Source of the DNA: Spirochaetota bacterium
GTDB taxonomy: Bacteria; Spirochaetota; UBA4802; JAFGDQ01
Direction of reading: 5' to 3'
NCBI GenBank assembly: GCA_043803405.1
Contig: JAZDKB010000003.1
Location: forward strand, 1-64,000
DNA length: 64,000 nucleotides
The position numbers were made by a program, and so were the translations under genes. The notes beneath the pieces are model-generated. The model was given only the letters and a program-made list of their open reading frames with translations, ran no database searches and was not told the origin of the DNA. This document shows, piece after piece, positions 1 to 64,000 of the stretch. How positions within the stretch are numbered: the stretch's first letter is position 1; every line of letters starts with the position of its first letter.

Positions 1-246
1 AATCCATGCTTCGCTTATGCCTGCGGCTGCCGAGAGCGCCAGGTCTCCGTAATTAAGCCCTATACCAGGCCACAAAACGCCTACGCCGTTTCCGTTCAGT
101 TCAACTCCTCTCCACCAGTACACGCTGTTGTATGAGAAAGACACGGGCACCGATATTTTTGAATCTTCCGCGTGCGCGGTTTTTGCCATGACAGCTGTTC
201 CCAGCATGATCATTGCTGATAATATAAAGTAAGTTATTCTTTTCAT
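1..246 (-). CDS. TorF/TIGR02001-like outer-membrane protein (partial; 3' end beyond window edge)
   Basis: Hand translation from the ATG at 246 (AAGGAG RBS upstream) gives MKRITYFILSAMIMLGTAVMAKTAHAEDSKISVPVSFSYNSVYWWRG..., a signal peptide followed by an SxYxWRG motif. It lies directly downstream of amtB-glnK, a usual context for this family. Not in the ORF track. Confidence 0.6.
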   Translation of the reverse strand, partial: MKRITYFILSAMIMLGTAVMAKTAHAEDSKISVPVSFSYNSVYWWRGVELNGNGVGVLWPGIGLNYGDLALSAAAGISEAWI

Positions 247-316
247 CTTGTCTTCTCCTTATGAAATTAATTATTTTATTATAATTTATTTTGCTGATTT
301 AAAAAAGATTTTATTA

Positions 317-343
317 CTATCCGCAGCAGTCTGCCGCGGATAG
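317..343 (-). terminator. Hairpin downstream of glnK (possible intrinsic terminator or stabiliser)
   Basis: Stem CTATCCGC (317-324) / GCGGATAG (336-343), followed on the minus strand by an AT-rich stretch ending in a T run. Confidence 0.45.
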
Positions 344-353
344 AATTAATTTA

Positions 354-692
354 CTAAAGCGCCTTATCGCCTTCTTCCTCAGTACGTATCCTGATACAAT
401 TGTCAATGCCTGAGATAAAGATTTTACCATCTCCGATGTTGCCTGTTTTGGCAGTTTTTATTAGAGCTTCGGAAATCCTGCCTGCATCAGAGTCTTTGAC
501 TACCAGTTCAATCTTCACTTTTGGAAGCAGGGAAACCCTGTACTCCTTCCCGCGCCATTGCTGAGTAAGGCCTTTCTGCTTGCCGTGTCCTTTTATTTCA
601 GTTATCATTATTCCTGCATATCCTGCATCTTCAAGCGCGGCAAGGACCTCGTCAACTTTTTCAGGACGGATAATTGCTTCAATTTTTTTCAT
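354..692 (-). CDS. glnK: PII nitrogen regulatory protein GlnK
   Basis: 112 aa, MKKIEAIIRP...GxGxQKG...EY...LLPKVKIELVV...GDGKIF; directly downstream of amtB. Confidence 0.93.
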   Translation of the reverse strand: MKKIEAIIRPEKVDEVLAALEDAGYAGIMITEIKGHGKQKGLTQQWRGKEYRVSLLPKVKIELVVKDSDAGRISEALIKTAKTGNIGDGKIFISGIDNCIRIRTEEEGDKAL

Positions 693-706
693 TGTATTTC
701 TCCTCC

Positions 707-2272
707 TTATTTAGACTTTGCGAGCGCTGGTTTTGGAAGCGGAGTTTCCGAATATTTATCCAGCTTTACTCCAACATAACCCGGCACTCCCATTTCCGGC
801 ACATCAAGACCGTCAAGTTCTGCATCAGCGGAAACGCGGTTGCCTACAACAAGATCAATCAGTTTAAACACTACAAACCCGATTATACCTACATACACAA
901 TATTCGAGCAAACGCCTATCAGCTGTGCTAACAGCTGGGAAGGATCGCCGTAAAATAATCCCTTCACAGTACCTGCAACTCCGTTCCAGCTGTCACCGTA
1001 AGTACCATCTGCAAAAAGACCCAGAGCAATACATCCCCACGCACCGTTCACACCGTGTACAGCGATAGCGCCGACTGGGTCATCTATCCTTAGCTTTCTT
1101 TCGATAAAGAAAGCAGCTTCAATAACAAGCACTCCGGAAATAAGCCCTATTATAGCTGCGCCACCTGCGCTAACAAAGCCGGATGGGGCAGTTATTGCCA
1201 CCAGGCCTGCAAGCATTCCGTTGCACATCATGCTCGGATCTGGCTTATGACCCCGAACCCACCACATCCATAACGTAGCAACAGCCGCACCTGTTGCAGA
1301 AGCAAGCATCGTATTTACAGCAACGACGCTGATTCGAAGATCGCCTCCTGCAAGGGTAGAACCGGGATTGAAACCGAACCATCCGAATGCAAGAATAAAA
1401 GTACCGATTATAGCCATCGGTATGTTATGACCCGGTATGGCGTTCGGGCTTCCGTCGCCGTTGTACTTGCCTATTCTCGCGCCTAAGAGTTTCGCGCCTA
1501 CCAGAGCAAGCACGCCGCCCGTCATGTGAACTACGGAAGATCCGGCAAAGTCAACATGGCCATGCCCTATTCCGAAATTTGCGCCAAGCGTAGCAAGCCA
1601 TCCGCCGCCCCATACCCAGTTGCCATATACGGGATATATTATAGTGCCAACAAAAAGGGCATAAATAAAAAACGCGGAATATTTCCATCTTTCCGCCATC
1701 GAACCCGTAGGAATGGTAGCGGTAGTATCCATAAATACCATCTGGAACAGGAACATCGCGAATACTCCGACATCATAAACGCCGCTCAGAAAAAATCCCT
1801 TTGTTCCGAAAAGGCCGAAAGTCTTTCCGAATAGTGTTATGGTGAACTCGCTGTTTAAACCGGCATATCCTCCCAGAGTGCCTAAAGCCCCTATCCCGCC
1901 GAACATTATCGCAAACCCGGCCATATAAAATCCGAGCATGCCAAGCGGATAAACAAGGAAATTCATGGCCATTGTATGAGCAACATTTTTGGCCCTTGTA
2001 AGCCCGGTCTCGACCATGGCAAAACCGGCCTGCATGAACATAACCAGAAAACCAGTGATCAATACCCAAACCATATTGATCGCAACTTTATTATGCCCTA
2101 CAGCATTTGCTACTTCCAGAAGAGTAGGCTCTCCGGGCTTTGCTGCAGTCACATCTGCTACTGTGCCTGTAATAGTACCGCCCGGATCTGCCGATCGTAC
2201 AGCATCAGCAAAAAGCGCTGCAGATGAAGCCAGTAAAATAACAGGCAGCATCAATTTGATAAACCGTTTCAT
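707..2272 (-). CDS. amtB: Ammonium transporter AmtB
   Basis: FMQAGFAMVETG, DFAGSSVVH, GWFGFNPGS and DDPVGAIAVHG motifs; both pore histidines present. Confidence 0.97.
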   Translation of the reverse strand: MKRFIKLMLPVILLASSAALFADAVRSADPGGTITGTVADVTAAKPGEPTLLEVANAVGHNKVAINMVWVLITGFLVMFMQAGFAMVETGLTRAKNVAHTMAMNFLVYPLGMLGFYMAGFAIMFGGIGALGTLGGYAGLNSEFTITLFGKTFGLFGTKGFFLSGVYDVGVFAMFLFQMVFMDTTATIPTGSMAERWKYSAFFIYALFVGTIIYPVYGNWVWGGGWLATLGANFGIGHGHVDFAGSSVVHMTGGVLALVGAKLLGARIGKYNGDGSPNAIPGHNIPMAIIGTFILAFGWFGFNPGSTLAGGDLRISVVAVNTMLASATGAAVATLWMWWVRGHKPDPSMMCNGMLAGLVAITAPSGFVSAGGAAIIGLISGVLVIEAAFFIERKLRIDDPVGAIAVHGVNGAWGCIALGLFADGTYGDSWNGVAGTVKGLFYGDPSQLLAQLIGVCSNIVYVGIIGFVVFKLIDLVVGNRVSADAELDGLDVPEMGVPGYVGVKLDKYSETPLPKPALAKSK

Positions 2273-2310
2273 ATAAACCTCCTTTGACTAATATGCTTAA
2301 CTATTAATTA

Positions 2311-2326
2311 AGCAAATAGCGTACCA
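2311..2326 (-). promoter_or_regulatory. sigma54 (-24/-12) promoter of amtB-glnK
   Basis: Minus strand reads TGGTACGCTATTTGCT (GG-N10-GC), 38 bp upstream of the amtB start. Confidence 0.8.
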
Positions 2327-2495
2327 GCAACGGAGGCAATGTGCGCATTCTGAATTTGTTAACATGGATGTAACTTCAGCAGGTAATTATTAATAATTTT
2401 TTAATAATATTATGGGATAGTAAAATATATATCAGATAAACGATATTAGATTATCACGGGAAAATAAGGAAAAATATTTAAAACCGATTCCGGAG

Positions 2496-2541
2496 GATAC
2501 AATATTGTGCAAAGAAGCCATAGCCGGCACAAATGTGTATC
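2496..2541. promoter_or_regulatory. Putative paired enhancer sites for a sigma54 activator (amtB)
   Basis: GATACAATATTGTGC (2496-2510) and GCACAAATGTGTATC (2527-2541) are a 12/15 inverted match. Their ACA-N4-TGT cores are 30 bp apart, and the first lies 173 bp from the -24 element. Confidence 0.55.
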
Positions 2542-2600
2542 AAAGCTATTTTACCGTATAAGGGCTTCCCTTGAGTTCGGATTAACATATCGGGATAAGT

Positions 2601-3053
2601 CTAAATAAATTTATAAAGACCGCGCATATTGCTCAATGCGAACCCTGCTTTTTTATAAAGATCAAGCGCTGCCGGATTTCGTTCGTCTGCTACAAGCTGA
2701 ACGCGGACAGCTCCCTTTGCTTTTCCCCATAGCAATAAATGTCGCATCAGCATAGTGGCAATGCCTTTGCCTCTGTACCCGGGGACCACAAAGAGATCTT
2801 CCAGCAGAACGGATAATCCTCCGGCAGCTGTTGAAACGACTGTCTGGCCTGTGATCATACCCGCAATAACAGCTCCATCCGCAGCGACAAAAACATCCTT
2901 GTTGTCGTCATTGATTAATAGATAAAGGGCTCTATCCTGTTTCCGGTAGCCGGCGTTAAAGTCCGTTTCTACCGCAAACAGCCCGGAGAGAAGATCGCAC
3001 AGAATATCAATATCGATCAATCTGGCTTTTCTGATTATTATATTATTTTGCAT
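2601..3053 (-). CDS. GNAT family N-acetyltransferase (last gene of nif cluster)
   Basis: LEDLFVVPGYRGKGIA acetyl-CoA motif A and N..A..LYKKAGF motif B. Confidence 0.9.
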   Translation of the reverse strand: MQNNIIIRKARLIDIDILCDLLSGLFAVETDFNAGYRKQDRALYLLINDDNKDVFVAADGAVIAGMITGQTVVSTAAGGLSVLLEDLFVVPGYRGKGIATMLMRHLLLWGKAKGAVRVQLVADERNPAALDLYKKAGFALSNMRGLYKFI

Positions 3054-3077
3054 AAATGTTTTTTTAGAGACACTGTC

Positions 3078-4637
3078 TTAATCATTCCCCACGAACTGAA
3101 ACCGCGTGGTAATCTTATTAACGATATTTAGATAGCTTTCGACAAACATAATAAGAATATCGCTTCCGCAGCATTCATCGCGATATACATTGCCCTCAAA
3201 CCCGGCTTCCATGCAGAACCTCTCTGACCGGACGGATTCGTCGCCATACAGACTCGAATGGAAACCGATTATTTTAATATCAAAATGAAATACCGATTTA
3301 AGGGCCGATATTACCGCATCCCATCCGGAAATACCGTTCCTGCTTATACATTTTACAGCATTGTTCTGGTTTATAAATTCCATAAAGACGGAGAACTCGC
3401 CTTTGTTTTGAGATTGTCCGTTAAGATAATGGATATTCTTTAAAATCCATATTGAATTTTTAATGTATCCCTGTCTGCACAGCAGAAGCAATATATCTGT
3501 CGCGGTTACTATCTTTTTTCTTTTCGCAATATTCTTAAATTCAGTAAATAATTCCCCAATATTTTCATCGGATAATTCCAGGCCGGACAGCTCTTTTATT
3601 TTTTCCTTTAATCCTGTATGTCCTGAATGTCTCGACATCACAAAGTCCATTGAAGGGGCGGATGATCTTTGAGGTTTGAGTATGGAATATGTCCGGCTGT
3701 TGCCGGACATGCCGTGCTGATGTATGCCGGACGAATGAGAATGCGTATGCGCCCCCAGTACGGGTTTGTTCGGATAAGGCCCCATACCCGCAGCGCTAAA
3801 CACTGCCCGCGCAGCATCCGCAAAATATTCCGGCCGTACGCCGGTATAAAGATTCCGGTAATAGTCCTCCCGCGCGCTGATCGCAGCAACAAGTTCTTCG
3901 AGAGCCGCATTGCCCGCGCGTTCGCCAATGCCGAGCAGAGTGCATTCCGCCTGTGCCGCGCCCGCCATAATCCCGGCAAGCGTATTGGCCAGTGCCAGTC
4001 CAAGGTCGTTGTGGCAGTGTACGCTTATAAGCGAAGAGCCGGCAGCAAACGCGGGAACATCCTTCATTAAATTTTTAATCAGCCTGGAAAACTCGGCAGG
4101 CTGCGCGTACCCCACGGTATCCGTAATATTTACTATATCCGCTCCTGCTTCAGCGGCAGCAACGCAGAACTCGGCAAGAAATTTATATTCAGTTCTGGCT
4201 GCGTCCTCTGCGCCCATCTCAACAACATCTGCAAATTTACGGGCAAATGCAACAGATTCAACCGCCATCTTTAAAATATCTTCCCTTGACTTTTTTATTT
4301 TATACTCGCGATGAACGGGCGATGTTGGAATGGTAATGTGAATATATTTTTTTGAGGCTCCGGACAGCGCCATGCCCGCAGCCTCAATATCGCCAGGCAG
4401 CGCACGCGCAAGCGCAGATACGGCTGAATTTTTTATTTCGGACGCGATCTCTCTGACTGCATCGTATTCCGCTTTTGAAGATGCCGGAAACCCGGCTTCT
4501 ATTATATCAACACCCAGTTTTTCCAGCAAAATCGCAATACGTATCTTCTCGTCTGTACTGAAGGCCATCCCCGGAGCCTGGTCCCCGTCCCGGAGAGTGG
4601 TATCGAGAATGATTATTTTACGCTTTGGTATTTCCAT
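3078..4637 (-). CDS. DRE-TIM Claisen-type synthase (LeuA-like; probable homocitrate synthase by context)
   Basis: DTTLRDGDQ, IEAGFP, HCHNDLG and GIGERAGN motifs; occupies the nifV position after nifB and the ferredoxin. Substrate not determinable from sequence. Confidence 0.75.
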   Translation of the reverse strand: MEIPKRKIIILDTTLRDGDQAPGMAFSTDEKIRIAILLEKLGVDIIEAGFPASSKAEYDAVREIASEIKNSAVSALARALPGDIEAAGMALSGASKKYIHITIPTSPVHREYKIKKSREDILKMAVESVAFARKFADVVEMGAEDAARTEYKFLAEFCVAAAEAGADIVNITDTVGYAQPAEFSRLIKNLMKDVPAFAAGSSLISVHCHNDLGLALANTLAGIMAGAAQAECTLLGIGERAGNAALEELVAAISAREDYYRNLYTGVRPEYFADAARAVFSAAGMGPYPNKPVLGAHTHSHSSGIHQHGMSGNSRTYSILKPQRSSAPSMDFVMSRHSGHTGLKEKIKELSGLELSDENIGELFTEFKNIAKRKKIVTATDILLLLCRQGYIKNSIWILKNIHYLNGQSQNKGEFSVFMEFINQNNAVKCISRNGISGWDAVISALKSVFHFDIKIIGFHSSLYGDESVRSERFCMEAGFEGNVYRDECCGSDILIMFVESYLNIVNKITTRFQFVGND

Positions 4638-4657
4638 AAAAACCGGCCGGATGGGTA

Positions 4658-4966
4658 CTATGAGATTAAATACTGTTCCGCAGGCTTCCCTGTTTCAAGG
4701 CTGTCCAGTATTTCGTCAATCGCCGAGTTGCTTTCAACTTTACCGTACCACCAGTTCTCCGGATAAATAATAAGCGCGGGTCCCCTGTCGCAGAGTTTAA
4801 GGCATCCTGTGCCGGAAACAACCACATCGTGCATTCCCCTGTCCGCAAGCTCGTTCTCCAGATACTGCACGAACTGCAGCCCGCCTTTTTTGTTGCACAC
4901 GCCCTGTGAATCCCCGCCAGCCCTGAAGCTGGCGCATACAAAGATGTGATGTTCTGGTTTTTTCAT
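4658..4966 (-). CDS. Thioredoxin-like [2Fe-2S] ferredoxin
   Basis: MKKPEHHIFVC...C...TGCLKLCDRGPALIIYPENWWYG; start re-called to the ATG at 4966 with a GGAG RBS. Confidence 0.9.
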   Translation of the reverse strand: MKKPEHHIFVCASFRAGGDSQGVCNKKGGLQFVQYLENELADRGMHDVVVSGTGCLKLCDRGPALIIYPENWWYGKVESNSAIDEILDSLETGKPAEQYLIS

Positions 4967-5037
4967 TTGTTTTCTCCGTAAAAATTGATTGTTTTGAGCA
5001 ATTTTTGCCTTTGTGCCTGCCCATGGCAGGGCTGTCT

Positions 5038-6294
5038 CTATCCGCATCCTGTGCCTGTTCCTCCGCATGTTTTGCCAATTCCGCAGCCTGCTTTTCTTAA
5101 CATTATTCCGGGTATTTCACCGCCCTTAAAAAGCTGCTGTGCAGCTTCGTTTATTAACCCCTCCATCTCAATTACGCGTATGCCGGAATGCTCAAGTATT
5201 TCCTTCGGTCTTTTGCCTATTCCGGACACTAAAACAGCGCCGCAGTCGCTCAGCAGTATTGCCATTTCGTTCCAGCGTGCGTCACCTCCTCCGGGTATCG
5301 GCGTGAACCTCCTGTCAATAAGCTGCGGCTTCCCGTCGGAAAATCCGAATATCCACAGGGAGGGAGCCTCGCCAAGATGCTGGTTGACCAGAAGCCCTTC
5401 CATGCTCGCAGCTGCAATAAACGGACGTTCTTCTGTAATATAATTTTTCGAATGGCTTTCCAGCAGGTCAGTTATTTCAGCAGAATTTTCATGCCCCAGC
5501 ATTCCTGCGGCATCAGCCCTGCACCGCATGCAGTGACTCATCTGCCCGATATATCTGCCGGCTTCGCTGCGGATCGCGTCCATTTCTTCATTCGGCATGG
5601 GCTCCATGTTCTCAAAGGCAGTGCCTGCAACGTGATATAACGGAACGCAGTTTTGAATATCTGCGCCCAATGCAGCAATTTTTTTTGCTATGCCAGCAAC
5701 TTCTTTATCATTGATGCCCGGGATCACGACAGTGTTTATCTTTACTGTTATCTTGTTTTGCTTAAGCAGGATAATCCCTTCGGTCTGTCTTTCCAGAATT
5801 ATGCCGGCAGCGTCTTCGCCCCTGTACATTTTTCTGCCGTATCTTGCCCATTCGTATATTCTGCCGCCTGTCTTTGCATTAAGTGCATTGACCGTTACGG
5901 TCACATGGCTTACTTTAAGCTTCGCAAGCTCCTCCGCGTATTCCGCAACTTCAAGCCCGTTCGTGGCAACGCACAGAATAATATCCGGATACTTGTCCCT
6001 CACAAGAGAAAGCGTATTAATTGTTTCGGACGGGTTCGCAAAAGGATCTCCCGATCCCGCGATACCCACTACCGATATGTTGCCAAGCTTTTCAATAACT
6101 GAATCAAGATATTTTACAGCCTGTACTGGCGTGAGAACAGCGCTCGTTACTCCCGGCCTTGATTCGTTGATGCAGTCTGTCTTCCTGTTGCAGTAACCGC
6201 ACTGCATGTTGCATAGCGGCGCCACAGGCAGGTGTATCCTCCCGAATTTGTGCCGCGCGTCAGCGCTGAAACACGGATGACTGTTTGCATTCAT
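5038..6294 (-). CDS. nifB: FeMo-cofactor biosynthesis radical SAM protein NifB with C-terminal NifX-like domain
   Basis: HPC, CNMQCGYC, ESRP, TVTVN and CMRCRADAAG motifs plus VNQHLGEA NifX-like tail. Start re-called to the ATG at 6294 (AAGGAGG at 6301-6307). Confidence 0.95.
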   Translation of the reverse strand: MNANSHPCFSADARHKFGRIHLPVAPLCNMQCGYCNRKTDCINESRPGVTSAVLTPVQAVKYLDSVIEKLGNISVVGIAGSGDPFANPSETINTLSLVRDKYPDIILCVATNGLEVAEYAEELAKLKVSHVTVTVNALNAKTGGRIYEWARYGRKMYRGEDAAGIILERQTEGIILLKQNKITVKINTVVIPGINDKEVAGIAKKIAALGADIQNCVPLYHVAGTAFENMEPMPNEEMDAIRSEAGRYIGQMSHCMRCRADAAGMLGHENSAEITDLLESHSKNYITEERPFIAAASMEGLLVNQHLGEAPSLWIFGFSDGKPQLIDRRFTPIPGGGDARWNEMAILLSDCGAVLVSGIGKRPKEILEHSGIRVIEMEGLINEAAQQLFKGGEIPGIMLRKAGCGIGKTCGGTGTGCG

Positions 6295-6338
6295 ATTGTA
6301 CCTCCTTATTCCCTCCTCATCAAAGCGACATTCACTCT

Positions 6339-6574
6339 CAGATTGCTTCCCCTGCCAAGGGCAGGGCTGTCTCATGCTAAATAGCATTTGTATTAGACTA
6401 CCATACTTGCATTCCATCACAATTACCCTTTCGTCCCCCTAACCCCCAAAGGGGGCACATTCTTGTAAAAAAATAAATTATTCGCCATAATAATTTCCAG
6501 GCCGGTGCCCCCTCCGGGGGTTAGGGGGCCGGGAGCATACCCGATTTACAACTAAAATAATCTACGTGAGGCCG
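6339..6574. repeat. Palindromic MITE/REP-like element, copy A (nifN-nifB spacer)
   Basis: Internal inverted repeat CCCCCTAACCCCCAAAGGGGGCAC (6435-6458) / GTGCCCCCTCCGGGGGTTAGGGGG (6505-6528). 6339-6530 matches 7998-8189. The right arm matches the reverse complement of about 27341-27390. Confidence 0.85.
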
Positions 6575-6600
6575 CGTTTCGCTGCCGAGGGGGTCTTCTG

Positions 6601-7956
6601 CTACTGATAACTATACCCCACAGCCGAAATGTTCTGCTTATGTTCAAGCAGCGTATTTACAATGGCATCGAAAATCCTCAGTGTTCCCCTGTACCCGATA
6701 TGAAGCATGCGCTGTCCCCCTATGCGGTCGTGTACTGGAAAACCAACGCGCACAAGCGGAACGCCGAGCTCACGCGATACATAATACGCCTTGCCTGGCC
6801 CTATAACAATATCGGGTTCAAGATCGCGCGACAGATCAAGAACGCGGGAAAAATCGGTATCCGCAAGCATGGCAGGTTTTTCTTTGCATGAACCGGACAC
6901 CAGCTGCATAGAACTGTTTAAAGTACCGCTGCCGGATGCAATGATCACGGGGACAATGCCGGTCTCCGCGCATAGACCGGCTATACCCGCAGCCATGTCC
7001 CCATCGCCAATGATTACCGCACGCTTCCCAAATACATATTTGTGCCCGTCGATATAAGAATCAGCCAGCCTGCCGCGCTCTTTAGCGTATTTCTCTGGAA
7101 TACCGCACCCGGTAATTTTTTTTATGAGCCCGAAGAATCTGTCGGTCTCGTCTATACCGATGGGAAGCCCCATTGTTTCCCCGCTTACTCCGCAACTTTT
7201 TTCCAGGTAATCCGCCGCATTCTCAAATCCAATGCCTCCAAGCTGTAAAGTGGCACTCGCCCCGCCCATGCTGCGTATGCTGCTTACAGGCGTGCCTCCT
7301 GCGGAAATCTTTAAATACTCTTCCCATGTTCCTCCGTCCATTGTCTCGGAATAATCCGGGAATACCACAGCATCGATTTTCATATCGTAAAATATTTCCT
7401 TAAGATGCCTGATGTCTTCTGAAGAAACAAATCCCGGTATAATATTAATGCTTTTCATTTGCCCGCTATTTTGCGCAAGGGCGCGTATTGAGCACACTAT
7501 TGCTTTAAAATATCCGTCAATATGGCTTCCGCTGTAACTCGGCGTAGATGCGTAAATGATGGGCGGCGCATCATCGATCCCGCGCTTTGCATATTCCCTT
7601 ATCAGCATATCCACGTCATCGCCAATAGTCTCGGACAAACAGGTGCTTGCTATTCCAATCGCAGCCGGGTTGTACTGATGTATAACGTTATCAAGAGCAG
7701 TATGCAGATTCACCCGCCCGCCGAAAACAGCGCTAGCCTCGGTAAAGTTAGAAGACGCAATATCCATCGGTTCCCGGAAATGGCTGATTATGTATCGCCG
7801 TATATATGTGGAGCATCCCTGCGATCCGTGTATAAGAGGGATGCATCCCTCAATCCCCCTGAACGCAAGGCTCGCTCCAAGAGGCGCGCACATCCTGCAC
7901 GCGTTTCTCGTAGCAGTGAAAGTCCGCTTGTCTTCATTTGTGTAAGTAAGATTCAT
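6601..7956 (-). CDS. nifN: FeMo-cofactor scaffold subunit NifN
   Basis: Nitrogenase component-1 beta-type fold (NACRMCAPLG, HGSQGCSTYIRRY, STCLSETIGDD, VGFPVHDRIG); between nifE and nifB. Start re-called to the ATG at 7956. Confidence 0.9.
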   Translation of the reverse strand: MNLTYTNEDKRTFTATRNACRMCAPLGASLAFRGIEGCIPLIHGSQGCSTYIRRYIISHFREPMDIASSNFTEASAVFGGRVNLHTALDNVIHQYNPAAIGIASTCLSETIGDDVDMLIREYAKRGIDDAPPIIYASTPSYSGSHIDGYFKAIVCSIRALAQNSGQMKSINIIPGFVSSEDIRHLKEIFYDMKIDAVVFPDYSETMDGGTWEEYLKISAGGTPVSSIRSMGGASATLQLGGIGFENAADYLEKSCGVSGETMGLPIGIDETDRFFGLIKKITGCGIPEKYAKERGRLADSYIDGHKYVFGKRAVIIGDGDMAAGIAGLCAETGIVPVIIASGSGTLNSSMQLVSGSCKEKPAMLADTDFSRVLDLSRDLEPDIVIGPGKAYYVSRELGVPLVRVGFPVHDRIGGQRMLHIGYRGTLRIFDAIVNTLLEHKQNISAVGYSYQ

Positions 7957-7997
7957 TCCAGTTCCTCTTAATCCTAATGTCATTCCTTATGGGTGCA

Positions 7998-8192
7998 CAG
8001 ATTGCTCCCCCTGCTAAGGGCAGGGCTGTCTCATGCTAAATAGTATTTGTATTAGGCTACCAAACTTACATTCCATCGCAATTACCCCTTTGGCCCCCTA
8101 ACCCCCAAAGGGGGCACATTCTTGTAAAAAAATAGATTATTCGCCATAATAATTTCCAAGCCGGTGCCCCCTTTGGGGGTTAGGGGGCCAAA
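7998..8192. repeat. Palindromic MITE/REP-like element, copy B (nifE-nifN spacer)
   Basis: Perfect 29-bp inverted repeat 8089-8117 / 8164-8192; direct repeat of copy A with about 14 mismatches in 192 bp (hand count). Confidence 0.88.
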
Positions 8193-8229
8193 TTAGCACT
8201 CCGCATCCTTTCCTATCCCATCTTTCTTC

Positions 8230-9648
8230 TCACTTACCCAAAATGTGGGTAGAAGTCAGACTGATAAGGGGGAGTGGACGCGCTTCGCGGCCGAGGGGGT
8301 TCATCCGCCTCTGCCATGCAGGCGAAAACCGCCACACAGGGCTCATAATGGACGCATATACCTCCTCGCAAAAATTCAGCATTCCCTGAAAACCTGCGAG
8401 CGCGATCTTGCGCTCGTGATTGTGATCGCAGAAAGCCACGCCCAGCTTATACGCGATCGGCCTCTCTTTGACTCCGCCTATCAGCAGATTCACTTTCTTC
8501 TCAGCCATAAAGTGCGACAGCTCAAGAGGGTTCGTGTCGTCCGCGATGATCGTTCCCTCGTCACAGATTTCTTTCAGATAATCGTAATCCTCACTGCTCC
8601 CTGTCTGCGAACCGACTATCACAGTATGTATACCGAGATGCCTGAGTGCCTTTACAAGCGAGAATGCCTTAAATGATCCGCCCACATAGATCGCGGCTCG
8701 TGAACCCTCAAGGTATTTTCTGAATCCGGTTATTTTCGGAAGAATAGCAGATATCTCTCTTCCCACAAGCTTTGCCGTTCTATCCAGGATATCCGTATCG
8801 TTAAAATATTGAGCCACATCGTACAATGCTGCTGACATATCCTCTATACCAAAATACGAAACACGCTTATATGGGATACCGTATTTTTCTTTCATCATTT
8901 CGGCCAGGCGCGTCATTGAACCCGAACACTGCACAACATTAAGAGAAGCTTTATGCGCCCTGCCTATTTCGTCGACCCTGCCGTCTCCTGTAATGCACGA
9001 TACAACATCCACGCCCATTTCCCTGTAATATTCCTTTATTATCCATGTCTCGCCGGCCAGGTTAAAATCGCCGAGTATATTTATACTCGCGCCATGCACC
9101 GGCCGGCTGTCCTCGCTCTTACCTGTTAAAGCGAAAATTGCTTCACATGCAGCATGGTATCCGTCTTTTTTTGTTCCTTTAAACCCTTCCGAATGCACTG
9201 GAAGAACCGGGATGCCGCTTTCTTCAGATACCTTCCGGCACACTGCATTCACATCATCGCCGATGAGCCCCACTATGCATGTTGAGTATACGAACGCGGC
9301 TTTGGGTTTATATGCGGCAATCAGCTCTGTTAACGATGCGTAAAGCTTCTTCTCGCCGCCGAAAATAACTTCGCGCTCGCGCAGGTCTGTACTGAAACTC
9401 ATCCTGTGAAGTTCTGGTCCGGAGGATAATGATCCGCGTATGTCCCACGTATAAGCAGCACAACCTATCGGGCCGTGAACGAGATGCAGAGCATCTGCTA
9501 TCGGGTAAAGCACAACGCGTGATCCGCAGAATACGCATGCGCGCTGGCTCACAGAACCAGCAAGGCTCGCCCTGCCGCAGGCAATGCTGTGAGCATCTTC
9601 GCCGTTTCTGAATACCTGATCCTTTCTCGCATCAAGAATGTCGATCAT
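8230..9648 (-). CDS. nifE: FeMo-cofactor scaffold subunit NifE
   Basis: SQRACVFCGSR, HGPIGCAAYTWDIRGS, VVQCSGS and DHNHER motifs; follows nifK. Confidence 0.95.
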   Translation of the reverse strand: MIDILDARKDQVFRNGEDAHSIACGRASLAGSVSQRACVFCGSRVVLYPIADALHLVHGPIGCAAYTWDIRGSLSSGPELHRMSFSTDLREREVIFGGEKKLYASLTELIAAYKPKAAFVYSTCIVGLIGDDVNAVCRKVSEESGIPVLPVHSEGFKGTKKDGYHAACEAIFALTGKSEDSRPVHGASINILGDFNLAGETWIIKEYYREMGVDVVSCITGDGRVDEIGRAHKASLNVVQCSGSMTRLAEMMKEKYGIPYKRVSYFGIEDMSAALYDVAQYFNDTDILDRTAKLVGREISAILPKITGFRKYLEGSRAAIYVGGSFKAFSLVKALRHLGIHTVIVGSQTGSSEDYDYLKEICDEGTIIADDTNPLELSHFMAEKKVNLLIGGVKERPIAYKLGVAFCDHNHERKIALAGFQGMLNFCEEVYASIMSPVWRFSPAWQRRMNPLGREARPLPLISLTSTHILGK

Positions 9649-9693
9649 ATATCCTCCTTATTAATTTTATGTTCCCGGTTGCGCAAAGACCAA

Positions 9694-9788
9694 CTAAATC
9701 CCACTTAGGGGGTCTTTAAAAGTTAAACCCAATAAGATAATCTTTTCACTACAAATCTTAAAGTCCCCTTAAGGGGGATTTAGGGGGC
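9694..9788. repeat. Diverged palindromic element, copy C (nifK-nifE spacer)
   Basis: CTAAATCCCACTTAGGGGGTCTTTAA (9694-9719) / TTAAAGTCCCCTTAAGGGGGATTTAG (9758-9783), a 23/26 inverted match with the same core type as copies A, B and D. Confidence 0.75.
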
Positions 9789-9832
9789 GGAAGAAGCACT
9801 TCGCTCCCTGATCTTTTACCTCAGTCTCCCCT

Positions 9833-11203
9833 TTACATGACCAGCTCAAACCCCTCCTCAGGAGCATCCCTGTCCTGTCTGTCAAGTACTGCATTCAGTA
9901 TCTTCTCCACCAGTCTCATTGCTCCGCGATATCCTGTAACAGGGAAATACTGATGCCCCACTCTGTCGTATATAGGGAACCCTACCCGCACCAGAGGTAT
10001 GTCCTCATCACGGGCAATATATTTTGCATAAGTATTTCCCAGTATGATATCAGGCTTATCGTTTTTAACAAGCTGATGAAAATAGAACATGTCTGCGCGT
10101 TCGCCGCTTTTAACAACCGCGCTTTTTGCTATATCATGAATGCGGCTCTCAAATTTTGCTCCTGCAGAAGTGCCGGTCACAACATACAAAACTTTCATTC
10201 CAATATCGGAAAGAAATTCGGCAATGCCTGTAAGCTGATCCGGATCCCCGCAAAGAGCGGCTTTCCTGTTATAAAAGTACTGGTGCATGTCGCTTATCAT
10301 GTCCAGGAGCTGGCCGCGCTCGAACATGATACTGTCCGGTACAGGAACGCCTGCGGCTTTCCGCAGAGTATCAACAAATCTGTCTGTTGCCCTGAGGCCA
10401 ATAGGAAGCTCGAGAGTCTCGAACGGCACGCCGCATTTCGTATCCAGAAGCTTTGCCGCAGGCAGCGAGGCTGTGCGGCCGAGCGCGACGGTGAAGAAGC
10501 TGGAGCCTGCGCTTTTCACAGCATCCGCATTTGCACCGGCGTTCGGGAACATGCGGAAACGTCCATCATGCGGACCATTCATAATGCCGGAAGTATCAGG
10601 GAACATTATTATATTAATACCCATCTTCTCCGCGATCCTTCTCATCTCGGACATGTCGGACGGTTCAATAAAACCGGGAATTATATTAATATGATTTTCC
10701 CTTGGCCCTTTTTCGGACATATAATGGACAAAGGCCTGAGTCATGCTTGCGAAGCCGGTAATATGCGAGCCCTTGAAACTCGGAGTGTTCGCATGGATTA
10801 CGCGTTTGCCTTTCGGGATTTTGCCTTCTGCGGCTGCCGTCTTGATTATCTGTCCTATATCATCCCCAATAACCTCGGAGAGACACGTAGTGTGAACCGC
10901 TATAATATCCGGGTTATAGATCGTAAAAATATTGTTTATTGCTTCAAGCAGATTAGCCTGCCCACCGAATACGGACGCTCCTTCAGTAAACGAGCTTGTC
11001 CCTGCCATGACCGGTTCCTTGTAATGCCTGGTCAGCGCGCTTCTGTGATAAGCGCAGCATCCCTGCGAGCCGTGGCTGTGGGGCATGCAGCGGTTAATCC
11101 CAAGCGCTGCGTACATCGCCCCAATAGGCTGGCATGTCTTTGCCGGGTTTATGGTCAAAGCCGATCTTTCATCTGTTTTTTCCGGTGTGTGTCGTAATAG
11201 CAT
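9833..11203 (-). CDS. nifK: Nitrogenase MoFe protein beta chain
   Basis: INPAKTCQPIGA, HSHGSQGCCAYHR and HTTCLSEVIGDD motifs; short N-terminus of the Group II type. Confidence 0.97.
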   Translation of the reverse strand: MLLRHTPEKTDERSALTINPAKTCQPIGAMYAALGINRCMPHSHGSQGCCAYHRSALTRHYKEPVMAGTSSFTEGASVFGGQANLLEAINNIFTIYNPDIIAVHTTCLSEVIGDDIGQIIKTAAAEGKIPKGKRVIHANTPSFKGSHITGFASMTQAFVHYMSEKGPRENHINIIPGFIEPSDMSEMRRIAEKMGINIIMFPDTSGIMNGPHDGRFRMFPNAGANADAVKSAGSSFFTVALGRTASLPAAKLLDTKCGVPFETLELPIGLRATDRFVDTLRKAAGVPVPDSIMFERGQLLDMISDMHQYFYNRKAALCGDPDQLTGIAEFLSDIGMKVLYVVTGTSAGAKFESRIHDIAKSAVVKSGERADMFYFHQLVKNDKPDIILGNTYAKYIARDEDIPLVRVGFPIYDRVGHQYFPVTGYRGAMRLVEKILNAVLDRQDRDAPEEGFELVM

Positions 11204-11238
11204 AATTAACTCCTTAGCATTGTCTTCATATTTCAGTT

Positions 11239-12885
11239 TTATTTATCCCATCCATAGCTTCCGGAAAGCTGCGGGTTCACTTCCCACGGCGCCTTAGTGA
11301 AGCTGAATATCTTCGAATTCACAAGACGGTCTATCTCCCTGTAAAAGTTCACCGCGCCCCTGAATCCCGCATAAGGCCCGCTGTAATCGTAGCTGTGAAG
11401 CTGCTTCATCGGGATGCCCGCTTTCTGAACCACGTACTTCTCCTTAATGCCGGCGCAGAAAATATCAGGCTTGTATTTCTCAATCAGTATTTCAGTCTCA
11501 TGATGATTGAGATCGTCGATCACAAGGCTGTTGTCCCGCATTTCAGCCATCATTCCCTCATAGCCGCCGAAAGATAGTCCCTCTTTGGCAAGATTTTCCA
11601 TTTCGTCCTTTTCCTTTCTGAGACTGAACCTGGACGGGTCCGGTGTCACTGTAAGCTCTTCAATGTTGCGCGTGTCGGCATCCAGAATAATATCCGGGAT
11701 AATTCTGCGTCCTTCGTAATCGTCCCTGTGCGCGAATTCATAACCGGCGGAAACTGTACGCATTCCTATTTCTGTAAAAAGCTCCTGGTAATGATGAGCG
11801 CGCGACCCGCCTACGAAAAGCATTGCAAGCTTGCCTTCGCAGCGCGATCTGACTTCTTCGCGCACTTTCTCAACTTCCGGCATTTCAGCTGCTATTATCT
11901 CTTCCGTCTTTTTAATGATTTCACTGTCTCCGAAATAGGCAGCTATCTTCCGAAGCGACTTGGCTGTTGCGTTTGCTCCTATAAAATTTATCTTGAACCA
12001 GGGAATCCCGTATTTCTTATCCATCATCTCAGCCAAATAATTGATCGAGCGGTGGCACATAACTACATTGAGATCTGCTGTATGCGCGCTCGCGAATTCA
12101 TCATAGTCCGAGTTTCCGCTGAACGTAGAGTGCAGGGTTATCCCGCACGCGCTTACTATCCTCTCAATCTCGAACGCATCCCCGCCTATGTTGTATTCGC
12201 CCAGTATGTTTATCCTGAATTTGCCTTCCTTCGGCTTATCAAGCTGCCCAACTACATCTGTAAATACCTTGTTGTTCGCGACATGATGACCCGCCGACTG
12301 GCTGACTCCCTTATATCCTTCACAGCTGAATCCGAAAATATTTATGTCCGGATATTTCTCCTCCATCTCGCGCGAAACGGCATGTACATCATCCCCGATC
12401 AACCCGACAGGGCATGTGGAAAATATCCCTATCGCTTTAGGATGAAATATCGCGATCGCTTCCTCTATTGCTTTCTTAAGTTTTTTCTCTCCGCCGAAGA
12501 TGATCTGGTCCTCCTGCATGTCGGTTGAAAGCGCATAAGTCATGTAGTTCGCGTGAGCATCGCTTTCAGGACGCGTCTGGTTCCTGCGCGTAAGCCAGCT
12601 GTAAAACCCGCAGCCTATCGGCCCGTGCGTAATCTGAAGAATGTCGCGCGTGGGGCCAAGCACAACGCCTTTGCACCCGGCATAAGCGCAGCCGCGCATC
12701 GTGAGTATGCCTGGAATTGTTCGCGTGTTCGCGAGGATCTCGGGAACCCTGCCCTCGTTATCTGCTTTATTCACTACTATTTGCTTAGCGCGTTTCCTTG
12801 CCACTTTGACAGGGTACTTTGCAAGCATTTCATTCTTTATATCCAGCGGATTTATCTCGGTATTTGCTTTTTTAGTATTATTCAT
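11239..12885 (-). CDS. nifD: Nitrogenase MoFe protein alpha chain (Group II type)
   Basis: P-cluster cysteines (RGCAYAG, GPIGCG, TCPVG), FeMoco ligands in VMCHRS and QLHSYD, and the roughly 50-aa Group II insertion after FAHRDDYEG. Confidence 0.98.
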   Translation of the reverse strand: MNNTKKANTEINPLDIKNEMLAKYPVKVARKRAKQIVVNKADNEGRVPEILANTRTIPGILTMRGCAYAGCKGVVLGPTRDILQITHGPIGCGFYSWLTRRNQTRPESDAHANYMTYALSTDMQEDQIIFGGEKKLKKAIEEAIAIFHPKAIGIFSTCPVGLIGDDVHAVSREMEEKYPDINIFGFSCEGYKGVSQSAGHHVANNKVFTDVVGQLDKPKEGKFRINILGEYNIGGDAFEIERIVSACGITLHSTFSGNSDYDEFASAHTADLNVVMCHRSINYLAEMMDKKYGIPWFKINFIGANATAKSLRKIAAYFGDSEIIKKTEEIIAAEMPEVEKVREEVRSRCEGKLAMLFVGGSRAHHYQELFTEIGMRTVSAGYEFAHRDDYEGRRIIPDIILDADTRNIEELTVTPDPSRFSLRKEKDEMENLAKEGLSFGGYEGMMAEMRDNSLVIDDLNHHETEILIEKYKPDIFCAGIKEKYVVQKAGIPMKQLHSYDYSGPYAGFRGAVNFYREIDRLVNSKIFSFTKAPWEVNPQLSGSYGWDK

Positions 12886-12967
12886 AATAATTCCTCCTGA
12901 CTGCCTCCAGTTAATGCCGGGTTTATAAATATGACCGGTTCATGCTGCATGTTCATTCCGGCCGTCG

Positions 12968-13345
12968 TCACTGGTCCAGCGTATCATGGCCTGTTTCACC
13001 GGTGCGTATGCGTATTGATCCGCTTACAGGCATTACGAATATCTTTCCATCTCCGGATTTTCCTGTCCGGTTTACGGAAATAATCGCGCCTGCAACTTTC
13101 TCAACCAGTTTGTCCGGAACAACTATTGATATCATTCTTTTTGGTATAAGGCGCTGGGTATTCCCAAGCCGCGCCACAGCTTCCTCATATATTTGCTCAG
13201 AACCTTTTAGTATGATAAAATCTACAAGGCCTTTACCTCTTCCGAGACATTCTCTCGCGTGAAAAGATGTTATCCCGGCATCCAGCAGAGCCTGCTTTGT
13301 CTGATTCATCATATTCATGCGGATAACAGCCATTACTTCTTTCAT
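12968..13345 (-). CDS. nifI2: PII-family nitrogenase regulator NifI2
   Basis: MKEVMAVIRMNMMNQTKQAL...GRGKG...LIPKRMI...GDGKIFV; lies between nifH and nifD and overlaps the nifI1 stop. Confidence 0.92.
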   Translation of the reverse strand: MKEVMAVIRMNMMNQTKQALLDAGITSFHARECLGRGKGLVDFIILKGSEQIYEEAVARLGNTQRLIPKRMISIVVPDKLVEKVAGAIISVNRTGKSGDGKIFVMPVSGSIRIRTGETGHDTLDQ

Positions 13346-13695
13346 ACAGCGACCTCCGACTGCCCGCCTGTACCTTCCTTTATGCCCGAGCTGACCGTGT
13401 AGACCTCGTCAATCGGTGAAATGAATATTTTACCGTCACCAAAAGCCCCTTTTGAGCCTGACCTTGCAGTCGACATTATTGCCTTAATAACGAGATCCTT
13501 ATCCTTATCCGGAACAGCTATCATTAAAAGTTCTTTCGGGATCTCATCATAAGTAATGTCTCCTATTTTTATACCGCGCTGTTTGCCCCGTCCCGAGACA
13601 TTCATCTTTGTCACTGCCGGGAACCCCTCAGCCATCAGCTTTTCGAGAACCGTATCGACTTTCTCCGGACGGATTATTGCTTTAATCATTATCAT
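13342..13695 (-). CDS. nifI1: PII-family nitrogenase regulator NifI1
   Basis: MIMIKAIIRPEK...GRGKQRGIKIGDITYDEIPK...GAFGDGKIF; start re-called to the ATG at 13695 (AGGAG RBS). Confidence 0.92.
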   Translation of the reverse strand: MIMIKAIIRPEKVDTVLEKLMAEGFPAVTKMNVSGRGKQRGIKIGDITYDEIPKELLMIAVPDKDKDLVIKAIMSTARSGSKGAFGDGKIFISPIDEVYTVSSGIKEGTGGQSEVAV

Positions 13696-13714
13696 ATTTA
13701 TTCTCCTATATATT

Positions 13715-14560
<846 letters not shown>

Positions 14561-14662
14561 TTATAGGTATTTATATAATTGATAAGATCTGTTGTTTTCT
14601 CAAGCGGCTGCATTTAAAAAAGTTTATAAATAGCCGCGAGTTATATTTACACATAAATATTA

Positions 14663-14678
14663 TGCAAGAAGCGTGCCA
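14663..14678 (-). promoter_or_regulatory. sigma54 (-24/-12) promoter of the nif cluster
   Basis: Minus strand reads TGGCACGCTTCTTGCA, a full match to TGGCAC-N5-TTGCA, 114 bp upstream of nifH. Confidence 0.9.
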
Positions 14679-14848
14679 GAATAATGTTTAAGGTTATTTA
14701 ATGGAATGTAATGTTTAGAGAAGAGAACTATTTAATGTACATGTAACAAAGTGGGGCAAAATATTGCTCAAAATGGAATATTTATAATGATAAATAATAA
14801 AGATTATCTGTTTAATTCAAAACCGTTAATTATAAATGATATGTTTAT

Positions 14849-14891
14849 TACAATTATGTATTATTACAAGGGGGACGGATACAAAAATGAG
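14849..14891. promoter_or_regulatory. Putative paired enhancer sites for a sigma54 activator (nifH)
   Basis: TACAATTATGTA (14849-14860) and GATACAAAAATGAG (14878-14891). Cores are 31 bp apart and the first is 172 bp from the -24 element, the same geometry as at amtB. Confidence 0.5.
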
Positions 14892-14899
14892 ATAAAAGA

Positions 14900-16330
14900 C
14901 TAAAATATAATATTGTCTATCTCTTCCAGCTTGCTGTTCTCAAGTGTGCCGCATTTTACATTGTATTCGAGGAATATCTTAAAAATAACAGGATCGATTT
15001 TAAAGCTCTTTGTTATAAATTCTTTTTTCATTATTGTGAGCGCCTCTACAACAGGATAATTTTTTTTGCCTGTAAGCGCGTCAAAAATATCTATGATCTC
15101 CAGCACCTTGCACGGGAAATAAGCGAGTGAAATGCCGTGAATAAAGTCATCCTTATTATAACTGATAAAATATTTAAAATCTTCTTCCGTAAATTTTTTC
15201 CCGGTAAATTTTGAAAGCAATGGCTTCGTAAAACCGTAACTTCCCTTTCCACCGTAATATTCGTGATGAAAAACGGCCATTGCAAACACCTCAAAGGGAT
15301 ACTGTCTGGCTTTTATAAGCATATTATATCCGTGCAGGGCGTGTTTCTTTACCGTGTCTTCGTCATAAGGGTCTGAACCGTCATGATAACCAATATAGCG
15401 CAGCTTGCCAATATCAAATAAAAGCGCACCAAGGATATAATTCTGGATTTCCTTTTCCTTGTCTATGCGCCTTATTCCGTCTTTAAAAATCCTTTCAATT
15501 GATACCTCTTCAGTCGGAAGACGTTTTTTGTAATGCCGGTGATATTTATCTTTGAATGCTCCCCTTATATTTTTTGTAAAAAGGCCTTCGCCGATATACT
15601 CATTATAAAAACTACAGAAGGAAACAAACCTGAGGAATACTTTGTTTATATGATCGATTGTTTTTGAGCCTGTTGATATCTTTTCAATAATTTTAAGGTC
15701 GCCATAGGGATATTTTTTTTGATCGAATAAATCTATCAGGATTTTTACGATCCATGCCGACTTCACAAGGACTCCGTTAATATTATCTTTTACATTTTCG
15801 GTTGCAATATTCTGTTCGAGATTGGCGTTATTTGCGTAAAACGTATTGCTAAGGACAGACACCATATATACTATTGAGTCAATATTGAGCTGTTTCTTTT
15901 CACTGTCCTCGCTTAATTTTGATATACATTCATCAAGTATTTCTTCCCGTTCAACTACCGACATTTTGCCGAACAAGGAGACCTGTTCATCAACCTTTCC
16001 GAATTTCTCAACCTGTTTCATTGCCTGGGAGTCGTCAGGAGCCTCCGGTGCAGGTTCCTGATTTTTTAATTCTGCTTTATGCTCTTTGATTCTTTCTTTC
16101 CAGTTCTTATCAATAAAAAATTTAAATTTGTCTGCATCTTTCTCTTTCAGGTATTCGTCAAGTTTCTTAACGGGAAGCACAACCAGCTGATTTATATTGT
16201 TCTTGCGCCATACGGCAACGTTAACCGTGGTTATGTCATTTAAATTTTTTGTTATTTCTTCAACAGATATTTCCTGCATGTCCTTTTCGGAAACACTGGC
16301 TTCCTGTTTTTCTTTGTCCTTATTTTCCAT
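14900..16330 (-). CDS. HD-GYP-like domain protein with degenerate active site
   Basis: C-terminal GALLFDIGK...H...GY...FHHEYYGGKGSYG...IDIFDALT follows the HD-GYP layout, but HD is FD and the GYP motif is altered. Confidence 0.65.
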   Translation of the reverse strand: MENKDKEKQEASVSEKDMQEISVEEITKNLNDITTVNVAVWRKNNINQLVVLPVKKLDEYLKEKDADKFKFFIDKNWKERIKEHKAELKNQEPAPEAPDDSQAMKQVEKFGKVDEQVSLFGKMSVVEREEILDECISKLSEDSEKKQLNIDSIVYMVSVLSNTFYANNANLEQNIATENVKDNINGVLVKSAWIVKILIDLFDQKKYPYGDLKIIEKISTGSKTIDHINKVFLRFVSFCSFYNEYIGEGLFTKNIRGAFKDKYHRHYKKRLPTEEVSIERIFKDGIRRIDKEKEIQNYILGALLFDIGKLRYIGYHDGSDPYDEDTVKKHALHGYNMLIKARQYPFEVFAMAVFHHEYYGGKGSYGFTKPLLSKFTGKKFTEEDFKYFISYNKDDFIHGISLAYFPCKVLEIIDIFDALTGKKNYPVVEALTIMKKEFITKSFKIDPVIFKIFLEYNVKCGTLENSKLEEIDNIIF

Positions 16331-16469
16331 TATATAACCGCTGAATAATTATATTAAAAAGCTACTGAACTGGTTTCCGGGATTAACTGAGAATAAAGTA
16401 TTGTATTGTAACATAAAAAAAATACTAAGTCAACAAATAAGCTTATAAGTGTATCAGAACAGAAATAAT

Positions 16470-17582
16470 TTACACATATTTTTTAATGATATCTATTATT
16501 CTTTCCTGATCCTTTTCTTCAATATAAGGATGCATCGGCAGGCTGAATATTTTCCGGGCAACCAGTTCGCTGGCCGGGAAGTCTCCAAGTCTATGTCCAA
16601 GATACGCAAACGCATCCTGAACATGAAGAGGCTTCGGATAATATACTGCTGTCGGTATCCCGTTATCTTTAAGCCTGGAGATTATTTTATCTCTTTCAGG
16701 ATGCATTATGGAATATTGCGCCCACACGGAAATATTATGCGGTTTAACAAACGGAACTGTAACAGAATCCTTAAGTCCGTCCGAATATTTACTGGCGACT
16801 TTTTGTCTAAGCTGAATTTCTTCTTCAAATATTTCGAACTTTGCAAGCAGAACCGCTGCCTGAATAGTGTCGAGCCTGCCATTAATGCCTATCCGTACAT
16901 TATTGTATTTATCCGATCCCTGCCCGTGCACCCGAATAGAAACAAGCTTATCGTATAAGTCTTTACTGTCGGTAAACGTCATTCCGCCGTCGCCGTAGCA
17001 TCCGAACGGCTTTGCAGGGAAAAAGCTGGTTGCCGATGCGTGAGCAAGCGAACTCGCCTTCCTCCCTTTATACATGGCCCCGAAACTCTGCGCCGCGTCT
17101 TCCAGCACAAAAAGCCCGTGTTTTTTGGCAATAGCGTTTATCTCGTCGTAATCCGCGCACTGGCCGAATAAATCGACTGGAATTATAGCTCGCGGGATCA
17201 GTTTGCCTTCGGATTTAACGCTCTTAATAGCTTCTTCAAGCATAGCTGTGTCTATGTTAAAGGTATCTTTTTCAATATCAACAAAGACCGGAGTCGCTCC
17301 CAGAAGCGCAATTACTTCTGCGGTAGCAATAAAAGTAAACGGCGTAGTAAATACGGCGTCGCCCGGCTTAAGGCCGTATGCCATAAGCGGCATCAGCAAT
17401 GCGTCAGTTCCGCTGGAACAGCCCACAGCGTATTTTACTCCAGCATAACCTGCAAGCTTTTCTTCTATTGCCACGACTTCCGGCCCATTAATAAAACTGC
17501 AGCTTTGCATTATTCTGGAAATATTGTTATTGATTGTATCTTTAATTCTTTTCTGCTGTGCGGGAAGATCAATAAATTGCAT
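16470..17582 (-). CDS. DegT/DnrJ/EryC1/StrS family PLP sugar aminotransferase
   Basis: SSGTDAL, EDAAQSFGA, SFFPAKPFGCYGDGG and NGRLDTIQAA motifs. Confidence 0.95.
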   Translation of the reverse strand: MQFIDLPAQQKRIKDTINNNISRIMQSCSFINGPEVVAIEEKLAGYAGVKYAVGCSSGTDALLMPLMAYGLKPGDAVFTTPFTFIATAEVIALLGATPVFVDIEKDTFNIDTAMLEEAIKSVKSEGKLIPRAIIPVDLFGQCADYDEINAIAKKHGLFVLEDAAQSFGAMYKGRKASSLAHASATSFFPAKPFGCYGDGGMTFTDSKDLYDKLVSIRVHGQGSDKYNNVRIGINGRLDTIQAAVLLAKFEIFEEEIQLRQKVASKYSDGLKDSVTVPFVKPHNISVWAQYSIMHPERDKIISRLKDNGIPTAVYYPKPLHVQDAFAYLGHRLGDFPASELVARKIFSLPMHPYIEEKDQERIIDIIKKYV

Positions 17583-18089
17583 ATTAATTATTCCTGTTAG
17601 TATTATACAAATAATCTTAATTACTTTGGGCTATAGCTAAGGAATGGTTGCCGGAATTGTCAATAATTAATTTCGACTAAACCAGGCAATGCCTCATTTA
17701 TCCTCGGAGTACACGCCCCAAAAAAGACAGGAACACAATCAGTTATTCGGGAAAAACAAAAATTTAAATCTTCAAAAATCAGTCCACATTTCAGTTTTAA
17801 ATGACACATTTATCGATTTTCTTGACACCTGATCAATTTTAATATACATTATAGATAATTATAAATTTTGAGCATTATTGATAATAATTATCACAATAAA
17901 ATACGAAATTTATTAAAAAAACCGAAATTGGGTGCCTAAAAATATAAAAAATGCTTAACGAAATCCATTTATCTTCAGAATCCGATAATAATTTCAATAT
18001 CCGACAATAAATAACTTGCCTCTCATGCAGGGGTATCCCAATACTTGTAAATTATACTTTAAAAATAATAAAATAAAATTAACACTCCT

Positions 18090-19190
18090 ATGAAAGCTTC
18101 AGCAAGTTTAAAAAAGAAATATGACCTTCCGAATGAGCGCGACCTAAGCATTCTCATTATCGACGACGAAGATCTGGTGCTAAAAACCATTGAAGACATA
18201 TTGATTGTCTCAAATCCGAACTATTTTATTAAAACAGCCCGTACTGTTGAAGAAGCTCTGGAGTTAATTCAGAAAACCTACTGGGATACAATACTTTTGG
18301 ACCTCTCTCTGCCGGTAACAAAAGGTGAGCGCCCAAACTGCGATAACGGATTGTACCTGCTGGATAAATTAAGCAAAGAACTTAAAATCACGCCGCCTAT
18401 AATTGCCATGACCGGTTATGGGGACGATAAATTATCCGATATTGTTCTGGATAAAGGCGCCTATTACTTTCTGTATAAACCTGTAAAGGCAAAATCCCTT
18501 TCCGCCATAGTGAAAAACGCGACCAGGCTTCAGCAGGCCGGATTTGACGGCCTTACAGGGCTTTTAAGCAGAAAAACATTTGAAGAAAGATTAAAAATCG
18601 AATTTGAAAGAGTCAGAAGAAATAATGAGAAGAAAGGCAATCAGACTAAACAAAATACCTATCCGCTTAATTCATCATCTTATCTGACTTTGCTGTTTTT
18701 TGACGCGGATAATTTTAAAAACATCAATGACTCCTACAACCATTTAGTAGGGGATCAGGTGCTTAAAAAAATAAGCAGTCTGTTTATTGACGAAAACCTG
18801 TATAAATGTATCAATAGCGATCAGGAGCAGTCCCAGGGATATGTCAACATTATAAGGCCTTATGATATTGCTTCGAGATTCGGGGGTGACGAGTTTTCAA
18901 TATTTCTGCCTGAAACAGACCATCAGCAGGCTTTAATTATCGCCAAAAGAATACGCGAAATGCTGCTCGAGTTCAACATAAGGGAAATAATCGGGGATCA
19001 GGAAATCAAATCGGAAGCCGCAGGCATTTCACTTTCCATCGGTATTGCTACTTATCCGCAGCCTAATTATGTAGAAAACCATAAAGAATTAATCGATCTG
19101 GCCGACAGTGCTATGTATGCCTCCAAAGAGAAAAGAAAAGGAGAGATATTCGGATATAATCAAAAAGGCAAGATCGCATTGCTTGATTAA
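18090..19190 (+). CDS. Response regulator-diguanylate cyclase (REC-GGDEF)
   Basis: REC domain (IIDDE, LLDLSLP, MTGY, KPV), intact RFGGDEF, and RPYD I-site. Confidence 0.93.
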   Translation: MKASASLKKKYDLPNERDLSILIIDDEDLVLKTIEDILIVSNPNYFIKTARTVEEALELIQKTYWDTILLDLSLPVTKGERPNCDNGLYLLDKLSKELKITPPIIAMTGYGDDKLSDIVLDKGAYYFLYKPVKAKSLSAIVKNATRLQQAGFDGLTGLLSRKTFEERLKIEFERVRRNNEKKGNQTKQNTYPLNSSSYLTLLFFDADNFKNINDSYNHLVGDQVLKKISSLFIDENLYKCINSDQEQSQGYVNIIRPYDIASRFGGDEFSIFLPETDHQQALIIAKRIREMLLEFNIREIIGDQEIKSEAAGISLSIGIATYPQPNYVENHKELIDLADSAMYASKEKRKGEIFGYNQKGKIALLD

Positions 19191-19199
19191 TTTAATTTG

Positions 19200-19856
19200 C
19201 TATTTTAGTTTAAATGCGCGCCACATCATATTAGCCCCGCGGTTCAGATAATATCCATGTATTACATTTCCGTTTTCTTTATATTCTCCGTGAAATTCCT
19301 GTGTAAAATATCCGTGGGATCCGACTTTTTTTAACTCTTCAAGTGTCTCCACAGAGCGGATAAATCCGATTTTACCTTTATTGATCCACGGATTTTTAAG
19401 AGGCTCGAACGATCCATTCGCCCAGTCAGGGAAACGTACTGAACCGGTTACCTTCCCGTTTTTAATGCCCAGATAGAGATATCCCACATTGCCGGAAACA
19501 TCTATTTTATATTTTCCCAGATACCGGGATTCAAAAGTGCCGCCAGTGACATTCCCGTTATTATCGCCGGACGGAATTATTTCCATGTAGGCAATCTCGC
19601 GCAATGGAATAAAGCTGTAGGCATACTTATGTTCAATGCCGGCAAGAGCTTCTTTTCGTTTAGTATATTCAATGCTGTCTTTCCGGCAGAAAGCGTACTC
19701 TCCTATTACAAGCAAATGTTTTGCAGTATAATATTTCGAGTTTGTATTCGTAATAAGCACAACATGATCGGATGTCATTGAAACCGCAAACGGCAGCGCA
19801 AGTAAAATCAGTATTGCGATTAAAACAATCAGTAATTTAATAAATATTTTTTTCAT
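19200..19856 (-). CDS. Hypothetical exported or membrane-anchored protein
   Basis: Hydrophobic N-terminus from the ATG at 19856 (MKKIFIKLLIVLIAILILLALPF); no family recognised. Confidence 0.6.
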   Translation of the reverse strand: MKKIFIKLLIVLIAILILLALPFAVSMTSDHVVLITNTNSKYYTAKHLLVIGEYAFCRKDSIEYTKRKEALAGIEHKYAYSFIPLREIAYMEIIPSGDNNGNVTGGTFESRYLGKYKIDVSGNVGYLYLGIKNGKVTGSVRFPDWANGSFEPLKNPWINKGKIGFIRSVETLEELKKVGSHGYFTQEFHGEYKENGNVIHGYYLNRGANMMWRAFKLK

Positions 19857-20161
19857 TTTGTTACCAGGTATCTGTCCAATGGGAAATAACATAGTAAGCA
19901 GCAATTTTAAGGCGGCAGGAGGCCGCCGCAAGCTGCTTCTTTCAGGATGAATGCATTAGCGGCGAGAAAATTGCTGATTACTATGTTATTTCCCAGGCAT
20001 CTGTACGAGAAAATTTAAAAATTCTAACCAAATTATTATAATATAAATTTCCGTCTTGTCAAGGCACTAATAAAATAAATATATTTGCCCTTGACATTAT
20101 CGTATTTCATGTTAAATTATTTTTCCTGTATTAAAAATTATCTGTCCATTAAGGAAATATT

Positions 20162-22126
20162 ATGAAAAAATTATTTTTTATATTTTTATATATATTTAAT
20201 ATTGTTTTTTTAATTATTCCTGCAACATCGGAAAGCAGCGACTGGCCGATATATAAAGGCAACATATATTTTACCGGAAATAACGATGAGATCATAGTAA
20301 AAAACAATAATCTTAAATGGCTCTTTCAGGCTGACGAAAGAGCATTTAATCCGGTAGTGTCGGACGGAAGGGTATTCTTCATAGATCAGAAGGGAAATGT
20401 TTACAGCCTTGACGAAGAATACGGTAAAATGATATGGAAGATCAATCTTAATGAAATATCGCAGCAGTTCAAGGCTCTCTCCCGCTCTGCCGGTAAAGTA
20501 AAATATCCGCTTGTTAAAGACAACACGCTTTTCTTAAGCGATCCTGTTGCGATTTACGCCATAAATAAAAGGAACGGGGAAATTTACTGGGCAAGAACAG
20601 GAATGAGGCAGCAAAACACAAGGCCGGACATGTCCGGAAGATTATCTAAACCCATGGTGGACGGAATATACGCAGACCCTGTCATCCTTGACAACGAAAT
20701 TTATTACGGCACGCGCAATACATTCATTTCGCGCGAAATTAAAAACGGCCATGAGAAATGGATCAATGAAACTGTAAAGACATACAGCGGATTCCCCACG
20801 TTTTATGATGACCTGATATTTACCCAGTCAATGGATTTCGGGAAAGGGACTTTTATTGTTCACTGCCTTAAAGCAGACACAGGAAAGGAAGTATGGTCGC
20901 AAAACATAAAAAAGCCGACAAAGATATTTCCGCCTGTTGTTTACAAGCAGGCTGTTTATATTCCTTCGGAAAATACCATATACTGCCTTGACCTAAAAAC
21001 CGGCAATAAAATTTGGATCAAAGAGTATGCAGATATTATTACATCGATTCCGAGTTTTACAGACAGGTCGATATTATTCACTCTGGGAAACAAGGATATC
21101 GTTGCCATTGACCCTGCCGGCGGAAATATTATACATACAATTCTAATGCCGCCTAAATCCGGGCCGTATTTTGTCACGGTCAGGGATCAGCTGTATGTCG
21201 CCTACAATGCTAACGAACAGGTTAAAGAACGTGATGTTCCGTACGGGATTCTTAAGGCTGTTGATTTTGTTGAGAATAAAGTTTTGTGGACATACAAGAC
21301 CCCGTTCCCGGGCGCGGTGTCCCAGCCAAGCGCTTCGAATGGGATACTGTTTTTCCCGTGCGGGAACTATGTTTACGCGATCGGCACTGAATACTATGCG
21401 CGTATAGTTGACGGCGGTAGCGGGCATGCTGTTGTTCCCGATAAACCCGCTCTGAATAAAAACGGTGAAGAAGTAAAACCTGACCAGCCCAGGCTGTCCG
21501 GTGAAAAGCGTCCTGAGCCTGAAAAGATCAAAACAAGAAAAATGCAGGTTGCCATTACAGATAAAGACAATAACGGCCTGCCTGCGGAAGTTGAGATTAA
21601 AAAAAGAGATAAGGACAGGATAGTATATTCCGATAAAAGGCGAGTCGATAAAAGCGGAATTATTGATGTACCGGAAGGAGACGGGGTTGAACTCCTTGTA
21701 ACTTCAAACGGATATATACCGAAGAAAGAAATCATTAACAACAATGATAAAGACAAACGCATCATTCTCGACAGGATCGAAAAAGGAAAGGCATTTACTG
21801 TTGATAATGTCCTTTTTGAAATCAACAAGTGGTATTTAAAAAAAGAATCTGTTGATATTCTGGACAAGCTGATTAAAGTAATGAAAGATAAGCCCGACAT
21901 GCGGGTCGAAATACGCGGGCATACGGACTCGACAGGGGAAGCCGCTTACAACCAGAAGCTGTCCGAAAAAAGGGCTGACGCAGTAGTGGAATATATGATT
22001 AAGAACGGAATTTCGCCCGAACGGCTTAGCTCCGCGGGATTCGGGAAAACAAAACCGGTTGCTTCGAATGCTACTGAAGAAGGTAGAAGCAAAAACAGAA
22101 GAACGGAATTTTTTATTAAGAAGTAA
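20162..22126 (+). CDS. PQQ-like beta-propeller protein with C-terminal OmpA peptidoglycan-binding domain
   Basis: Signal peptide, repeated xxxGxxxW propeller blades, and RGHTDSTG...NQKLSEKRA...NRRTEF OmpA motif. Confidence 0.88.
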   Translation: MKKLFFIFLYIFNIVFLIIPATSESSDWPIYKGNIYFTGNNDEIIVKNNNLKWLFQADERAFNPVVSDGRVFFIDQKGNVYSLDEEYGKMIWKINLNEISQQFKALSRSAGKVKYPLVKDNTLFLSDPVAIYAINKRNGEIYWARTGMRQQNTRPDMSGRLSKPMVDGIYADPVILDNEIYYGTRNTFISREIKNGHEKWINETVKTYSGFPTFYDDLIFTQSMDFGKGTFIVHCLKADTGKEVWSQNIKKPTKIFPPVVYKQAVYIPSENTIYCLDLKTGNKIWIKEYADIITSIPSFTDRSILFTLGNKDIVAIDPAGGNIIHTILMPPKSGPYFVTVRDQLYVAYNANEQVKERDVPYGILKAVDFVENKVLWTYKTPFPGAVSQPSASNGILFFPCGNYVYAIGTEYYARIVDGGSGHAVVPDKPALNKNGEEVKPDQPRLSGEKRPEPEKIKTRKMQVAITDKDNNGLPAEVEIKKRDKDRIVYSDKRRVDKSGIIDVPEGDGVELLVTSNGYIPKKEIINNNDKDKRIILDRIEKGKAFTVDNVLFEINKWYLKKESVDILDKLIKVMKDKPDMRVEIRGHTDSTGEAAYNQKLSEKRADAVVEYMIKNGISPERLSSAGFGKTKPVASNATEEGRSKNRRTEFFIKK

Positions 22127-22176
22127 TATATTCGTACGGTCACCGCTTTCGCTCGACCGGTGCTGTCACAAAAGAA

Positions 22177-22202
22177 TGCCACGGAGACACTGAGGCACAG
22201 AG
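22177..22202. repeat. GCCACrGAGACACwGAG repeat, unpaired copy
   Basis: TGCCACGGAGACACTGAGGCACAGAG; same family as the copies at 28751, 30235 and 55526. Confidence 0.7.
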
Positions 22203-22210
22203 TTAAAACT

Positions 22211-22618
22211 CTATAAATTATAATCGCCTGCTGCTTCGGGCTGATATATTATATCTTCAATTAAATAATAAGCGTCTTCTCCATTTTGCAGGTGCACAAC
22301 TTCGCCTTTTTCATGGGCAAAGATTTCCGAACCGATATCGTCAAATATTGAAATTTTATTACTTTTAGGATCGGAATCGTCCGGGAATACAAGCACAAAA
22401 TCCCTGTGCATGCCATTGCCAAGGTTCTTAAGACGAAACTTGCTGTTCATTGTAATTACTGTCGGCTTGATTTTTCTTGAATCTATAAATTTTGCTTTTT
22501 TAAACTTTTCCTTAAGCCTTTCAATTGACCTGTAATACTCGAAAGGATTGATAAAACTCAAAACTTTCTGTATCCGCTCATAATCATATTTTGTAATTAG
22601 TCTTTTGGTATTGAACAT
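22211..22618 (-). CDS. Rnk/GreA-GreB C-terminal domain family protein
   Basis: VITMNSK...LVFP...NKISIF...IIYQPEAAGD pattern typical of Rnk. Confidence 0.8.
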   Translation of the reverse strand: MFNTKRLITKYDYERIQKVLSFINPFEYYRSIERLKEKFKKAKFIDSRKIKPTVITMNSKFRLKNLGNGMHRDFVLVFPDDSDPKSNKISIFDDIGSEIFAHEKGEVVHLQNGEDAYYLIEDIIYQPEAAGDYNL

Positions 22619-22858
22619 GATCCCATCCCGGAATTTAAAATTATTAAATAAAGGCGGTAATTTTCAAACCATTCTGTTTATATATAGAACCTAATCTCCC
22701 AAAAATGAATAAGATGCATCATAATAATTTATAAAACGTATAATAATTTGCAACGACAAAATATAAAAAGTTATTGAAAAAATAAATAATCTCAAATTAG
22801 TAAAAGGGGATCATATATACTTTTAGTCAATATTATACCTGCTGGGGATTATTTTTAA

Positions 22859-23773
22859 ATGAAAACAATCAGAATCGGGACAAGAGGCAGCGAACTGGCA
22901 TTGTGGCAGGCAAACTATGCGGCAGTTCTCATAGGCAGGGAAAAAACCGAAATAAAAATAATAAAAACTCAGGGCGATATTATACAGAATATTTCTTTTG
23001 ATAAAATGGAAGGCAAGGCTTTCTTTACAAAAGAAATTGAAGACGCGCTTATCCGTAACGAGGTCGACATAGCTGTCCATTCGTTAAAAGACCTTCCTAC
23101 TGATGAGCAAAACGGACTCAGTGTTGCCGCTGTTTTAAAGCGGGATGATCCTTCGGATATTTTATTGATCAGGAACAAGTGTTACAATAAGGATAATTTT
23201 CTGAATCTCTATGACAGGGCTATAATCGGCACAAGCTCAATAAGAAGATCGGCTCAGATCAAAAAAGCAATGAGTTCGCTGGAGGTTTTGCCGCTAAGGG
23301 GGAATGTTCCCACCAGGATACAAAGGCTGCGTGAAGGGAAATTTGATGCTATTATAATTGCGAGAGCAGGCATTAACAGGCTGAATATCGATTTAGAGAA
23401 TCTGGAAGATTTGAAATCGCTTACTCTTCCATACAGCTTTTTTCTTCCGGCGCCGTCGCAGGGAGCGCTTGCTTTGCAGATCCGCGATGCTGACAATTAT
23501 CTTAAAGAATATTTAATGCAATATAATGATACGGAAACATATAAAGCAATTACTGCGGAAAGAAGTTTTCTGAAATATTTCGGAGGCGGATGTAATATTC
23601 CCATCGGCGCATTAGCCTATATTGACGAAGGCACAATACATTTATCCGGATCAATTACCTCGCCTGACGGTAAAAATTCGCTAAGAAGCAATGTTGCAGG
23701 GGATAATCCTGAATTGCTCGGAAAACAGCTGGCGGAGATCCTGAAAGCTAATGGAGCTGACAAATTTTTATGA
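22859..23773 (+). CDS. hemC: Hydroxymethylbilane synthase
   Basis: IGTRGSELALWQ, AVHSLKDLPT, GTSSIRR, LRGNVPTR and GGGCNIPIG motifs. Confidence 0.97.
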   Translation: MKTIRIGTRGSELALWQANYAAVLIGREKTEIKIIKTQGDIIQNISFDKMEGKAFFTKEIEDALIRNEVDIAVHSLKDLPTDEQNGLSVAAVLKRDDPSDILLIRNKCYNKDNFLNLYDRAIIGTSSIRRSAQIKKAMSSLEVLPLRGNVPTRIQRLREGKFDAIIIARAGINRLNIDLENLEDLKSLTLPYSFFLPAPSQGALALQIRDADNYLKEYLMQYNDTETYKAITAERSFLKYFGGGCNIPIGALAYIDEGTIHLSGSITSPDGKNSLRSNVAGDNPELLGKQLAEILKANGADKFL

Positions 23774-25257
23774 AAAGCGGACTTGTATATTTGATAGGCG
23801 CAGGTCCGGGCGATGCCGGGCTTATCTCGGAAAAAGCACTGAAGATATTAGCAAGGGCTGACTGCGTGATTTACGATTATCTTGCAGGGAAAAGCCTTGT
23901 CGAAAACCTTAAATGCGAAAAGATATTCGTGGGTAAAAAAGGCAGTGAGCACACCATGCCGCAGGAAGAAATAAACAGGCTCCTTGTTGAAAAAGCAAAG
24001 GAGGGCAAGCTGGTTGCGCGTCTTAAGGGCGGAGACCCGTTCATTTTCGGCAGGGGCGGCGAGGAGGCCGAGGAGCTTTTAAGCGCTGGAATACGGTTCC
24101 GCGTTGTGCCTGGAATATCGTCGTTCTATTCCGCGCCCGCGTATGCAGGCATTCCTGTAACGCATAGGGATTACGCGAACTCCTTTGAGGTGATAACCGG
24201 GCACAGGAGAGGCGACTCGCCTGAAGAAGAAATCAATTTCCCTGAATTCGATCCGCAGAAAACATTTATTTTTATAATGGGGATGAAGAATCTTGACTAT
24301 ATTTCCCGCAAGCTGATTTCGGAAAAAAGTTTTCCCGAAGATTACCCTGCAGGTGTTGTGTCATGGGGGACAACGCCTGCTCAGTTGACTGTTACGGGAG
24401 TTCTTGGCAATATTGCGGGAAAAGCAAAGGCAGCCGGTATTGGAGCGCCTGCCATAATTGTGATCGGCAGGGTCGTGCTTCTGCGCGACAAACTCCGCTG
24501 GTTCGAGGATATGCCTTTGTTCGGCAAAAGGATTGCTGTTACGCGCACGCGCGAACAGGCGTCCGTGCTCGCAGAAAAACTGAGCGAGCTGGGCGCGGAC
24601 GCGATCGAGTTCCCGACAATCGAACTTAAAAGAAAGAATGACTTAACAGCACTTGTTACTGCGATAGACCATATTGAACAATATGACTGGATAATTTTCA
24701 CGTCCCAGAATGCCGTAAATATTTTCTTTGATAAAGTAACAGACTGCAATAAAGACGCAAGGTGCCTGCACAAGGCAAAGATCGCGGCAATCGGGCCGGC
24801 AACCGCGAATGAGCTAAGAAAATATTTTATTAAACCCGACCTTGTGCCCGAAGAATTTATTGCAGAAGGAATATTAAGAGAGATAATAAAATTTAAGATT
24901 AAAGATAAACGCATTCTATTGCCGTGTGCCACAGAAGCAAGGCCCGCTCTTAAAGACGGCTTGCTCTCTCTTGGAGCAAAGGTCGAGAGAATAGAAATTT
25001 ACGATACGATCGTCCCTGATAATATTTCAGAAGACGCGCTTTCTGCTGTTCAGTCTGCGGACATGATCACGTTTGCGAGTTCATCAACAGTGAAGAACTT
25101 CTTTAAGATCGTCAAAAAAACAAACGCGAAGCTCGCGTGCATAGGCCCTATAACTGCGGACGCCCTTAAGGCTCTGGGATACACGCCTGATGTCGTCGCG
25201 TCCGAGTACACTATCGACGGTCTTGTTGAAGCGATAGTGAAATACTATGCTGCTTGA
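23770..25257 (+). CDS. cobA: Uroporphyrinogen-III C-methyltransferase / uroporphyrinogen-III synthase fusion (CobA-HemD)
   Basis: GAGPGD, RLKGGDPFIFGRGGEE and AGIPVTHR, followed by a HemD domain (VTRTREQA, FTSQNAV, AIGPAT, FASSSTV). Confidence 0.95.
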   Translation: MKSGLVYLIGAGPGDAGLISEKALKILARADCVIYDYLAGKSLVENLKCEKIFVGKKGSEHTMPQEEINRLLVEKAKEGKLVARLKGGDPFIFGRGGEEAEELLSAGIRFRVVPGISSFYSAPAYAGIPVTHRDYANSFEVITGHRRGDSPEEEINFPEFDPQKTFIFIMGMKNLDYISRKLISEKSFPEDYPAGVVSWGTTPAQLTVTGVLGNIAGKAKAAGIGAPAIIVIGRVVLLRDKLRWFEDMPLFGKRIAVTRTREQASVLAEKLSELGADAIEFPTIELKRKNDLTALVTAIDHIEQYDWIIFTSQNAVNIFFDKVTDCNKDARCLHKAKIAAIGPATANELRKYFIKPDLVPEEFIAEGILREIIKFKIKDKRILLPCATEARPALKDGLLSLGAKVERIEIYDTIVPDNISEDALSAVQSADMITFASSSTVKNFFKIVKKTNAKLACIGPITADALKALGYTPDVVASEYTIDGLVEAIVKYYAA

Positions 25258-25412
25258 AACCATCGGCAGAGCGGCGAGTCGTTGAATGTTTATTTGAATA
25301 TCAATAGAATATTTTGATATGAAAGTATTACTCTTGATCCAGATGGAAACCGTATTGAGATTACTGCATTGCTATAAAATTAAAAATTATCATAATAAAG
25401 GCAAGAAAATCA

Positions 25413-27287
25413 ATGCTAAGATTAAGTATTATACTGATTTTAATAGCCGGCATGACTCAATGCTCAACCCTCCTTACAAAAAAGGACTATGCTGTTTCAG
25501 TTAGTGACCTTAAACAGTGGGACATACAAAAGACAATTAAGCATTTTCCGGAAGGAGAGAAAAATAAACTTATTACCGAAATGGAAAAGGCATATCTGAA
25601 CCTGCTTTGCGGAAAGCCCGGGATAGACGGCCTGATCGCTTACGCAAAAAAAGCGGATAATCAAATAAGGGTTAAAGTCTCAAGAGAATTAAAATCGTTT
25701 TTTTATATGGAAACGCCTGAGGGATATTACGCTTCGGAGCATGAAATAATTTGGCTTCACCTGTTATTGTCATGGGGATATTCGATGCGGGGAGAACGCG
25801 ACAAGGCATTCATAGAAGCAAAGATATGCGCCTTTCTACTGAGCAGCGAGTGGAGCGATGAGGGGCGGTTCGATGATCCGTTTATGCGCGTACTGCTTGC
25901 CGCGATGTGGGCAATGTGCGGAGAATGGGAAAAAGCGCAGATAGATTTCAGGGCCGCGCATAAGCTCGACAAGTCCATGCAATGGGCAAAAGCTTTCGGG
26001 GACATGGAGCAGGCGCCGGACAAACTGGTAATCATTTTGGGCGGGCCAGGGCCGGAACCGGAATGGCATCCGGATGTAAAATCGAACCCTGTCAGGGGAT
26101 CAAGGGGAATCAGGTTCCGTCCGCAGGGAATTAAAAGCAGCCTTGTTTTAAAAGATAAAAATAATTATAATATTAATCTCTATATTACCCCGGATTCATC
26201 GCACTGGTATAAACGTCATTTTATAAGGGATAACGAGATACAGGATCTTATTCAGGATACCAAATATGCGGAAAAAGTAGCCGGAAGCACTATGAAAAAT
26301 ACCGGACACTTTGCGCTTAATGTGGCAGGCGGGCTTCTGATCGCTGCCGGAGGCATTACACTCGGAGCAGGGGTTATGCTTATAGGACTCTATATTGAAA
26401 GCGGGGAACTGGCTTTACTTGGACTGGTACCGATGATCGGCGGCCCTGTTTGGGGATACAACTATATCCGCAAGTCATATAATAACAGAAGGAGTGATTT
26501 TAAAGAAGAAGCCGATCCGTCCGATAATTACAGATTTGTGCGTTTTCTGCCCGAATACGCCTGGGTCGGATGCGCTTTTAAAAAGCACGAAGACCCATTT
26601 ACCGCGTATAAAAACGGAAAGCCTGTTATTACATCCGAAACTTTTTCCTTTGCGCCAAATGTAAATAATGTATATATAGGATTTTTTCCTGATACTGCTA
26701 ATACTGCCATTAGCTTAAAGCCGCGCCTAACAATGGGACGTGCGGGACATCCGGATTCCACGGATGAGAAAGGAGATACTGAACTTTTTAATGCGATCAA
26801 TTCCAATGATATTGATTACGCAAAAAGAATAATTAAAACCGGGGCTGATATCAATCAATTAAACTATATGGGGATCAGCCCGCTTCATGCGGCACTGAAC
26901 CAGAAAAACTTTGAGATGGCAAAACTGCTTCTGGATAACGGTGCCAATGCTGACATTGTGGATTCAAGCAACGATACTCCGCTTAATATCGCGGTTGCCA
27001 ATGAGCGGGTTGAATTTACCGGCCTTCTCATCAGTAATGGCGCAGATGTAAACTATATGAGAAGATCGGGCTGGGCGCCACTGCACAGCGCGGTTTACTG
27101 GAACAATATGGAGATTGCATTGATGTTATTGAAAAAAGGCGCCCGTGTAAACGAACCAAGCGCGGGGCAATACAGGGAATTTCCGGACGGCACCACGCCC
27201 ATGCAGATTGCAGTTGCCAATAAGAATAAAGCAATAATTGATTTACTGAAGAAGTACGGGGCAAAGGAAGTGAAAGAAAAAAACTAA
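25413..27287 (+). CDS. Putative lipoprotein with C-terminal ankyrin repeats
   Basis: Signal peptide ending MTQC, a Gly-rich hydrophobic hairpin mid-protein, and 4-5 ankyrin repeats (GISPLHAA, DTPLNIAV, GWAPLHSAV, GTTPMQIAV). Confidence 0.8.
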   Translation: MLRLSIILILIAGMTQCSTLLTKKDYAVSVSDLKQWDIQKTIKHFPEGEKNKLITEMEKAYLNLLCGKPGIDGLIAYAKKADNQIRVKVSRELKSFFYMETPEGYYASEHEIIWLHLLLSWGYSMRGERDKAFIEAKICAFLLSSEWSDEGRFDDPFMRVLLAAMWAMCGEWEKAQIDFRAAHKLDKSMQWAKAFGDMEQAPDKLVIILGGPGPEPEWHPDVKSNPVRGSRGIRFRPQGIKSSLVLKDKNNYNINLYITPDSSHWYKRHFIRDNEIQDLIQDTKYAEKVAGSTMKNTGHFALNVAGGLLIAAGGITLGAGVMLIGLYIESGELALLGLVPMIGGPVWGYNYIRKSYNNRRSDFKEEADPSDNYRFVRFLPEYAWVGCAFKKHEDPFTAYKNGKPVITSETFSFAPNVNNVYIGFFPDTANTAISLKPRLTMGRAGHPDSTDEKGDTELFNAINSNDIDYAKRIIKTGADINQLNYMGISPLHAALNQKNFEMAKLLLDNGANADIVDSSNDTPLNIAVANERVEFTGLLISNGADVNYMRRSGWAPLHSAVYWNNMEIALMLLKKGARVNEPSAGQYREFPDGTTPMQIAVANKNKAIIDLLKKYGAKEVKEKN

Positions 27288-27338
27288 ATTTAATCTGATA
27301 TTTAATTTTAATGGGTCATTCAGGGATGATAGACAGAT

Positions 27339-27648
27339 CTGTCTCACGCTAAATATTTTAGTTGTGAATCGGGTATGCTCCCAGCCCCCTAACCCCCTGA
27401 AGGGGGCATAATTGGGAAGGTATTGAATCGACAATATTTTTTATTAGCGGTTAAAAGATTTAATACAGCAAATAAAGAATAAAGATATCAGATAATATAA
27501 TACATCTAGATAAAGATATAAGATATAATATGAACATTCCCGAATGTGCCCCCTTCAGGGGGTTAGGGGGCTGAAAGGGCAATTGCGATAATATCCAAAA
27601 ATGGTTGCAAAAAGCAAATAATAATAACAGATATTTAGTTTGAGGCAG
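27339..27648. mobile_element. MITE-like element, copy D (opposite orientation to copy A)
   Basis: Terminal inverted repeats CTGTCTCACGCTAAATAT / ATATTTAGTTTGAGGCAG, an internal perfect 27-bp inverted repeat (27382-27408 / 27547-27573), and GGGATGATA on both flanks (27323-27331, 27653-27661). Confidence 0.7.
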
Positions 27649-27728
27649 CCTTGGGATGATATGCGTGAGGGCATATATTTCCCAACATTCCGGGAAGAGA
27701 CAATTTAATTCACACAAGGATAATTATT

Positions 27729-28700
27729 ATGAATAATTTATACAGATCCCGCCGTTTACGGCAAAGCCAGATCATAAGAGACCTTGCCGCAGAAACCATA
27801 CCGGACAAGAATAAACTTATTATGCCGCACTTTGTCATTGAAGGCGCCAAAACACGCGAGCCGATTAAATCAATGCCAGGCATAGACAGGGTATGCATTA
27901 ATAATCTTCTTAAAGATCTGGAAAGCGACCTTAAGCTTGGGATAAACAAGATCATTCTTTTCGGCATCCCGCTTGAGAAAGACGAGGCAGCAAAGGGCGC
28001 GTACGATAAAAACGGAATAGTACAGAATGCTTTGCGCCGCATAAAGAAAGAGCTGCCGGAAATCTGCATAATAACAGACGTATGTTTATGCGAGTACACA
28101 AGCAACGGCCATTGCGGATTAGTAAAAGACGGAAAGATACTGAACGACCCCACTCTTGAACTGCTAGCGAAGACCGCGGTTTCGCACGCTGAAGCAGGCG
28201 CGGACATTGTTGCTCCCTCGGACATGATGGACGGCCGCGTGCTTGCGATCAGGGAAGCGCTTGATGGCGCCGGCTTTGCTGACGCAGCTATTCTCGCGTA
28301 CTCCGCAAAATACGCGTCCGCGTTCTACGGCCCGTTCAGGGACGCTGCCGGCAGCGCACCCGCGTTCGGGGACAGGAAGACGCATCAGATGGACGCGAGA
28401 AACGCTATCGAAGCGGAAAAGGAAGTCCTGCTCGATATTGACGAAGGCGCGGATATAGTTATGGTAAAGCCTGCACTTTCGTATCTCGATATTATACTTA
28501 GAGTGAAAGACATTGTTCGCGTGCCTGTATGCGCTTATAACGTAAGCGGAGAATATTCCATGGTCAAATACGCGGCAATAAACGGATTCGGCGATGAAAG
28601 GCTTCTGTGCGCTGAAATACTCACTTCGATTTTCAGGGCAGGCGCTGACATGATAATCTCGTATCATACAAGGGATGTTTTTAAAGGAAACTGGTTTTAG
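27729..28700 (+). CDS. hemB: Porphobilinogen synthase
   Basis: [14 protein letters not shown] zinc site, [15 protein letters not shown] and YNVSGEY motifs. Confidence 0.98.
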
Positions 28701-28750
28701 ATAAGATTTTTAAAACTAAATTACCATAAAAGATAATTCATGAAAAATAT

Positions 28751-28879
28751 TTGCCACAGAGACTCAGAGGCACGGAGAATTTTTATTTAATAAAATTACA
28801 ATAGCATTAATAATATTCTTGTCAGTTAATATTTATATTAATTCTAATAAAGCTCTGTATCTCAGTGTCTCTGTGGCAA
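28751..28879. repeat. Paired inverted GCCACAGAGAC repeats (hemB-hemL spacer)
   Basis: TTGCCACAGAGACTCAGAGGCACGGAG (28751-28777) and CTCTGTATCTCAGTGTCTCTGTGGCAA (28853-28879) around an AT-rich spacer. Confidence 0.8.
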
Positions 28880-28933
28880 TTTTCAAACAACTCTTACTGG
28901 CAAAATTATAAATACTATTCAATAAACAATATC

Positions 28934-30223
28934 ATGAATATAAAAAATTCTATCGAGTTATACAACAAAGCCCTCGCGCTTATGCCCGGCGGTGTAAACT
29001 CCCCTGTCCGTGCTTTCAAATCCGTAGGCGGGAACCCGATATTCGTTAAACGCGGCGCAGGCTCCCGTATATTCGACGAAGACGATAACGAGTATATCGA
29101 TTACTGCATGTCGTGGGGTCCGCTAATACTTGGACACGCAGACGAAGACGTTGTGCAGGCAGTGATCGAAGCGGCAAAGAACGGCACAAGCTTCGGCATG
29201 CCCAACCGCTATGAAGTCGTGATCGCAGAAATGGTAATCGAACGCTTCCCGTCAATCGAAAGAGTGCGCTTTGTAAGCTCAGGCACTGAAGCAGCAATGA
29301 GCGCTATACGGCTTGCGAGGGGCTTTACAGGCAAAGACAAGATCATCAAGTTCGACGGATGCTACCACGGCCATGCGGATTACCTGCTCGTTGCAGGCGG
29401 GTCAGGACTCGCGACATTCGGTACGCCGGATTCAGCCGGAGTTACGAAAGACAATGCAAAAGATACGATAGTTGTGCCGTTCAATGACACTGATCTGCTT
29501 GAACAGGCTTTAAAGAAAGAGCAAAATAATATCGCAGCAATAATAATGGAGCCTGTCCCATGCAATTACGGGCTCATTCCACCGAAAGAAAACTTTTTAG
29601 CGGAAGTCAGGACGCTGTGCGACAAATATGGCGCGCTATTAATATTCGATGAGGTCATTACAGGCCTGAGGCTGTCAAGTGGAGGCGCTCAGGAGTATTT
29701 TGGAATTAAACCGGACATCACTGCCCTGGGCAAGATAATCGGGGGCGGCCTGCCTGTAGGCGCTTATGGAGCATCAAAAGAGATTATGGCAAAAGTCGCG
29801 CCCGAGGGCCCTGTGTACCAGGCAGGCACACTGTCCGGCAATCCGCTTGCGATGTGCGCCGGAATAGCCACGCTTAAGAAACTCGACGCCGGTGCTTACA
29901 AGCTGCTTGCAGGCAAAGCGCAAAAATTCAGGAAGCTTTTACAGCCTGCTCTCGATAAACATACCGGCAAAATATTATTTCTGCAAATGGAATCCATTTT
30001 CGTGCTGTATTTTACGGATAAAAAATCAATAAGCTCTGTAAGCGATGTTAAACAATCGGACATGAAACTATTTGCAAAATTTCACAAAGCAATGCTCGAA
30101 CGGGGGATGTATCTTTCGCCATCCGGCTACGAAGTTGGCTTTCTTTCAACAGCGCACAGCGACGAAGACCTGGCTAAAACAGCAGAAGCAATAAATAATT
30201 CACTAGATGAACTTTTTACTTAA
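28934..30223 (+). CDS. hemL: Glutamate-1-semialdehyde 2,1-aminomutase
   Basis: MPGGVNSPVRAF, SWGPLILGH, FDEVITG and GKIIGGGLPVGAYG motifs. Start re-called to the ATG at 28934. Confidence 0.97.
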   Translation: MNIKNSIELYNKALALMPGGVNSPVRAFKSVGGNPIFVKRGAGSRIFDEDDNEYIDYCMSWGPLILGHADEDVVQAVIEAAKNGTSFGMPNRYEVVIAEMVIERFPSIERVRFVSSGTEAAMSAIRLARGFTGKDKIIKFDGCYHGHADYLLVAGGSGLATFGTPDSAGVTKDNAKDTIVVPFNDTDLLEQALKKEQNNIAAIIMEPVPCNYGLIPPKENFLAEVRTLCDKYGALLIFDEVITGLRLSSGGAQEYFGIKPDITALGKIIGGGLPVGAYGASKEIMAKVAPEGPVYQAGTLSGNPLAMCAGIATLKKLDAGAYKLLAGKAQKFRKLLQPALDKHTGKILFLQMESIFVLYFTDKKSISSVSDVKQSDMKLFAKFHKAMLERGMYLSPSGYEVGFLSTAHSDEDLAKTAEAINNSLDELFT

Positions 30224-30234
30224 ACTGTTTATAT

Positions 30235-30335
30235 TTGCCACAGAGACACAGAGTTATAGAGAGATCAGCATTAAAATGAGAATAAAATAATTATTTTATA
30301 TATTTTACCTCTGTGCCTTTGTGTCTCCGTGGCAA
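30235..30335. repeat. Paired inverted GCCACAGAGAC repeats (after hemL)
   Basis: TTGCCACAGAGACACAGAG (30235-30253) and CTCTGTGCCTTTGTGTCTCCGTGGCAA (30309-30335) between convergent genes. Confidence 0.8.
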
Positions 30336-30354
30336 TTCATAAATAAATATTGTG

Positions 30355-30549
30355 TTAAAAATTCGCCAATATAGCAAGAAATCCGTGCAGAATTCCTGTT
30401 ATAAATAGAACTATTCCTGCTTTTTTATGAATTCCAATTTTAACCTGAATAAAATGAAGTCCTGACAATAATTGAAATATTAAAAGAAACATATTGATTA
30501 TTCCTAATATCATTATTATTGATATTCCGAATATTGACATGGTGAACAT
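30355..30549 (-). CDS. Small two-TM membrane protein
   Basis: 64 aa, two hydrophobic helices, GAGGAG RBS, three histidines. Confidence 0.7.
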   Translation of the reverse strand: MFTMSIFGISIIMILGIINMFLLIFQLLSGLHFIQVKIGIHKKAGIVLFITGILHGFLAILANF

Positions 30550-30571
30550 AGTCTACTCCTCTGATCTGTTG

Positions 30572-30952
30572 CTATTTTACTTCTATCGTTTTGGCTGCCT
30601 TTCCAGTGCTTCCGTGAATGTTGCAGTTTCCTTCAACTTCCACAGCCAGTGGTCCGTTACTTTCAATTTTGTAATCTGTTTCACGGGAAAAATTTTCACT
30701 CTCCGGAAGCTTCCCTGAAGAGAATTCCCAGCGCGCGATTTCTTTTCCATTAACTTTAACATACACCCAGTTTGTATGATGAATAAAATTATTTGCGCTG
30801 TGAGTTATGTTTACTTTTATTTTAATAACGGAACCCTTAGCCGCTTTATCCGGCGCATCAATTGAAACGGAAGTTTTATTTGCAAATACAGGTGAAGCAA
30901 TTAAACACATAGAGAATATTAATGCAAATATAAGTTCATTTTTCTTTAACAT
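30572..30952 (-). CDS. Exported desulfoferrodoxin/superoxide-reductase-like domain protein
   Basis: Signal peptide (...SPVFA), H-x6-HH-x2-W and CNIHG motifs resembling the SOR iron site. Start re-called to the ATG at 30952 (GGAGG RBS). Confidence 0.7.
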   Translation of the reverse strand: MLKKNELIFALIFSMCLIASPVFANKTSVSIDAPDKAAKGSVIKIKVNITHSANNFIHHTNWVYVKVNGKEIARWEFSSGKLPESENFSRETDYKIESNGPLAVEVEGNCNIHGSTGKAAKTIEVK

Positions 30953-31056
30953 GTTAATCTTCCTCCGTAATAAAATAATTTGCAATCTGTCTGAATATAT
31001 AATTATGGATACAATCTAATCTAAAAGTGGCCATTAGTCAAGATGGATTTAAATTC

Positions 31057-32541
31057 TCATATATCCATCGTTTTAAAAAACTCGACAAAGAGCCTTACTC
31101 CGAAACCGGTGGCATACTTGGGTCTGTATCCCCTTGCTTTAGAGAACCACGATGTGCCTGCGATGTCTATATGCGCCCACGGGACTTCCTTAATAAATCT
31201 TTTAATAAACATGGCGCCCACTATAGTTCCCGCGTTCCTTCCCTGCCCCACGTTCTTCACATCCGCGATGTCGGATTTAATAAGATCATCGTATTCCTTA
31301 TCCAGCGGAAGCCTCCATACCTTCTCGCCTGTCTCAGCGCCTGCTTTAAAAATAGCGTCAGCGAGTTTGTCGTTGTTTGAAAGAAGTGCTGCAATCAGCT
31401 CACCGAAGCAAACAAGGCAGGCGCCTGTCAGCGTGGCTATATCGATTATGCAATCGGGCTTCAGCGTTTTTTCCGTAAAAGCAACTGCGTCCGCAAGGAT
31501 GAGCCTGCCCTCGGCATCCGTGTTCCCGATCTCCACGTTCTTCCCGTTATAAGCTGTAAAAATATCACCTGCCCTGTACGAATTATTGCTCAGCATGTTT
31601 TCGCATAAAGGCATAACAGCAATGATATTCTTTTTCAGTTTCAGCTCAGCGGCAGCCTTGACAGCATACAGGCACGATGCTGCTCCGGACATGTCGCTTC
31701 TCATATCCTCAATTGATGCGGACGGTTTCAGGTTCATTCCTCCGGAGTCAAAAGTAATTCCCTTGCCCACTATAGCAATATGCTTTTTACTTCTCGGATC
31801 ACCATTATATTGCAAAACAACAAGCTGTGGAGGATATTTACTTCCTTTGCTTACTGCCAGCAAAAGCCCCATTTTTAATTTCTCAATTTCGCTCTTCCCG
31901 TAAACCCTGCAGCTTATGCCTTTAAATTTCATTAGCTTTTTTGCTTCACCGGCAATCGCAACAGGATTGCTTACCTCGCTTGACTCGTTTATAATGTCCC
32001 TGCACAAATTTGTATTCGCGGCTAATATTTCCAGCCCTTTTAAAATCCCAACAGCTTTACCTGTATTTGCGCAGTAAATAAACGCTTCCTCAATCTTCTT
32101 CAGCTGGTTATTGTCCTCATCATTTGAAGATTTATATTTATCAAAAGAATAATCTGCAAGGGTCAATCCTTCGGCAATAGCGGATAGAACTTCAATCTCA
32201 TCATGCTTTTCAAACTTCGGCAGGATTATATTAATTTTAGGAATGTTTCTCTTTTTGCAGGCCGGAACTATTGTACTCGAATTTTCCCTTAAGGAATCTT
32301 TTGTTATTTTCGTCTTTTTCCCCAACCCGACCAGCATAATATTGGGATATTTTTTAAACGGGATAAACATGATCTCCGAAGATTTGCCTTTAAAGGACGA
32401 AATGTCGGCGCTCTCTTTAATGAACGCAAATTCCGGAATTATCCGTTTGCTGATTTCTTTTTCGTATTCTTCCGGCAGAAATATTACCGCAGTATCATTC
32501 TCTTTAAAATTATAGACCGCCGGCTTTGCAGTCAGTTTCAT
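31057..32541 (-). CDS. pepA: Leucyl aminopeptidase (M17)
   Basis: VGKGITFDSGG, DMSGAA and NTDAEGRLILAD motifs. Confidence 0.97.
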   Translation of the reverse strand: MKLTAKPAVYNFKENDTAVIFLPEEYEKEISKRIIPEFAFIKESADISSFKGKSSEIMFIPFKKYPNIMLVGLGKKTKITKDSLRENSSTIVPACKKRNIPKINIILPKFEKHDEIEVLSAIAEGLTLADYSFDKYKSSNDEDNNQLKKIEEAFIYCANTGKAVGILKGLEILAANTNLCRDIINESSEVSNPVAIAGEAKKLMKFKGISCRVYGKSEIEKLKMGLLLAVSKGSKYPPQLVVLQYNGDPRSKKHIAIVGKGITFDSGGMNLKPSASIEDMRSDMSGAASCLYAVKAAAELKLKKNIIAVMPLCENMLSNNSYRAGDIFTAYNGKNVEIGNTDAEGRLILADAVAFTEKTLKPDCIIDIATLTGACLVCFGELIAALLSNNDKLADAIFKAGAETGEKVWRLPLDKEYDDLIKSDIADVKNVGQGRNAGTIVGAMFIKRFIKEVPWAHIDIAGTSWFSKARGYRPKYATGFGVRLFVEFFKTMDI

Positions 32542-32629
32542 TTTTTGCTCCTCGCTGTTCTTGTGATTATTTCAAAAGCTAATTGCGGATAACAAATTTA
32601 TTAAGCTGTTCCGTAAAAGTAAAGAAGAA

Positions 32630-32998
32630 TTATTCCTGTTTTGCACTATACGAGATTGTAAAAAATCCGTTCTCATTTTTTTTTAGCATGATATTTCCAG
32701 CAAGCTTCCGGCCTTCCAGCATAAACCCGGACGCGTTGTCTTTTTCAGTAAGAGGTGTGCATTCCCCGCGGTCGAATATCCTTACGCTCCCCCTGCCCTT
32801 GCTTACCGGCCCCTCGTAATCGAGGTACTCCTTCCTGTGATCCGCAAGCCTCTCGGCATTTACATGGCTCCCGCTCAAAAGCAAATTCATGTCCGCAAGC
32901 CCTATCTTCCATGTCAGCAGAGCATCAGCATCAGATTGCTCTATCATCAAATCATAATGCTCATCTTTACCGGCATGATGCTGAATAACGAATCTCAT
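32630..32998 (-). CDS. Stand-alone LigD 3'-phosphoesterase-like domain protein
   Basis: RFVIQHH...HYDLM...DHRKEYLDYEG...GSVRIFDRG matches the LigD N-terminal PE pattern. Confidence 0.8.
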   Translation of the reverse strand: MRFVIQHHAGKDEHYDLMIEQSDADALLTWKIGLADMNLLLSGSHVNAERLADHRKEYLDYEGPVSKGRGSVRIFDRGECTPLTEKDNASGFMLEGRKLAGNIMLKKNENGFFTISYSAKQE

Positions 32999-33001
32999 GT
33001 T

Positions 33002-35128
33002 TCATGCAACCTCAAAGTCGATTCTCATAGTATCGTAAAATACTTCCTTTAAACGCACACGCACCCTGTCGCCTATCCTGTATCTCTTACCAAGCTTTCT
33101 GCCGGTCACAGTGTACTCATCATCATTAACAAGATAATAATCGTCGGTGAGAAACCTGAGCGGGACCATGCCCTCGATCGGCCTGTCTATAAGCGCGACA
33201 AAAAAGCCTGCTTTACCAATGCCGCTTACCACTGCTTCAAAGACTTCGCCGATCTCGCTCTGCATAAATCTGCACGAGATAAGCTTGAAAAGATCGCGCT
33301 CTGCATTCTGTGCTATCCTCTCCAGTTCGGAGCTTTGCTCGCCGATAGGCCCAAGCTCGGAAGCTTCGTACGGAAGCGCTGTTTTATCTATCAGGCTTTT
33401 TAAACAGCGGTGCACAATAAGATCCGGATACCTTCTTATGGGAGATGTAAAATGCGTATAATCCGCAAATCCAAGTCCAAAATGTCCGAGCGGCTCAGCT
33501 CCGTAATATGCCTGCATAAATGATTTTAAAATAATAAAATTTACTACCTTCTCGAATTCTTTACCTTTAACCTGATCCACAACTTTCTGAAGCGCAACCC
33601 CTATATTGCTTGTAGCTTTTAATGAAATACCCAATGTCCTTAAAAAATTACGCAGCGTCTGCATTTTCTCATCGCTTATATTCTCGTGCACCCTGTATAA
33701 AGCAGGAATATTGTTTTCAGTCAGGACCCTCGAAACTACTTCATTGGCGCTAAGCATAAATTCTTCAATCACTAAATGGCTTCGGAGCCTCAGTGCAAAC
33801 CTGATATCCTTCATACTATCCTTATCGTAAATGAGTTCATAATCCGGCAGGTTTAAATCGATGCGGCCGCGCTTCAGGCGATTCTCTTTAAGCTTGGAGG
33901 CAAGCTCGAACATATGCGATAAAACATCATGCAAATTTTTGTTTTTCTTCTCTTTCTTCTTCGCTTCCCCGTCAGTGCCATCAATCGCCATATCTGCTGA
34001 AACATAAGTCATTCTTTTATCAACTTTAATGATTCCTCTGTAAAAGCTGCGGCCTGTCTCATTGCCGTTTTTATCGAAAGATATCTCAACCGAAAGTGTA
34101 AGCCTTTTCTCTCCTTCTTTCAAAGAACAGAGATTGTTTGAAAGAAGCTCGGGCAGCATCGGAATAACCGAATTTCCGAGATAATAACTCGTGCCTCTTT
34201 TAAACGCTTCCCTGTCCAGTTCGCTTCCCTTCTTCACGTAAGACGATACATCCGCAATATGTATATAAAGGACGTAGCCGCTGTCCGTTACATCCAGCGA
34301 TACGGCATCGTCAAAGTCCTTTGCCCTCTCGCCGTCTATGGTAATTGTAAAAAGTTTAGTGTAATCCTTGCGCCCGCGGGCTTCAGCTTTCATCACCTTG
34401 TTTTCAACGCCATCCAGTTCCGCATATTCTTTATGAGCGCCTGGGAGCGAATGCTTTGCAACAATGCGATCAACATCGTATTTGTCCTCATTGGAAAAAA
34501 AACTTTCAACAACGCATTCCTGCTTACCGGAAATATATTTGTCTGTGAGCCGTAATATCGCGAAGTCCGCCTTCTGCCCTTCTTTTGACGTCCCGGCGCA
34601 TACATCCATTTCGCCGTACGTGTCGAGGAGCTTGAAATAGATATAATTGCCGGATCTGTTCATCACCTTTGCGAAATACTGCTCCCTCTTCCGCTCTAAT
34701 ACCTTAATTATTTCTCCGGAATATACCCCGTCCCTGAAGTCAGTTAGCCTGCCTTCAACTTTATCATTATTACGTGCCTTATTTATCTGGTCTTTTGAAA
34801 TTATTATTTCATCACCATCATTTGTTTTTAAAACACCATTACCGCTGGAATTTAGAATTAATTTGCCAGATAATCTAAAACGGCGGTTTTTAACATAAGT
34901 CTTTCTTTTTTTCTCCAGATACCCAATGGAGACGAGCGCATTCAATACTGTACCGACTTTCGACAGAGCCTCGCTTTCGCGCGAACCGCCTTTTTTCTTA
35001 TGTTTGCCGGCTTTCGCTTTCTTTTCTTTTACAGGAGGAGAAAGCAAGGATTTAGTTATGTCACGCGCAGTAAACGGCGGGTCATTTTCATTTATATATG
35101 TTACAATTCTTTTTGAGGCTATTGGCAT
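33002..35128 (-). CDS. rnr: Ribonuclease R (RNase II family)
   Basis: TIDGERAKDFDDA, HIADVS and HFTSPIRRYPDL motifs plus C-terminal S1 domain. Confidence 0.93.
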   Translation of the reverse strand: MPIASKRIVTYINENDPPFTARDITKSLLSPPVKEKKAKAGKHKKKGGSRESEALSKVGTVLNALVSIGYLEKKRKTYVKNRRFRLSGKLILNSSGNGVLKTNDGDEIIISKDQINKARNNDKVEGRLTDFRDGVYSGEIIKVLERKREQYFAKVMNRSGNYIYFKLLDTYGEMDVCAGTSKEGQKADFAILRLTDKYISGKQECVVESFFSNEDKYDVDRIVAKHSLPGAHKEYAELDGVENKVMKAEARGRKDYTKLFTITIDGERAKDFDDAVSLDVTDSGYVLYIHIADVSSYVKKGSELDREAFKRGTSYYLGNSVIPMLPELLSNNLCSLKEGEKRLTLSVEISFDKNGNETGRSFYRGIIKVDKRMTYVSADMAIDGTDGEAKKKEKKNKNLHDVLSHMFELASKLKENRLKRGRIDLNLPDYELIYDKDSMKDIRFALRLRSHLVIEEFMLSANEVVSRVLTENNIPALYRVHENISDEKMQTLRNFLRTLGISLKATSNIGVALQKVVDQVKGKEFEKVVNFIILKSFMQAYYGAEPLGHFGLGFADYTHFTSPIRRYPDLIVHRCLKSLIDKTALPYEASELGPIGEQSSELERIAQNAERDLFKLISCRFMQSEIGEVFEAVVSGIGKAGFFVALIDRPIEGMVPLRFLTDDYYLVNDDEYTVTGRKLGKRYRIGDRVRVRLKEVFYDTMRIDFEVA

Positions 35129-35199
35129 TCTTTTTCCCTGAAATTCAATAAGTAGATTTTTAAACTATTATAATAAGTTTAATTTTATTTGTCCAACAT

Positions 35200-37263
35200 T
35201 TATACAGAACCTAAATATTCAATATTATAACCGCTATTAATAACTTCTTCTATTATACTATTTTTCGATTCATAGCCCTGAAAAAACAAATTATTAATTT
35301 CAATGATATTATCATGCGGTGAAGCCAGAATATTTTTCAAGCTCTTATTAATATTGTTTGGATTGAATACATTCCGCTTATTCCCTGCGGATTCGGCAAT
35401 GTTGAGCTTGATGCCGTCAGCATCAAGAATCCGGCAAAACTTATTTAAATTTCCGCTGAACATAAAGTCGGATGTAATGCGGCATTTTGATACAATTATT
35501 TTTTTTATTAAATATGTATAATTTTTCAGATTTTTATAATCCGGCACAGGAATGCAGAGGGTTATATTCCGAATATTGTTCCGGCAGCAATATCCCGCAA
35601 TAATATCCGCTTCTTCGATACTGTGCAACTGCCCAAACATAACAGGATCGACTTTTTCGGTTTGCACTATTATAATTCTGCTGTTGCCTTCGAGCAATGC
35701 TATATTGTTCGCATTTACCGAATAATTGTACGAAAGAATAGCCCATGCAGACACAACTGAAACACAAACAGAAAGTGGAAATAACTTTTTATTCAGTTTA
35801 ACCGGAATGACAGGCAAAAGAAAAAGCAGGTACGGCAGTAAAAGCAGTGCGCTTTTGCTGCCAGTAATTGCGAAATGGCCATTTATACCGGAGAAATACT
35901 TTATCACTTGAAGGCTTATTGAATACAGACCGTCGGTAAAGAAAGCGAAGTATTCCGCAGGCTGTATAGCAAAGACCGAGATCACATTAGCTGCAACCGA
36001 CAGTATCAGCATCCAGGACATTGAAAACACAAGTACTATATTCGAGAAAAGCCCTGCAAGATTGATTTCGTTCAGCCGGAGAAATATAACAGGCAAAACA
36101 AAAGTCTGGGCTGATAAGGTTACGGCAAGAGCTTTCGAAATTACCGAAGGCAAGGATGAGAAAGCGTTTTTATAAAAGTTAAAGAATAGTATTATCCCGA
36201 ACGTGGCCCCGAATGAGAGCTGAAATCCCAGGCTGTACAGTTCATAAGGATGAATCGCAAGAATGATGACTGCGGAAATAAAAAGCGTGTTGAAAATATT
36301 TTTTTCAAGATCGAATATATACTGTATTGAGAACACATAAAACATAACGAATGCCCTTAGCAGGGAAACCGGCATATCTGTTATGAACAGGTAAAATAAT
36401 ACAACGAGCGCGATCATTATGCGGAGTATTTTTCTGTTTATCAGCAACGGGCTGAGCGCTATGAGCAATGCTCCTGCTATTATGCCTATATGTTCGCCGC
36501 TTGCTGCAAGTATATGCAAAGCGCCCGCTCTTTTAAAATCAGCAGTCGTGGATTTATCCACATAGCTGCCGTTCGCAAAATACAATCCCTTTAAAACCGG
36601 GACCGTTTTTTTTTCGAATAGTTTTAACAAATTATTTTCGATTGAGATCCTGATACTATCTTTTAACACCGGAGGAGCATTCTTTATTATTTTAAAATTT
36701 TTCCGGTTGAGATAAAAAATAAATTTTACGCCCTTTCTGAAAAGGTCAGTTTCAAAAGACGAACTGTTTTTATTCCCAGGTATAATTTCTTTCGGCCTGG
36801 CATGAATTTCAATTTTATCGCCGGGATTTACTTTTATATCTTTATCAAGATAGGTTACAGCTGAGTTTATCATTTGAAAAAAACCGGATGGATTCACATT
36901 CTGTTCGTAAAAACTTAACTCTACTTCGGAGCTGTACCTCAAATCCTTCACGGATTCAATGGTTGCCATAAATTTATGGGAATGCAGATTAATTGGCGCT
37001 GTCCTGTACTGAAGCAATATCTGTATAACAATCACCAGGCAGATAATGACAGGAATGAACGCGTTAAAAAAAGACCGAGAAGTACGTCGTATAAATAGAA
37101 TAAATAATAAAAGAGAAAGCAGTGTAATAAAAATACCGATCGCTGTATTTGAATGTAAATCGAATAAGCAGGAATAAACAGAGAAAATTATAGTGCAGGC
37201 AAGCAGCAAAGAAAAAAAAGAAGGAACAAGAATTAAATTTGCGATTCTTTTATATTCTTCCAA
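35200..37263 (-). CDS. comEC: ComEC/Rec2 family competence membrane protein
   Basis: GALHILAASGEH, SLLRA and GFQLSF competence-domain motifs; many TM segments; C-terminal domain divergent. Confidence 0.85.
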   Translation of the reverse strand: MEEYKRIANLILVPSFFSLLLACTIIFSVYSCLFDLHSNTAIGIFITLLSLLLFILFIRRTSRSFFNAFIPVIICLVIVIQILLQYRTAPINLHSHKFMATIESVKDLRYSSEVELSFYEQNVNPSGFFQMINSAVTYLDKDIKVNPGDKIEIHARPKEIIPGNKNSSSFETDLFRKGVKFIFYLNRKNFKIIKNAPPVLKDSIRISIENNLLKLFEKKTVPVLKGLYFANGSYVDKSTTADFKRAGALHILAASGEHIGIIAGALLIALSPLLINRKILRIMIALVVLFYLFITDMPVSLLRAFVMFYVFSIQYIFDLEKNIFNTLFISAVIILAIHPYELYSLGFQLSFGATFGIILFFNFYKNAFSSLPSVISKALAVTLSAQTFVLPVIFLRLNEINLAGLFSNIVLVFSMSWMLILSVAANVISVFAIQPAEYFAFFTDGLYSISLQVIKYFSGINGHFAITGSKSALLLLPYLLFLLPVIPVKLNKKLFPLSVCVSVVSAWAILSYNYSVNANNIALLEGNSRIIIVQTEKVDPVMFGQLHSIEEADIIAGYCCRNNIRNITLCIPVPDYKNLKNYTYLIKKIIVSKCRITSDFMFSGNLNKFCRILDADGIKLNIAESAGNKRNVFNPNNINKSLKNILASPHDNIIEINNLFFQGYESKNSIIEEVINSGYNIEYLGSV

Positions 37264-37825
37264 CTTTATATACCATACCCAGTTTCGCTCCTAATGAGAA
37301 TTTTGAAGAATCATCGCCCATGCCGAAACGTCCGTATCTGGCGAGGACATCGAATACGAGTTTCCATTCGCGCGAAATATCAAACACTAGTCCGGTTGTG
37401 CCGTTAAGGCCGCCGCCGTTATAGCTTTTATCGGACGGAGGAGTTTCGAGATATGCGCCTATACCGCATGTAAATGCGAACTCAGGAAACAAAGGGAATG
37501 AATACTTTAACGTGCTGTTATAAATTAAATGCTGAACCGATACATCGGGTTTTCCGCTGCTGAAATTATTAATATATTCAAGAGAAAATTCACCAATGAA
37601 TCTCCTTACGTATATGTTAAGCAGGCAACCGCCGCTTACGAAATAACCGGTAATTACTTTTGATATTCTTGTGTCCGTTTCCGACGACCAGCCTCTGTAC
37701 GCGACCTGGTTATAGCCGCCTCCGACAACAGGCCCCATGTAAGTAAAAAAAAGCTCCTCCTCCGCTGCTTTAAGCCCGCTGGCGCTAAAAAGAATAAAAA
37801 GCAATATAATCGCTGTTTTTTTCAT
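37250..37825 (-). CDS. Putative outer-membrane beta-barrel protein
   Basis: Signal peptide and alternating aromatic/Gly strands. Confidence 0.55.
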   Translation of the reverse strand: MKKTAIILLFILFSASGLKAAEEELFFTYMGPVVGGGYNQVAYRGWSSETDTRISKVITGYFVSGGCLLNIYVRRFIGEFSLEYINNFSSGKPDVSVQHLIYNSTLKYSFPLFPEFAFTCGIGAYLETPPSDKSYNGGGLNGTTGLVFDISREWKLVFDVLARYGRFGMGDDSSKFSLGAKLGMVYKVGRI

Positions 37826-37832
37826 AAAAGTT

Positions 37833-38534
37833 CTATCTTATATCCAGAGGATTTTTAACAACCTGCGCATTGGCAGGCGCCTTAAAATTAAATACTCCAG
37901 GGGCTATTTTTTCTCCGGTCTTTACATCAAAAAATTTTATTACAAAGCCGTCGCTGTTAATGTCTTTAAATACGGCATTCACGGGAATAAAATCCTTTGT
38001 AAGGACAAATTTAACTTCTGAATATTTTCTGCCCTCATTCACCAGCTCAATAGCGGGCTGGGAAGGATCTTCAATAAATTTGGCTTCATAAGTCCGGAAG
38101 AACCGCGATATCCCGCCCATCAGCCTAGGCTTAACATCTTTACCATGATTCTCGCTATTCTCCTTATCCTTATCTGCTTCAGTTGTTTCCAGTTCCTGTA
38201 TACCGCAAACCTCGGTGGATGCATCATAAGTCCATAATTTTTTGCCGTTGGTGATAATAAGCTTGCCGGGCGGGTCCGTGAACTTTACATACATTTTTCC
38301 CGGCCGCATGTACATGAATATGCCGGAATAAACCTCGCCGGTCTGATACGAAATCGTCAACCTTCCCTTTATTGTATCCGCGCTGTTAAGCCGGCTCATT
38401 AGCCTGGTCATTGCTTCTTCGCCGGTTAATGCGAAAACCGGGCATACATAACTCAGCAGAAATAACAGGACACATAACAACTTTATTTTATAACGCATAA
38501 CAGAAATCATAATAAGATAAAGTTTCAAGGTCAA
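37833..38534 (-). CDS. lolA: Outer-membrane lipoprotein carrier LolA family
   Basis: [14 protein letters not shown]...[12 protein letters not shown]...[12 protein letters not shown]; true start may be 38498 or 38510. Confidence 0.85.
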
Positions 38535-40021
38535 TCTATTTTTTCGGGCCTTAAAAGCGGGAAAAGGATCGTATCCTTTATGGATGAGCTGTTGATAAAG
38601 AACATAACCAGCCGGTCTATGCCGATTCCCATCCCGGCCGCAGGCGGCATCCCGTACTCCAGTGCGCAGATGTAATCGCTGTCCATCATCTGTGCCTCAT
38701 CGTCGCCTGCCTCCCTTTTCCGCACCTGATCCTCGAACCTGGCTTTCTGATCGAACGGGTCGTTCAGCTCGGTAAACGCGTTGCCGATCTCCCTGCCTGC
38801 AATATAGGGCTCAAACCGTTCGACAAATTCCGGATTATCTTCCATGGATTTGGAAAGCGGCGAAAGTTCCTTCGGGTAATCCATGATAATGGTAGGCTGT
38901 ATCAGTTTATCCTCAACCCTCTCTTCAAATATTTCATTGGCGATGTTCCATTTCGACATATCATCCGCGACCTCAAGGCCGAGCGACTTCGCGGCCTCGC
39001 GCGCTTCTTCAACTGTTTGAATTTTATTAAAATCGACGTTGGTATATTGTTTAATCACATTAATAAAAGTAATCTTTTCCCATGGAGGTGCAAGCTCAAT
39101 TGTGGAGCCCTGGTACTCTATTGCTGTTTTACCCAGATGCTTAAGAGCCAACGAAGAAACCATTTCCTGCACCAGATCCATCATATATGAATAATCCTGA
39201 TATGCGGAGTAAAGCTCAAGCATGGTAAATTCCGGATTATGCTTTGTGTCTATCCCTTCGTTCCTGAAATTTCTGTTAAGCTCGAACACCCTTTCGAAAC
39301 CGCCGACAAGAAGCCTTTTAAGATACAGCTCCGGTGCTATCCGCAGATAAAGATCAATGTCGAGCGCGTTATGATGGGTAATGAACGGCCTTGCCGCTGC
39401 GCCGCCCGGAATAGACTGCATCATCGGGGTCTCAACCTCAAGGTAAGCTCGTTCCGTGAGGAACTCCCTTATGCCGCTTATAATTTTGCTTCTCAGTATA
39501 AAATCCGCCCTTACGCCCGGGCTGACTGCAAGGTCAACATATCTTTGCCTGTACCTGAGTTCCCTGTCCGCGAACTCATCGAACAGCTGGCCGTCTTTCT
39601 CTTTAACGACCGGCAAAGGCCGTATGCACTTTGCCAGTAGCCTGATCTCCTGTACTTTTATGGATATCTCTCCGTGCTTGGTTCTGAATGTCGAGCCCTT
39701 TACTCCTACGACGTCCCCTATATCGAATGTCGTAAATATCCCGAAGCCTTCCTTCCCAAGGGCGTCTTCCCTTGCATAGAGCTGAATAGTGCCGGATATA
39801 TCTTCAAGATGCGCAAACGCGGCCTTGCCCATGGGTCTCTTGGATTTTAACCGCCCTCCAACATTAACCTCTTTCGACTCTTCATCTTTAAAATTGCTTT
39901 TTATATCAGCAGCATAATCGCTTTTAAAATATTTAACGGGATAAGGATTAATGCCTTTCTTTTTTAAATCCTCTACCTTTTCTATTCTTTGTTTTATTAA
40001 TTGTGATACTTCTTCGCTCAT
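38531..40021 (-). CDS. lysS: Lysine-tRNA ligase (class II)
   Basis: [24 protein letters not shown] and [16 protein letters not shown] motifs. Confidence 0.99.
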
Positions 40022-40188
40022 CTCTACACTCCGTTTTTTTCTTAGAAAAGATTGCTATTAATAACATACATGTCAAACTGTTTTTATTTTAAAAGAGTTG
40101 GAATTTTAACTGAGAATTTAATATATTGATTAATACTATTGCGAAGAATAACTTTTAAAGTTAAACATTTCGCAGCTAAGGAGAGTTT

Positions 40189-41325
40189 ATGGATTACACG
40201 CTTGAAACAGGGCCAATCAGGCCGCCGAGCGAAGCGGAAAGCCTGCTTCTGCGGCTTACAAGAAACTGCACATGGAACAAATGCGGATTTTGCAATATAT
40301 ACAAGGGAAAAGAATTTTCCAGAAGACCAGTCGAAGAGATTAAAAAAGAGATCGATGCAATTCAGCATATATCCGACGAGTTAAAGGCAGTATCTCAAAA
40401 GATGGGACACGGTGGCAGAATAGACGGGGATGTAGTGGAAAAGGCTATTAAAGCCAACATTTCAATGCAGGAAGAATTTTACAGAATAGGTACATGGCTT
40501 TACCTGGGGGCAAAGACAGTATTCCTGCAGGATGCCAATTCCATGGTAATGAAATCGCAGGATATTATAGATATTCTGAAATATCTCAAGGAAAGATTTC
40601 CCTCGATAGTCCGGATTACAACTTATGCGAGATCAAAAACCGTCAGCAAAAAAACGCTCCAGGAACTGAAGGATCTCAGGGCAGCAGGGCTTACAAGAAT
40701 GCATATAGGCATGGAGTCAGGTTCCGATAAAGTCCTGGAACTGATAAATAAAGGCGTTACTGCCGCGGATCACATCATTGCAGGTCAAAAAGCAATGGAA
40801 GCAGGATTTGATCTATCTGAATATTTTATGCCCGGACTTGGCGGTCGTGAGCTGTCCGAAGAGAATGCAAAAGAATCGGCAAGGGTGCTAAACGCGATAA
40901 ACCCGACATTTATCCGCATACGCAGCACAGTACCGGTGCCGCGCACGCCTCTTTATGAAATGATGACCGAAAAAAAATGGATACCTCTCACTGAAGAGGA
41001 AAAAGTAAGAGAACTCAGGATTTTTATTGAAAATCTTAAAGGCATAACCAGCACTTTTTTAAGCGACCACATAATGAATCTGCTCGAAGATCTGGGGGGA
41101 GATTTCCCGCAGGGTAAAAAAGACATGCTGATGCTTATTGACGACTTTTTAAAAATGGATACGGAAGATAAGGAAAATTTTATAATAGGCAGAAGGCTTG
41201 GCCATTACAGGTATCTTTCGGATTACAGAAGAGAGAAAAAGATTACGGATATTAAGAAACAAATCCTCCAGAATTATTCTTCAGTGGATGATGCTGTTTT
41301 GCAGATCTTAAAAAGTTATATTTAA
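40189..41325 (+). CDS. Radical SAM protein of unknown function
   Basis: GPIRPPSEAESLLLRLTRNCTWNKCGFC cysteine triad, FLQDAN and HIGMESGSD motifs. Confidence 0.88.
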   Translation: MDYTLETGPIRPPSEAESLLLRLTRNCTWNKCGFCNIYKGKEFSRRPVEEIKKEIDAIQHISDELKAVSQKMGHGGRIDGDVVEKAIKANISMQEEFYRIGTWLYLGAKTVFLQDANSMVMKSQDIIDILKYLKERFPSIVRITTYARSKTVSKKTLQELKDLRAAGLTRMHIGMESGSDKVLELINKGVTAADHIIAGQKAMEAGFDLSEYFMPGLGGRELSEENAKESARVLNAINPTFIRIRSTVPVPRTPLYEMMTEKKWIPLTEEEKVRELRIFIENLKGITSTFLSDHIMNLLEDLGGDFPQGKKDMLMLIDDFLKMDTEDKENFIIGRRLGHYRYLSDYRREKKITDIKKQILQNYSSVDDAVLQILKSYI

Positions 41326-43427
41326 ATTATCTTTTTTTCAAATTCTTTGGGAGTCACTGGTTTGGAAAAGTAATAACCCTGGAACTGGTCGCATTTATGG
41401 AAAACAAGAAAATCCAGCTGCTCTTTCTTTTCCACGCCTTCTGCGATCACGTTAAAACCGAGATTATGAGCCAGATCAATAATTGTAGTTGTAATTATTG
41501 ATGAAGTCTTATTAAAAGGAATGCCGTCAATAATGGATTTATCTATCTTAAGCGTATCAATGGGATAATCTTTCAATTTGCTGAGCGATGAGTAACCTGT
41601 CCCGAAGTCGTCAATGGAAATAGCAATGCCCAGGCTATGGATCTCATTCATTTTCTCAATGCTTTCTTTTTCATTCTTAAAGATGCCGGTTTCGGTTATC
41701 TCAACTTCCAGCCATTTCGGGTCAAGCCCTGTTTTAATTAGAATTTTTTCAATATCGTTTACCAGTGTCTTTTGACTGAATTGAATCGGGGACAAATTCA
41801 CAGACACACGGATGCTTTTGCAGCCTATATCCTGCCAGTTTTTATTCTGCAAACATGATTGTTCCAGTATAATATTGCCTATCCCGATAATCATACTGTT
41901 CTTTTCCGCTATAGGAATAAACTGAACAGGCGGTACCAGCCCCCTGACGGGCGACACCCATCTTATCAGGGATTCCATTCCTACTATGTTGCCGTCGTAT
42001 GTTACCTTAGGCTGATAATAGGCGATAAATTCTTTATTAGAAATTGCAGTCTTTAATTCTTTTTCAATCTGAAAGCGGGTAATGATTTCCTCATTTAATT
42101 TAGGATCAAAGAAATGAGTTAAGTTACTCTGCTCCTTTGCGGTAAACATCGCCGCTTCGCTGTTCTTGATGATAATATCCGGAGTCACTCCATCCTCAGG
42201 GTACAGGCAGATTCCAATGCTTACGCTGATAGTAAACTGGTTTTCCTCGACTTTAATGCTGTCGGTAAATATGTCCCTGGTCTTTTTTACAAGCTGGCCC
42301 GCATCGTCGCGGCTGGCAATATCCGAAAATAAAATCATGAATTTATCGCCGTCGAAGCGGGATACGACATCCTTATTATAAAGCGATTTCTCAAGCCTGT
42401 GCGCAATTTCCGCCAGTAAAACATCGCCAGTTTCCGGTCCGTAAATATTATTTATGCTTTTAAAACCATTAATGCCGAGACACATCACCGCAAATATATC
42501 CGTTTTGCCGCGCCTTTCATTTTTATTGATTTCATTCTGAATATATGTTTTAAAATATTCCTTGTTTGGCAGCTTTGTGAGCTGGTCATAATATGTTAAA
42601 TTATAAATGCGCTCCTCTGCGTTTTTTCTTTTCGAAATATCTATTATTATCCCGTCTATTATTTTTTCATCTTTGTAATATTTAAATGACGCCTCAGCCC
42701 AGAATGTTCCTCCCTGTTTTCCTGTGAACTGTATCTCAAAATTACTGATTTTGCCTTTTTCAAGAATGCCGCCGAAAAATGACTCCCTGACATTATTATC
42801 AGCGCAAATATCACGGATATTGATTTTGTTGACCAGATCTTCCTTGCCGGTAAAGCCAAGCATTTTAATCGCTAACTCATTAATAGCAGTTATCGCTCCG
42901 CTGTCGTCGGTTGTAATCATTCCGACAAGAGCATTCTCGTAAAGGCATCTGAACTTTGCTTCGCTGTCGCGCAGGGCTTTCTCCGATGCTTTACGCTCCG
43001 AGATATCATGCGAATTCTCTACAAATCCTACCGGTATATTCTCTTCATTTCGTAATAAAGTTATTGCAGTGAGAGCAGGAAAAAGACTGCCGTCTTTTTT
43101 TTTATGGATTATTTCATCTTCATAAAAATCGTTTTCCATTACATTCTTAATAAACTCATTTATACTAATACTATTCCCTTCATTAAAAAAATAATCCGTT
43201 ACTTTTGTATTTATCAGCTCATCTGTACAACAATCATGCATGGCTGCCCAGGCTTTGTTCACGAACTGTATGCGCCCTCTTAAATCGGCAATAATAATTC
43301 CATCAACGGACTGTTCAGCTATCATTTTAAAGAGCTTCAGCGACTGCTCGGCATGTTTTAATTCTTTTTCAGCCCTTTCCAGTTGTTTTTCAGCAGTATA
43401 TTTATGCAGAATTTTCCCTTTATTCAT
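41322..43427 (-). CDS. PAS-PAS-GGDEF(degenerate)-EAL c-di-GMP phosphodiesterase
   Basis: Two PAS domains, GGDEF degenerated to DGDKF, and an EAL domain with ESL, EITE, DDFGTGYSS, AEGVE and QGYYFSKP. Confidence 0.9.
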   Translation of the reverse strand: MNKGKILHKYTAEKQLERAEKELKHAEQSLKLFKMIAEQSVDGIIIADLRGRIQFVNKAWAAMHDCCTDELINTKVTDYFFNEGNSISINEFIKNVMENDFYEDEIIHKKKDGSLFPALTAITLLRNEENIPVGFVENSHDISERKASEKALRDSEAKFRCLYENALVGMITTDDSGAITAINELAIKMLGFTGKEDLVNKINIRDICADNNVRESFFGGILEKGKISNFEIQFTGKQGGTFWAEASFKYYKDEKIIDGIIIDISKRKNAEERIYNLTYYDQLTKLPNKEYFKTYIQNEINKNERRGKTDIFAVMCLGINGFKSINNIYGPETGDVLLAEIAHRLEKSLYNKDVVSRFDGDKFMILFSDIASRDDAGQLVKKTRDIFTDSIKVEENQFTISVSIGICLYPEDGVTPDIIIKNSEAAMFTAKEQSNLTHFFDPKLNEEIITRFQIEKELKTAISNKEFIAYYQPKVTYDGNIVGMESLIRWVSPVRGLVPPVQFIPIAEKNSMIIGIGNIILEQSCLQNKNWQDIGCKSIRVSVNLSPIQFSQKTLVNDIEKILIKTGLDPKWLEVEITETGIFKNEKESIEKMNEIHSLGIAISIDDFGTGYSSLSKLKDYPIDTLKIDKSIIDGIPFNKTSSIITTTIIDLAHNLGFNVIAEGVEKKEQLDFLVFHKCDQFQGYYFSKPVTPKEFEKKII

Positions 43428-43637
43428 TGTCCGGAGACCTCATCAAATATTCTGACTGCTTAAAAATATATTTTAATCGTAACAAATAAATTATTATAAT
43501 TTATAATTTTAATTAAGTCAAGGTAAAGATTTAATCGATCTGCAAATGAAATTCTGATGTTTAAACCGAAAATAATATTATTATATTCTGCGGGTTATAA
43601 GATTATAGGCGGGAGTAAAACAGATAATCCGATGAAG

Positions 43638-44264
43638 TCAGTCATCGCTGTCAATTCTGTAATTTTTTTTAAGGTTATCATAATCAAAGTGGATCTTTTG
43701 ATTCAAGAGCTCCAGTATGTATATTTTTTCAGCATCCGAGAGAGCCTGAATTCTTTTGAAAGCTTCTGTTATGTTTTCATAAGTCATTTTTTCATCCATT
43801 GAAAAGCGCATTGTGTTTTCAAGCGCCTTTATCTGGCCGTCCCTCTCCTTTCTTTCCAGCTTGCTCAGCTCTTCCACCTGCTCCAACGCGCGGATTATTT
43901 CGTCAGCCTGTATGCGTTCTTCCCTGCCGAGATCCATTACAGCCTTCCATGCCGCAATTAAGGCATTTTCTGTTTTTCTTTCCTCTATGCTAAGATCAAG
44001 CGTAGACTGCTGCGCGTGGATTATTTTATCCTTGCCGATCAGCTCCTGCCTGGTCATTTCAGACACAAGGTTCTGTGCCTTAATGGTAGCATCAGCCTGC
44101 ATCAATTCCCGGCGGCTCATTTCAATCACTTTTTCGTACATTTCCAGATAATCGCCGAGAATTTTAATGGTCTCCGCCATTTCCATATTGCTTTGTTTCA
44201 ATGATTTGATTTGATCTTCAAGCTTTTGCCGTTTGTTTTTTTGCAAGTTTTTTAAGAATTCCAT
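43638..44264 (-). CDS. Hypothetical helical protein with tandem 21-aa repeats
   Basis: Seven imperfect 21-residue repeats visible in the translation; no family recognised. Confidence 0.75.
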   Translation of the reverse strand: MEFLKNLQKNKRQKLEDQIKSLKQSNMEMAETIKILGDYLEMYEKVIEMSRRELMQADATIKAQNLVSEMTRQELIGKDKIIHAQQSTLDLSIEERKTENALIAAWKAVMDLGREERIQADEIIRALEQVEELSKLERKERDGQIKALENTMRFSMDEKMTYENITEAFKRIQALSDAEKIYILELLNQKIHFDYDNLKKNYRIDSDD

Positions 44265-44621
44265 AATAAATAACCATTCTATACGATCAAATAATAGTAA
44301 TTAAACTTAATTGTTATGTCAAGTCAATTGAAATAAAATAATGCCGCCTGTTAAACATACAGGGACGAAACCGCGTTTATACCGATAAAAAATATTATAA
44401 AGATACAATTTTAGATTGCGCTGTTTAACATTATGTATTAGTATTTAAATTGTCATGATATAAGTAATTCGCAGGTTTTTTGGCTTTAATATTCGCAAAA
44501 CAGTTTAAAATCAATTCTATATTCCGGATTTATTTTTATAATAAAAAAAAGTAAGATAAATAACAAAATCTACCGTTAATAATAGAGACCGGTAAAACCA
44601 TATATAATTCCGAGGCAGGGA

Positions 44622-44930
44622 ATGGAAATAGAATATTATCCAGAAAATAATCTTATCGTATTGCTTCTTTTAACTCTATTGACAGGTTTTTTATATTTAT
44701 TCTGGTGGGTTGCCAGGGTAAGCAGGATATTCAACGATAATCCGGTCTCAAATATTCTGCTGATTATTTTTACGGGCGGGATATGGTACTTTTACATTAG
44801 CCTTAAGTATATACAAAAATCCGAACAGCTGAACGGCAGAGACGCCAAATGGTATACGATATTTTTTTTGCCTTTATCGTTTTTAATTATACAAAACAAT
44901 ATAAATGAAAGATATTTCCCAGGCAGATAG
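44622..44930 (+). CDS. Small membrane protein (DUF4234-like)
   Basis: LLLTLLTGFLYLFWW / LLIIFTGGIWYFY internal duplication and ...IQNNIN tail. Confidence 0.65.
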   Translation: MEIEYYPENNLIVLLLLTLLTGFLYLFWWVARVSRIFNDNPVSNILLIIFTGGIWYFYISLKYIQKSEQLNGRDAKWYTIFFLPLSFLIIQNNINERYFPGR

Positions 44931-44945
44931 CGCAAGGAGAATATA

Positions 44946-47009
44946 ATGATAGTCAGTTGTACAAATTGCGGCTCCCAGTACTCTGTAAACGACTCGAAGA
45001 TCATGGGCAAAAAATTCGGCTTTGAATGCCCTAAATGCGGGACTAATGTTGAAATCGATAACAGGGAAGAAAAAAAAGAAAGAGAGCTGTCTGAACAGAC
45101 TATGGATAAAAAGGGGAAGGATAAAAATGTATTCGAAGAGAAAATTTCCTTCCCTGATGAAGATAAATTAATTGCTGATGACGGACTTCTGGATTCTCTA
45201 AGCGAAGAAGCGTTAACAGAGGCCGGCATTGAAGATGAAGGCAAAGACACGGGCAAAACAGCCGGGAAAGAAATGCCTTCCGACAAGGATTTATCCGACG
45301 CTCTGGAAAAACTGAGTTCAGATACAGACGATGACGAGAGTTTTAATATTGAGGACATGGAACTGCCCGACCTTGAGAACATGGGCAGCCTGTCTGAGGA
45401 AGGCGCGACTTCTGACGAAGAGATAAGTAAAGTTCAACCCAAGCCGGCAGCCGTAAAAGCCATTGCTGCGAACGCAAAAAGCGCGCCAAAATTCGACGAT
45501 AGTTTTCTTGACGAAGTAGCAGGAGACGATATCCTTTCCGAAGATGAAAATCTGCTCGAGGATTTAGCTCCTATGGAAGCCGAAGAAGATATTTTGTCTG
45601 AAAAAACTGCAGTAAGCAAACCTTCCCCTCTCGAAGAATTAACCGATGAAACAATCGGCGCAGAATTCACTGAAGATTTAAACCTGATGGATGAAGTAAA
45701 AAGCGACGAAATATTTTCCCATAAAGAAAAAGCCGGGCTCGAAAGCGAGGATGAAGATATCACAATCGACCTCGATTCACTGGATATTCAGCTTGATGAG
45801 GATGAGGCAGGCATTGCAGAAGGAAGGGAAACAGAAGAATTGTCGGATTCATTTGAAATCCCTGAAATAGATACGAAGGAAATTATCGACATTGAAGGCG
45901 ATTTTATTGAAAGCAGCAGTAAAAAGAAGGCCGTTAAACCAAAAGAACGTAAAACAATGACCCCGGAAGACGAGGAAGATATTACACTGGATCTTGACGC
46001 CCTTGACCTGACCCTGGATGAAGTGGAAGAATTAAAGGAAGGCGAAGCGCTTGAAGGGGACGATGAAAGGATATCATTGTCCGATGCAGGCCTCACCACC
46101 GAAGAGTTGATGAAAGAAGATAAGATTGCCGCGCCGGCAGCTTCTGACGATGAAGACATAAGGCTGAATATCGATGAGGTTGCCCCTGAAGTAACTTTTA
46201 ACAAAGAAATTAAAACCGGGGAATCGGACGATATTATTGTTATTGACGATGATCAGCTACCGGAAATTGATCTGGATAAATATGAAAATGAAGATATTTC
46301 ATTTGATGAAGATAAAAGAAAAATCGATTTTGAAGAACCCTCTGCAAGCAATTTCAGGGAACACGAGGAAGAAATAGCAAGCCCTGATTCGGATATCCGC
46401 GATACTGTCCCCGGCGGAATAATCAATTTCTCCATCGATTATTCCCTTAAATATTCAAGGATAGGCGCCATATTCAGGCTGCTTTGCCTGTATCCCATAG
46501 TGCTTATCCCGCATTTTATTGTTTTGTTTGTTTATTCTGTCTTATCACTGTTATTGTCTCTTTTTAACTGGATAATAATTGCCTTCTCGGGAACTCATGA
46601 AGAAGATTTTACCTGTATTCAGGAAAATACCATAAGATACATGCTTTCCTTAAGCGCATGCAGCATTGACGCAGTGGAAGAAATTCCAAAGTTCGCAGGC
46701 AGAAAAGACATTAATTATTCGCTTCAATATGACGCTACATACCCTGTAAGGTACTCGAGGCTGCTGGCAATTCTGAGAATATCCGTGGCAGGCATACTGC
46801 TTGCGGCTCTGCCCCACATAATTATCCTTGCTGTCCTGTCAATAGGAACCGCCCTCATTTGCCTCATAGGAATTATCGCGATCATCATTAGAAAGAGATG
46901 GCCCGGCGTTCTATTCGACTTTATTGTAAAATATTACCGGTATATGGCAAATGTTCTGTCCTTTATCACAGGCGTTGTCGACAGGTACCCGCGTTTTAAA
47001 TTCGAATAG
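44946..47009 (+). CDS. Zinc-ribbon / long acidic region / DUF4389-like membrane protein
   Basis: N-terminal CTNC...CPKC (MJ0042-type), about 450 aa D/E-rich region, and two C-terminal YSR...R...PH...RY...Y/P repeats resembling DUF4389. Confidence 0.75.
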   Translation: MIVSCTNCGSQYSVNDSKIMGKKFGFECPKCGTNVEIDNREEKKERELSEQTMDKKGKDKNVFEEKISFPDEDKLIADDGLLDSLSEEALTEAGIEDEGKDTGKTAGKEMPSDKDLSDALEKLSSDTDDDESFNIEDMELPDLENMGSLSEEGATSDEEISKVQPKPAAVKAIAANAKSAPKFDDSFLDEVAGDDILSEDENLLEDLAPMEAEEDILSEKTAVSKPSPLEELTDETIGAEFTEDLNLMDEVKSDEIFSHKEKAGLESEDEDITIDLDSLDIQLDEDEAGIAEGRETEELSDSFEIPEIDTKEIIDIEGDFIESSSKKKAVKPKERKTMTPEDEEDITLDLDALDLTLDEVEELKEGEALEGDDERISLSDAGLTTEELMKEDKIAAPAASDDEDIRLNIDEVAPEVTFNKEIKTGESDDIIVIDDDQLPEIDLDKYENEDISFDEDKRKIDFEEPSASNFREHEEEIASPDSDIRDTVPGGIINFSIDYSLKYSRIGAIFRLLCLYPIVLIPHFIVLFVYSVLSLLLSLFNWIIIAFSGTHEEDFTCIQENTIRYMLSLSACSIDAVEEIPKFAGRKDINYSLQYDATYPVRYSRLLAILRISVAGILLAALPHIIILAVLSIGTALICLIGIIAIIIRKRWPGVLFDFIVKYYRYMANVLSFITGVVDRYPRFKFE

Positions 47010-47016
47010 CAATAAT

Positions 47017-47040
47017 GGCAGGCGCAAGGCCTGCCCCTAC
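47017..47040 (-). repeat. GTAG-type REP-like palindrome
   Basis: Minus strand GTAGGGGCAGGCCTTGCGCCTGCC, with a GGCAGGC/GCCTGCC stem, just after the stop codon at 47009. Confidence 0.65.
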
Positions 47041-47178
47041 TTATTTCTCATTTAATTATCAGAACTCATCTCAAAAACTGTCAGCCCTTAACCGCAATAA
47101 TAATTTCTTTATAAATATCTGTTGATTTATAATTTTACTATTTTAATATCTTACAAAAAAATGTGCTGGTAATAATTA

Positions 47179-47706
47179 ATGAAAACAAAAAATTATAATA
47201 CAAAAATTATATCTTTTTCTGAAATTGAAAATCTTTGCCTGGGATTAAAACAGGAAAAGAAAACTATTGTTACAACCAACGGATGCTTCGACATTCTGCA
47301 CCTTGGGCATATCGATTACCTGCAGAAGGCTTCCGAACTGGGCGAGGTACTTATTGTTGGCATAAACAGCCAGGACTCGGTGAAAAGGCTTAAGGGCAAT
47401 GACAGGCCACTTAACAGCGAAACAGGGCGCATTTCGGTTGTCGCCGCACTTGGCTTTGTCGACTACTGCGTGCTTTTTAAAGAAGACACTCCTGTAGAAT
47501 TACTTAAAAAAATTAAACCCGACATTCATGTAAAGGGCGGAGACTATTCTCCGGATGATTTAATAGAAAAAAAAGTAATTGAAGAGAACGGCGGCATTAT
47601 AAAGATATTGCCTCTGGTTAACGGGTATTCGACCACAGGCGTTATTGAAAAATTAATAAAGACCTCACCCCCCGGCCCCCTCTCCCAAAAGGAGAGGGGG
47701 AGTTGA
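47179..47706 (+). CDS. rfaE2: D-glycero-beta-D-manno-heptose 1-phosphate adenylyltransferase
   Basis: TNGCFDILHLGH, SVKRLKGNDRP, VKGGDY and GYSTT motifs. Confidence 0.93.
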   Translation: MKTKNYNTKIISFSEIENLCLGLKQEKKTIVTTNGCFDILHLGHIDYLQKASELGEVLIVGINSQDSVKRLKGNDRPLNSETGRISVVAALGFVDYCVLFKEDTPVELLKKIKPDIHVKGGDYSPDDLIEKKVIEENGGIIKILPLVNGYSTTGVIEKLIKTSPPGPLSQKERGS

Positions 47707-47787
47707 TTCTCTCTTTTAACAAGAGGGTTTATTAGATCAGTATGAACCGATCACTCCTTCGCACAAGGAGGCCAGGAGGATGAGGTC
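47661..47787. repeat. CCCTCTCC-type palindromic repeat overlapping the rfaE2 3' end
   Basis: Hairpin CCCCCTCTCC-CAAAA-GGAGAGGGGG (47676-47700); outer imperfect inverted repeat GACCTCACCCCCCGGCC / GGCCAGGAGGATGAGGTC. Confidence 0.7.
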
Positions 47788-47803
47788 GAATATATAAAAT
47801 TAA

Positions 47804-49768
47804 ATGAATGATATTTTCGGCGAAAACGGGCATTTGAGCCGCGTACATGCGAACTTTGAGTTTCGCAAAGAGCAGCTTCAGATGGCGGAATTTATTATGG
47901 AGCGGCTTCTTGATAACGAGAACGCGCTGATAGAAGCAGGCACGGGCATAGGGAAAACGCTGGCGTATCTTATACCCGCAATTCTTTACAGCCTGGACAA
48001 TAAAAAGATAGTGGCTATAAGCACCGAGACCAAGGCGCTTCAGAAACAGCTTGTAGACAAAGACATACTCCTCGCAAAAAAAGTCATCAAAGAATATGCC
48101 GGAAAAGACTTTAAGCACTCCCTGTGCCTCGGGAGCTCAAATTATCCGTGCAGGAAAAGATTCGAAGCTCTCATATTAAAAGGCGCGTTTGAACCAGGTG
48201 ATGAAGAAGCAATAGATATCCTGAAAGGCTGTTTTACTGGCAAAGACATTATCTCACGTTTCAACATATCTGTTCCAAACCGCCTGTGGAACGAAGTATG
48301 CAGGGAAAGCGAAGCATGCAATACGCACCGTTGTCCTTTCACATCGAGCTGCGTTTACCTGCGGGCAAAGAGGGACTGGGCAAGCTCCAATCTTCTTGTT
48401 ATGAATCATTACCTTTTCTTCTCCAATATATCCGCAGGCAAAGCGTATCTGCCGAAATTCGACCTGGTGATATTCGACGAGGCGCATTCAATCGAGGAGA
48501 TAGCATCGGATCAGCTCGGATTTGAGGAGAGCTATGACCGTATGATAGAGGTGCTTCAGAGCCTTTACAAGAAGACCAGGAAAGGCGGCATAGTCCGCAG
48601 GATATCCAATGACAAAAACAGGAAAGAAGCGGTTGAGGCAGTGAACGCGATCTCGAAAGAGCTGAATATATTTTTTGAAAAGCTGCGCGACCTTTTCGGC
48701 AACAAACAGAATTCTTTCCGCTTTAAAGAAACTCTTTCATTCGGCGACGTTTTGATAAAGCATCTGAAGGATATTCTTGCTATCTTCGACAAGGTTGAAG
48801 ACGACTTTAGCGAAGACGCCGAGAATATAGAATTCGAGATCGCCCGCGGGAAGATGTTCAGTTTTATGCAGAATATCGATTCGCTCATGTATCTTAAAAA
48901 TTCCAATTTTGTTTACTGGATAGAACGCGACAGCGAAGAAATGATAGGCGATATTCATCTGCTCGGCAAGCCTGTAGATGTTTCCAAATCCATGTATGAT
49001 GAAATAAATTCCTTTTACGATAGCAGCATTTTTGTTTCGGCCGCGCTGACCGCAAAAAAAGAGTTTTCGTTTATTGCGGACAGGCTGGGCATTTTCAATT
49101 ACAAGCCCCTGCTTTTAACCTCGCCGTTCGATTACAAGAATCATGTTCTTCTGTACCTGGAAAAAGCATCGGCCAACCCGGATGATCCGAGGTACATGGA
49201 TCATGCTGCGGAAATATCCGCAAAGATAATAGATCTCGCTGGCGGAAACTGCCTCATGCTTTTTACATCCTACAAAATGCTTGAGACCGTTAGAAGAAAG
49301 CTGGCACCTCTGGTCAAGCGCGCGATCTATGCCCAGGGCGACTTTTCCGCTACCGAAACAGTAGAGCGCTATATAAATGACGACGGGTCAATACTGATGG
49401 GAACGCATTCGTTCTGGCAGGGGATCGATCTTCCGGGCGACCTGCTGCGCGGGGTCATCATGATGCGCCTGCCCTTCAGCGTGCCGGACAGGCCCATAAC
49501 ACAGGCGCGTATTGAACGCCTTGAACAGGCTGGCTTAAACCCGTTCGCCTCGTACCAGATCCCGAGCGCTGTAATAAAATTCAAGCAGGGCTTCGGCAGG
49601 CTGATACGCAGCAAGGAAGACCGCGGCATTGTTGCAGTACTCGACCCGCGCATTCTTTCAAAAGGTTATGGCAAGCTGTTCCTGGAATCGCTGCCCGAGT
49701 GCAGAATGGTCTATACGTTTGACGAACTTAAACGAAATTTCCCAGCGCTGGCAGTGTTAAAATCATAA
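47804..49768 (+). CDS. dinG: DinG/YoaA family ATP-dependent helicase
   Basis: EAGTGIGKT, Fe-S cysteines, DEAH, FWQGID and QGFGRLIRS motifs. Confidence 0.92.
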   Translation: MNDIFGENGHLSRVHANFEFRKEQLQMAEFIMERLLDNENALIEAGTGIGKTLAYLIPAILYSLDNKKIVAISTETKALQKQLVDKDILLAKKVIKEYAGKDFKHSLCLGSSNYPCRKRFEALILKGAFEPGDEEAIDILKGCFTGKDIISRFNISVPNRLWNEVCRESEACNTHRCPFTSSCVYLRAKRDWASSNLLVMNHYLFFSNISAGKAYLPKFDLVIFDEAHSIEEIASDQLGFEESYDRMIEVLQSLYKKTRKGGIVRRISNDKNRKEAVEAVNAISKELNIFFEKLRDLFGNKQNSFRFKETLSFGDVLIKHLKDILAIFDKVEDDFSEDAENIEFEIARGKMFSFMQNIDSLMYLKNSNFVYWIERDSEEMIGDIHLLGKPVDVSKSMYDEINSFYDSSIFVSAALTAKKEFSFIADRLGIFNYKPLLLTSPFDYKNHVLLYLEKASANPDDPRYMDHAAEISAKIIDLAGGNCLMLFTSYKMLETVRRKLAPLVKRAIYAQGDFSATETVERYINDDGSILMGTHSFWQGIDLPGDLLRGVIMMRLPFSVPDRPITQARIERLEQAGLNPFASYQIPSAVIKFKQGFGRLIRSKEDRGIVAVLDPRILSKGYGKLFLESLPECRMVYTFDELKRNFPALAVLKS

Positions 49769-49881
49769 TTATATTATATTTTTTATCCTTTGAATTTTTT
49801 TGCTTGAATTCAAAAGATATTCCTTAAAAAAACAACATAGCCATAATAATATCATACAAGAAATTTTAAGAGGAAAACAAC

Positions 49882-51336
49882 ATGTCGAAATTTGATCTAA
49901 CGCTTTCGGATCTGAACTCGCTTTTTCCGGACAACTTTACGGAGGAACAGAAGGCTAAAGCAAAAACAATATTCTTAAAAGAGCTTTCTTTAACAGCGCA
50001 TAAATTCTACTGCGGGAAAACAATGACCGTACCCAAAGCCGGGATTTACGGCTTTAACTGGTTCAATGTATGGTACACTCCGGGCGTATCGATGATATCG
50101 ACAACGATAAGGGACAACAATGACGCATCCTTCGAGCTTTCGAACAGGGGAAACCTTGTCGCGGTGGTTTCGGATTCGACGCGCGTGCTGGGCGACGGCG
50201 ACTGCACGCCCCCGGGCGGGCTTGGTGTTATGGAGGGCAAGGCCTTCCTTATGAAATACCTCGGCGGAGTCGACGGGGTTGCGCTTTGCATTAACAGTTA
50301 CAATAAAAAGGGCGAGCACGACCCGGATAAAATAATTGATTTTGTAAAGATGCTGGAGCCGAGCTTCGGAGCAGTCAACCTTGAAGACATTTCCCAGCCC
50401 AACTGCTACAAGGTGCTGGATACTCTGCGCGAGGAATGCGATATTCCTGTGTGGCACGATGACGCCCAGGGCACGGGCTGCGTAACAGTCGCGGGACTTG
50501 TCAATGCACTTAAGGTCGCGGACAAGGAGATCGGCAAGGTCAGGATAGTTATGATAGGCGCAGGCGCGTCCAACACAACCATTTCAAGGCTGATATTAAA
50601 GGCGGGCGCTGACCCGTCTAAAATGATTATTTTCGATTCAAAGGGCGGGCTTCATAAAGGCAGGGACGACATAAAGGCAGATGCGGCTTATTACAGGAAG
50701 TGGGAGCTTTGCGAAGCTACGAATCCGGGCAGGGTAAACGAGATCGAAGCTGCCATGAAGGACGCGGACGTGCTGATCGCGCTATCCAGGCCGGGCCCTG
50801 ATGCTGTTAAACAGGACTGGATAAGAAGCATGGGGAAGAAGCCGATTGTGTTTGCATGCTCCAACCCGGTGCCGGAAATTTATCCCTTCGCTGCAAAGGA
50901 AGCGGGCGCGTATATTGTTGCAACAGGCCGCGGAGACTTTCCGAACCAGGTCAATAACTCGATCGGGTTCCCGGGCATTCTTAAGGGCGCTCTCCTTGTA
51001 AGGGCAAGGAAAATAACGGACGAGATGGCGCTTTCTGCCGCGTACGCAATCGCGAAATTCGCGGAGAAGAAAGGCATTAACCCGGAAAAAATAATGCCCA
51101 CTATGGACGAAACGGAAGTCTTTGCGGAAGAATCCGCGGACGTGGCCATGGAAGCGATTAAGAACGGCGTTGCAAGGATAAAGCTTTCGAGGGAAGAGGT
51201 TTATAAAACAACACTGGCTGACATTAAAGAAGCAAGGGCAGTAATGGATGTGCTTATGGAAAAGCAGTTCATTAAAAAACCGGATATTGCCCTGCTTGAA
51301 GCAGCAGCTAAAAAAGCAATCGATGCGGTAAAGTAA
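49882..51336 (+). CDS. NAD(P)-dependent malic enzyme
   Basis: YTPGV, VMEGKA, NLEDI, HDDAQGT and TGRGDFPNQVNN motifs. Confidence 0.93.
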   Translation: MSKFDLTLSDLNSLFPDNFTEEQKAKAKTIFLKELSLTAHKFYCGKTMTVPKAGIYGFNWFNVWYTPGVSMISTTIRDNNDASFELSNRGNLVAVVSDSTRVLGDGDCTPPGGLGVMEGKAFLMKYLGGVDGVALCINSYNKKGEHDPDKIIDFVKMLEPSFGAVNLEDISQPNCYKVLDTLREECDIPVWHDDAQGTGCVTVAGLVNALKVADKEIGKVRIVMIGAGASNTTISRLILKAGADPSKMIIFDSKGGLHKGRDDIKADAAYYRKWELCEATNPGRVNEIEAAMKDADVLIALSRPGPDAVKQDWIRSMGKKPIVFACSNPVPEIYPFAAKEAGAYIVATGRGDFPNQVNNSIGFPGILKGALLVRARKITDEMALSAAYAIAKFAEKKGINPEKIMPTMDETEVFAEESADVAMEAIKNGVARIKLSREEVYKTTLADIKEARAVMDVLMEKQFIKKPDIALLEAAAKKAIDAVK

Positions 51337-51348
51337 GGCTACTTTACT

Positions 51349-51735
51349 TCACCAGACTGTCTTGACTTTATATTTCTTTATTTGCGAATCAGATGTTATT
51401 ATCGGATAGCCAGAGCTGATTGACTGGGCAATGAGCATTCTGTCAAACGGATCTTTATGTATTTCTTTGAGATTATAAACCTGTATGGCATGGGGGATTG
51501 TAACCGGAAACGGAATAAAATTATATGCGCGAATGATCTCTGAAACAAAAGTATCCAGATCGACATCAATATTTATCTTGCCCAGCTTCAGCTTAATGCT
51601 TATTTCCCAGACTACCGCAGAGCTTAGAAAAATATTGTTTTTGGAAGTTTTTATTATATTCTCTGCTTTTTCTGAAATCCGCGGATCATTGTTTGCGAAC
51701 CATAATAAAACATGTGTATCGAGAATATAATTCAT
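51349..51735 (-). CDS. vapC: VapC PIN-domain toxin
   Basis: ILDTHVLLW...WEISIK...HKDPFDRMLIAQ...TSD. Confidence 0.93.
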   Translation of the reverse strand: MNYILDTHVLLWFANNDPRISEKAENIIKTSKNNIFLSSAVVWEISIKLKLGKINIDVDLDTFVSEIIRAYNFIPFPVTIPHAIQVYNLKEIHKDPFDRMLIAQSISSGYPIITSDSQIKKYKVKTVW

Positions 51736-51971
51736 TACTTATAAAAATCCTCTGTTGCTTTATCCGGCAACGGCCGGTCAATATCGTCAGAATATTTAAT
51801 TTTCCCTTTAAAAATTCCGGGCTTTCTGTCTTTGTTCTTTTTATTTATCGAAACAAGCCTTGCGACCGGCTCTCCTGATTTTGCAATTACTATTTCCTCA
51901 CCTTCTATAGCCCTGTTAATTAATTTTGACAGGTGTGTCTTTGTCTCGTATATATTTACTTTAATGGACAT
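51735..51971 (-). CDS. Phd/YefM family antitoxin
   Basis: VNIYETKTHLSKLI...GEEIVIAKSGEPVARLV; stop overlaps the toxin start. Confidence 0.92.
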   Translation of the reverse strand: MSIKVNIYETKTHLSKLINRAIEGEEIVIAKSGEPVARLVSINKKNKDRKPGIFKGKIKYSDDIDRPLPDKATEDFYK

Positions 51972-52003
51972 ATATAAATCCTTATGTAATTTTCTTTTCT
52001 TTT

Positions 52004-52032
52004 AATATATATTTGACCAAATACTTAGTCAA
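52004..52032 (-). promoter_or_regulatory. sigma70 promoter and palindromic operator of phd-vapC
   Basis: Minus strand TTGACT-17 bp-TATATT, overlapped by the imperfect palindrome TTGACCAAATACTTAGTCAA (52013-52032). Confidence 0.6.
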
Positions 52033-52141
52033 GCCAATTTAAATTCTCTTTCGCTGAAAAATTTATAAATAATAAGGAGAAAACATCTTTACAGAATCAA
52101 CTTTACTCTAATTATTAGGTTCTTACAAAAGGAAATAAAGC

Positions 52142-54376
52142 ATGAAAGCATTACTTGAAAAGCTAAACAGCAGCCAGAAAGAGGCTGTGCTCCATACTGA
52201 CGGGCCGCTGTTGATACTCGCCGGCGCTGGCTCGGGCAAAACAAGGGTGATTACGTGCAGGGTCGCTTATCTCATTAAAGAGAAGAAAATACGGCCGTAT
52301 AATATAATGGCAGTGACCTTTACCAACAAAGCCGCAGCAGAAATGAAAAAAAGAGTGATCGATCTTGTAGGCCCGGAAGGCATGAGCGTGTTCATTAAAA
52401 CATTTCATTCTGCGTCTGTGTATATATTAAGAAGGTTCGGTGAGAAGATCGGCATACCATCTTCCTTTTCAATTTACGACACAAGCGACCAGGAAGCTCT
52501 CATCAAAGATATTCTTATGGACATGCGGCTTGACCCGAAAAAAGTGAAACCGCGCATGATAGCTTCCAGAATTTCGGACATAAAGAACAAGGCTGAATAT
52601 TTTTCCGCAGGCCCGGACTCACTCATGCCGGCTAATCTGCCTTTTAATTTTCCGGAGATCTACAAGGTATACCACCAGCGCTTAAGGCGCCTGTGCGCTC
52701 TCGACTTTGACGACCTCCTCATTGAAACTGCGAAACTCCTGAGGGAATGCCCGGACGAGTTATCCAGAATGCAGAGCATGTGGCAATATTTCATGATAGA
52801 CGAATACCAGGATACGAATCACGCGCAGTACCTGATCTGCAAACACCTGTCTTCGGCTACGCGCAATCTGTGCGTGGTGGGCGACGACGATCAGTCCATT
52901 TACTCGTGGAGAGGAGCGGATATTCGCAACATCCTTACCTTTGAGAAGGACTACAAAGAAACCCGCGTAATAAAGCTGGAGGAAAACTACAGGTCAACAT
53001 CATCCATACTGGACTCGGCATTTTACGTTATTAAAAATAATCAGCAGCGCAAAGACAAGCGGCTGGTCGCAGTGCGTGGCGAGGGAGAGCCTGTGATCTG
53101 GTGCCGGGCAAATAACGAATACGGGGAAGCGGAATATGTCGTGAACACGATCATTTCCCTGAAAAACAGGGAAGGGCTTAAAAACAGGGACTTCGCGATA
53201 TTCTACAGGACGAACGCGCAGTCCAGGGTGTTTGAAGATTTTCTTAGAAGGGAAAACCTGCCCTACAGGATAGTAGGCGGGCTTAAGTTCTACGACAGAA
53301 AAGAGATAAAGGATATACTCGCATACTTAAGAGTAATCGCAAACCCTGCGGACACTGTCTCACTCCTAAGGGTAATAAATACGCCTGCGAGGGGGCTTGG
53401 AAGCGTAAGCATTGAAGCGCTCCGCGAGACTGCGGGTGCCGAAGGGCTTTCGGAGTGGGATATCATCGATAAGGGATACCCGATAAAAGGGAAAATCCCG
53501 AAAGGGCTGGCTGAGTTTAAAAATATTATTGCCAAAGGCATGGAGATGTCCCGCGACATTCCGGAAAAACTGAGCCTTGGTGATTTTGTAAACGAGATCA
53601 TCGAAATAACCGGATACAAAAAAGAACTGGAAGATGAAGATTCGATTGAGAGCAGGGCAAGGCTGGAAAACCTGGATGAGCTTCTGAACAGCATCTATGC
53701 TTACGAAGAAGTCAGTATGCAGGCGACCCTTAACGAATTTTTGCAGGATATTTCTCTTGTAACTTCCGAGGAGAATCCGGGCGAGGCGCCCGGCGAGACC
53801 GGCTCAATCACGCTCATGACAGTCCATATTGCAAAGGGGCTGGAGTTCCCTGTCGTTTTTTTAACAGGCATGGAGGAAGGGACATTCCCGCACAGCATGT
53901 CGAGCGACACTGAAGAAGGCCTCGAAGAAGAGAGAAGACTCTGCTACGTTGGAATCACGCGCGCAATGAACAGGCTTTATGTCACCAATGCCGAGATCAG
54001 AAGAAGCTACAGCGATCTGAGATATAAAATTCCTTCAAGATTTATTAATGAAATACCGGAAGAGCTGCTGGAGGTTGCCGAATTCCAGACCGGCGATTTT
54101 TCATTTGGCACAGTGCGCTCGTCCGATTTCCGGAAAGCAAATCCTGTCAGCACCCGCATTAATAGTGTACCGAAATATGAGCCGCCGGCAGCCATTGCGG
54201 AAAAGAAAAACAAAAGCCGCTATTCAGTAAAGGAAATTGTAATGCACCCCAAATACGGCACTGGCATCATCACAAGCATCAAAGGCGACGGGGACAATAC
54301 CAAGCTTACAATAAGCTTTAACGGCAGAAGCAAAACATTTCTCGAAAAATATGTTAACCTCGACAGGATGCGCTAG
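52142..54376 (+). CDS. pcrA: UvrD/PcrA family DNA helicase
   Basis: AGAGSGKT, DEYQDTN, VGDDDQSIYSWRGA and EEERRLCYVGITRA motifs plus HPKYG C-terminal domain. Confidence 0.95.
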   Translation: MKALLEKLNSSQKEAVLHTDGPLLILAGAGSGKTRVITCRVAYLIKEKKIRPYNIMAVTFTNKAAAEMKKRVIDLVGPEGMSVFIKTFHSASVYILRRFGEKIGIPSSFSIYDTSDQEALIKDILMDMRLDPKKVKPRMIASRISDIKNKAEYFSAGPDSLMPANLPFNFPEIYKVYHQRLRRLCALDFDDLLIETAKLLRECPDELSRMQSMWQYFMIDEYQDTNHAQYLICKHLSSATRNLCVVGDDDQSIYSWRGADIRNILTFEKDYKETRVIKLEENYRSTSSILDSAFYVIKNNQQRKDKRLVAVRGEGEPVIWCRANNEYGEAEYVVNTIISLKNREGLKNRDFAIFYRTNAQSRVFEDFLRRENLPYRIVGGLKFYDRKEIKDILAYLRVIANPADTVSLLRVINTPARGLGSVSIEALRETAGAEGLSEWDIIDKGYPIKGKIPKGLAEFKNIIAKGMEMSRDIPEKLSLGDFVNEIIEITGYKKELEDEDSIESRARLENLDELLNSIYAYEEVSMQATLNEFLQDISLVTSEENPGEAPGETGSITLMTVHIAKGLEFPVVFLTGMEEGTFPHSMSSDTEEGLEEERRLCYVGITRAMNRLYVTNAEIRRSYSDLRYKIPSRFINEIPEELLEVAEFQTGDFSFGTVRSSDFRKANPVSTRINSVPKYEPPAAIAEKKNKSRYSVKEIVMHPKYGTGIITSIKGDGDNTKLTISFNGRSKTFLEKYVNLDRMR

Positions 54377-54395
54377 CAGTTCAGAAAAATATTTC

Positions 54396-54433
54396 TTGAC
54401 AAATATGTACTAAATATGCATATTAATATGCAT
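54396..54433 (+). promoter_or_regulatory. sigma70 promoter with perfect 18-bp palindromic operator (vapBC)
   Basis: TTGACA (54396-54401), 17 bp, then CATATT; ATGCATATTAATATGCAT (54416-54433) overlaps the -10 box and the start codon. Confidence 0.7.
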
Positions 54434-54623
54434 GAGAACAACATTAAACATAAATGACCAAATACTAAAGAAAGCATCAGTGTTAACCGGTATATCAGAA
54501 AAGACAGCTCTGGTTCACAAAGGTCTTGAAGCATTAATAACTATTGAAAGTGCAAAACGACTTGCTGCCTTAGGCGGAACTGAAAAAGACGCAAAATATA
54601 TACCAAGAAGAAAATCCAAATGA
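54432..54623 (+). CDS. vapB: VapB antitoxin
   Basis: MRTTLNIND.ILKKA..LTGISEKTALV..GLEALI..ESAKRLAALGG; overlaps the toxin start. Confidence 0.9.
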   Translation: MRTTLNINDQILKKASVLTGISEKTALVHKGLEALITIESAKRLAALGGTEKDAKYIPRRKSK

Positions 54624-54985
54624 TACTGGTAGATACATCAATTTGGATTGACCATTTAAAAAGAACAGACCCCAAACTATTTGAACTTCTTCATGAAGGG
54701 GAAGTCTGCACGCATCCATTCATAATTGGAGAGCTGGCCTCAGGAAACTTAAAAAATAGAGTCGAAATTATTCAATTATTAAAAGCTTTACCTGAAGTTC
54801 TTGTAGCAACTGATGATGAGGTTTTACAATTTATTGAAGAAAGACATCTATACGGTAAAGGTCTTAGCTACATTGACATACATTTATTAGCATCAACATT
54901 TATCAATAAAGTTTCATTATGGACAAAAGATAAACAGCTTTCAATAATCTATTTAGAAATAAATACGAAGAAAAATATTTTCTAA
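54620..54985 (+). CDS. vapC: VapC PIN-domain toxin
   Basis: MILVDTSIWIDHL...HPFIIGELA...GLSYIDIHLLAS...LWTKDK. Confidence 0.92.
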   Translation: MILVDTSIWIDHLKRTDPKLFELLHEGEVCTHPFIIGELASGNLKNRVEIIQLLKALPEVLVATDDEVLQFIEERHLYGKGLSYIDIHLLASTFINKVSLWTKDKQLSIIYLEINTKKNIF

Positions 54986-55207
54986 CATTTAAAAAAGTAT
55001 GTCAAGAACCGCAAGCTGGTTAAGTTAGGATATTGCTCCAAGAATCCAAACTGCCTTGCTTATGAATATCTGCATCACGGTTAATGCATCTTATTATTTC
55101 GTTGACATAATAAATAATTATATTATTATTAAATAAAGTAAGGACGAATGATTATTCGCCTTTACGGAATATTGAACTTTATTTTTAACTTTTTAAAGAG
55201 GAAACTT

Positions 55208-55522
55208 ATGGCAAATTTAACTGAAATTAATGACAATAACTTTAAATCGGAAGTCCTGGAAGCAAAAGGAAAAATCCTTGTGGATTTCTGGGCGCCCTGG
55301 TGCGGGCCGTGCAGAATGCAGGGGCCTATACTTGAAAAACTTGCGACATCCGGTGAAATAAAAGCAAAAATCGTTAAAGTCAACACAGACGAAAGCCCGG
55401 GTACGGCAGGCAAATTTGGAATTCAATCCATACCCACGCTTATTATTTTTGAAAACGGCAAAGAAGTCGACAGAATGGTAGGTACTCAGCCGGAAAACGT
55501 TCTTAAAGGAAAACTTCAGTAA
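55208..55522 (+). CDS. trxA: Thioredoxin
   Basis: WAPWCGPC active site; start re-called to the ATG at 55208 (GAGG RBS). Confidence 0.96.
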   Translation: MANLTEINDNNFKSEVLEAKGKILVDFWAPWCGPCRMQGPILEKLATSGEIKAKIVKVNTDESPGTAGKFGIQSIPTLIIFENGKEVDRMVGTQPENVLKGKLQ

Positions 55523-55525
55523 AAT

Positions 55526-55725
55526 ATAAAAATATGCCACGGAGACACAGAGGCAGACGTTTGTTGCGACATCCTGTCGCCGTCTGCACCTTGCCATCCT
55601 GGCAAATGCCAATAAGTTTAACTTTTTTAAAAAAGTATAACATACTATTAATTTTAGAGAAATTTCTCAATAAAAACAACCTTATTCGAAGATAAATCCT
55701 TTGTGCCTCTGTGGCATATTTTTAT
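55526..55725. repeat. Paired inverted GCCACrGAG repeats with nested hairpins
   Basis: 55526-55553 and 55698-55725 are a 25/28 inverted match; nested hairpins GCGAC-ATCCT-GTCGC (55566-55580) and TTGCC-ATCCT-GGCAA (55591-55605). Confidence 0.8.
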
Positions 55726-55764
55726 TATAAGACAGCCCCAACATATATTTCCAAATAATTTTCA

Positions 55765-55792
55765 TTCAGTTTATCAACTAACCTATCGATAT
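55765..55792 (+). promoter_or_regulatory. Possible sigma28 promoter of fliK-flgD-flgE
   Basis: TTCAGTTT-N12-ATCGATAT is an imperfect match to TAAAGTTT-N11-GCCGATAA, upstream of flagellar genes. Confidence 0.3.
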
Positions 55793-55854
55793 TATTAATC
55801 AGTTAAGTCTATAATTGCAGAATAATTAAAAAATTATTTAATCAGGAATCATTA

Positions 55855-57339
55855 ATGAATAATTTTAATAATCTCGGTTTTATTAAAACTCTGGAAAATC
55901 CGGTAACTCCTCATTCGAATTCCTCGAATTTTTTAAAGGAACTTCCGATCCCGAGTCAAAGTTTTAATAACATTCTTCAGGATCAACTTAATAATCCATC
56001 GTATTCAGGCGAGTTATTCGGAGAGGTCAGCAGGCATGATCCGTATAATAACGATATAGCAAGTACAGAAAAACCTATATATGAAAAATATGATTTAAAA
56101 ACAACTGATAAAACTGAAAAGAATGAAGAAATTACTGACAAAGAAAACCCATCCGGAGTCAGCAAAGATATTAATTATTTAAATAACGAAAAAGACAATA
56201 TTCACAATATATCCAACAACCAAAACGAAAAAACCGATGATAAATCCGAACTTGCCGGCGCCGATAAAACCCATAAAGATGTTCAGGATTCCGCTCTAAG
56301 AACAAAAAAAACTAATAATAAAGAAAAAGCATCTGAAATTGAAGATCCTTCTTTGTTGTTAAAAGAAATAAATTATATTTTAAATATGATTAAGGGAGCA
56401 CCTTTTGAAAAAAGGCAAATACAGGAGATTAAATCGGTTTTATCTGAATTAAAAAACAGTCTCATAACAAAGAATGATAATCCGGATAAAAATATAATTA
56501 CACAGAACAGCCTTGAATTGAAAAAAATGCTGGAGAAACTTAAAAGCTTAATTGAAACCGCGAATGAGCGTTCCGGCATTAAGCGCCTGAATTTCGACAA
56601 CAAAGATGTTATTGCAAAGACTGAAAAAAGCGGGGATATACGCGATATAGAGGATCTTAAAAAACAAATATCAAAACTTATCGAAGATCTGAAACAGAAT
56701 ATAAATCATAAAAAAACCGAAAATATTTTCAGCAAAATCGAAGATGTTAATGAAAATAAAAATCTGAATGTTCAAAAAGTTCTTCAGGAAAATACTTCGG
56801 CCGACAAAAGCGAAAACGCACAGGCGAAGGATAATTCGTCCGGCTTCAATTTCTCCTCGCAAAGAAAAGAAGTGGAAAGTACAGGATCGAGCCTTCACAA
56901 AGGAAATGCCGCAGGAACCGAGAGAAGAAACGCGTTCGAGGATCAGCTTGATGCGGTGATGCAGAATGCAAGGATAGTTGTGCGCGACAGCAAAAACGGA
57001 AGCTTCTCCATAAGGCTGCAGCCCGAGTCGCTCGGCACAGTCAACGTAAACCTAAACCTTGAGCAGGGCGTCATTATGGGAAGATTTCTCGTGGACAGCG
57101 CAGAAGCAAAAGAAGTCCTGCTCGAGAATATGCAGTCTGTAATTGAGCGCCTTCAGGATAACGGAATTTCGGTCGGCGAATTCAACGTAAATGTCCGGGA
57201 AAATAAAAGTTCATTTTCCGGATTCAGAGAGGATGCATTGCCGCATATTATCAATCATAAAGAACCGGTAACTGCAGGCAATGAATATGAAATAAATTCG
57301 CATTACATGCACGATGGTGCCATAGATCTCATTATATAA
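55855..57339 (+). CDS. fliK: Flagellar hook-length control protein
   Basis: Low-complexity N-terminus and C-terminal IRLQPESLGTVNVNL...L...LQDNGISV domain; upstream of flgD. Confidence 0.88.
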   Translation: MNNFNNLGFIKTLENPVTPHSNSSNFLKELPIPSQSFNNILQDQLNNPSYSGELFGEVSRHDPYNNDIASTEKPIYEKYDLKTTDKTEKNEEITDKENPSGVSKDINYLNNEKDNIHNISNNQNEKTDDKSELAGADKTHKDVQDSALRTKKTNNKEKASEIEDPSLLLKEINYILNMIKGAPFEKRQIQEIKSVLSELKNSLITKNDNPDKNIITQNSLELKKMLEKLKSLIETANERSGIKRLNFDNKDVIAKTEKSGDIRDIEDLKKQISKLIEDLKQNINHKKTENIFSKIEDVNENKNLNVQKVLQENTSADKSENAQAKDNSSGFNFSSQRKEVESTGSSLHKGNAAGTERRNAFEDQLDAVMQNARIVVRDSKNGSFSIRLQPESLGTVNVNLNLEQGVIMGRFLVDSAEAKEVLLENMQSVIERLQDNGISVGEFNVNVRENKSSFSGFREDALPHIINHKEPVTAGNEYEINSHYMHDGAIDLII

Positions 57340-57410
57340 ACAGAGACATATAACCATTTGTACTTTAGACACAAATAAGACATTATTTATTTTTTAATAA
57401 AAGGTATGTT

Positions 57411-57944
57411 ATGGAAAATAATTCAGCAGCAATTACAAATTCAGTAAAAAAGCAAAACACAAATAACACTATAACAAATTCCCCCAGAAAAAATAAAGTG
57501 GGGAATGAAAATCTGGATAAAGACGCTTTTCTAAAACTTCTGGTTACGGAACTGAGACATCAGGACCCGACCCAGCCTATGGAAAACAAGGAATTCATAT
57601 CGCAAATGGCACAGTTTTCCGCGCTGGAGCAAATGACAAACGTAAACAAATCGATTCAGCAGCTTAACAAAACTTCCAGATCAGCAGAAGCGTATTCACT
57701 TCTCGGTAAAAACGTCAAAGCGTTCGATCCGGCATCCGGCATAAAGGTTGAGGGAGCAGTCACTTCAATATTTTACAAAAACGACGAAATAAGACTTATG
57801 GTAAATGGAAAGGAAATCGGATTAAATGATATTCATTCAGTATACACAAATGATCCGGAAAATAAAACCGGGAAAGCAAACGTAACGGATTATAATCCTA
57901 AAGATAATAAGAATAATAACGATACTAATAAAGCAGGGAATTAA
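57411..57944 (+). CDS. flgD: Flagellar hook capping protein
   Basis: LDKDAFLKLLVTELRHQDPTQPM..EFISQMAQFSALEQM. Confidence 0.95.
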   Translation: MENNSAAITNSVKKQNTNNTITNSPRKNKVGNENLDKDAFLKLLVTELRHQDPTQPMENKEFISQMAQFSALEQMTNVNKSIQQLNKTSRSAEAYSLLGKNVKAFDPASGIKVEGAVTSIFYKNDEIRLMVNGKEIGLNDIHSVYTNDPENKTGKANVTDYNPKDNKNNNDTNKAGN

Positions 57945-57997
57945 TTTTTTTATTACATTTTGTTTAAAAAAAATTTGGATCCAGGAGCAAAATCGCC

Positions 57998-59371
57998 ATG
58001 ATGAGATCACTTTTTTCCGGTGTTTCCGGATTAAAAAACCATCAAACCAGAATGGACGTAGTCGGCAACAATATTTCCAATGTAAATACTTACGGGTTTA
58101 AAACCAGCAGGGTAACTTTCCAGGATATGTTGTCGCAAACAATTGCAGGCGCAGCGAAACCGGAAGAGAACAAGGGCGGAGTTAATCCAAAACAGGTTGG
58201 GCTGGGAATGACCATAGCATCGATCGACAGGCTCTTTACACAGGGAAGCCTGCAGACGACCGGGAACCAGACCGACATGGCTATATCGGGAGACGGATTC
58301 TTTATTACCGGGAAAGGCGATAAAAAATATTATACAAGAGCAGGCAATTTTACTTTGGACAAAGACGGCTCGCTCGTAAGCCCGGCTAACGGCTTAAGAG
58401 TTCAGGGCTGGATGGCTACACGAAATGAGAAAGGCGAAAAAGTTGTAAATACATCCGGAACAGTTGAAGACCTGGTTGTCCCCATATACGGTAAAGTTGA
58501 AGCGAAAGAAACGACATACTTAAAATATAAATGCAATCTTGATGCCAAAATGCCGGTGCTGCCTCCGAACGCTACAGGCGCAATGAGGGCTTCTGCCGGC
58601 GTTACGACAAACATTGATGTTTACGACAAACTGGGCGACCCTCACAGGCTGACCCTCACGTTCTGGAAAACAGCGCCGAATCAGTGGACAGCTTCGGCAG
58701 GCATAACCGGCGCACTCGGCCCGGTAATGCTCGACGTGCCTGCTGGCGCTAACCAGGCCGACCAGGCTAACACATCCAACAGAATGAACCTGCGCTTTTC
58801 TCCTGAAGGAAGGCTTATTTCCGTCGCGGACGAAAGCAGTCCGGACGAACTGAATCAGGGGAGTCTTGGGGTCAATTTTAAATACAGAATCGCGGGCGAC
58901 CCGACTGTCAGGACAATCAACATGGATATCGGCAAAGCCGGACTGGTTGAAGGTATTACCCAGTATTCAAGCCCTTCTACGACCAAAGCTGTTGAGCAGA
59001 ACGGCTTCACAATGGGATACATGGAAGCATTTAATATAGACGATTCCGGCGTTATTACCGGAGTATATTCAAACGGTACAAAAGAGACAATCGGACAGGT
59101 CGGTATGGCTGTGTTTAATAATCCGGGCGGCCTTACCGCGAACGGCGAGAACCTGTTTGAGACATCGAACAACTCAGGAATGCCGAACATAGGAGCCGCT
59201 TCCGAAGCAGGCAGAGGGAAGATAGTAGCAGGAACACTGGAAATGTCGAACGTTGATCTTTCTGACCAGTTTACGGATATGATCATTACTCAGCGCGGAT
59301 TTCAGGCTAATTCGAGAACAATAGTTACATCTGATCAAATGCTTCAGGAATTAATTAACCTTAAGAGATAA
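57998..59371 (+). CDS. flgE: Flagellar hook protein
   Basis: MMRSLFSGVSGL.NHQTRMDVVGNNISNVNT, YTRAGNF and LEMSNVDLSDQFTDMIITQRGFQANSR. Confidence 0.97.
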   Translation: MMRSLFSGVSGLKNHQTRMDVVGNNISNVNTYGFKTSRVTFQDMLSQTIAGAAKPEENKGGVNPKQVGLGMTIASIDRLFTQGSLQTTGNQTDMAISGDGFFITGKGDKKYYTRAGNFTLDKDGSLVSPANGLRVQGWMATRNEKGEKVVNTSGTVEDLVVPIYGKVEAKETTYLKYKCNLDAKMPVLPPNATGAMRASAGVTTNIDVYDKLGDPHRLTLTFWKTAPNQWTASAGITGALGPVMLDVPAGANQADQANTSNRMNLRFSPEGRLISVADESSPDELNQGSLGVNFKYRIAGDPTVRTINMDIGKAGLVEGITQYSSPSTTKAVEQNGFTMGYMEAFNIDDSGVITGVYSNGTKETIGQVGMAVFNNPGGLTANGENLFETSNNSGMPNIGAASEAGRGKIVAGTLEMSNVDLSDQFTDMIITQRGFQANSRTIVTSDQMLQELINLKR

Positions 59372-59382
59372 AGTCTGATTAA

Positions 59383-59435
59383 GAGTGCTTTCTAAAATCC
59401 ATTTGATAATTATTATCGGATTTTAGGACGCACTC
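59383..59435. terminator. Long hairpin between convergent genes (possible bidirectional terminator)
   Basis: GAGTGCTTTCTAAAATCC / GGATTTTAGGACGCACTC, a 16/18 inverted match, with an inner GATAAT/ATTATC stem. Confidence 0.6.
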
Positions 59436-59436
59436 A

Positions 59437-60702
59437 TTAATCGATAATAACAGGCAGCATAATTTGCGCCAGCACACTGCTCTTTGCCCGGTTCTCAATA
59501 TGATCCTTTACATCATGTATTAAAAAAATTCCCCCGTGCTTCCTTGTTATATTATCAACAATCGTCAGCCCCAGGCCAAGGCCGATTTTTTCAACTTTCT
59601 GAATGCTTTCATCAGGCGGCAGAATTCTGAAAAAAGGTTCAAGAACAAGTTTTTCGTATTTTTGAGGTATTCCGCCGTAAGGATTCTCAGTTATTTCATT
59701 CATAGTGCAAATCCACAGGTAACCTTCTTTTATAAATGAAAAGAGATTTATAGTGCTGCCATGAACCGAATATTTATACGCATTAATAACAAGTTCTTCT
59801 ATTATCAAAGTTAATTTCTCGAGATTAATATTCAAATTACAGTTTGTTTTAAGTTCAGGGTATGTTATTTTTAAATTTTTTTTCTCAAGATAAGGTACAA
59901 CATCTTTTACCATTCCGGGAATAGCCGATATCAATACTGCTGAATTTGTTACATCAAAAGCAAAAACATTCTCAAGCAAATTTGAAATCTCGTGCAGCCA
60001 TTTAAGCTGCTCCGTGCACATTTCATAATTATCGATAAGAAGATTAATCATTTCTTTATCTATTGAATATGCATTGCCCTCGTCTTTTTTTGCATTATTA
60101 ATAATATCGATAATAGTAAGCAAAGAACCGAAACCTTTCCCCTGTGTCAGGGAAGTCTTAAGATTATAAATGGATTTAATTTCAGCATATTCCTTTGCAG
60201 CAACTCTTCTGTCCTCTTTATAATTCAGCCATTCCAGATGATTCCTGATTTTTAAGGAAGCTGCATTCGATAACTCGGCTTCCATATCTCTAAGATTTTT
60301 GTATTCCAGGCTTTTTCTAATAACCTTCTGAAACAGATCCGGATCCAATGGTTTAATTAAATAATCAAAAACACCCAATTTCATAATATCTATGATCGTA
60401 TCGGATGAATCAAGCGCAGTCTGGACCAGTATTACAGCATCGGGAATTTTTTCTTTAAGCTTTTTAATAAATGTCTTCCCATCCATTACAGGCATCATTA
60501 AATCCACAATATAAATGGAAAAGGATTTTTTTTCCATAAGTTCCAGTCCCTTCTGCCCGTTCTCGGCAATTTCGCAAGGAACATCCATATTTCTGCACAA
60601 CTCGTTCAGCAAATCCTGATTTTCCTTTACATCTTCCAGAATTAATATAGGGGCTTTAATACTATATTTACTGATAACCATATTCCCGTTTCTGGCAGCC
60701 AT
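59437..60702 (-). CDS. REC plus atypical histidine-kinase-like (HATPase) protein
   Basis: REC domain (ILED, VDLMMP, QTA, KP), N-box ELVINAYKYS and G2 GLGLGL; no recognisable H-box. Confidence 0.8.
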   Translation of the reverse strand: MAARNGNMVISKYSIKAPILILEDVKENQDLLNELCRNMDVPCEIAENGQKGLELMEKKSFSIYIVDLMMPVMDGKTFIKKLKEKIPDAVILVQTALDSSDTIIDIMKLGVFDYLIKPLDPDLFQKVIRKSLEYKNLRDMEAELSNAASLKIRNHLEWLNYKEDRRVAAKEYAEIKSIYNLKTSLTQGKGFGSLLTIIDIINNAKKDEGNAYSIDKEMINLLIDNYEMCTEQLKWLHEISNLLENVFAFDVTNSAVLISAIPGMVKDVVPYLEKKNLKITYPELKTNCNLNINLEKLTLIIEELVINAYKYSVHGSTINLFSFIKEGYLWICTMNEITENPYGGIPQKYEKLVLEPFFRILPPDESIQKVEKIGLGLGLTIVDNITRKHGGIFLIHDVKDHIENRAKSSVLAQIMLPVIID

Positions 60703-60823
60703 TATTTTTCCCCTGTTTACAAGCCGGTTTATTAAGTAAAATACATGTCACTTATCAGATCGTTTATAAGATCAACCTGTCGAAAAAATATTTTAAACAA
60801 GCAACTATAAATTGTCCGTCAGT

Positions 60824-62398
60824 TCAGTTTATTATCTGGGACGTTTCAATAACCGGAATTGATATAGTAAACGTAGTTCCCAGTCCTTCAATGCTCTTTA
60901 AAGAAATTGATCCGTTATGCGCATCGATTATTTTCTTTACAATGCTAAGGCCTATCCCTGCCCCCTGCCTTTCCCTTATTAAACCATTCTCACCCATGCA
61001 AAATGCTTCAAATAACCGATCCTGAACTTCTTTTTTTATTCCTATACCGTTATCTGCTATGTCCACTTCTATAGATTTATTTTTTCTGCGGGTGTTTATC
61101 TTAATATGCCCGTCATCCTTTGTAAATTTTACAGTATTGGATAACAGCTGAAGAAACATCTGCTCCAGCCTGCTTTCATCACCAAGTATAAGCGAATCGT
61201 TATTCTCATTTATATATTCTATTTTCCTGTTTTGAGTTGCAGTTTTCTCTCTAAAAATATTGATACAGGAAAGCAATACTGAATCTATTCTTGTAGGTTT
61301 TTTTTCGAATTTAATTTTTCCCGAATCTATCCTTACAAGGTCCAGTATATTATTTATTATCTCAAGCAATCTCATACCGGAATTATTAATATTTTCCAGA
61401 TATTCGCCGTAAGTGTTACTGTTGTAGCCGTTTTTCATTAATTTGGAAAATCCGATTATTGAGTTAAGCGGGGTTCTTAGCTCGTGGCTCATATTTGCTA
61501 TAAATTCGCCCTTTGCCCTGTTGGCTGTTTCCGACATTTCCTTTGAACACATAAGCTCAAATGTACGTTCTTTAATTAATTCTTCAAGGTTATCGCGATG
61601 TTTTTTTAATTCTTCCTCCCCTGCCTTGCGCTCTGTTATATCCCTGGAATTGACTATTACACATGATACGATCCCGTTTTCGTTCACCACAGGGCTGAAC
61701 TTTGATTCCAGAGTGCGCCATAATCCGGTTTTAAGTTTAAACCTGTATTCCTTAACCAGAAAAGAATACAGATTTTTAACCAGTCCTGTATATTCAGTAA
61801 TAAGCTTTTGTTTATTATCAGAATGAACAAAATTAAAAAAATTCTCGCCAATAAGTTCTATAGGTTCATACCCGAACTGGGATTCAATGGAAGGGCTTTT
61901 GTATAATATTATTCCGTCAGTATCGATTATGCTTATTATGTCGGACCCGTTTTCAACCATCATTCTGAACTCTTTTTCTTTGCTGAGCATATTCATTTCT
62001 GTTAATTTCCGCTCAATGGCAAAATCGATCGACTTCTCCAGCAAGTTAGCGTTAAAGTCTCCTTTAACCAGATAGTCCTGCGCCCCAAGAGAAATCGCCT
62101 TTGGGCCGATCTCATTAGTGTATGCTCCGGTAATTACTACAATGGGTATCCCCGGCCTTTTTTGATTAATAACCTGCAATGTGTGCAGATTAGTGCTGTC
62201 CGGCAGATTCAAATCCAGAAGTATTGCATCAAAGTCTTTCGTATCTAATTTCGATATAGCCGATGAAAGAGTTTCTGCATGTTCAACAATATATGTGTAT
62301 TTTATTGAACTTGAAAACATATCGTGCAATAAATAAATAATTGATTTTTGATCCTCAACAATTAGCACTTTCAGGGTCTTGGCCGGAGCTTCTTTCAT
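60824..62398 (-). CDS. Hybrid sensor histidine kinase (REC-PAS-HisKA-HATPase)
   Basis: LLDLNLPD REC domain, PAS domain, MSHELRTPLNSI, DNGIGI and GAGIGL motifs. Confidence 0.93.
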   Translation of the reverse strand: MKEAPAKTLKVLIVEDQKSIIYLLHDMFSSSIKYTYIVEHAETLSSAISKLDTKDFDAILLDLNLPDSTNLHTLQVINQKRPGIPIVVITGAYTNEIGPKAISLGAQDYLVKGDFNANLLEKSIDFAIERKLTEMNMLSKEKEFRMMVENGSDIISIIDTDGIILYKSPSIESQFGYEPIELIGENFFNFVHSDNKQKLITEYTGLVKNLYSFLVKEYRFKLKTGLWRTLESKFSPVVNENGIVSCVIVNSRDITERKAGEEELKKHRDNLEELIKERTFELMCSKEMSETANRAKGEFIANMSHELRTPLNSIIGFSKLMKNGYNSNTYGEYLENINNSGMRLLEIINNILDLVRIDSGKIKFEKKPTRIDSVLLSCINIFREKTATQNRKIEYINENNDSLILGDESRLEQMFLQLLSNTVKFTKDDGHIKINTRRKNKSIEVDIADNGIGIKKEVQDRLFEAFCMGENGLIRERQGAGIGLSIVKKIIDAHNGSISLKSIEGLGTTFTISIPVIETSQIIN

Positions 62399-62718
62399 AG
62401 AAATTCTTTATATACACAATATCAGTAAGTTAGTTTTAAAAGTAATCTTTTAATTTCCGGAAATATCCATGAAATGGCTTACATGAAAATTTTCAGAGGC
62501 ATCATTTATAAATTGAATTATATCCCAGAGCTGTAAAAAAGTCAAAAAAAATATTGAAATGAATTTTTATATTAAAAAATATTTTTCTGGTTGAAAACCG
62601 CATATATAATATTAGAAGATTTATTATTTGTATTTATTTAATAGCCTATATATTAATTTATCCGATTATGAATTATTTTGTATTACATATAGCGTTTAAC
62701 GAATATTAATTTAGAGCC

Positions 62719-62801
62719 TGTCATTTCGAACGCATGTGAGAAATCTAAAATTTATTTCATATTAAGGATTTCTCAGTCGCTATCGCTCCTTCGAAATGAC
62801 A
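62719..62801. repeat. GTCATTTCGA-type palindromic element
   Basis: Perfect outer stem TGTCATTTCGAA / TTCGAAATGACA and inner stem TGAGAAATC / GATTTCTCA. Confidence 0.75.
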
Positions 62802-62879
62802 AATACACTATTTCAATCGTTAACATCTGTAAGATATTTTAGCAACAGGCCGGGACAATTATTTATGGAGAGCAGTCCA

Positions 62880-63335
62880 ATGGACGATAAAATTTTACAA
62901 ATAGCAACCAACAAAAAAGCCAGGTTTGAATACGAGATATCCGATACGTTTGAGGCGGGTATTGTTTTGACAGGCACCGAGGTTAAGGCTCTGCGGATGA
63001 AAAAAGTAAATATAGAAGACTGTTACGCAAGGATAAATAACGGGGAAATATTTGTAATCGGCATGAATATTTCCCCTTATGAGAAAGGGAATCGTTTTAA
63101 TCACGAACCCGAGAGGGAAAGAAAAATGCTGATGCATAAACATGAGATCAGAAGGCTTACAGGAAAGTTAAAGGAAAAAGGATTTACACTTGTCCCGCTT
63201 AAGATGTATTTTAAAAACGGGAAAGTAAAGGTTTTACTGGGTCTGGGGAAAGGGAAAGCGAAGTATGATAAAAGACAAGCTATTCAGAAAAGGGATATGG
63301 ACAGAGAAATGCAGAGAGAGTGGCGGAACAAATAA
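62880..63335 (+). CDS. smpB: SsrA-binding protein
   Basis: NKKARFEYEI..TFEAGIVLTGTEVK, NHEPERERK and GKAKYDKR motifs; start re-called to the ATG at 62880. Confidence 0.97.
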   Translation: MDDKILQIATNKKARFEYEISDTFEAGIVLTGTEVKALRMKKVNIEDCYARINNGEIFVIGMNISPYEKGNRFNHEPERERKMLMHKHEIRRLTGKLKEKGFTLVPLKMYFKNGKVKVLLGLGKGKAKYDKRQAIQKRDMDREMQREWRNK

Positions 63336-63342
63336 ACTATTA

Positions 63343-64000
63343 TCAATTCATTATTTCAAAAATTGATGGGGCTTTATCCTTAAGGGAATCTATCATTTCA
63401 AAGAATTTAACCGAATCGACTATATAATAATTACCGGAATATTTTATCACAGCTTTGCCGCAGCATTCCCCCTTGAGTTCGTAAGAGAACGGGATTTTCC
63501 GTGCGTATGACTTTTCGTAATCAAGACCCCAAAAACCGTTCCTGTTCTCGAAAAGCAAACCGGATGAAAAAAATTCAACATCCAGCAGATTTTCGAATTG
63601 AAACAGATTCTTTATTTTCATAGACGGGACAGACAGTCTTGCCAGTACGTATTTTCCTGCATTCCCTGTAATATAATACAGTTCATTATACCTGAGCAGC
63701 AGTTTATTGGAGCTTAAACTTAAATTTTGTATAACTGCCGAATTGCTGTTTAAATCGAAAATATTATAGTTATATTTTCCTGCTATACCAACAGCAGTGC
63801 CTAATAGATTTCCGGCCCTGTACATATACACTTCGTAGCTTTCTTTATCGGAAAACGAATTGGATTTATCGGGCATTAATAGTCTTTCAGTATCGGTAGC
63901 CTGGTCGTAAATAAAAATTCCTTTATTCTTATAATAATATATATTTTCGCTGCTGATAATAAATGCCTTAATTTGTTTATCATCCGGTGTAGGCCCGCAT
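63343..64000 (-). CDS. Hypothetical protein (partial; 5' end beyond window edge)
   Basis: The reading frame of ORF 63343..63876 stays open to the window edge on hand translation; no family recognised. Confidence 0.6.
   Translation of the reverse strand, partial: CGPTPDDKQIKAFIISSENIYYYKNKGIFIYDQATDTERLLMPDKSNSFSDKESYEVYMYRAGNLLGTAVGIAGKYNYNIFDLNSNSAVIQNLSLSSNKLLLRYNELYYITGNAGKYVLARLSVPSMKIKNLFQFENLLDVEFFSSGLLFENRNGFWGLDYEKSYARKIPFSYELKGECCGKAVIKYSGNYYIVDSVKFFEMIDSLKDKAPSIFEIMN

Follow-up and report, generated by a model that had tools for sequence, protein, structure and literature searches.

Which protein switches on nitrogenase and ammonium uptake at this locus, where the nitrogenase operon and the amtB-glnK operon are each preceded by a sigma54 promoter and where the window (the whole 64,000-nucleotide stretch of DNA analysed here, with a G+C content of 42%) contains no recognisable activator gene? 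Here, we propose that four ACA-N4-TG(T/A) sites, arranged as one pair upstream of each promoter, are the UAS of a single NifA-family sigma54 enhancer-binding protein whose gene lies beyond the window, a reading to which we assign a probability of roughly 0.6 from comparison of sequences. The two halves of this proposal differ in strength: it is very probable that all four are functional enhancer-binding-protein sites, and a member of the NifA family is the favoured candidate for the protein that occupies them.

The features on which the argument draws are collected in Table 1. The nitrogenase operon, led by nifH, has the order nifH-nifI1-nifI2-nifD-nifK-nifE-nifN-nifB-fdx-nifV-GNAT and reaches down to position 2601; the label fdx was given because an ORF 59-70% identical holds the same place in the nif clusters of relatives. 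These relatives are 80 loci taken with 10-kb flanks from a NifE search (one genome per species, the best 75-77% identical). The nif proteins of the window find their best matches there at 75-86% identity and with mixed taxonomy, and for five flanking non-nif proteins a comparison with the 80 loci gave no match. In accordance with the initial annotation, which had reported no enhancer-binding protein gene, the Sigma54_activat domain was found in none of the 50 large window ORFs scanned (123 ORFs of at least 80 aa are listed). The ORF directly upstream of nifH, which has no relative among the 80 nif loci, shows HD-GYP-like residues by eye and sits where many relatives carry nifA. Since the slot ahead of nifH is filled by this HD-like ORF, the gene for the activator must be located elsewhere. 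Outside the nif region the window encodes many signalling proteins (18090-19190, 41322-43427, 59437-62398) of the REC-GGDEF, PAS-GGDEF-EAL, REC-HATPase_c and hybrid REC-PAS-HisKA-HATPase_c histidine kinase types, from all of which a sigma54 domain is absent.

Table 1. Features of the window discussed in the text. Scores in bits refer to the 18-bp matrix derived from relatives; site centres are relative to the estimated transcription start, placed 26 nt downstream of the T of TGG.
Feature	Coordinates	Strand	Sequence	Remarks
glnK	354-692	-		P-II 1.1e-29 (Pfam search)
amtB	707-2272	-		Ammonium_transp 8.9e-108
amtB-glnK operon	354..2272	-		second target
amtB-glnK sigma54 -24/-12 promoter	2326..2311	-	TGGTACgctatTTGCT	estimated start near 2300
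amtB proximal site	2496..2511		GATACAatatTGTGCA; core ACAATATTGT 2499-2508	centre ~-203; 7.7 bits
amtB distal site	2526..2541		GGCACAaatgTGTATC; core ACAAATGTGT 2529-2538	centre ~-233; 5.5 bits
GNAT acetyltransferase	2601-3053	-		
nifV, homocitrate-synthase-like	3078-4637	-		
small ORF labelled fdx	4658-5068	-		no Pfam match
nifB	5038-6420	-		
palindromic element, copy	6421-6600			nifN-nifB intergenic
nifN	6601-7983	-		
palindromic element, copy	7984-8229			nifE-nifN intergenic
nifE	8230-9648	-		
nifK	9833-11203	-		
nifD	11239-12885	-		
nifI2	12968-13345	-		
nifI1	13342-13758	-		
nifH	13715-14548	-		leads operon
nifH operon sigma54 -24/-12 promoter	14678..14663	-	TGGCACgcttcTTGCA	estimated start near 14652
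nifH proximal site	14847..14862		core ACAATTATGT 14850-14859	centre ~-202; 15.9 bits
nifH distal site	14878..14893		GATACAaaaaTGAGAT; core ACAAAAATGA 14881-14890	centre ~-233; 6.4 bits
candidate weak third nifH site	14903..14920		ACA-N4-TTA	centre ~-259; 7.0 bits; uncertain
HD-like ORF upstream of nifH	14900-16330	-		476 aa; weak HD_5 match, E 0.0045
palindromic element, third arm pair	27385-27570			between ankyrin-repeat ORF and hemB

Both promoters and all four sites can be read directly at the positions first annotated. The promoters lie upstream of their genes and point at them, their GG and GC doublets stand 10 bp apart, and they depart from the sigma54 consensus TGGCAC-N5-TTGCW by no mismatch at nifH and one at amtB. 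With up to two mismatches this consensus occurs 20 times in the window (26.7 expected), and the nifH and amtB promoters are the only matches there that are intergenic and gene-directed. The pattern TGGYAY-N5-TTGCW has three window matches against 0.30 expected. The third of these, TGGCATcaagaTTGCA (58532-58547, minus strand), lies antisense within flgE with no ACA-N4-TGT pair upstream and is probably a chance match. Sigma70-like promoters and terminators between 1 and 16500 occur in numbers at shuffle level.

The sites of a pair are 31 bp apart at nifH and 30 bp apart at amtB, with 172 and 173 bp, respectively, separating the pair from the -24 element, and GATACA is present at three of the four sites (2496-2501, the reverse complement of 2536-2541, and 14878-14883), all exactly as annotated. 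Three sites have the perfect ACA-N4-TGT core, and the fourth, the nifH distal site, is imperfect, having a TGA half. When the two upstream regions are compared with the promoters as anchor, the distal sites of nifH and amtB align in register and no other conserved upstream element is seen. A pattern search also agrees that TGT-N10-ACA is absent between either promoter and its sites: the nearest copies are at 14945-14960 (about -300, in the upstream ORF) and 3057-3072, and the window as a whole has 10 against 7.8 expected. The candidate third nifH site falls within the upstream ORF, at its 3' end. The spacers of nifH and amtB are 78% and 72% A+T. We considered an IHF site in the spacers as an aid to looping and rejected it, as the consensus WATCAA-N4-TTR at up to one mismatch matches 93 times in the window, below the 121 expected, with no match in the nifH spacer and one, carrying 1 mismatch, in that of amtB.

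If these sites belong to a real regulatory system, the same motif should recur ahead of nifH elsewhere. The 80 loci are labelled Spirochaetota, Syntrophorhabdales, Syntrophaceae/Smithella, Treponemataceae, Chlorobium, Desulfobacterales, Holophagaceae, Verrucomicrobiota, Victivallaceae, Planctomycetota, Clostridia and others, and nifH has its 5' end located in 56 of them. For motif discovery, which the initial annotation had suggested for orthologous upstream regions, the set comprised 29 nifH upstream regions (8,015 nt, about -326 to -46; window excluded) whose sigma54 promoter is strict or near-strict and is preceded by no fewer than 150 nt, and all 832 patterns of the form XYZ-N(0-12)-rc(XYZ) were enumerated. 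ACA-N4-TGT ranks first, occurring 29 times in 18 of the 29 regions against 1.31 expected from first-order Markov shuffles, several of the regions being closely related to each other (e.g. L019 and L032). The nested patterns TAC-N6-GTA (21 versus 0.98), CTA-N8-TAG (11 versus 0.82) and CCT-N10-AGG (9 versus 1.01) come next, and TGT-N10-ACA is not enriched in these regions (3 versus 1.34). ACA-N4-TGT reaches 2.22 copies per kb within 400 nt ahead of nifH versus 0.247 over the full 1.31 Mb of loci, at least one copy lies upstream of nifH in 30 of the 56 loci, and of 82 sites with an all-A/T spacer 29 fall in the 22 kb upstream of nifH. Refinement on the relatives' nifH upstream regions gave an 18-bp matrix with the consensus TCCTACATTAATGTAGGA. 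AT-flanked sites resembling those of the window are present in L003, L018, L056 and L064. In the closest nif-cluster relatives (L004, L008, L011, L023, L049 and L063), the nifH -12 element is TTGA or TTGT, not TTGC, and the half-sites are often CCTACC/GGTAGG instead of CCTACA/TGTAGG.

Could the four window sites be no more than a frequent AT-rich 10-mer that happens to fall twice upstream of each promoter? ACA-N4-TG(T/A) has 90 strand-matches in the 64-kb window against 38 expected in shuffles, forming 64 distinct sites or about one per kb, and the pattern was picked post hoc. In addition, the relatives' matrix gives low scores (5.5-7.7 bits) to three of the four sites, and the amtB proximal site ranks only 26th among the 111 window matches of at least 5 bits, 25 places scoring higher. 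The 10-mer core alone is weak evidence, and the arrangement is the stronger. Only two pairs spaced 28-33 bp occur in 64 kb, where 0.38 are expected, and they are the nifH and amtB pairs; in a promoter-anchored simulation of random placement, both amtB matrix matches fall within 1 bp of a nifH match with P about 0.0014. The nifH proximal site (14846-14863) is the window's top match to the matrix, which was built on relatives only, and the motif independently comes out top with the window excluded and recurs at amtB in L003. Chance is thus a very improbable explanation. A duplication of the promoter region was likewise rejected as the source of the common geometry: the spacers are identical at just 51 of 161 positions, compared with 18 of 25 in the promoters and 12 of 24 in the surroundings of each site. 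Further matrix matches in the window (16893-16910, 55466-55483, 47518-47535 and others) were set aside as chance, being within ORFs with no sigma54 promoter near.

The motif is also tied to sigma54 promoters in the relatives. A scan of the 80 loci on both strands with TGGYAY-N5-TTGN gave 84 promoter-like matches, 48 of which are preceded, at a distance of 60-330 bp, by a matrix site scoring 9 bits or more. For nifH this count is partly circular, the matrix having been trained on nifH upstream regions; the amtB, PII, nifV, nifE-type, ModA-like and nifA-like targets stand outside the training set. Of 39 spacings between adjacent sites, 20 measure 28-32 bp, with a mode of 30 bp (n=11), and the proximal sites are centred between -98 and -268. 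The window centres of -203 and -233 are at the far end of this range, and a locus labelled Spirochaetota (L001) has its sites at -223 and -203.

Co-control of nitrogen fixation and ammonium uptake, as originally claimed, receives support from the syntenic locus L003, in which both amtB genes have a sigma54 promoter and two sites 30 bp apart (about -139/-109 and -141/-111); one of the encoded AmtB proteins is 65% identical to that of the window. The combination of motif and sigma54 promoter is also found upstream of a PII gene in L063 and of nifE-type genes in L046, L077 and L065. In L043, nifV and a divergent solute-binding (ModA-like) gene have one site pair in common; this pair, 29 bp apart between the divergent sigma54 promoters of the homocitrate-synthase and ModA-like genes (990-3332), looks like a shared bidirectional enhancer. 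Hence the motif is above expectation, positionally constrained, and conserved at both nifH and amtB in relatives, and the pairing geometry together with this enrichment points to a shared enhancer architecture unlike TGT-N10-ACA, as had been suggested from the window by itself.

What kind of protein would read these sites? An ORF with the Walker A and GAFTGA motifs of an enhancer-binding protein is present in 27 of the 80 loci, mostly directly upstream of nifH and usually 510-580 aa long. The top NCBIfam family was TIGR01817 (NifA) for all 15 activators tested of the 27 found: five exceed its curated cut-off of 528.85 (L049, L043, L013, L076 and L077), eight score 493-526 and so fall at most 36 bits under it, one truncated ORF scores 374, and one unrelated protein 177. 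For most of them the match covers positions ~3-438 of the 534 in the profile, which is to say GAF and AAA+, and ends before the DNA-binding end. Seven activators scanned against Pfam have the architecture GAF + Sigma54_activat + AAA_lid_14 + HTH_8. Six nifA-like genes (L026, L028, L067, L072, L076 and L079) have a sigma54 promoter and sites of their own, at about -150/-120. The initial annotation had called the architecture "non-NifA", a label that is not supported by this comparison, in which the activators next to nifH in relatives match the NifA family best and six such genes carry the sites upstream themselves. A 2025 survey reports that nifA adjoins nifI1I2 in some Bacteroidetes, Spirochaetes, Verrucomicrobia and Deltaproteobacteria (PMC11773926).

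The description of the regulon as "unrecognised" is not supported either, as the motif had already been predicted for Desulfovibrionales, in the nif regulon assigned to DVUA0143 (Kazakov et al. 2015, BMC Genomics, PMC4641369). That in silico study proposed DVUA0143, a one-component enhancer-binding protein whose N-terminal domain is AnfA/VnfA-like, as regulator of the nifH operon, and its supplement gives 22 predicted sites from five Desulfovibrionales (e.g. CTACAAAAATGTAG and CGACATTTATGTCG). Its motif, as presented there, resembles the window in the ACA-N4-TGT core, the A/T spacer, the multiple copies upstream of nifH, and the tie to sigma54. It differs in its flanks (C(G/T)ACA versus GATACA/AATACA in the window) and in its site spacings, which are often 18-23 bp versus 30-31 bp, and the printed DNA-binding domain of DVUA0143 is unlike all three HTH types that we find next to nifH in relatives.

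These three C-terminal HTH types go together with differences in the half-site flank, which reads tCCTACA, gCGACA or tCTACA according to the type of the adjacent activator. A C at half-site position -2, the flank base best conserved in relatives, is found in 38/44, 7/10 and 20/26 half-sites for the three types in relatives and in none of the eight window half-sites. This co-variation fits the adjacent protein being the binder, although it is confounded by phylogeny. That one core accompanies three recognition helices and the differing domain of DVUA0143 weakens a one-protein-one-motif reading, and it makes conceivable a common third protein, such as a nitrogen-responsive repressor, a co-activator or an architectural protein, that would hold the sites while the true activator binds elsewhere or acts from solution. 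We regard such a binder as improbable, for the position of the sites between -98 and -268, their pairing at three helical turns and their association with sigma54 promoters are the classical signature of enhancer-binding proteins, and the anchored comparison of the window promoters showed no further conserved upstream element.

A different enhancer-binding protein is the more serious competitor. amtB is a typical target of NtrC, each amtB site has one half (TGCACA, in the proximal site, or GGCACA) like NtrC or GnfM half-sites, and the window has no nifA where relatives carry one, all of which would suit an NtrC/GnfM-type response regulator acting as the two-component master of nif and amtB-glnK. 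At the enteric glnAp2 promoter, NtrC dimers occupy two strong sites separated by about three helical turns, oligomerise, and loop to the sigma54 promoter; these sites are of the TGCACC-N5-GGTGCA type and nearer the promoter than those of the window, and the activator is a response regulator. In Geobacter sulfurreducens, footprinting and lacZ fusions showed that GnfM directly controls nifH, nifEN, nifV, glnB-glnA and glnK-amtB through paired sites upstream of RpoN promoters (Ueki and Lovley 2010; PMC2995071), so that co-activation of nitrogenase and ammonium uptake by one non-classical activator is a known design. GnfM differs from what we propose in being a two-component response regulator, and its NtrC-like sites are 17-mers of the form TGC-N11-GCA with an odd-length centre, located at about -128 to -89. 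The two ends of this 17-mer occur together in none of the four window sites, the N4 core spacing of these sites is that of the relatives' motif, and in relatives the motif precedes nifA-like, not response-regulator, genes. The same-face pairs of 30/31 bp at both window promoters are an architectural resemblance to NtrC and GnfM only. Geobacter adds antitermination by GnfK/GnfR, and no such element was identified in the window (Rfam, 0 matches). On balance we consider an NtrC/GnfM-type regulator at these sites unlikely.

The NifA-family protein that we prefer would itself depart from the textbook. The UAS of classical proteobacterial NifA is TGT-N10-ACA. What the window shares with this system is a sigma54 promoter with an upstream palindromic site made of TGT/ACA triplets, and the likeness extends to the relatives, in which the activators match TIGR01817 over GAF and AAA+ and nifA is apparently autoregulated in some. 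In contrast, the triplets of the window stand in the opposite order and 4 instead of 10 bp apart, and the regulon includes amtB. Judged by sequence, the window adds another example of a NifA-family enhancer motif that had been predicted before, and not a new kind of regulon. What may be noteworthy is how widely the motif extends across phylum-level groups, the 30-bp pairing, and the presence of amtB, PII and nifA among the putative targets; our search of the literature, conducted outside subscription journals, found neither an experimental test of the ACA-N4-TGT nif motif nor a description of it beyond Desulfovibrionales.

In light of the sites being predicted NifA-family UAS, how might they work? 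The activator would have a GAF sensor, an AAA+ domain with GAFTGA and a C-terminal Fis-type HTH, and would belong to a clade linked to the nifH-nifI1-nifI2-nifDK clusters of anaerobes. Under nitrogen limitation, which we take as the probable signal, its dimers would occupy both palindromes of the (W)ACA-N4-TGT(W) type, which lie three helical turns apart and hence on one face of the DNA. The bound protein would assemble into an active oligomer, loop over the AT-rich spacer of about 170 bp to the sigma54 holoenzyme, and use ATP to open the promoter, so that the nitrogenase operon and amtB-glnK would come on together.

A broader form of this reading, for which we see the odds as even, is that a whole NifA clade of anaerobes reads (W/C)TACA-N4-TGTA, not TGT-N10-ACA, and governs a conserved regulon. 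The clade would include lineages labelled Spirochaetota, Desulfobacterota/Syntrophia, Chlorobium, Holophagaceae, Verrucomicrobiota and Victivallaceae, and the regulon would comprise the nitrogenase operon, nifA, nifV, nifEN, a molybdate-type binding protein, PII and amtB. The GATACA flanks of the window would then represent a lineage-specific shift in specificity, in a genome whose activator has moved away from nifH.

The control of nitrogenase transcription in anaerobes of the nifI1/nifI2 type has barely been studied, the textbook account being that of proteobacterial NifA and Geobacter. A short, position-bound motif that marked nif, amtB, PII and cofactor genes in many uncultured lineages would allow the regulons of metagenome-assembled diazotrophs to be read from sequence, and EMSA or DAP-seq would have a concrete target in it. 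For the window, it may account for the joint switching of nitrogen fixation and ammonium uptake without an activator encoded in the cluster.

Two further features of the nif region deserve mention. The nifH leader (14548-14652, about 105 nt) has a possible GCGGCU/AGCCGC hairpin (MFE -18.2 kcal/mol, z -2.4), a fold that 5 of 200 shuffles equal in stability. The leader has no Rfam match, nor does any other part of the window at the gathering threshold. The nifH leader of Geobacter has terminator-like signals subject to antitermination (PMC2995071).

The second feature is a palindromic repeat some 150 bp long whose arms are inverted copies of GGGGGTTAGGGGG; there are 6 matches in the window versus 0.01 expected (Table 1). 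The two copies within the nif cluster are ~90% or more identical over about 150 aligned columns, as counted from the alignment, and have a mean column identity of 83% over all 232 columns. The loop of the element carries ACAAGAATGT, which accounts for two ACA-N4-TGT matches of the window; those at 6457 and 8116 were therefore rejected as promoter sites. The listed start of the nifB ORF (GTG at 6420) has its first codons within the repeat, where 23 codons align and about 20 residues are readable in both copies. Since in the second copy an almost identical short peptide runs into a stop codon, the true start of nifB is probably downstream of this GTG, with the region 6330-6420 in question.
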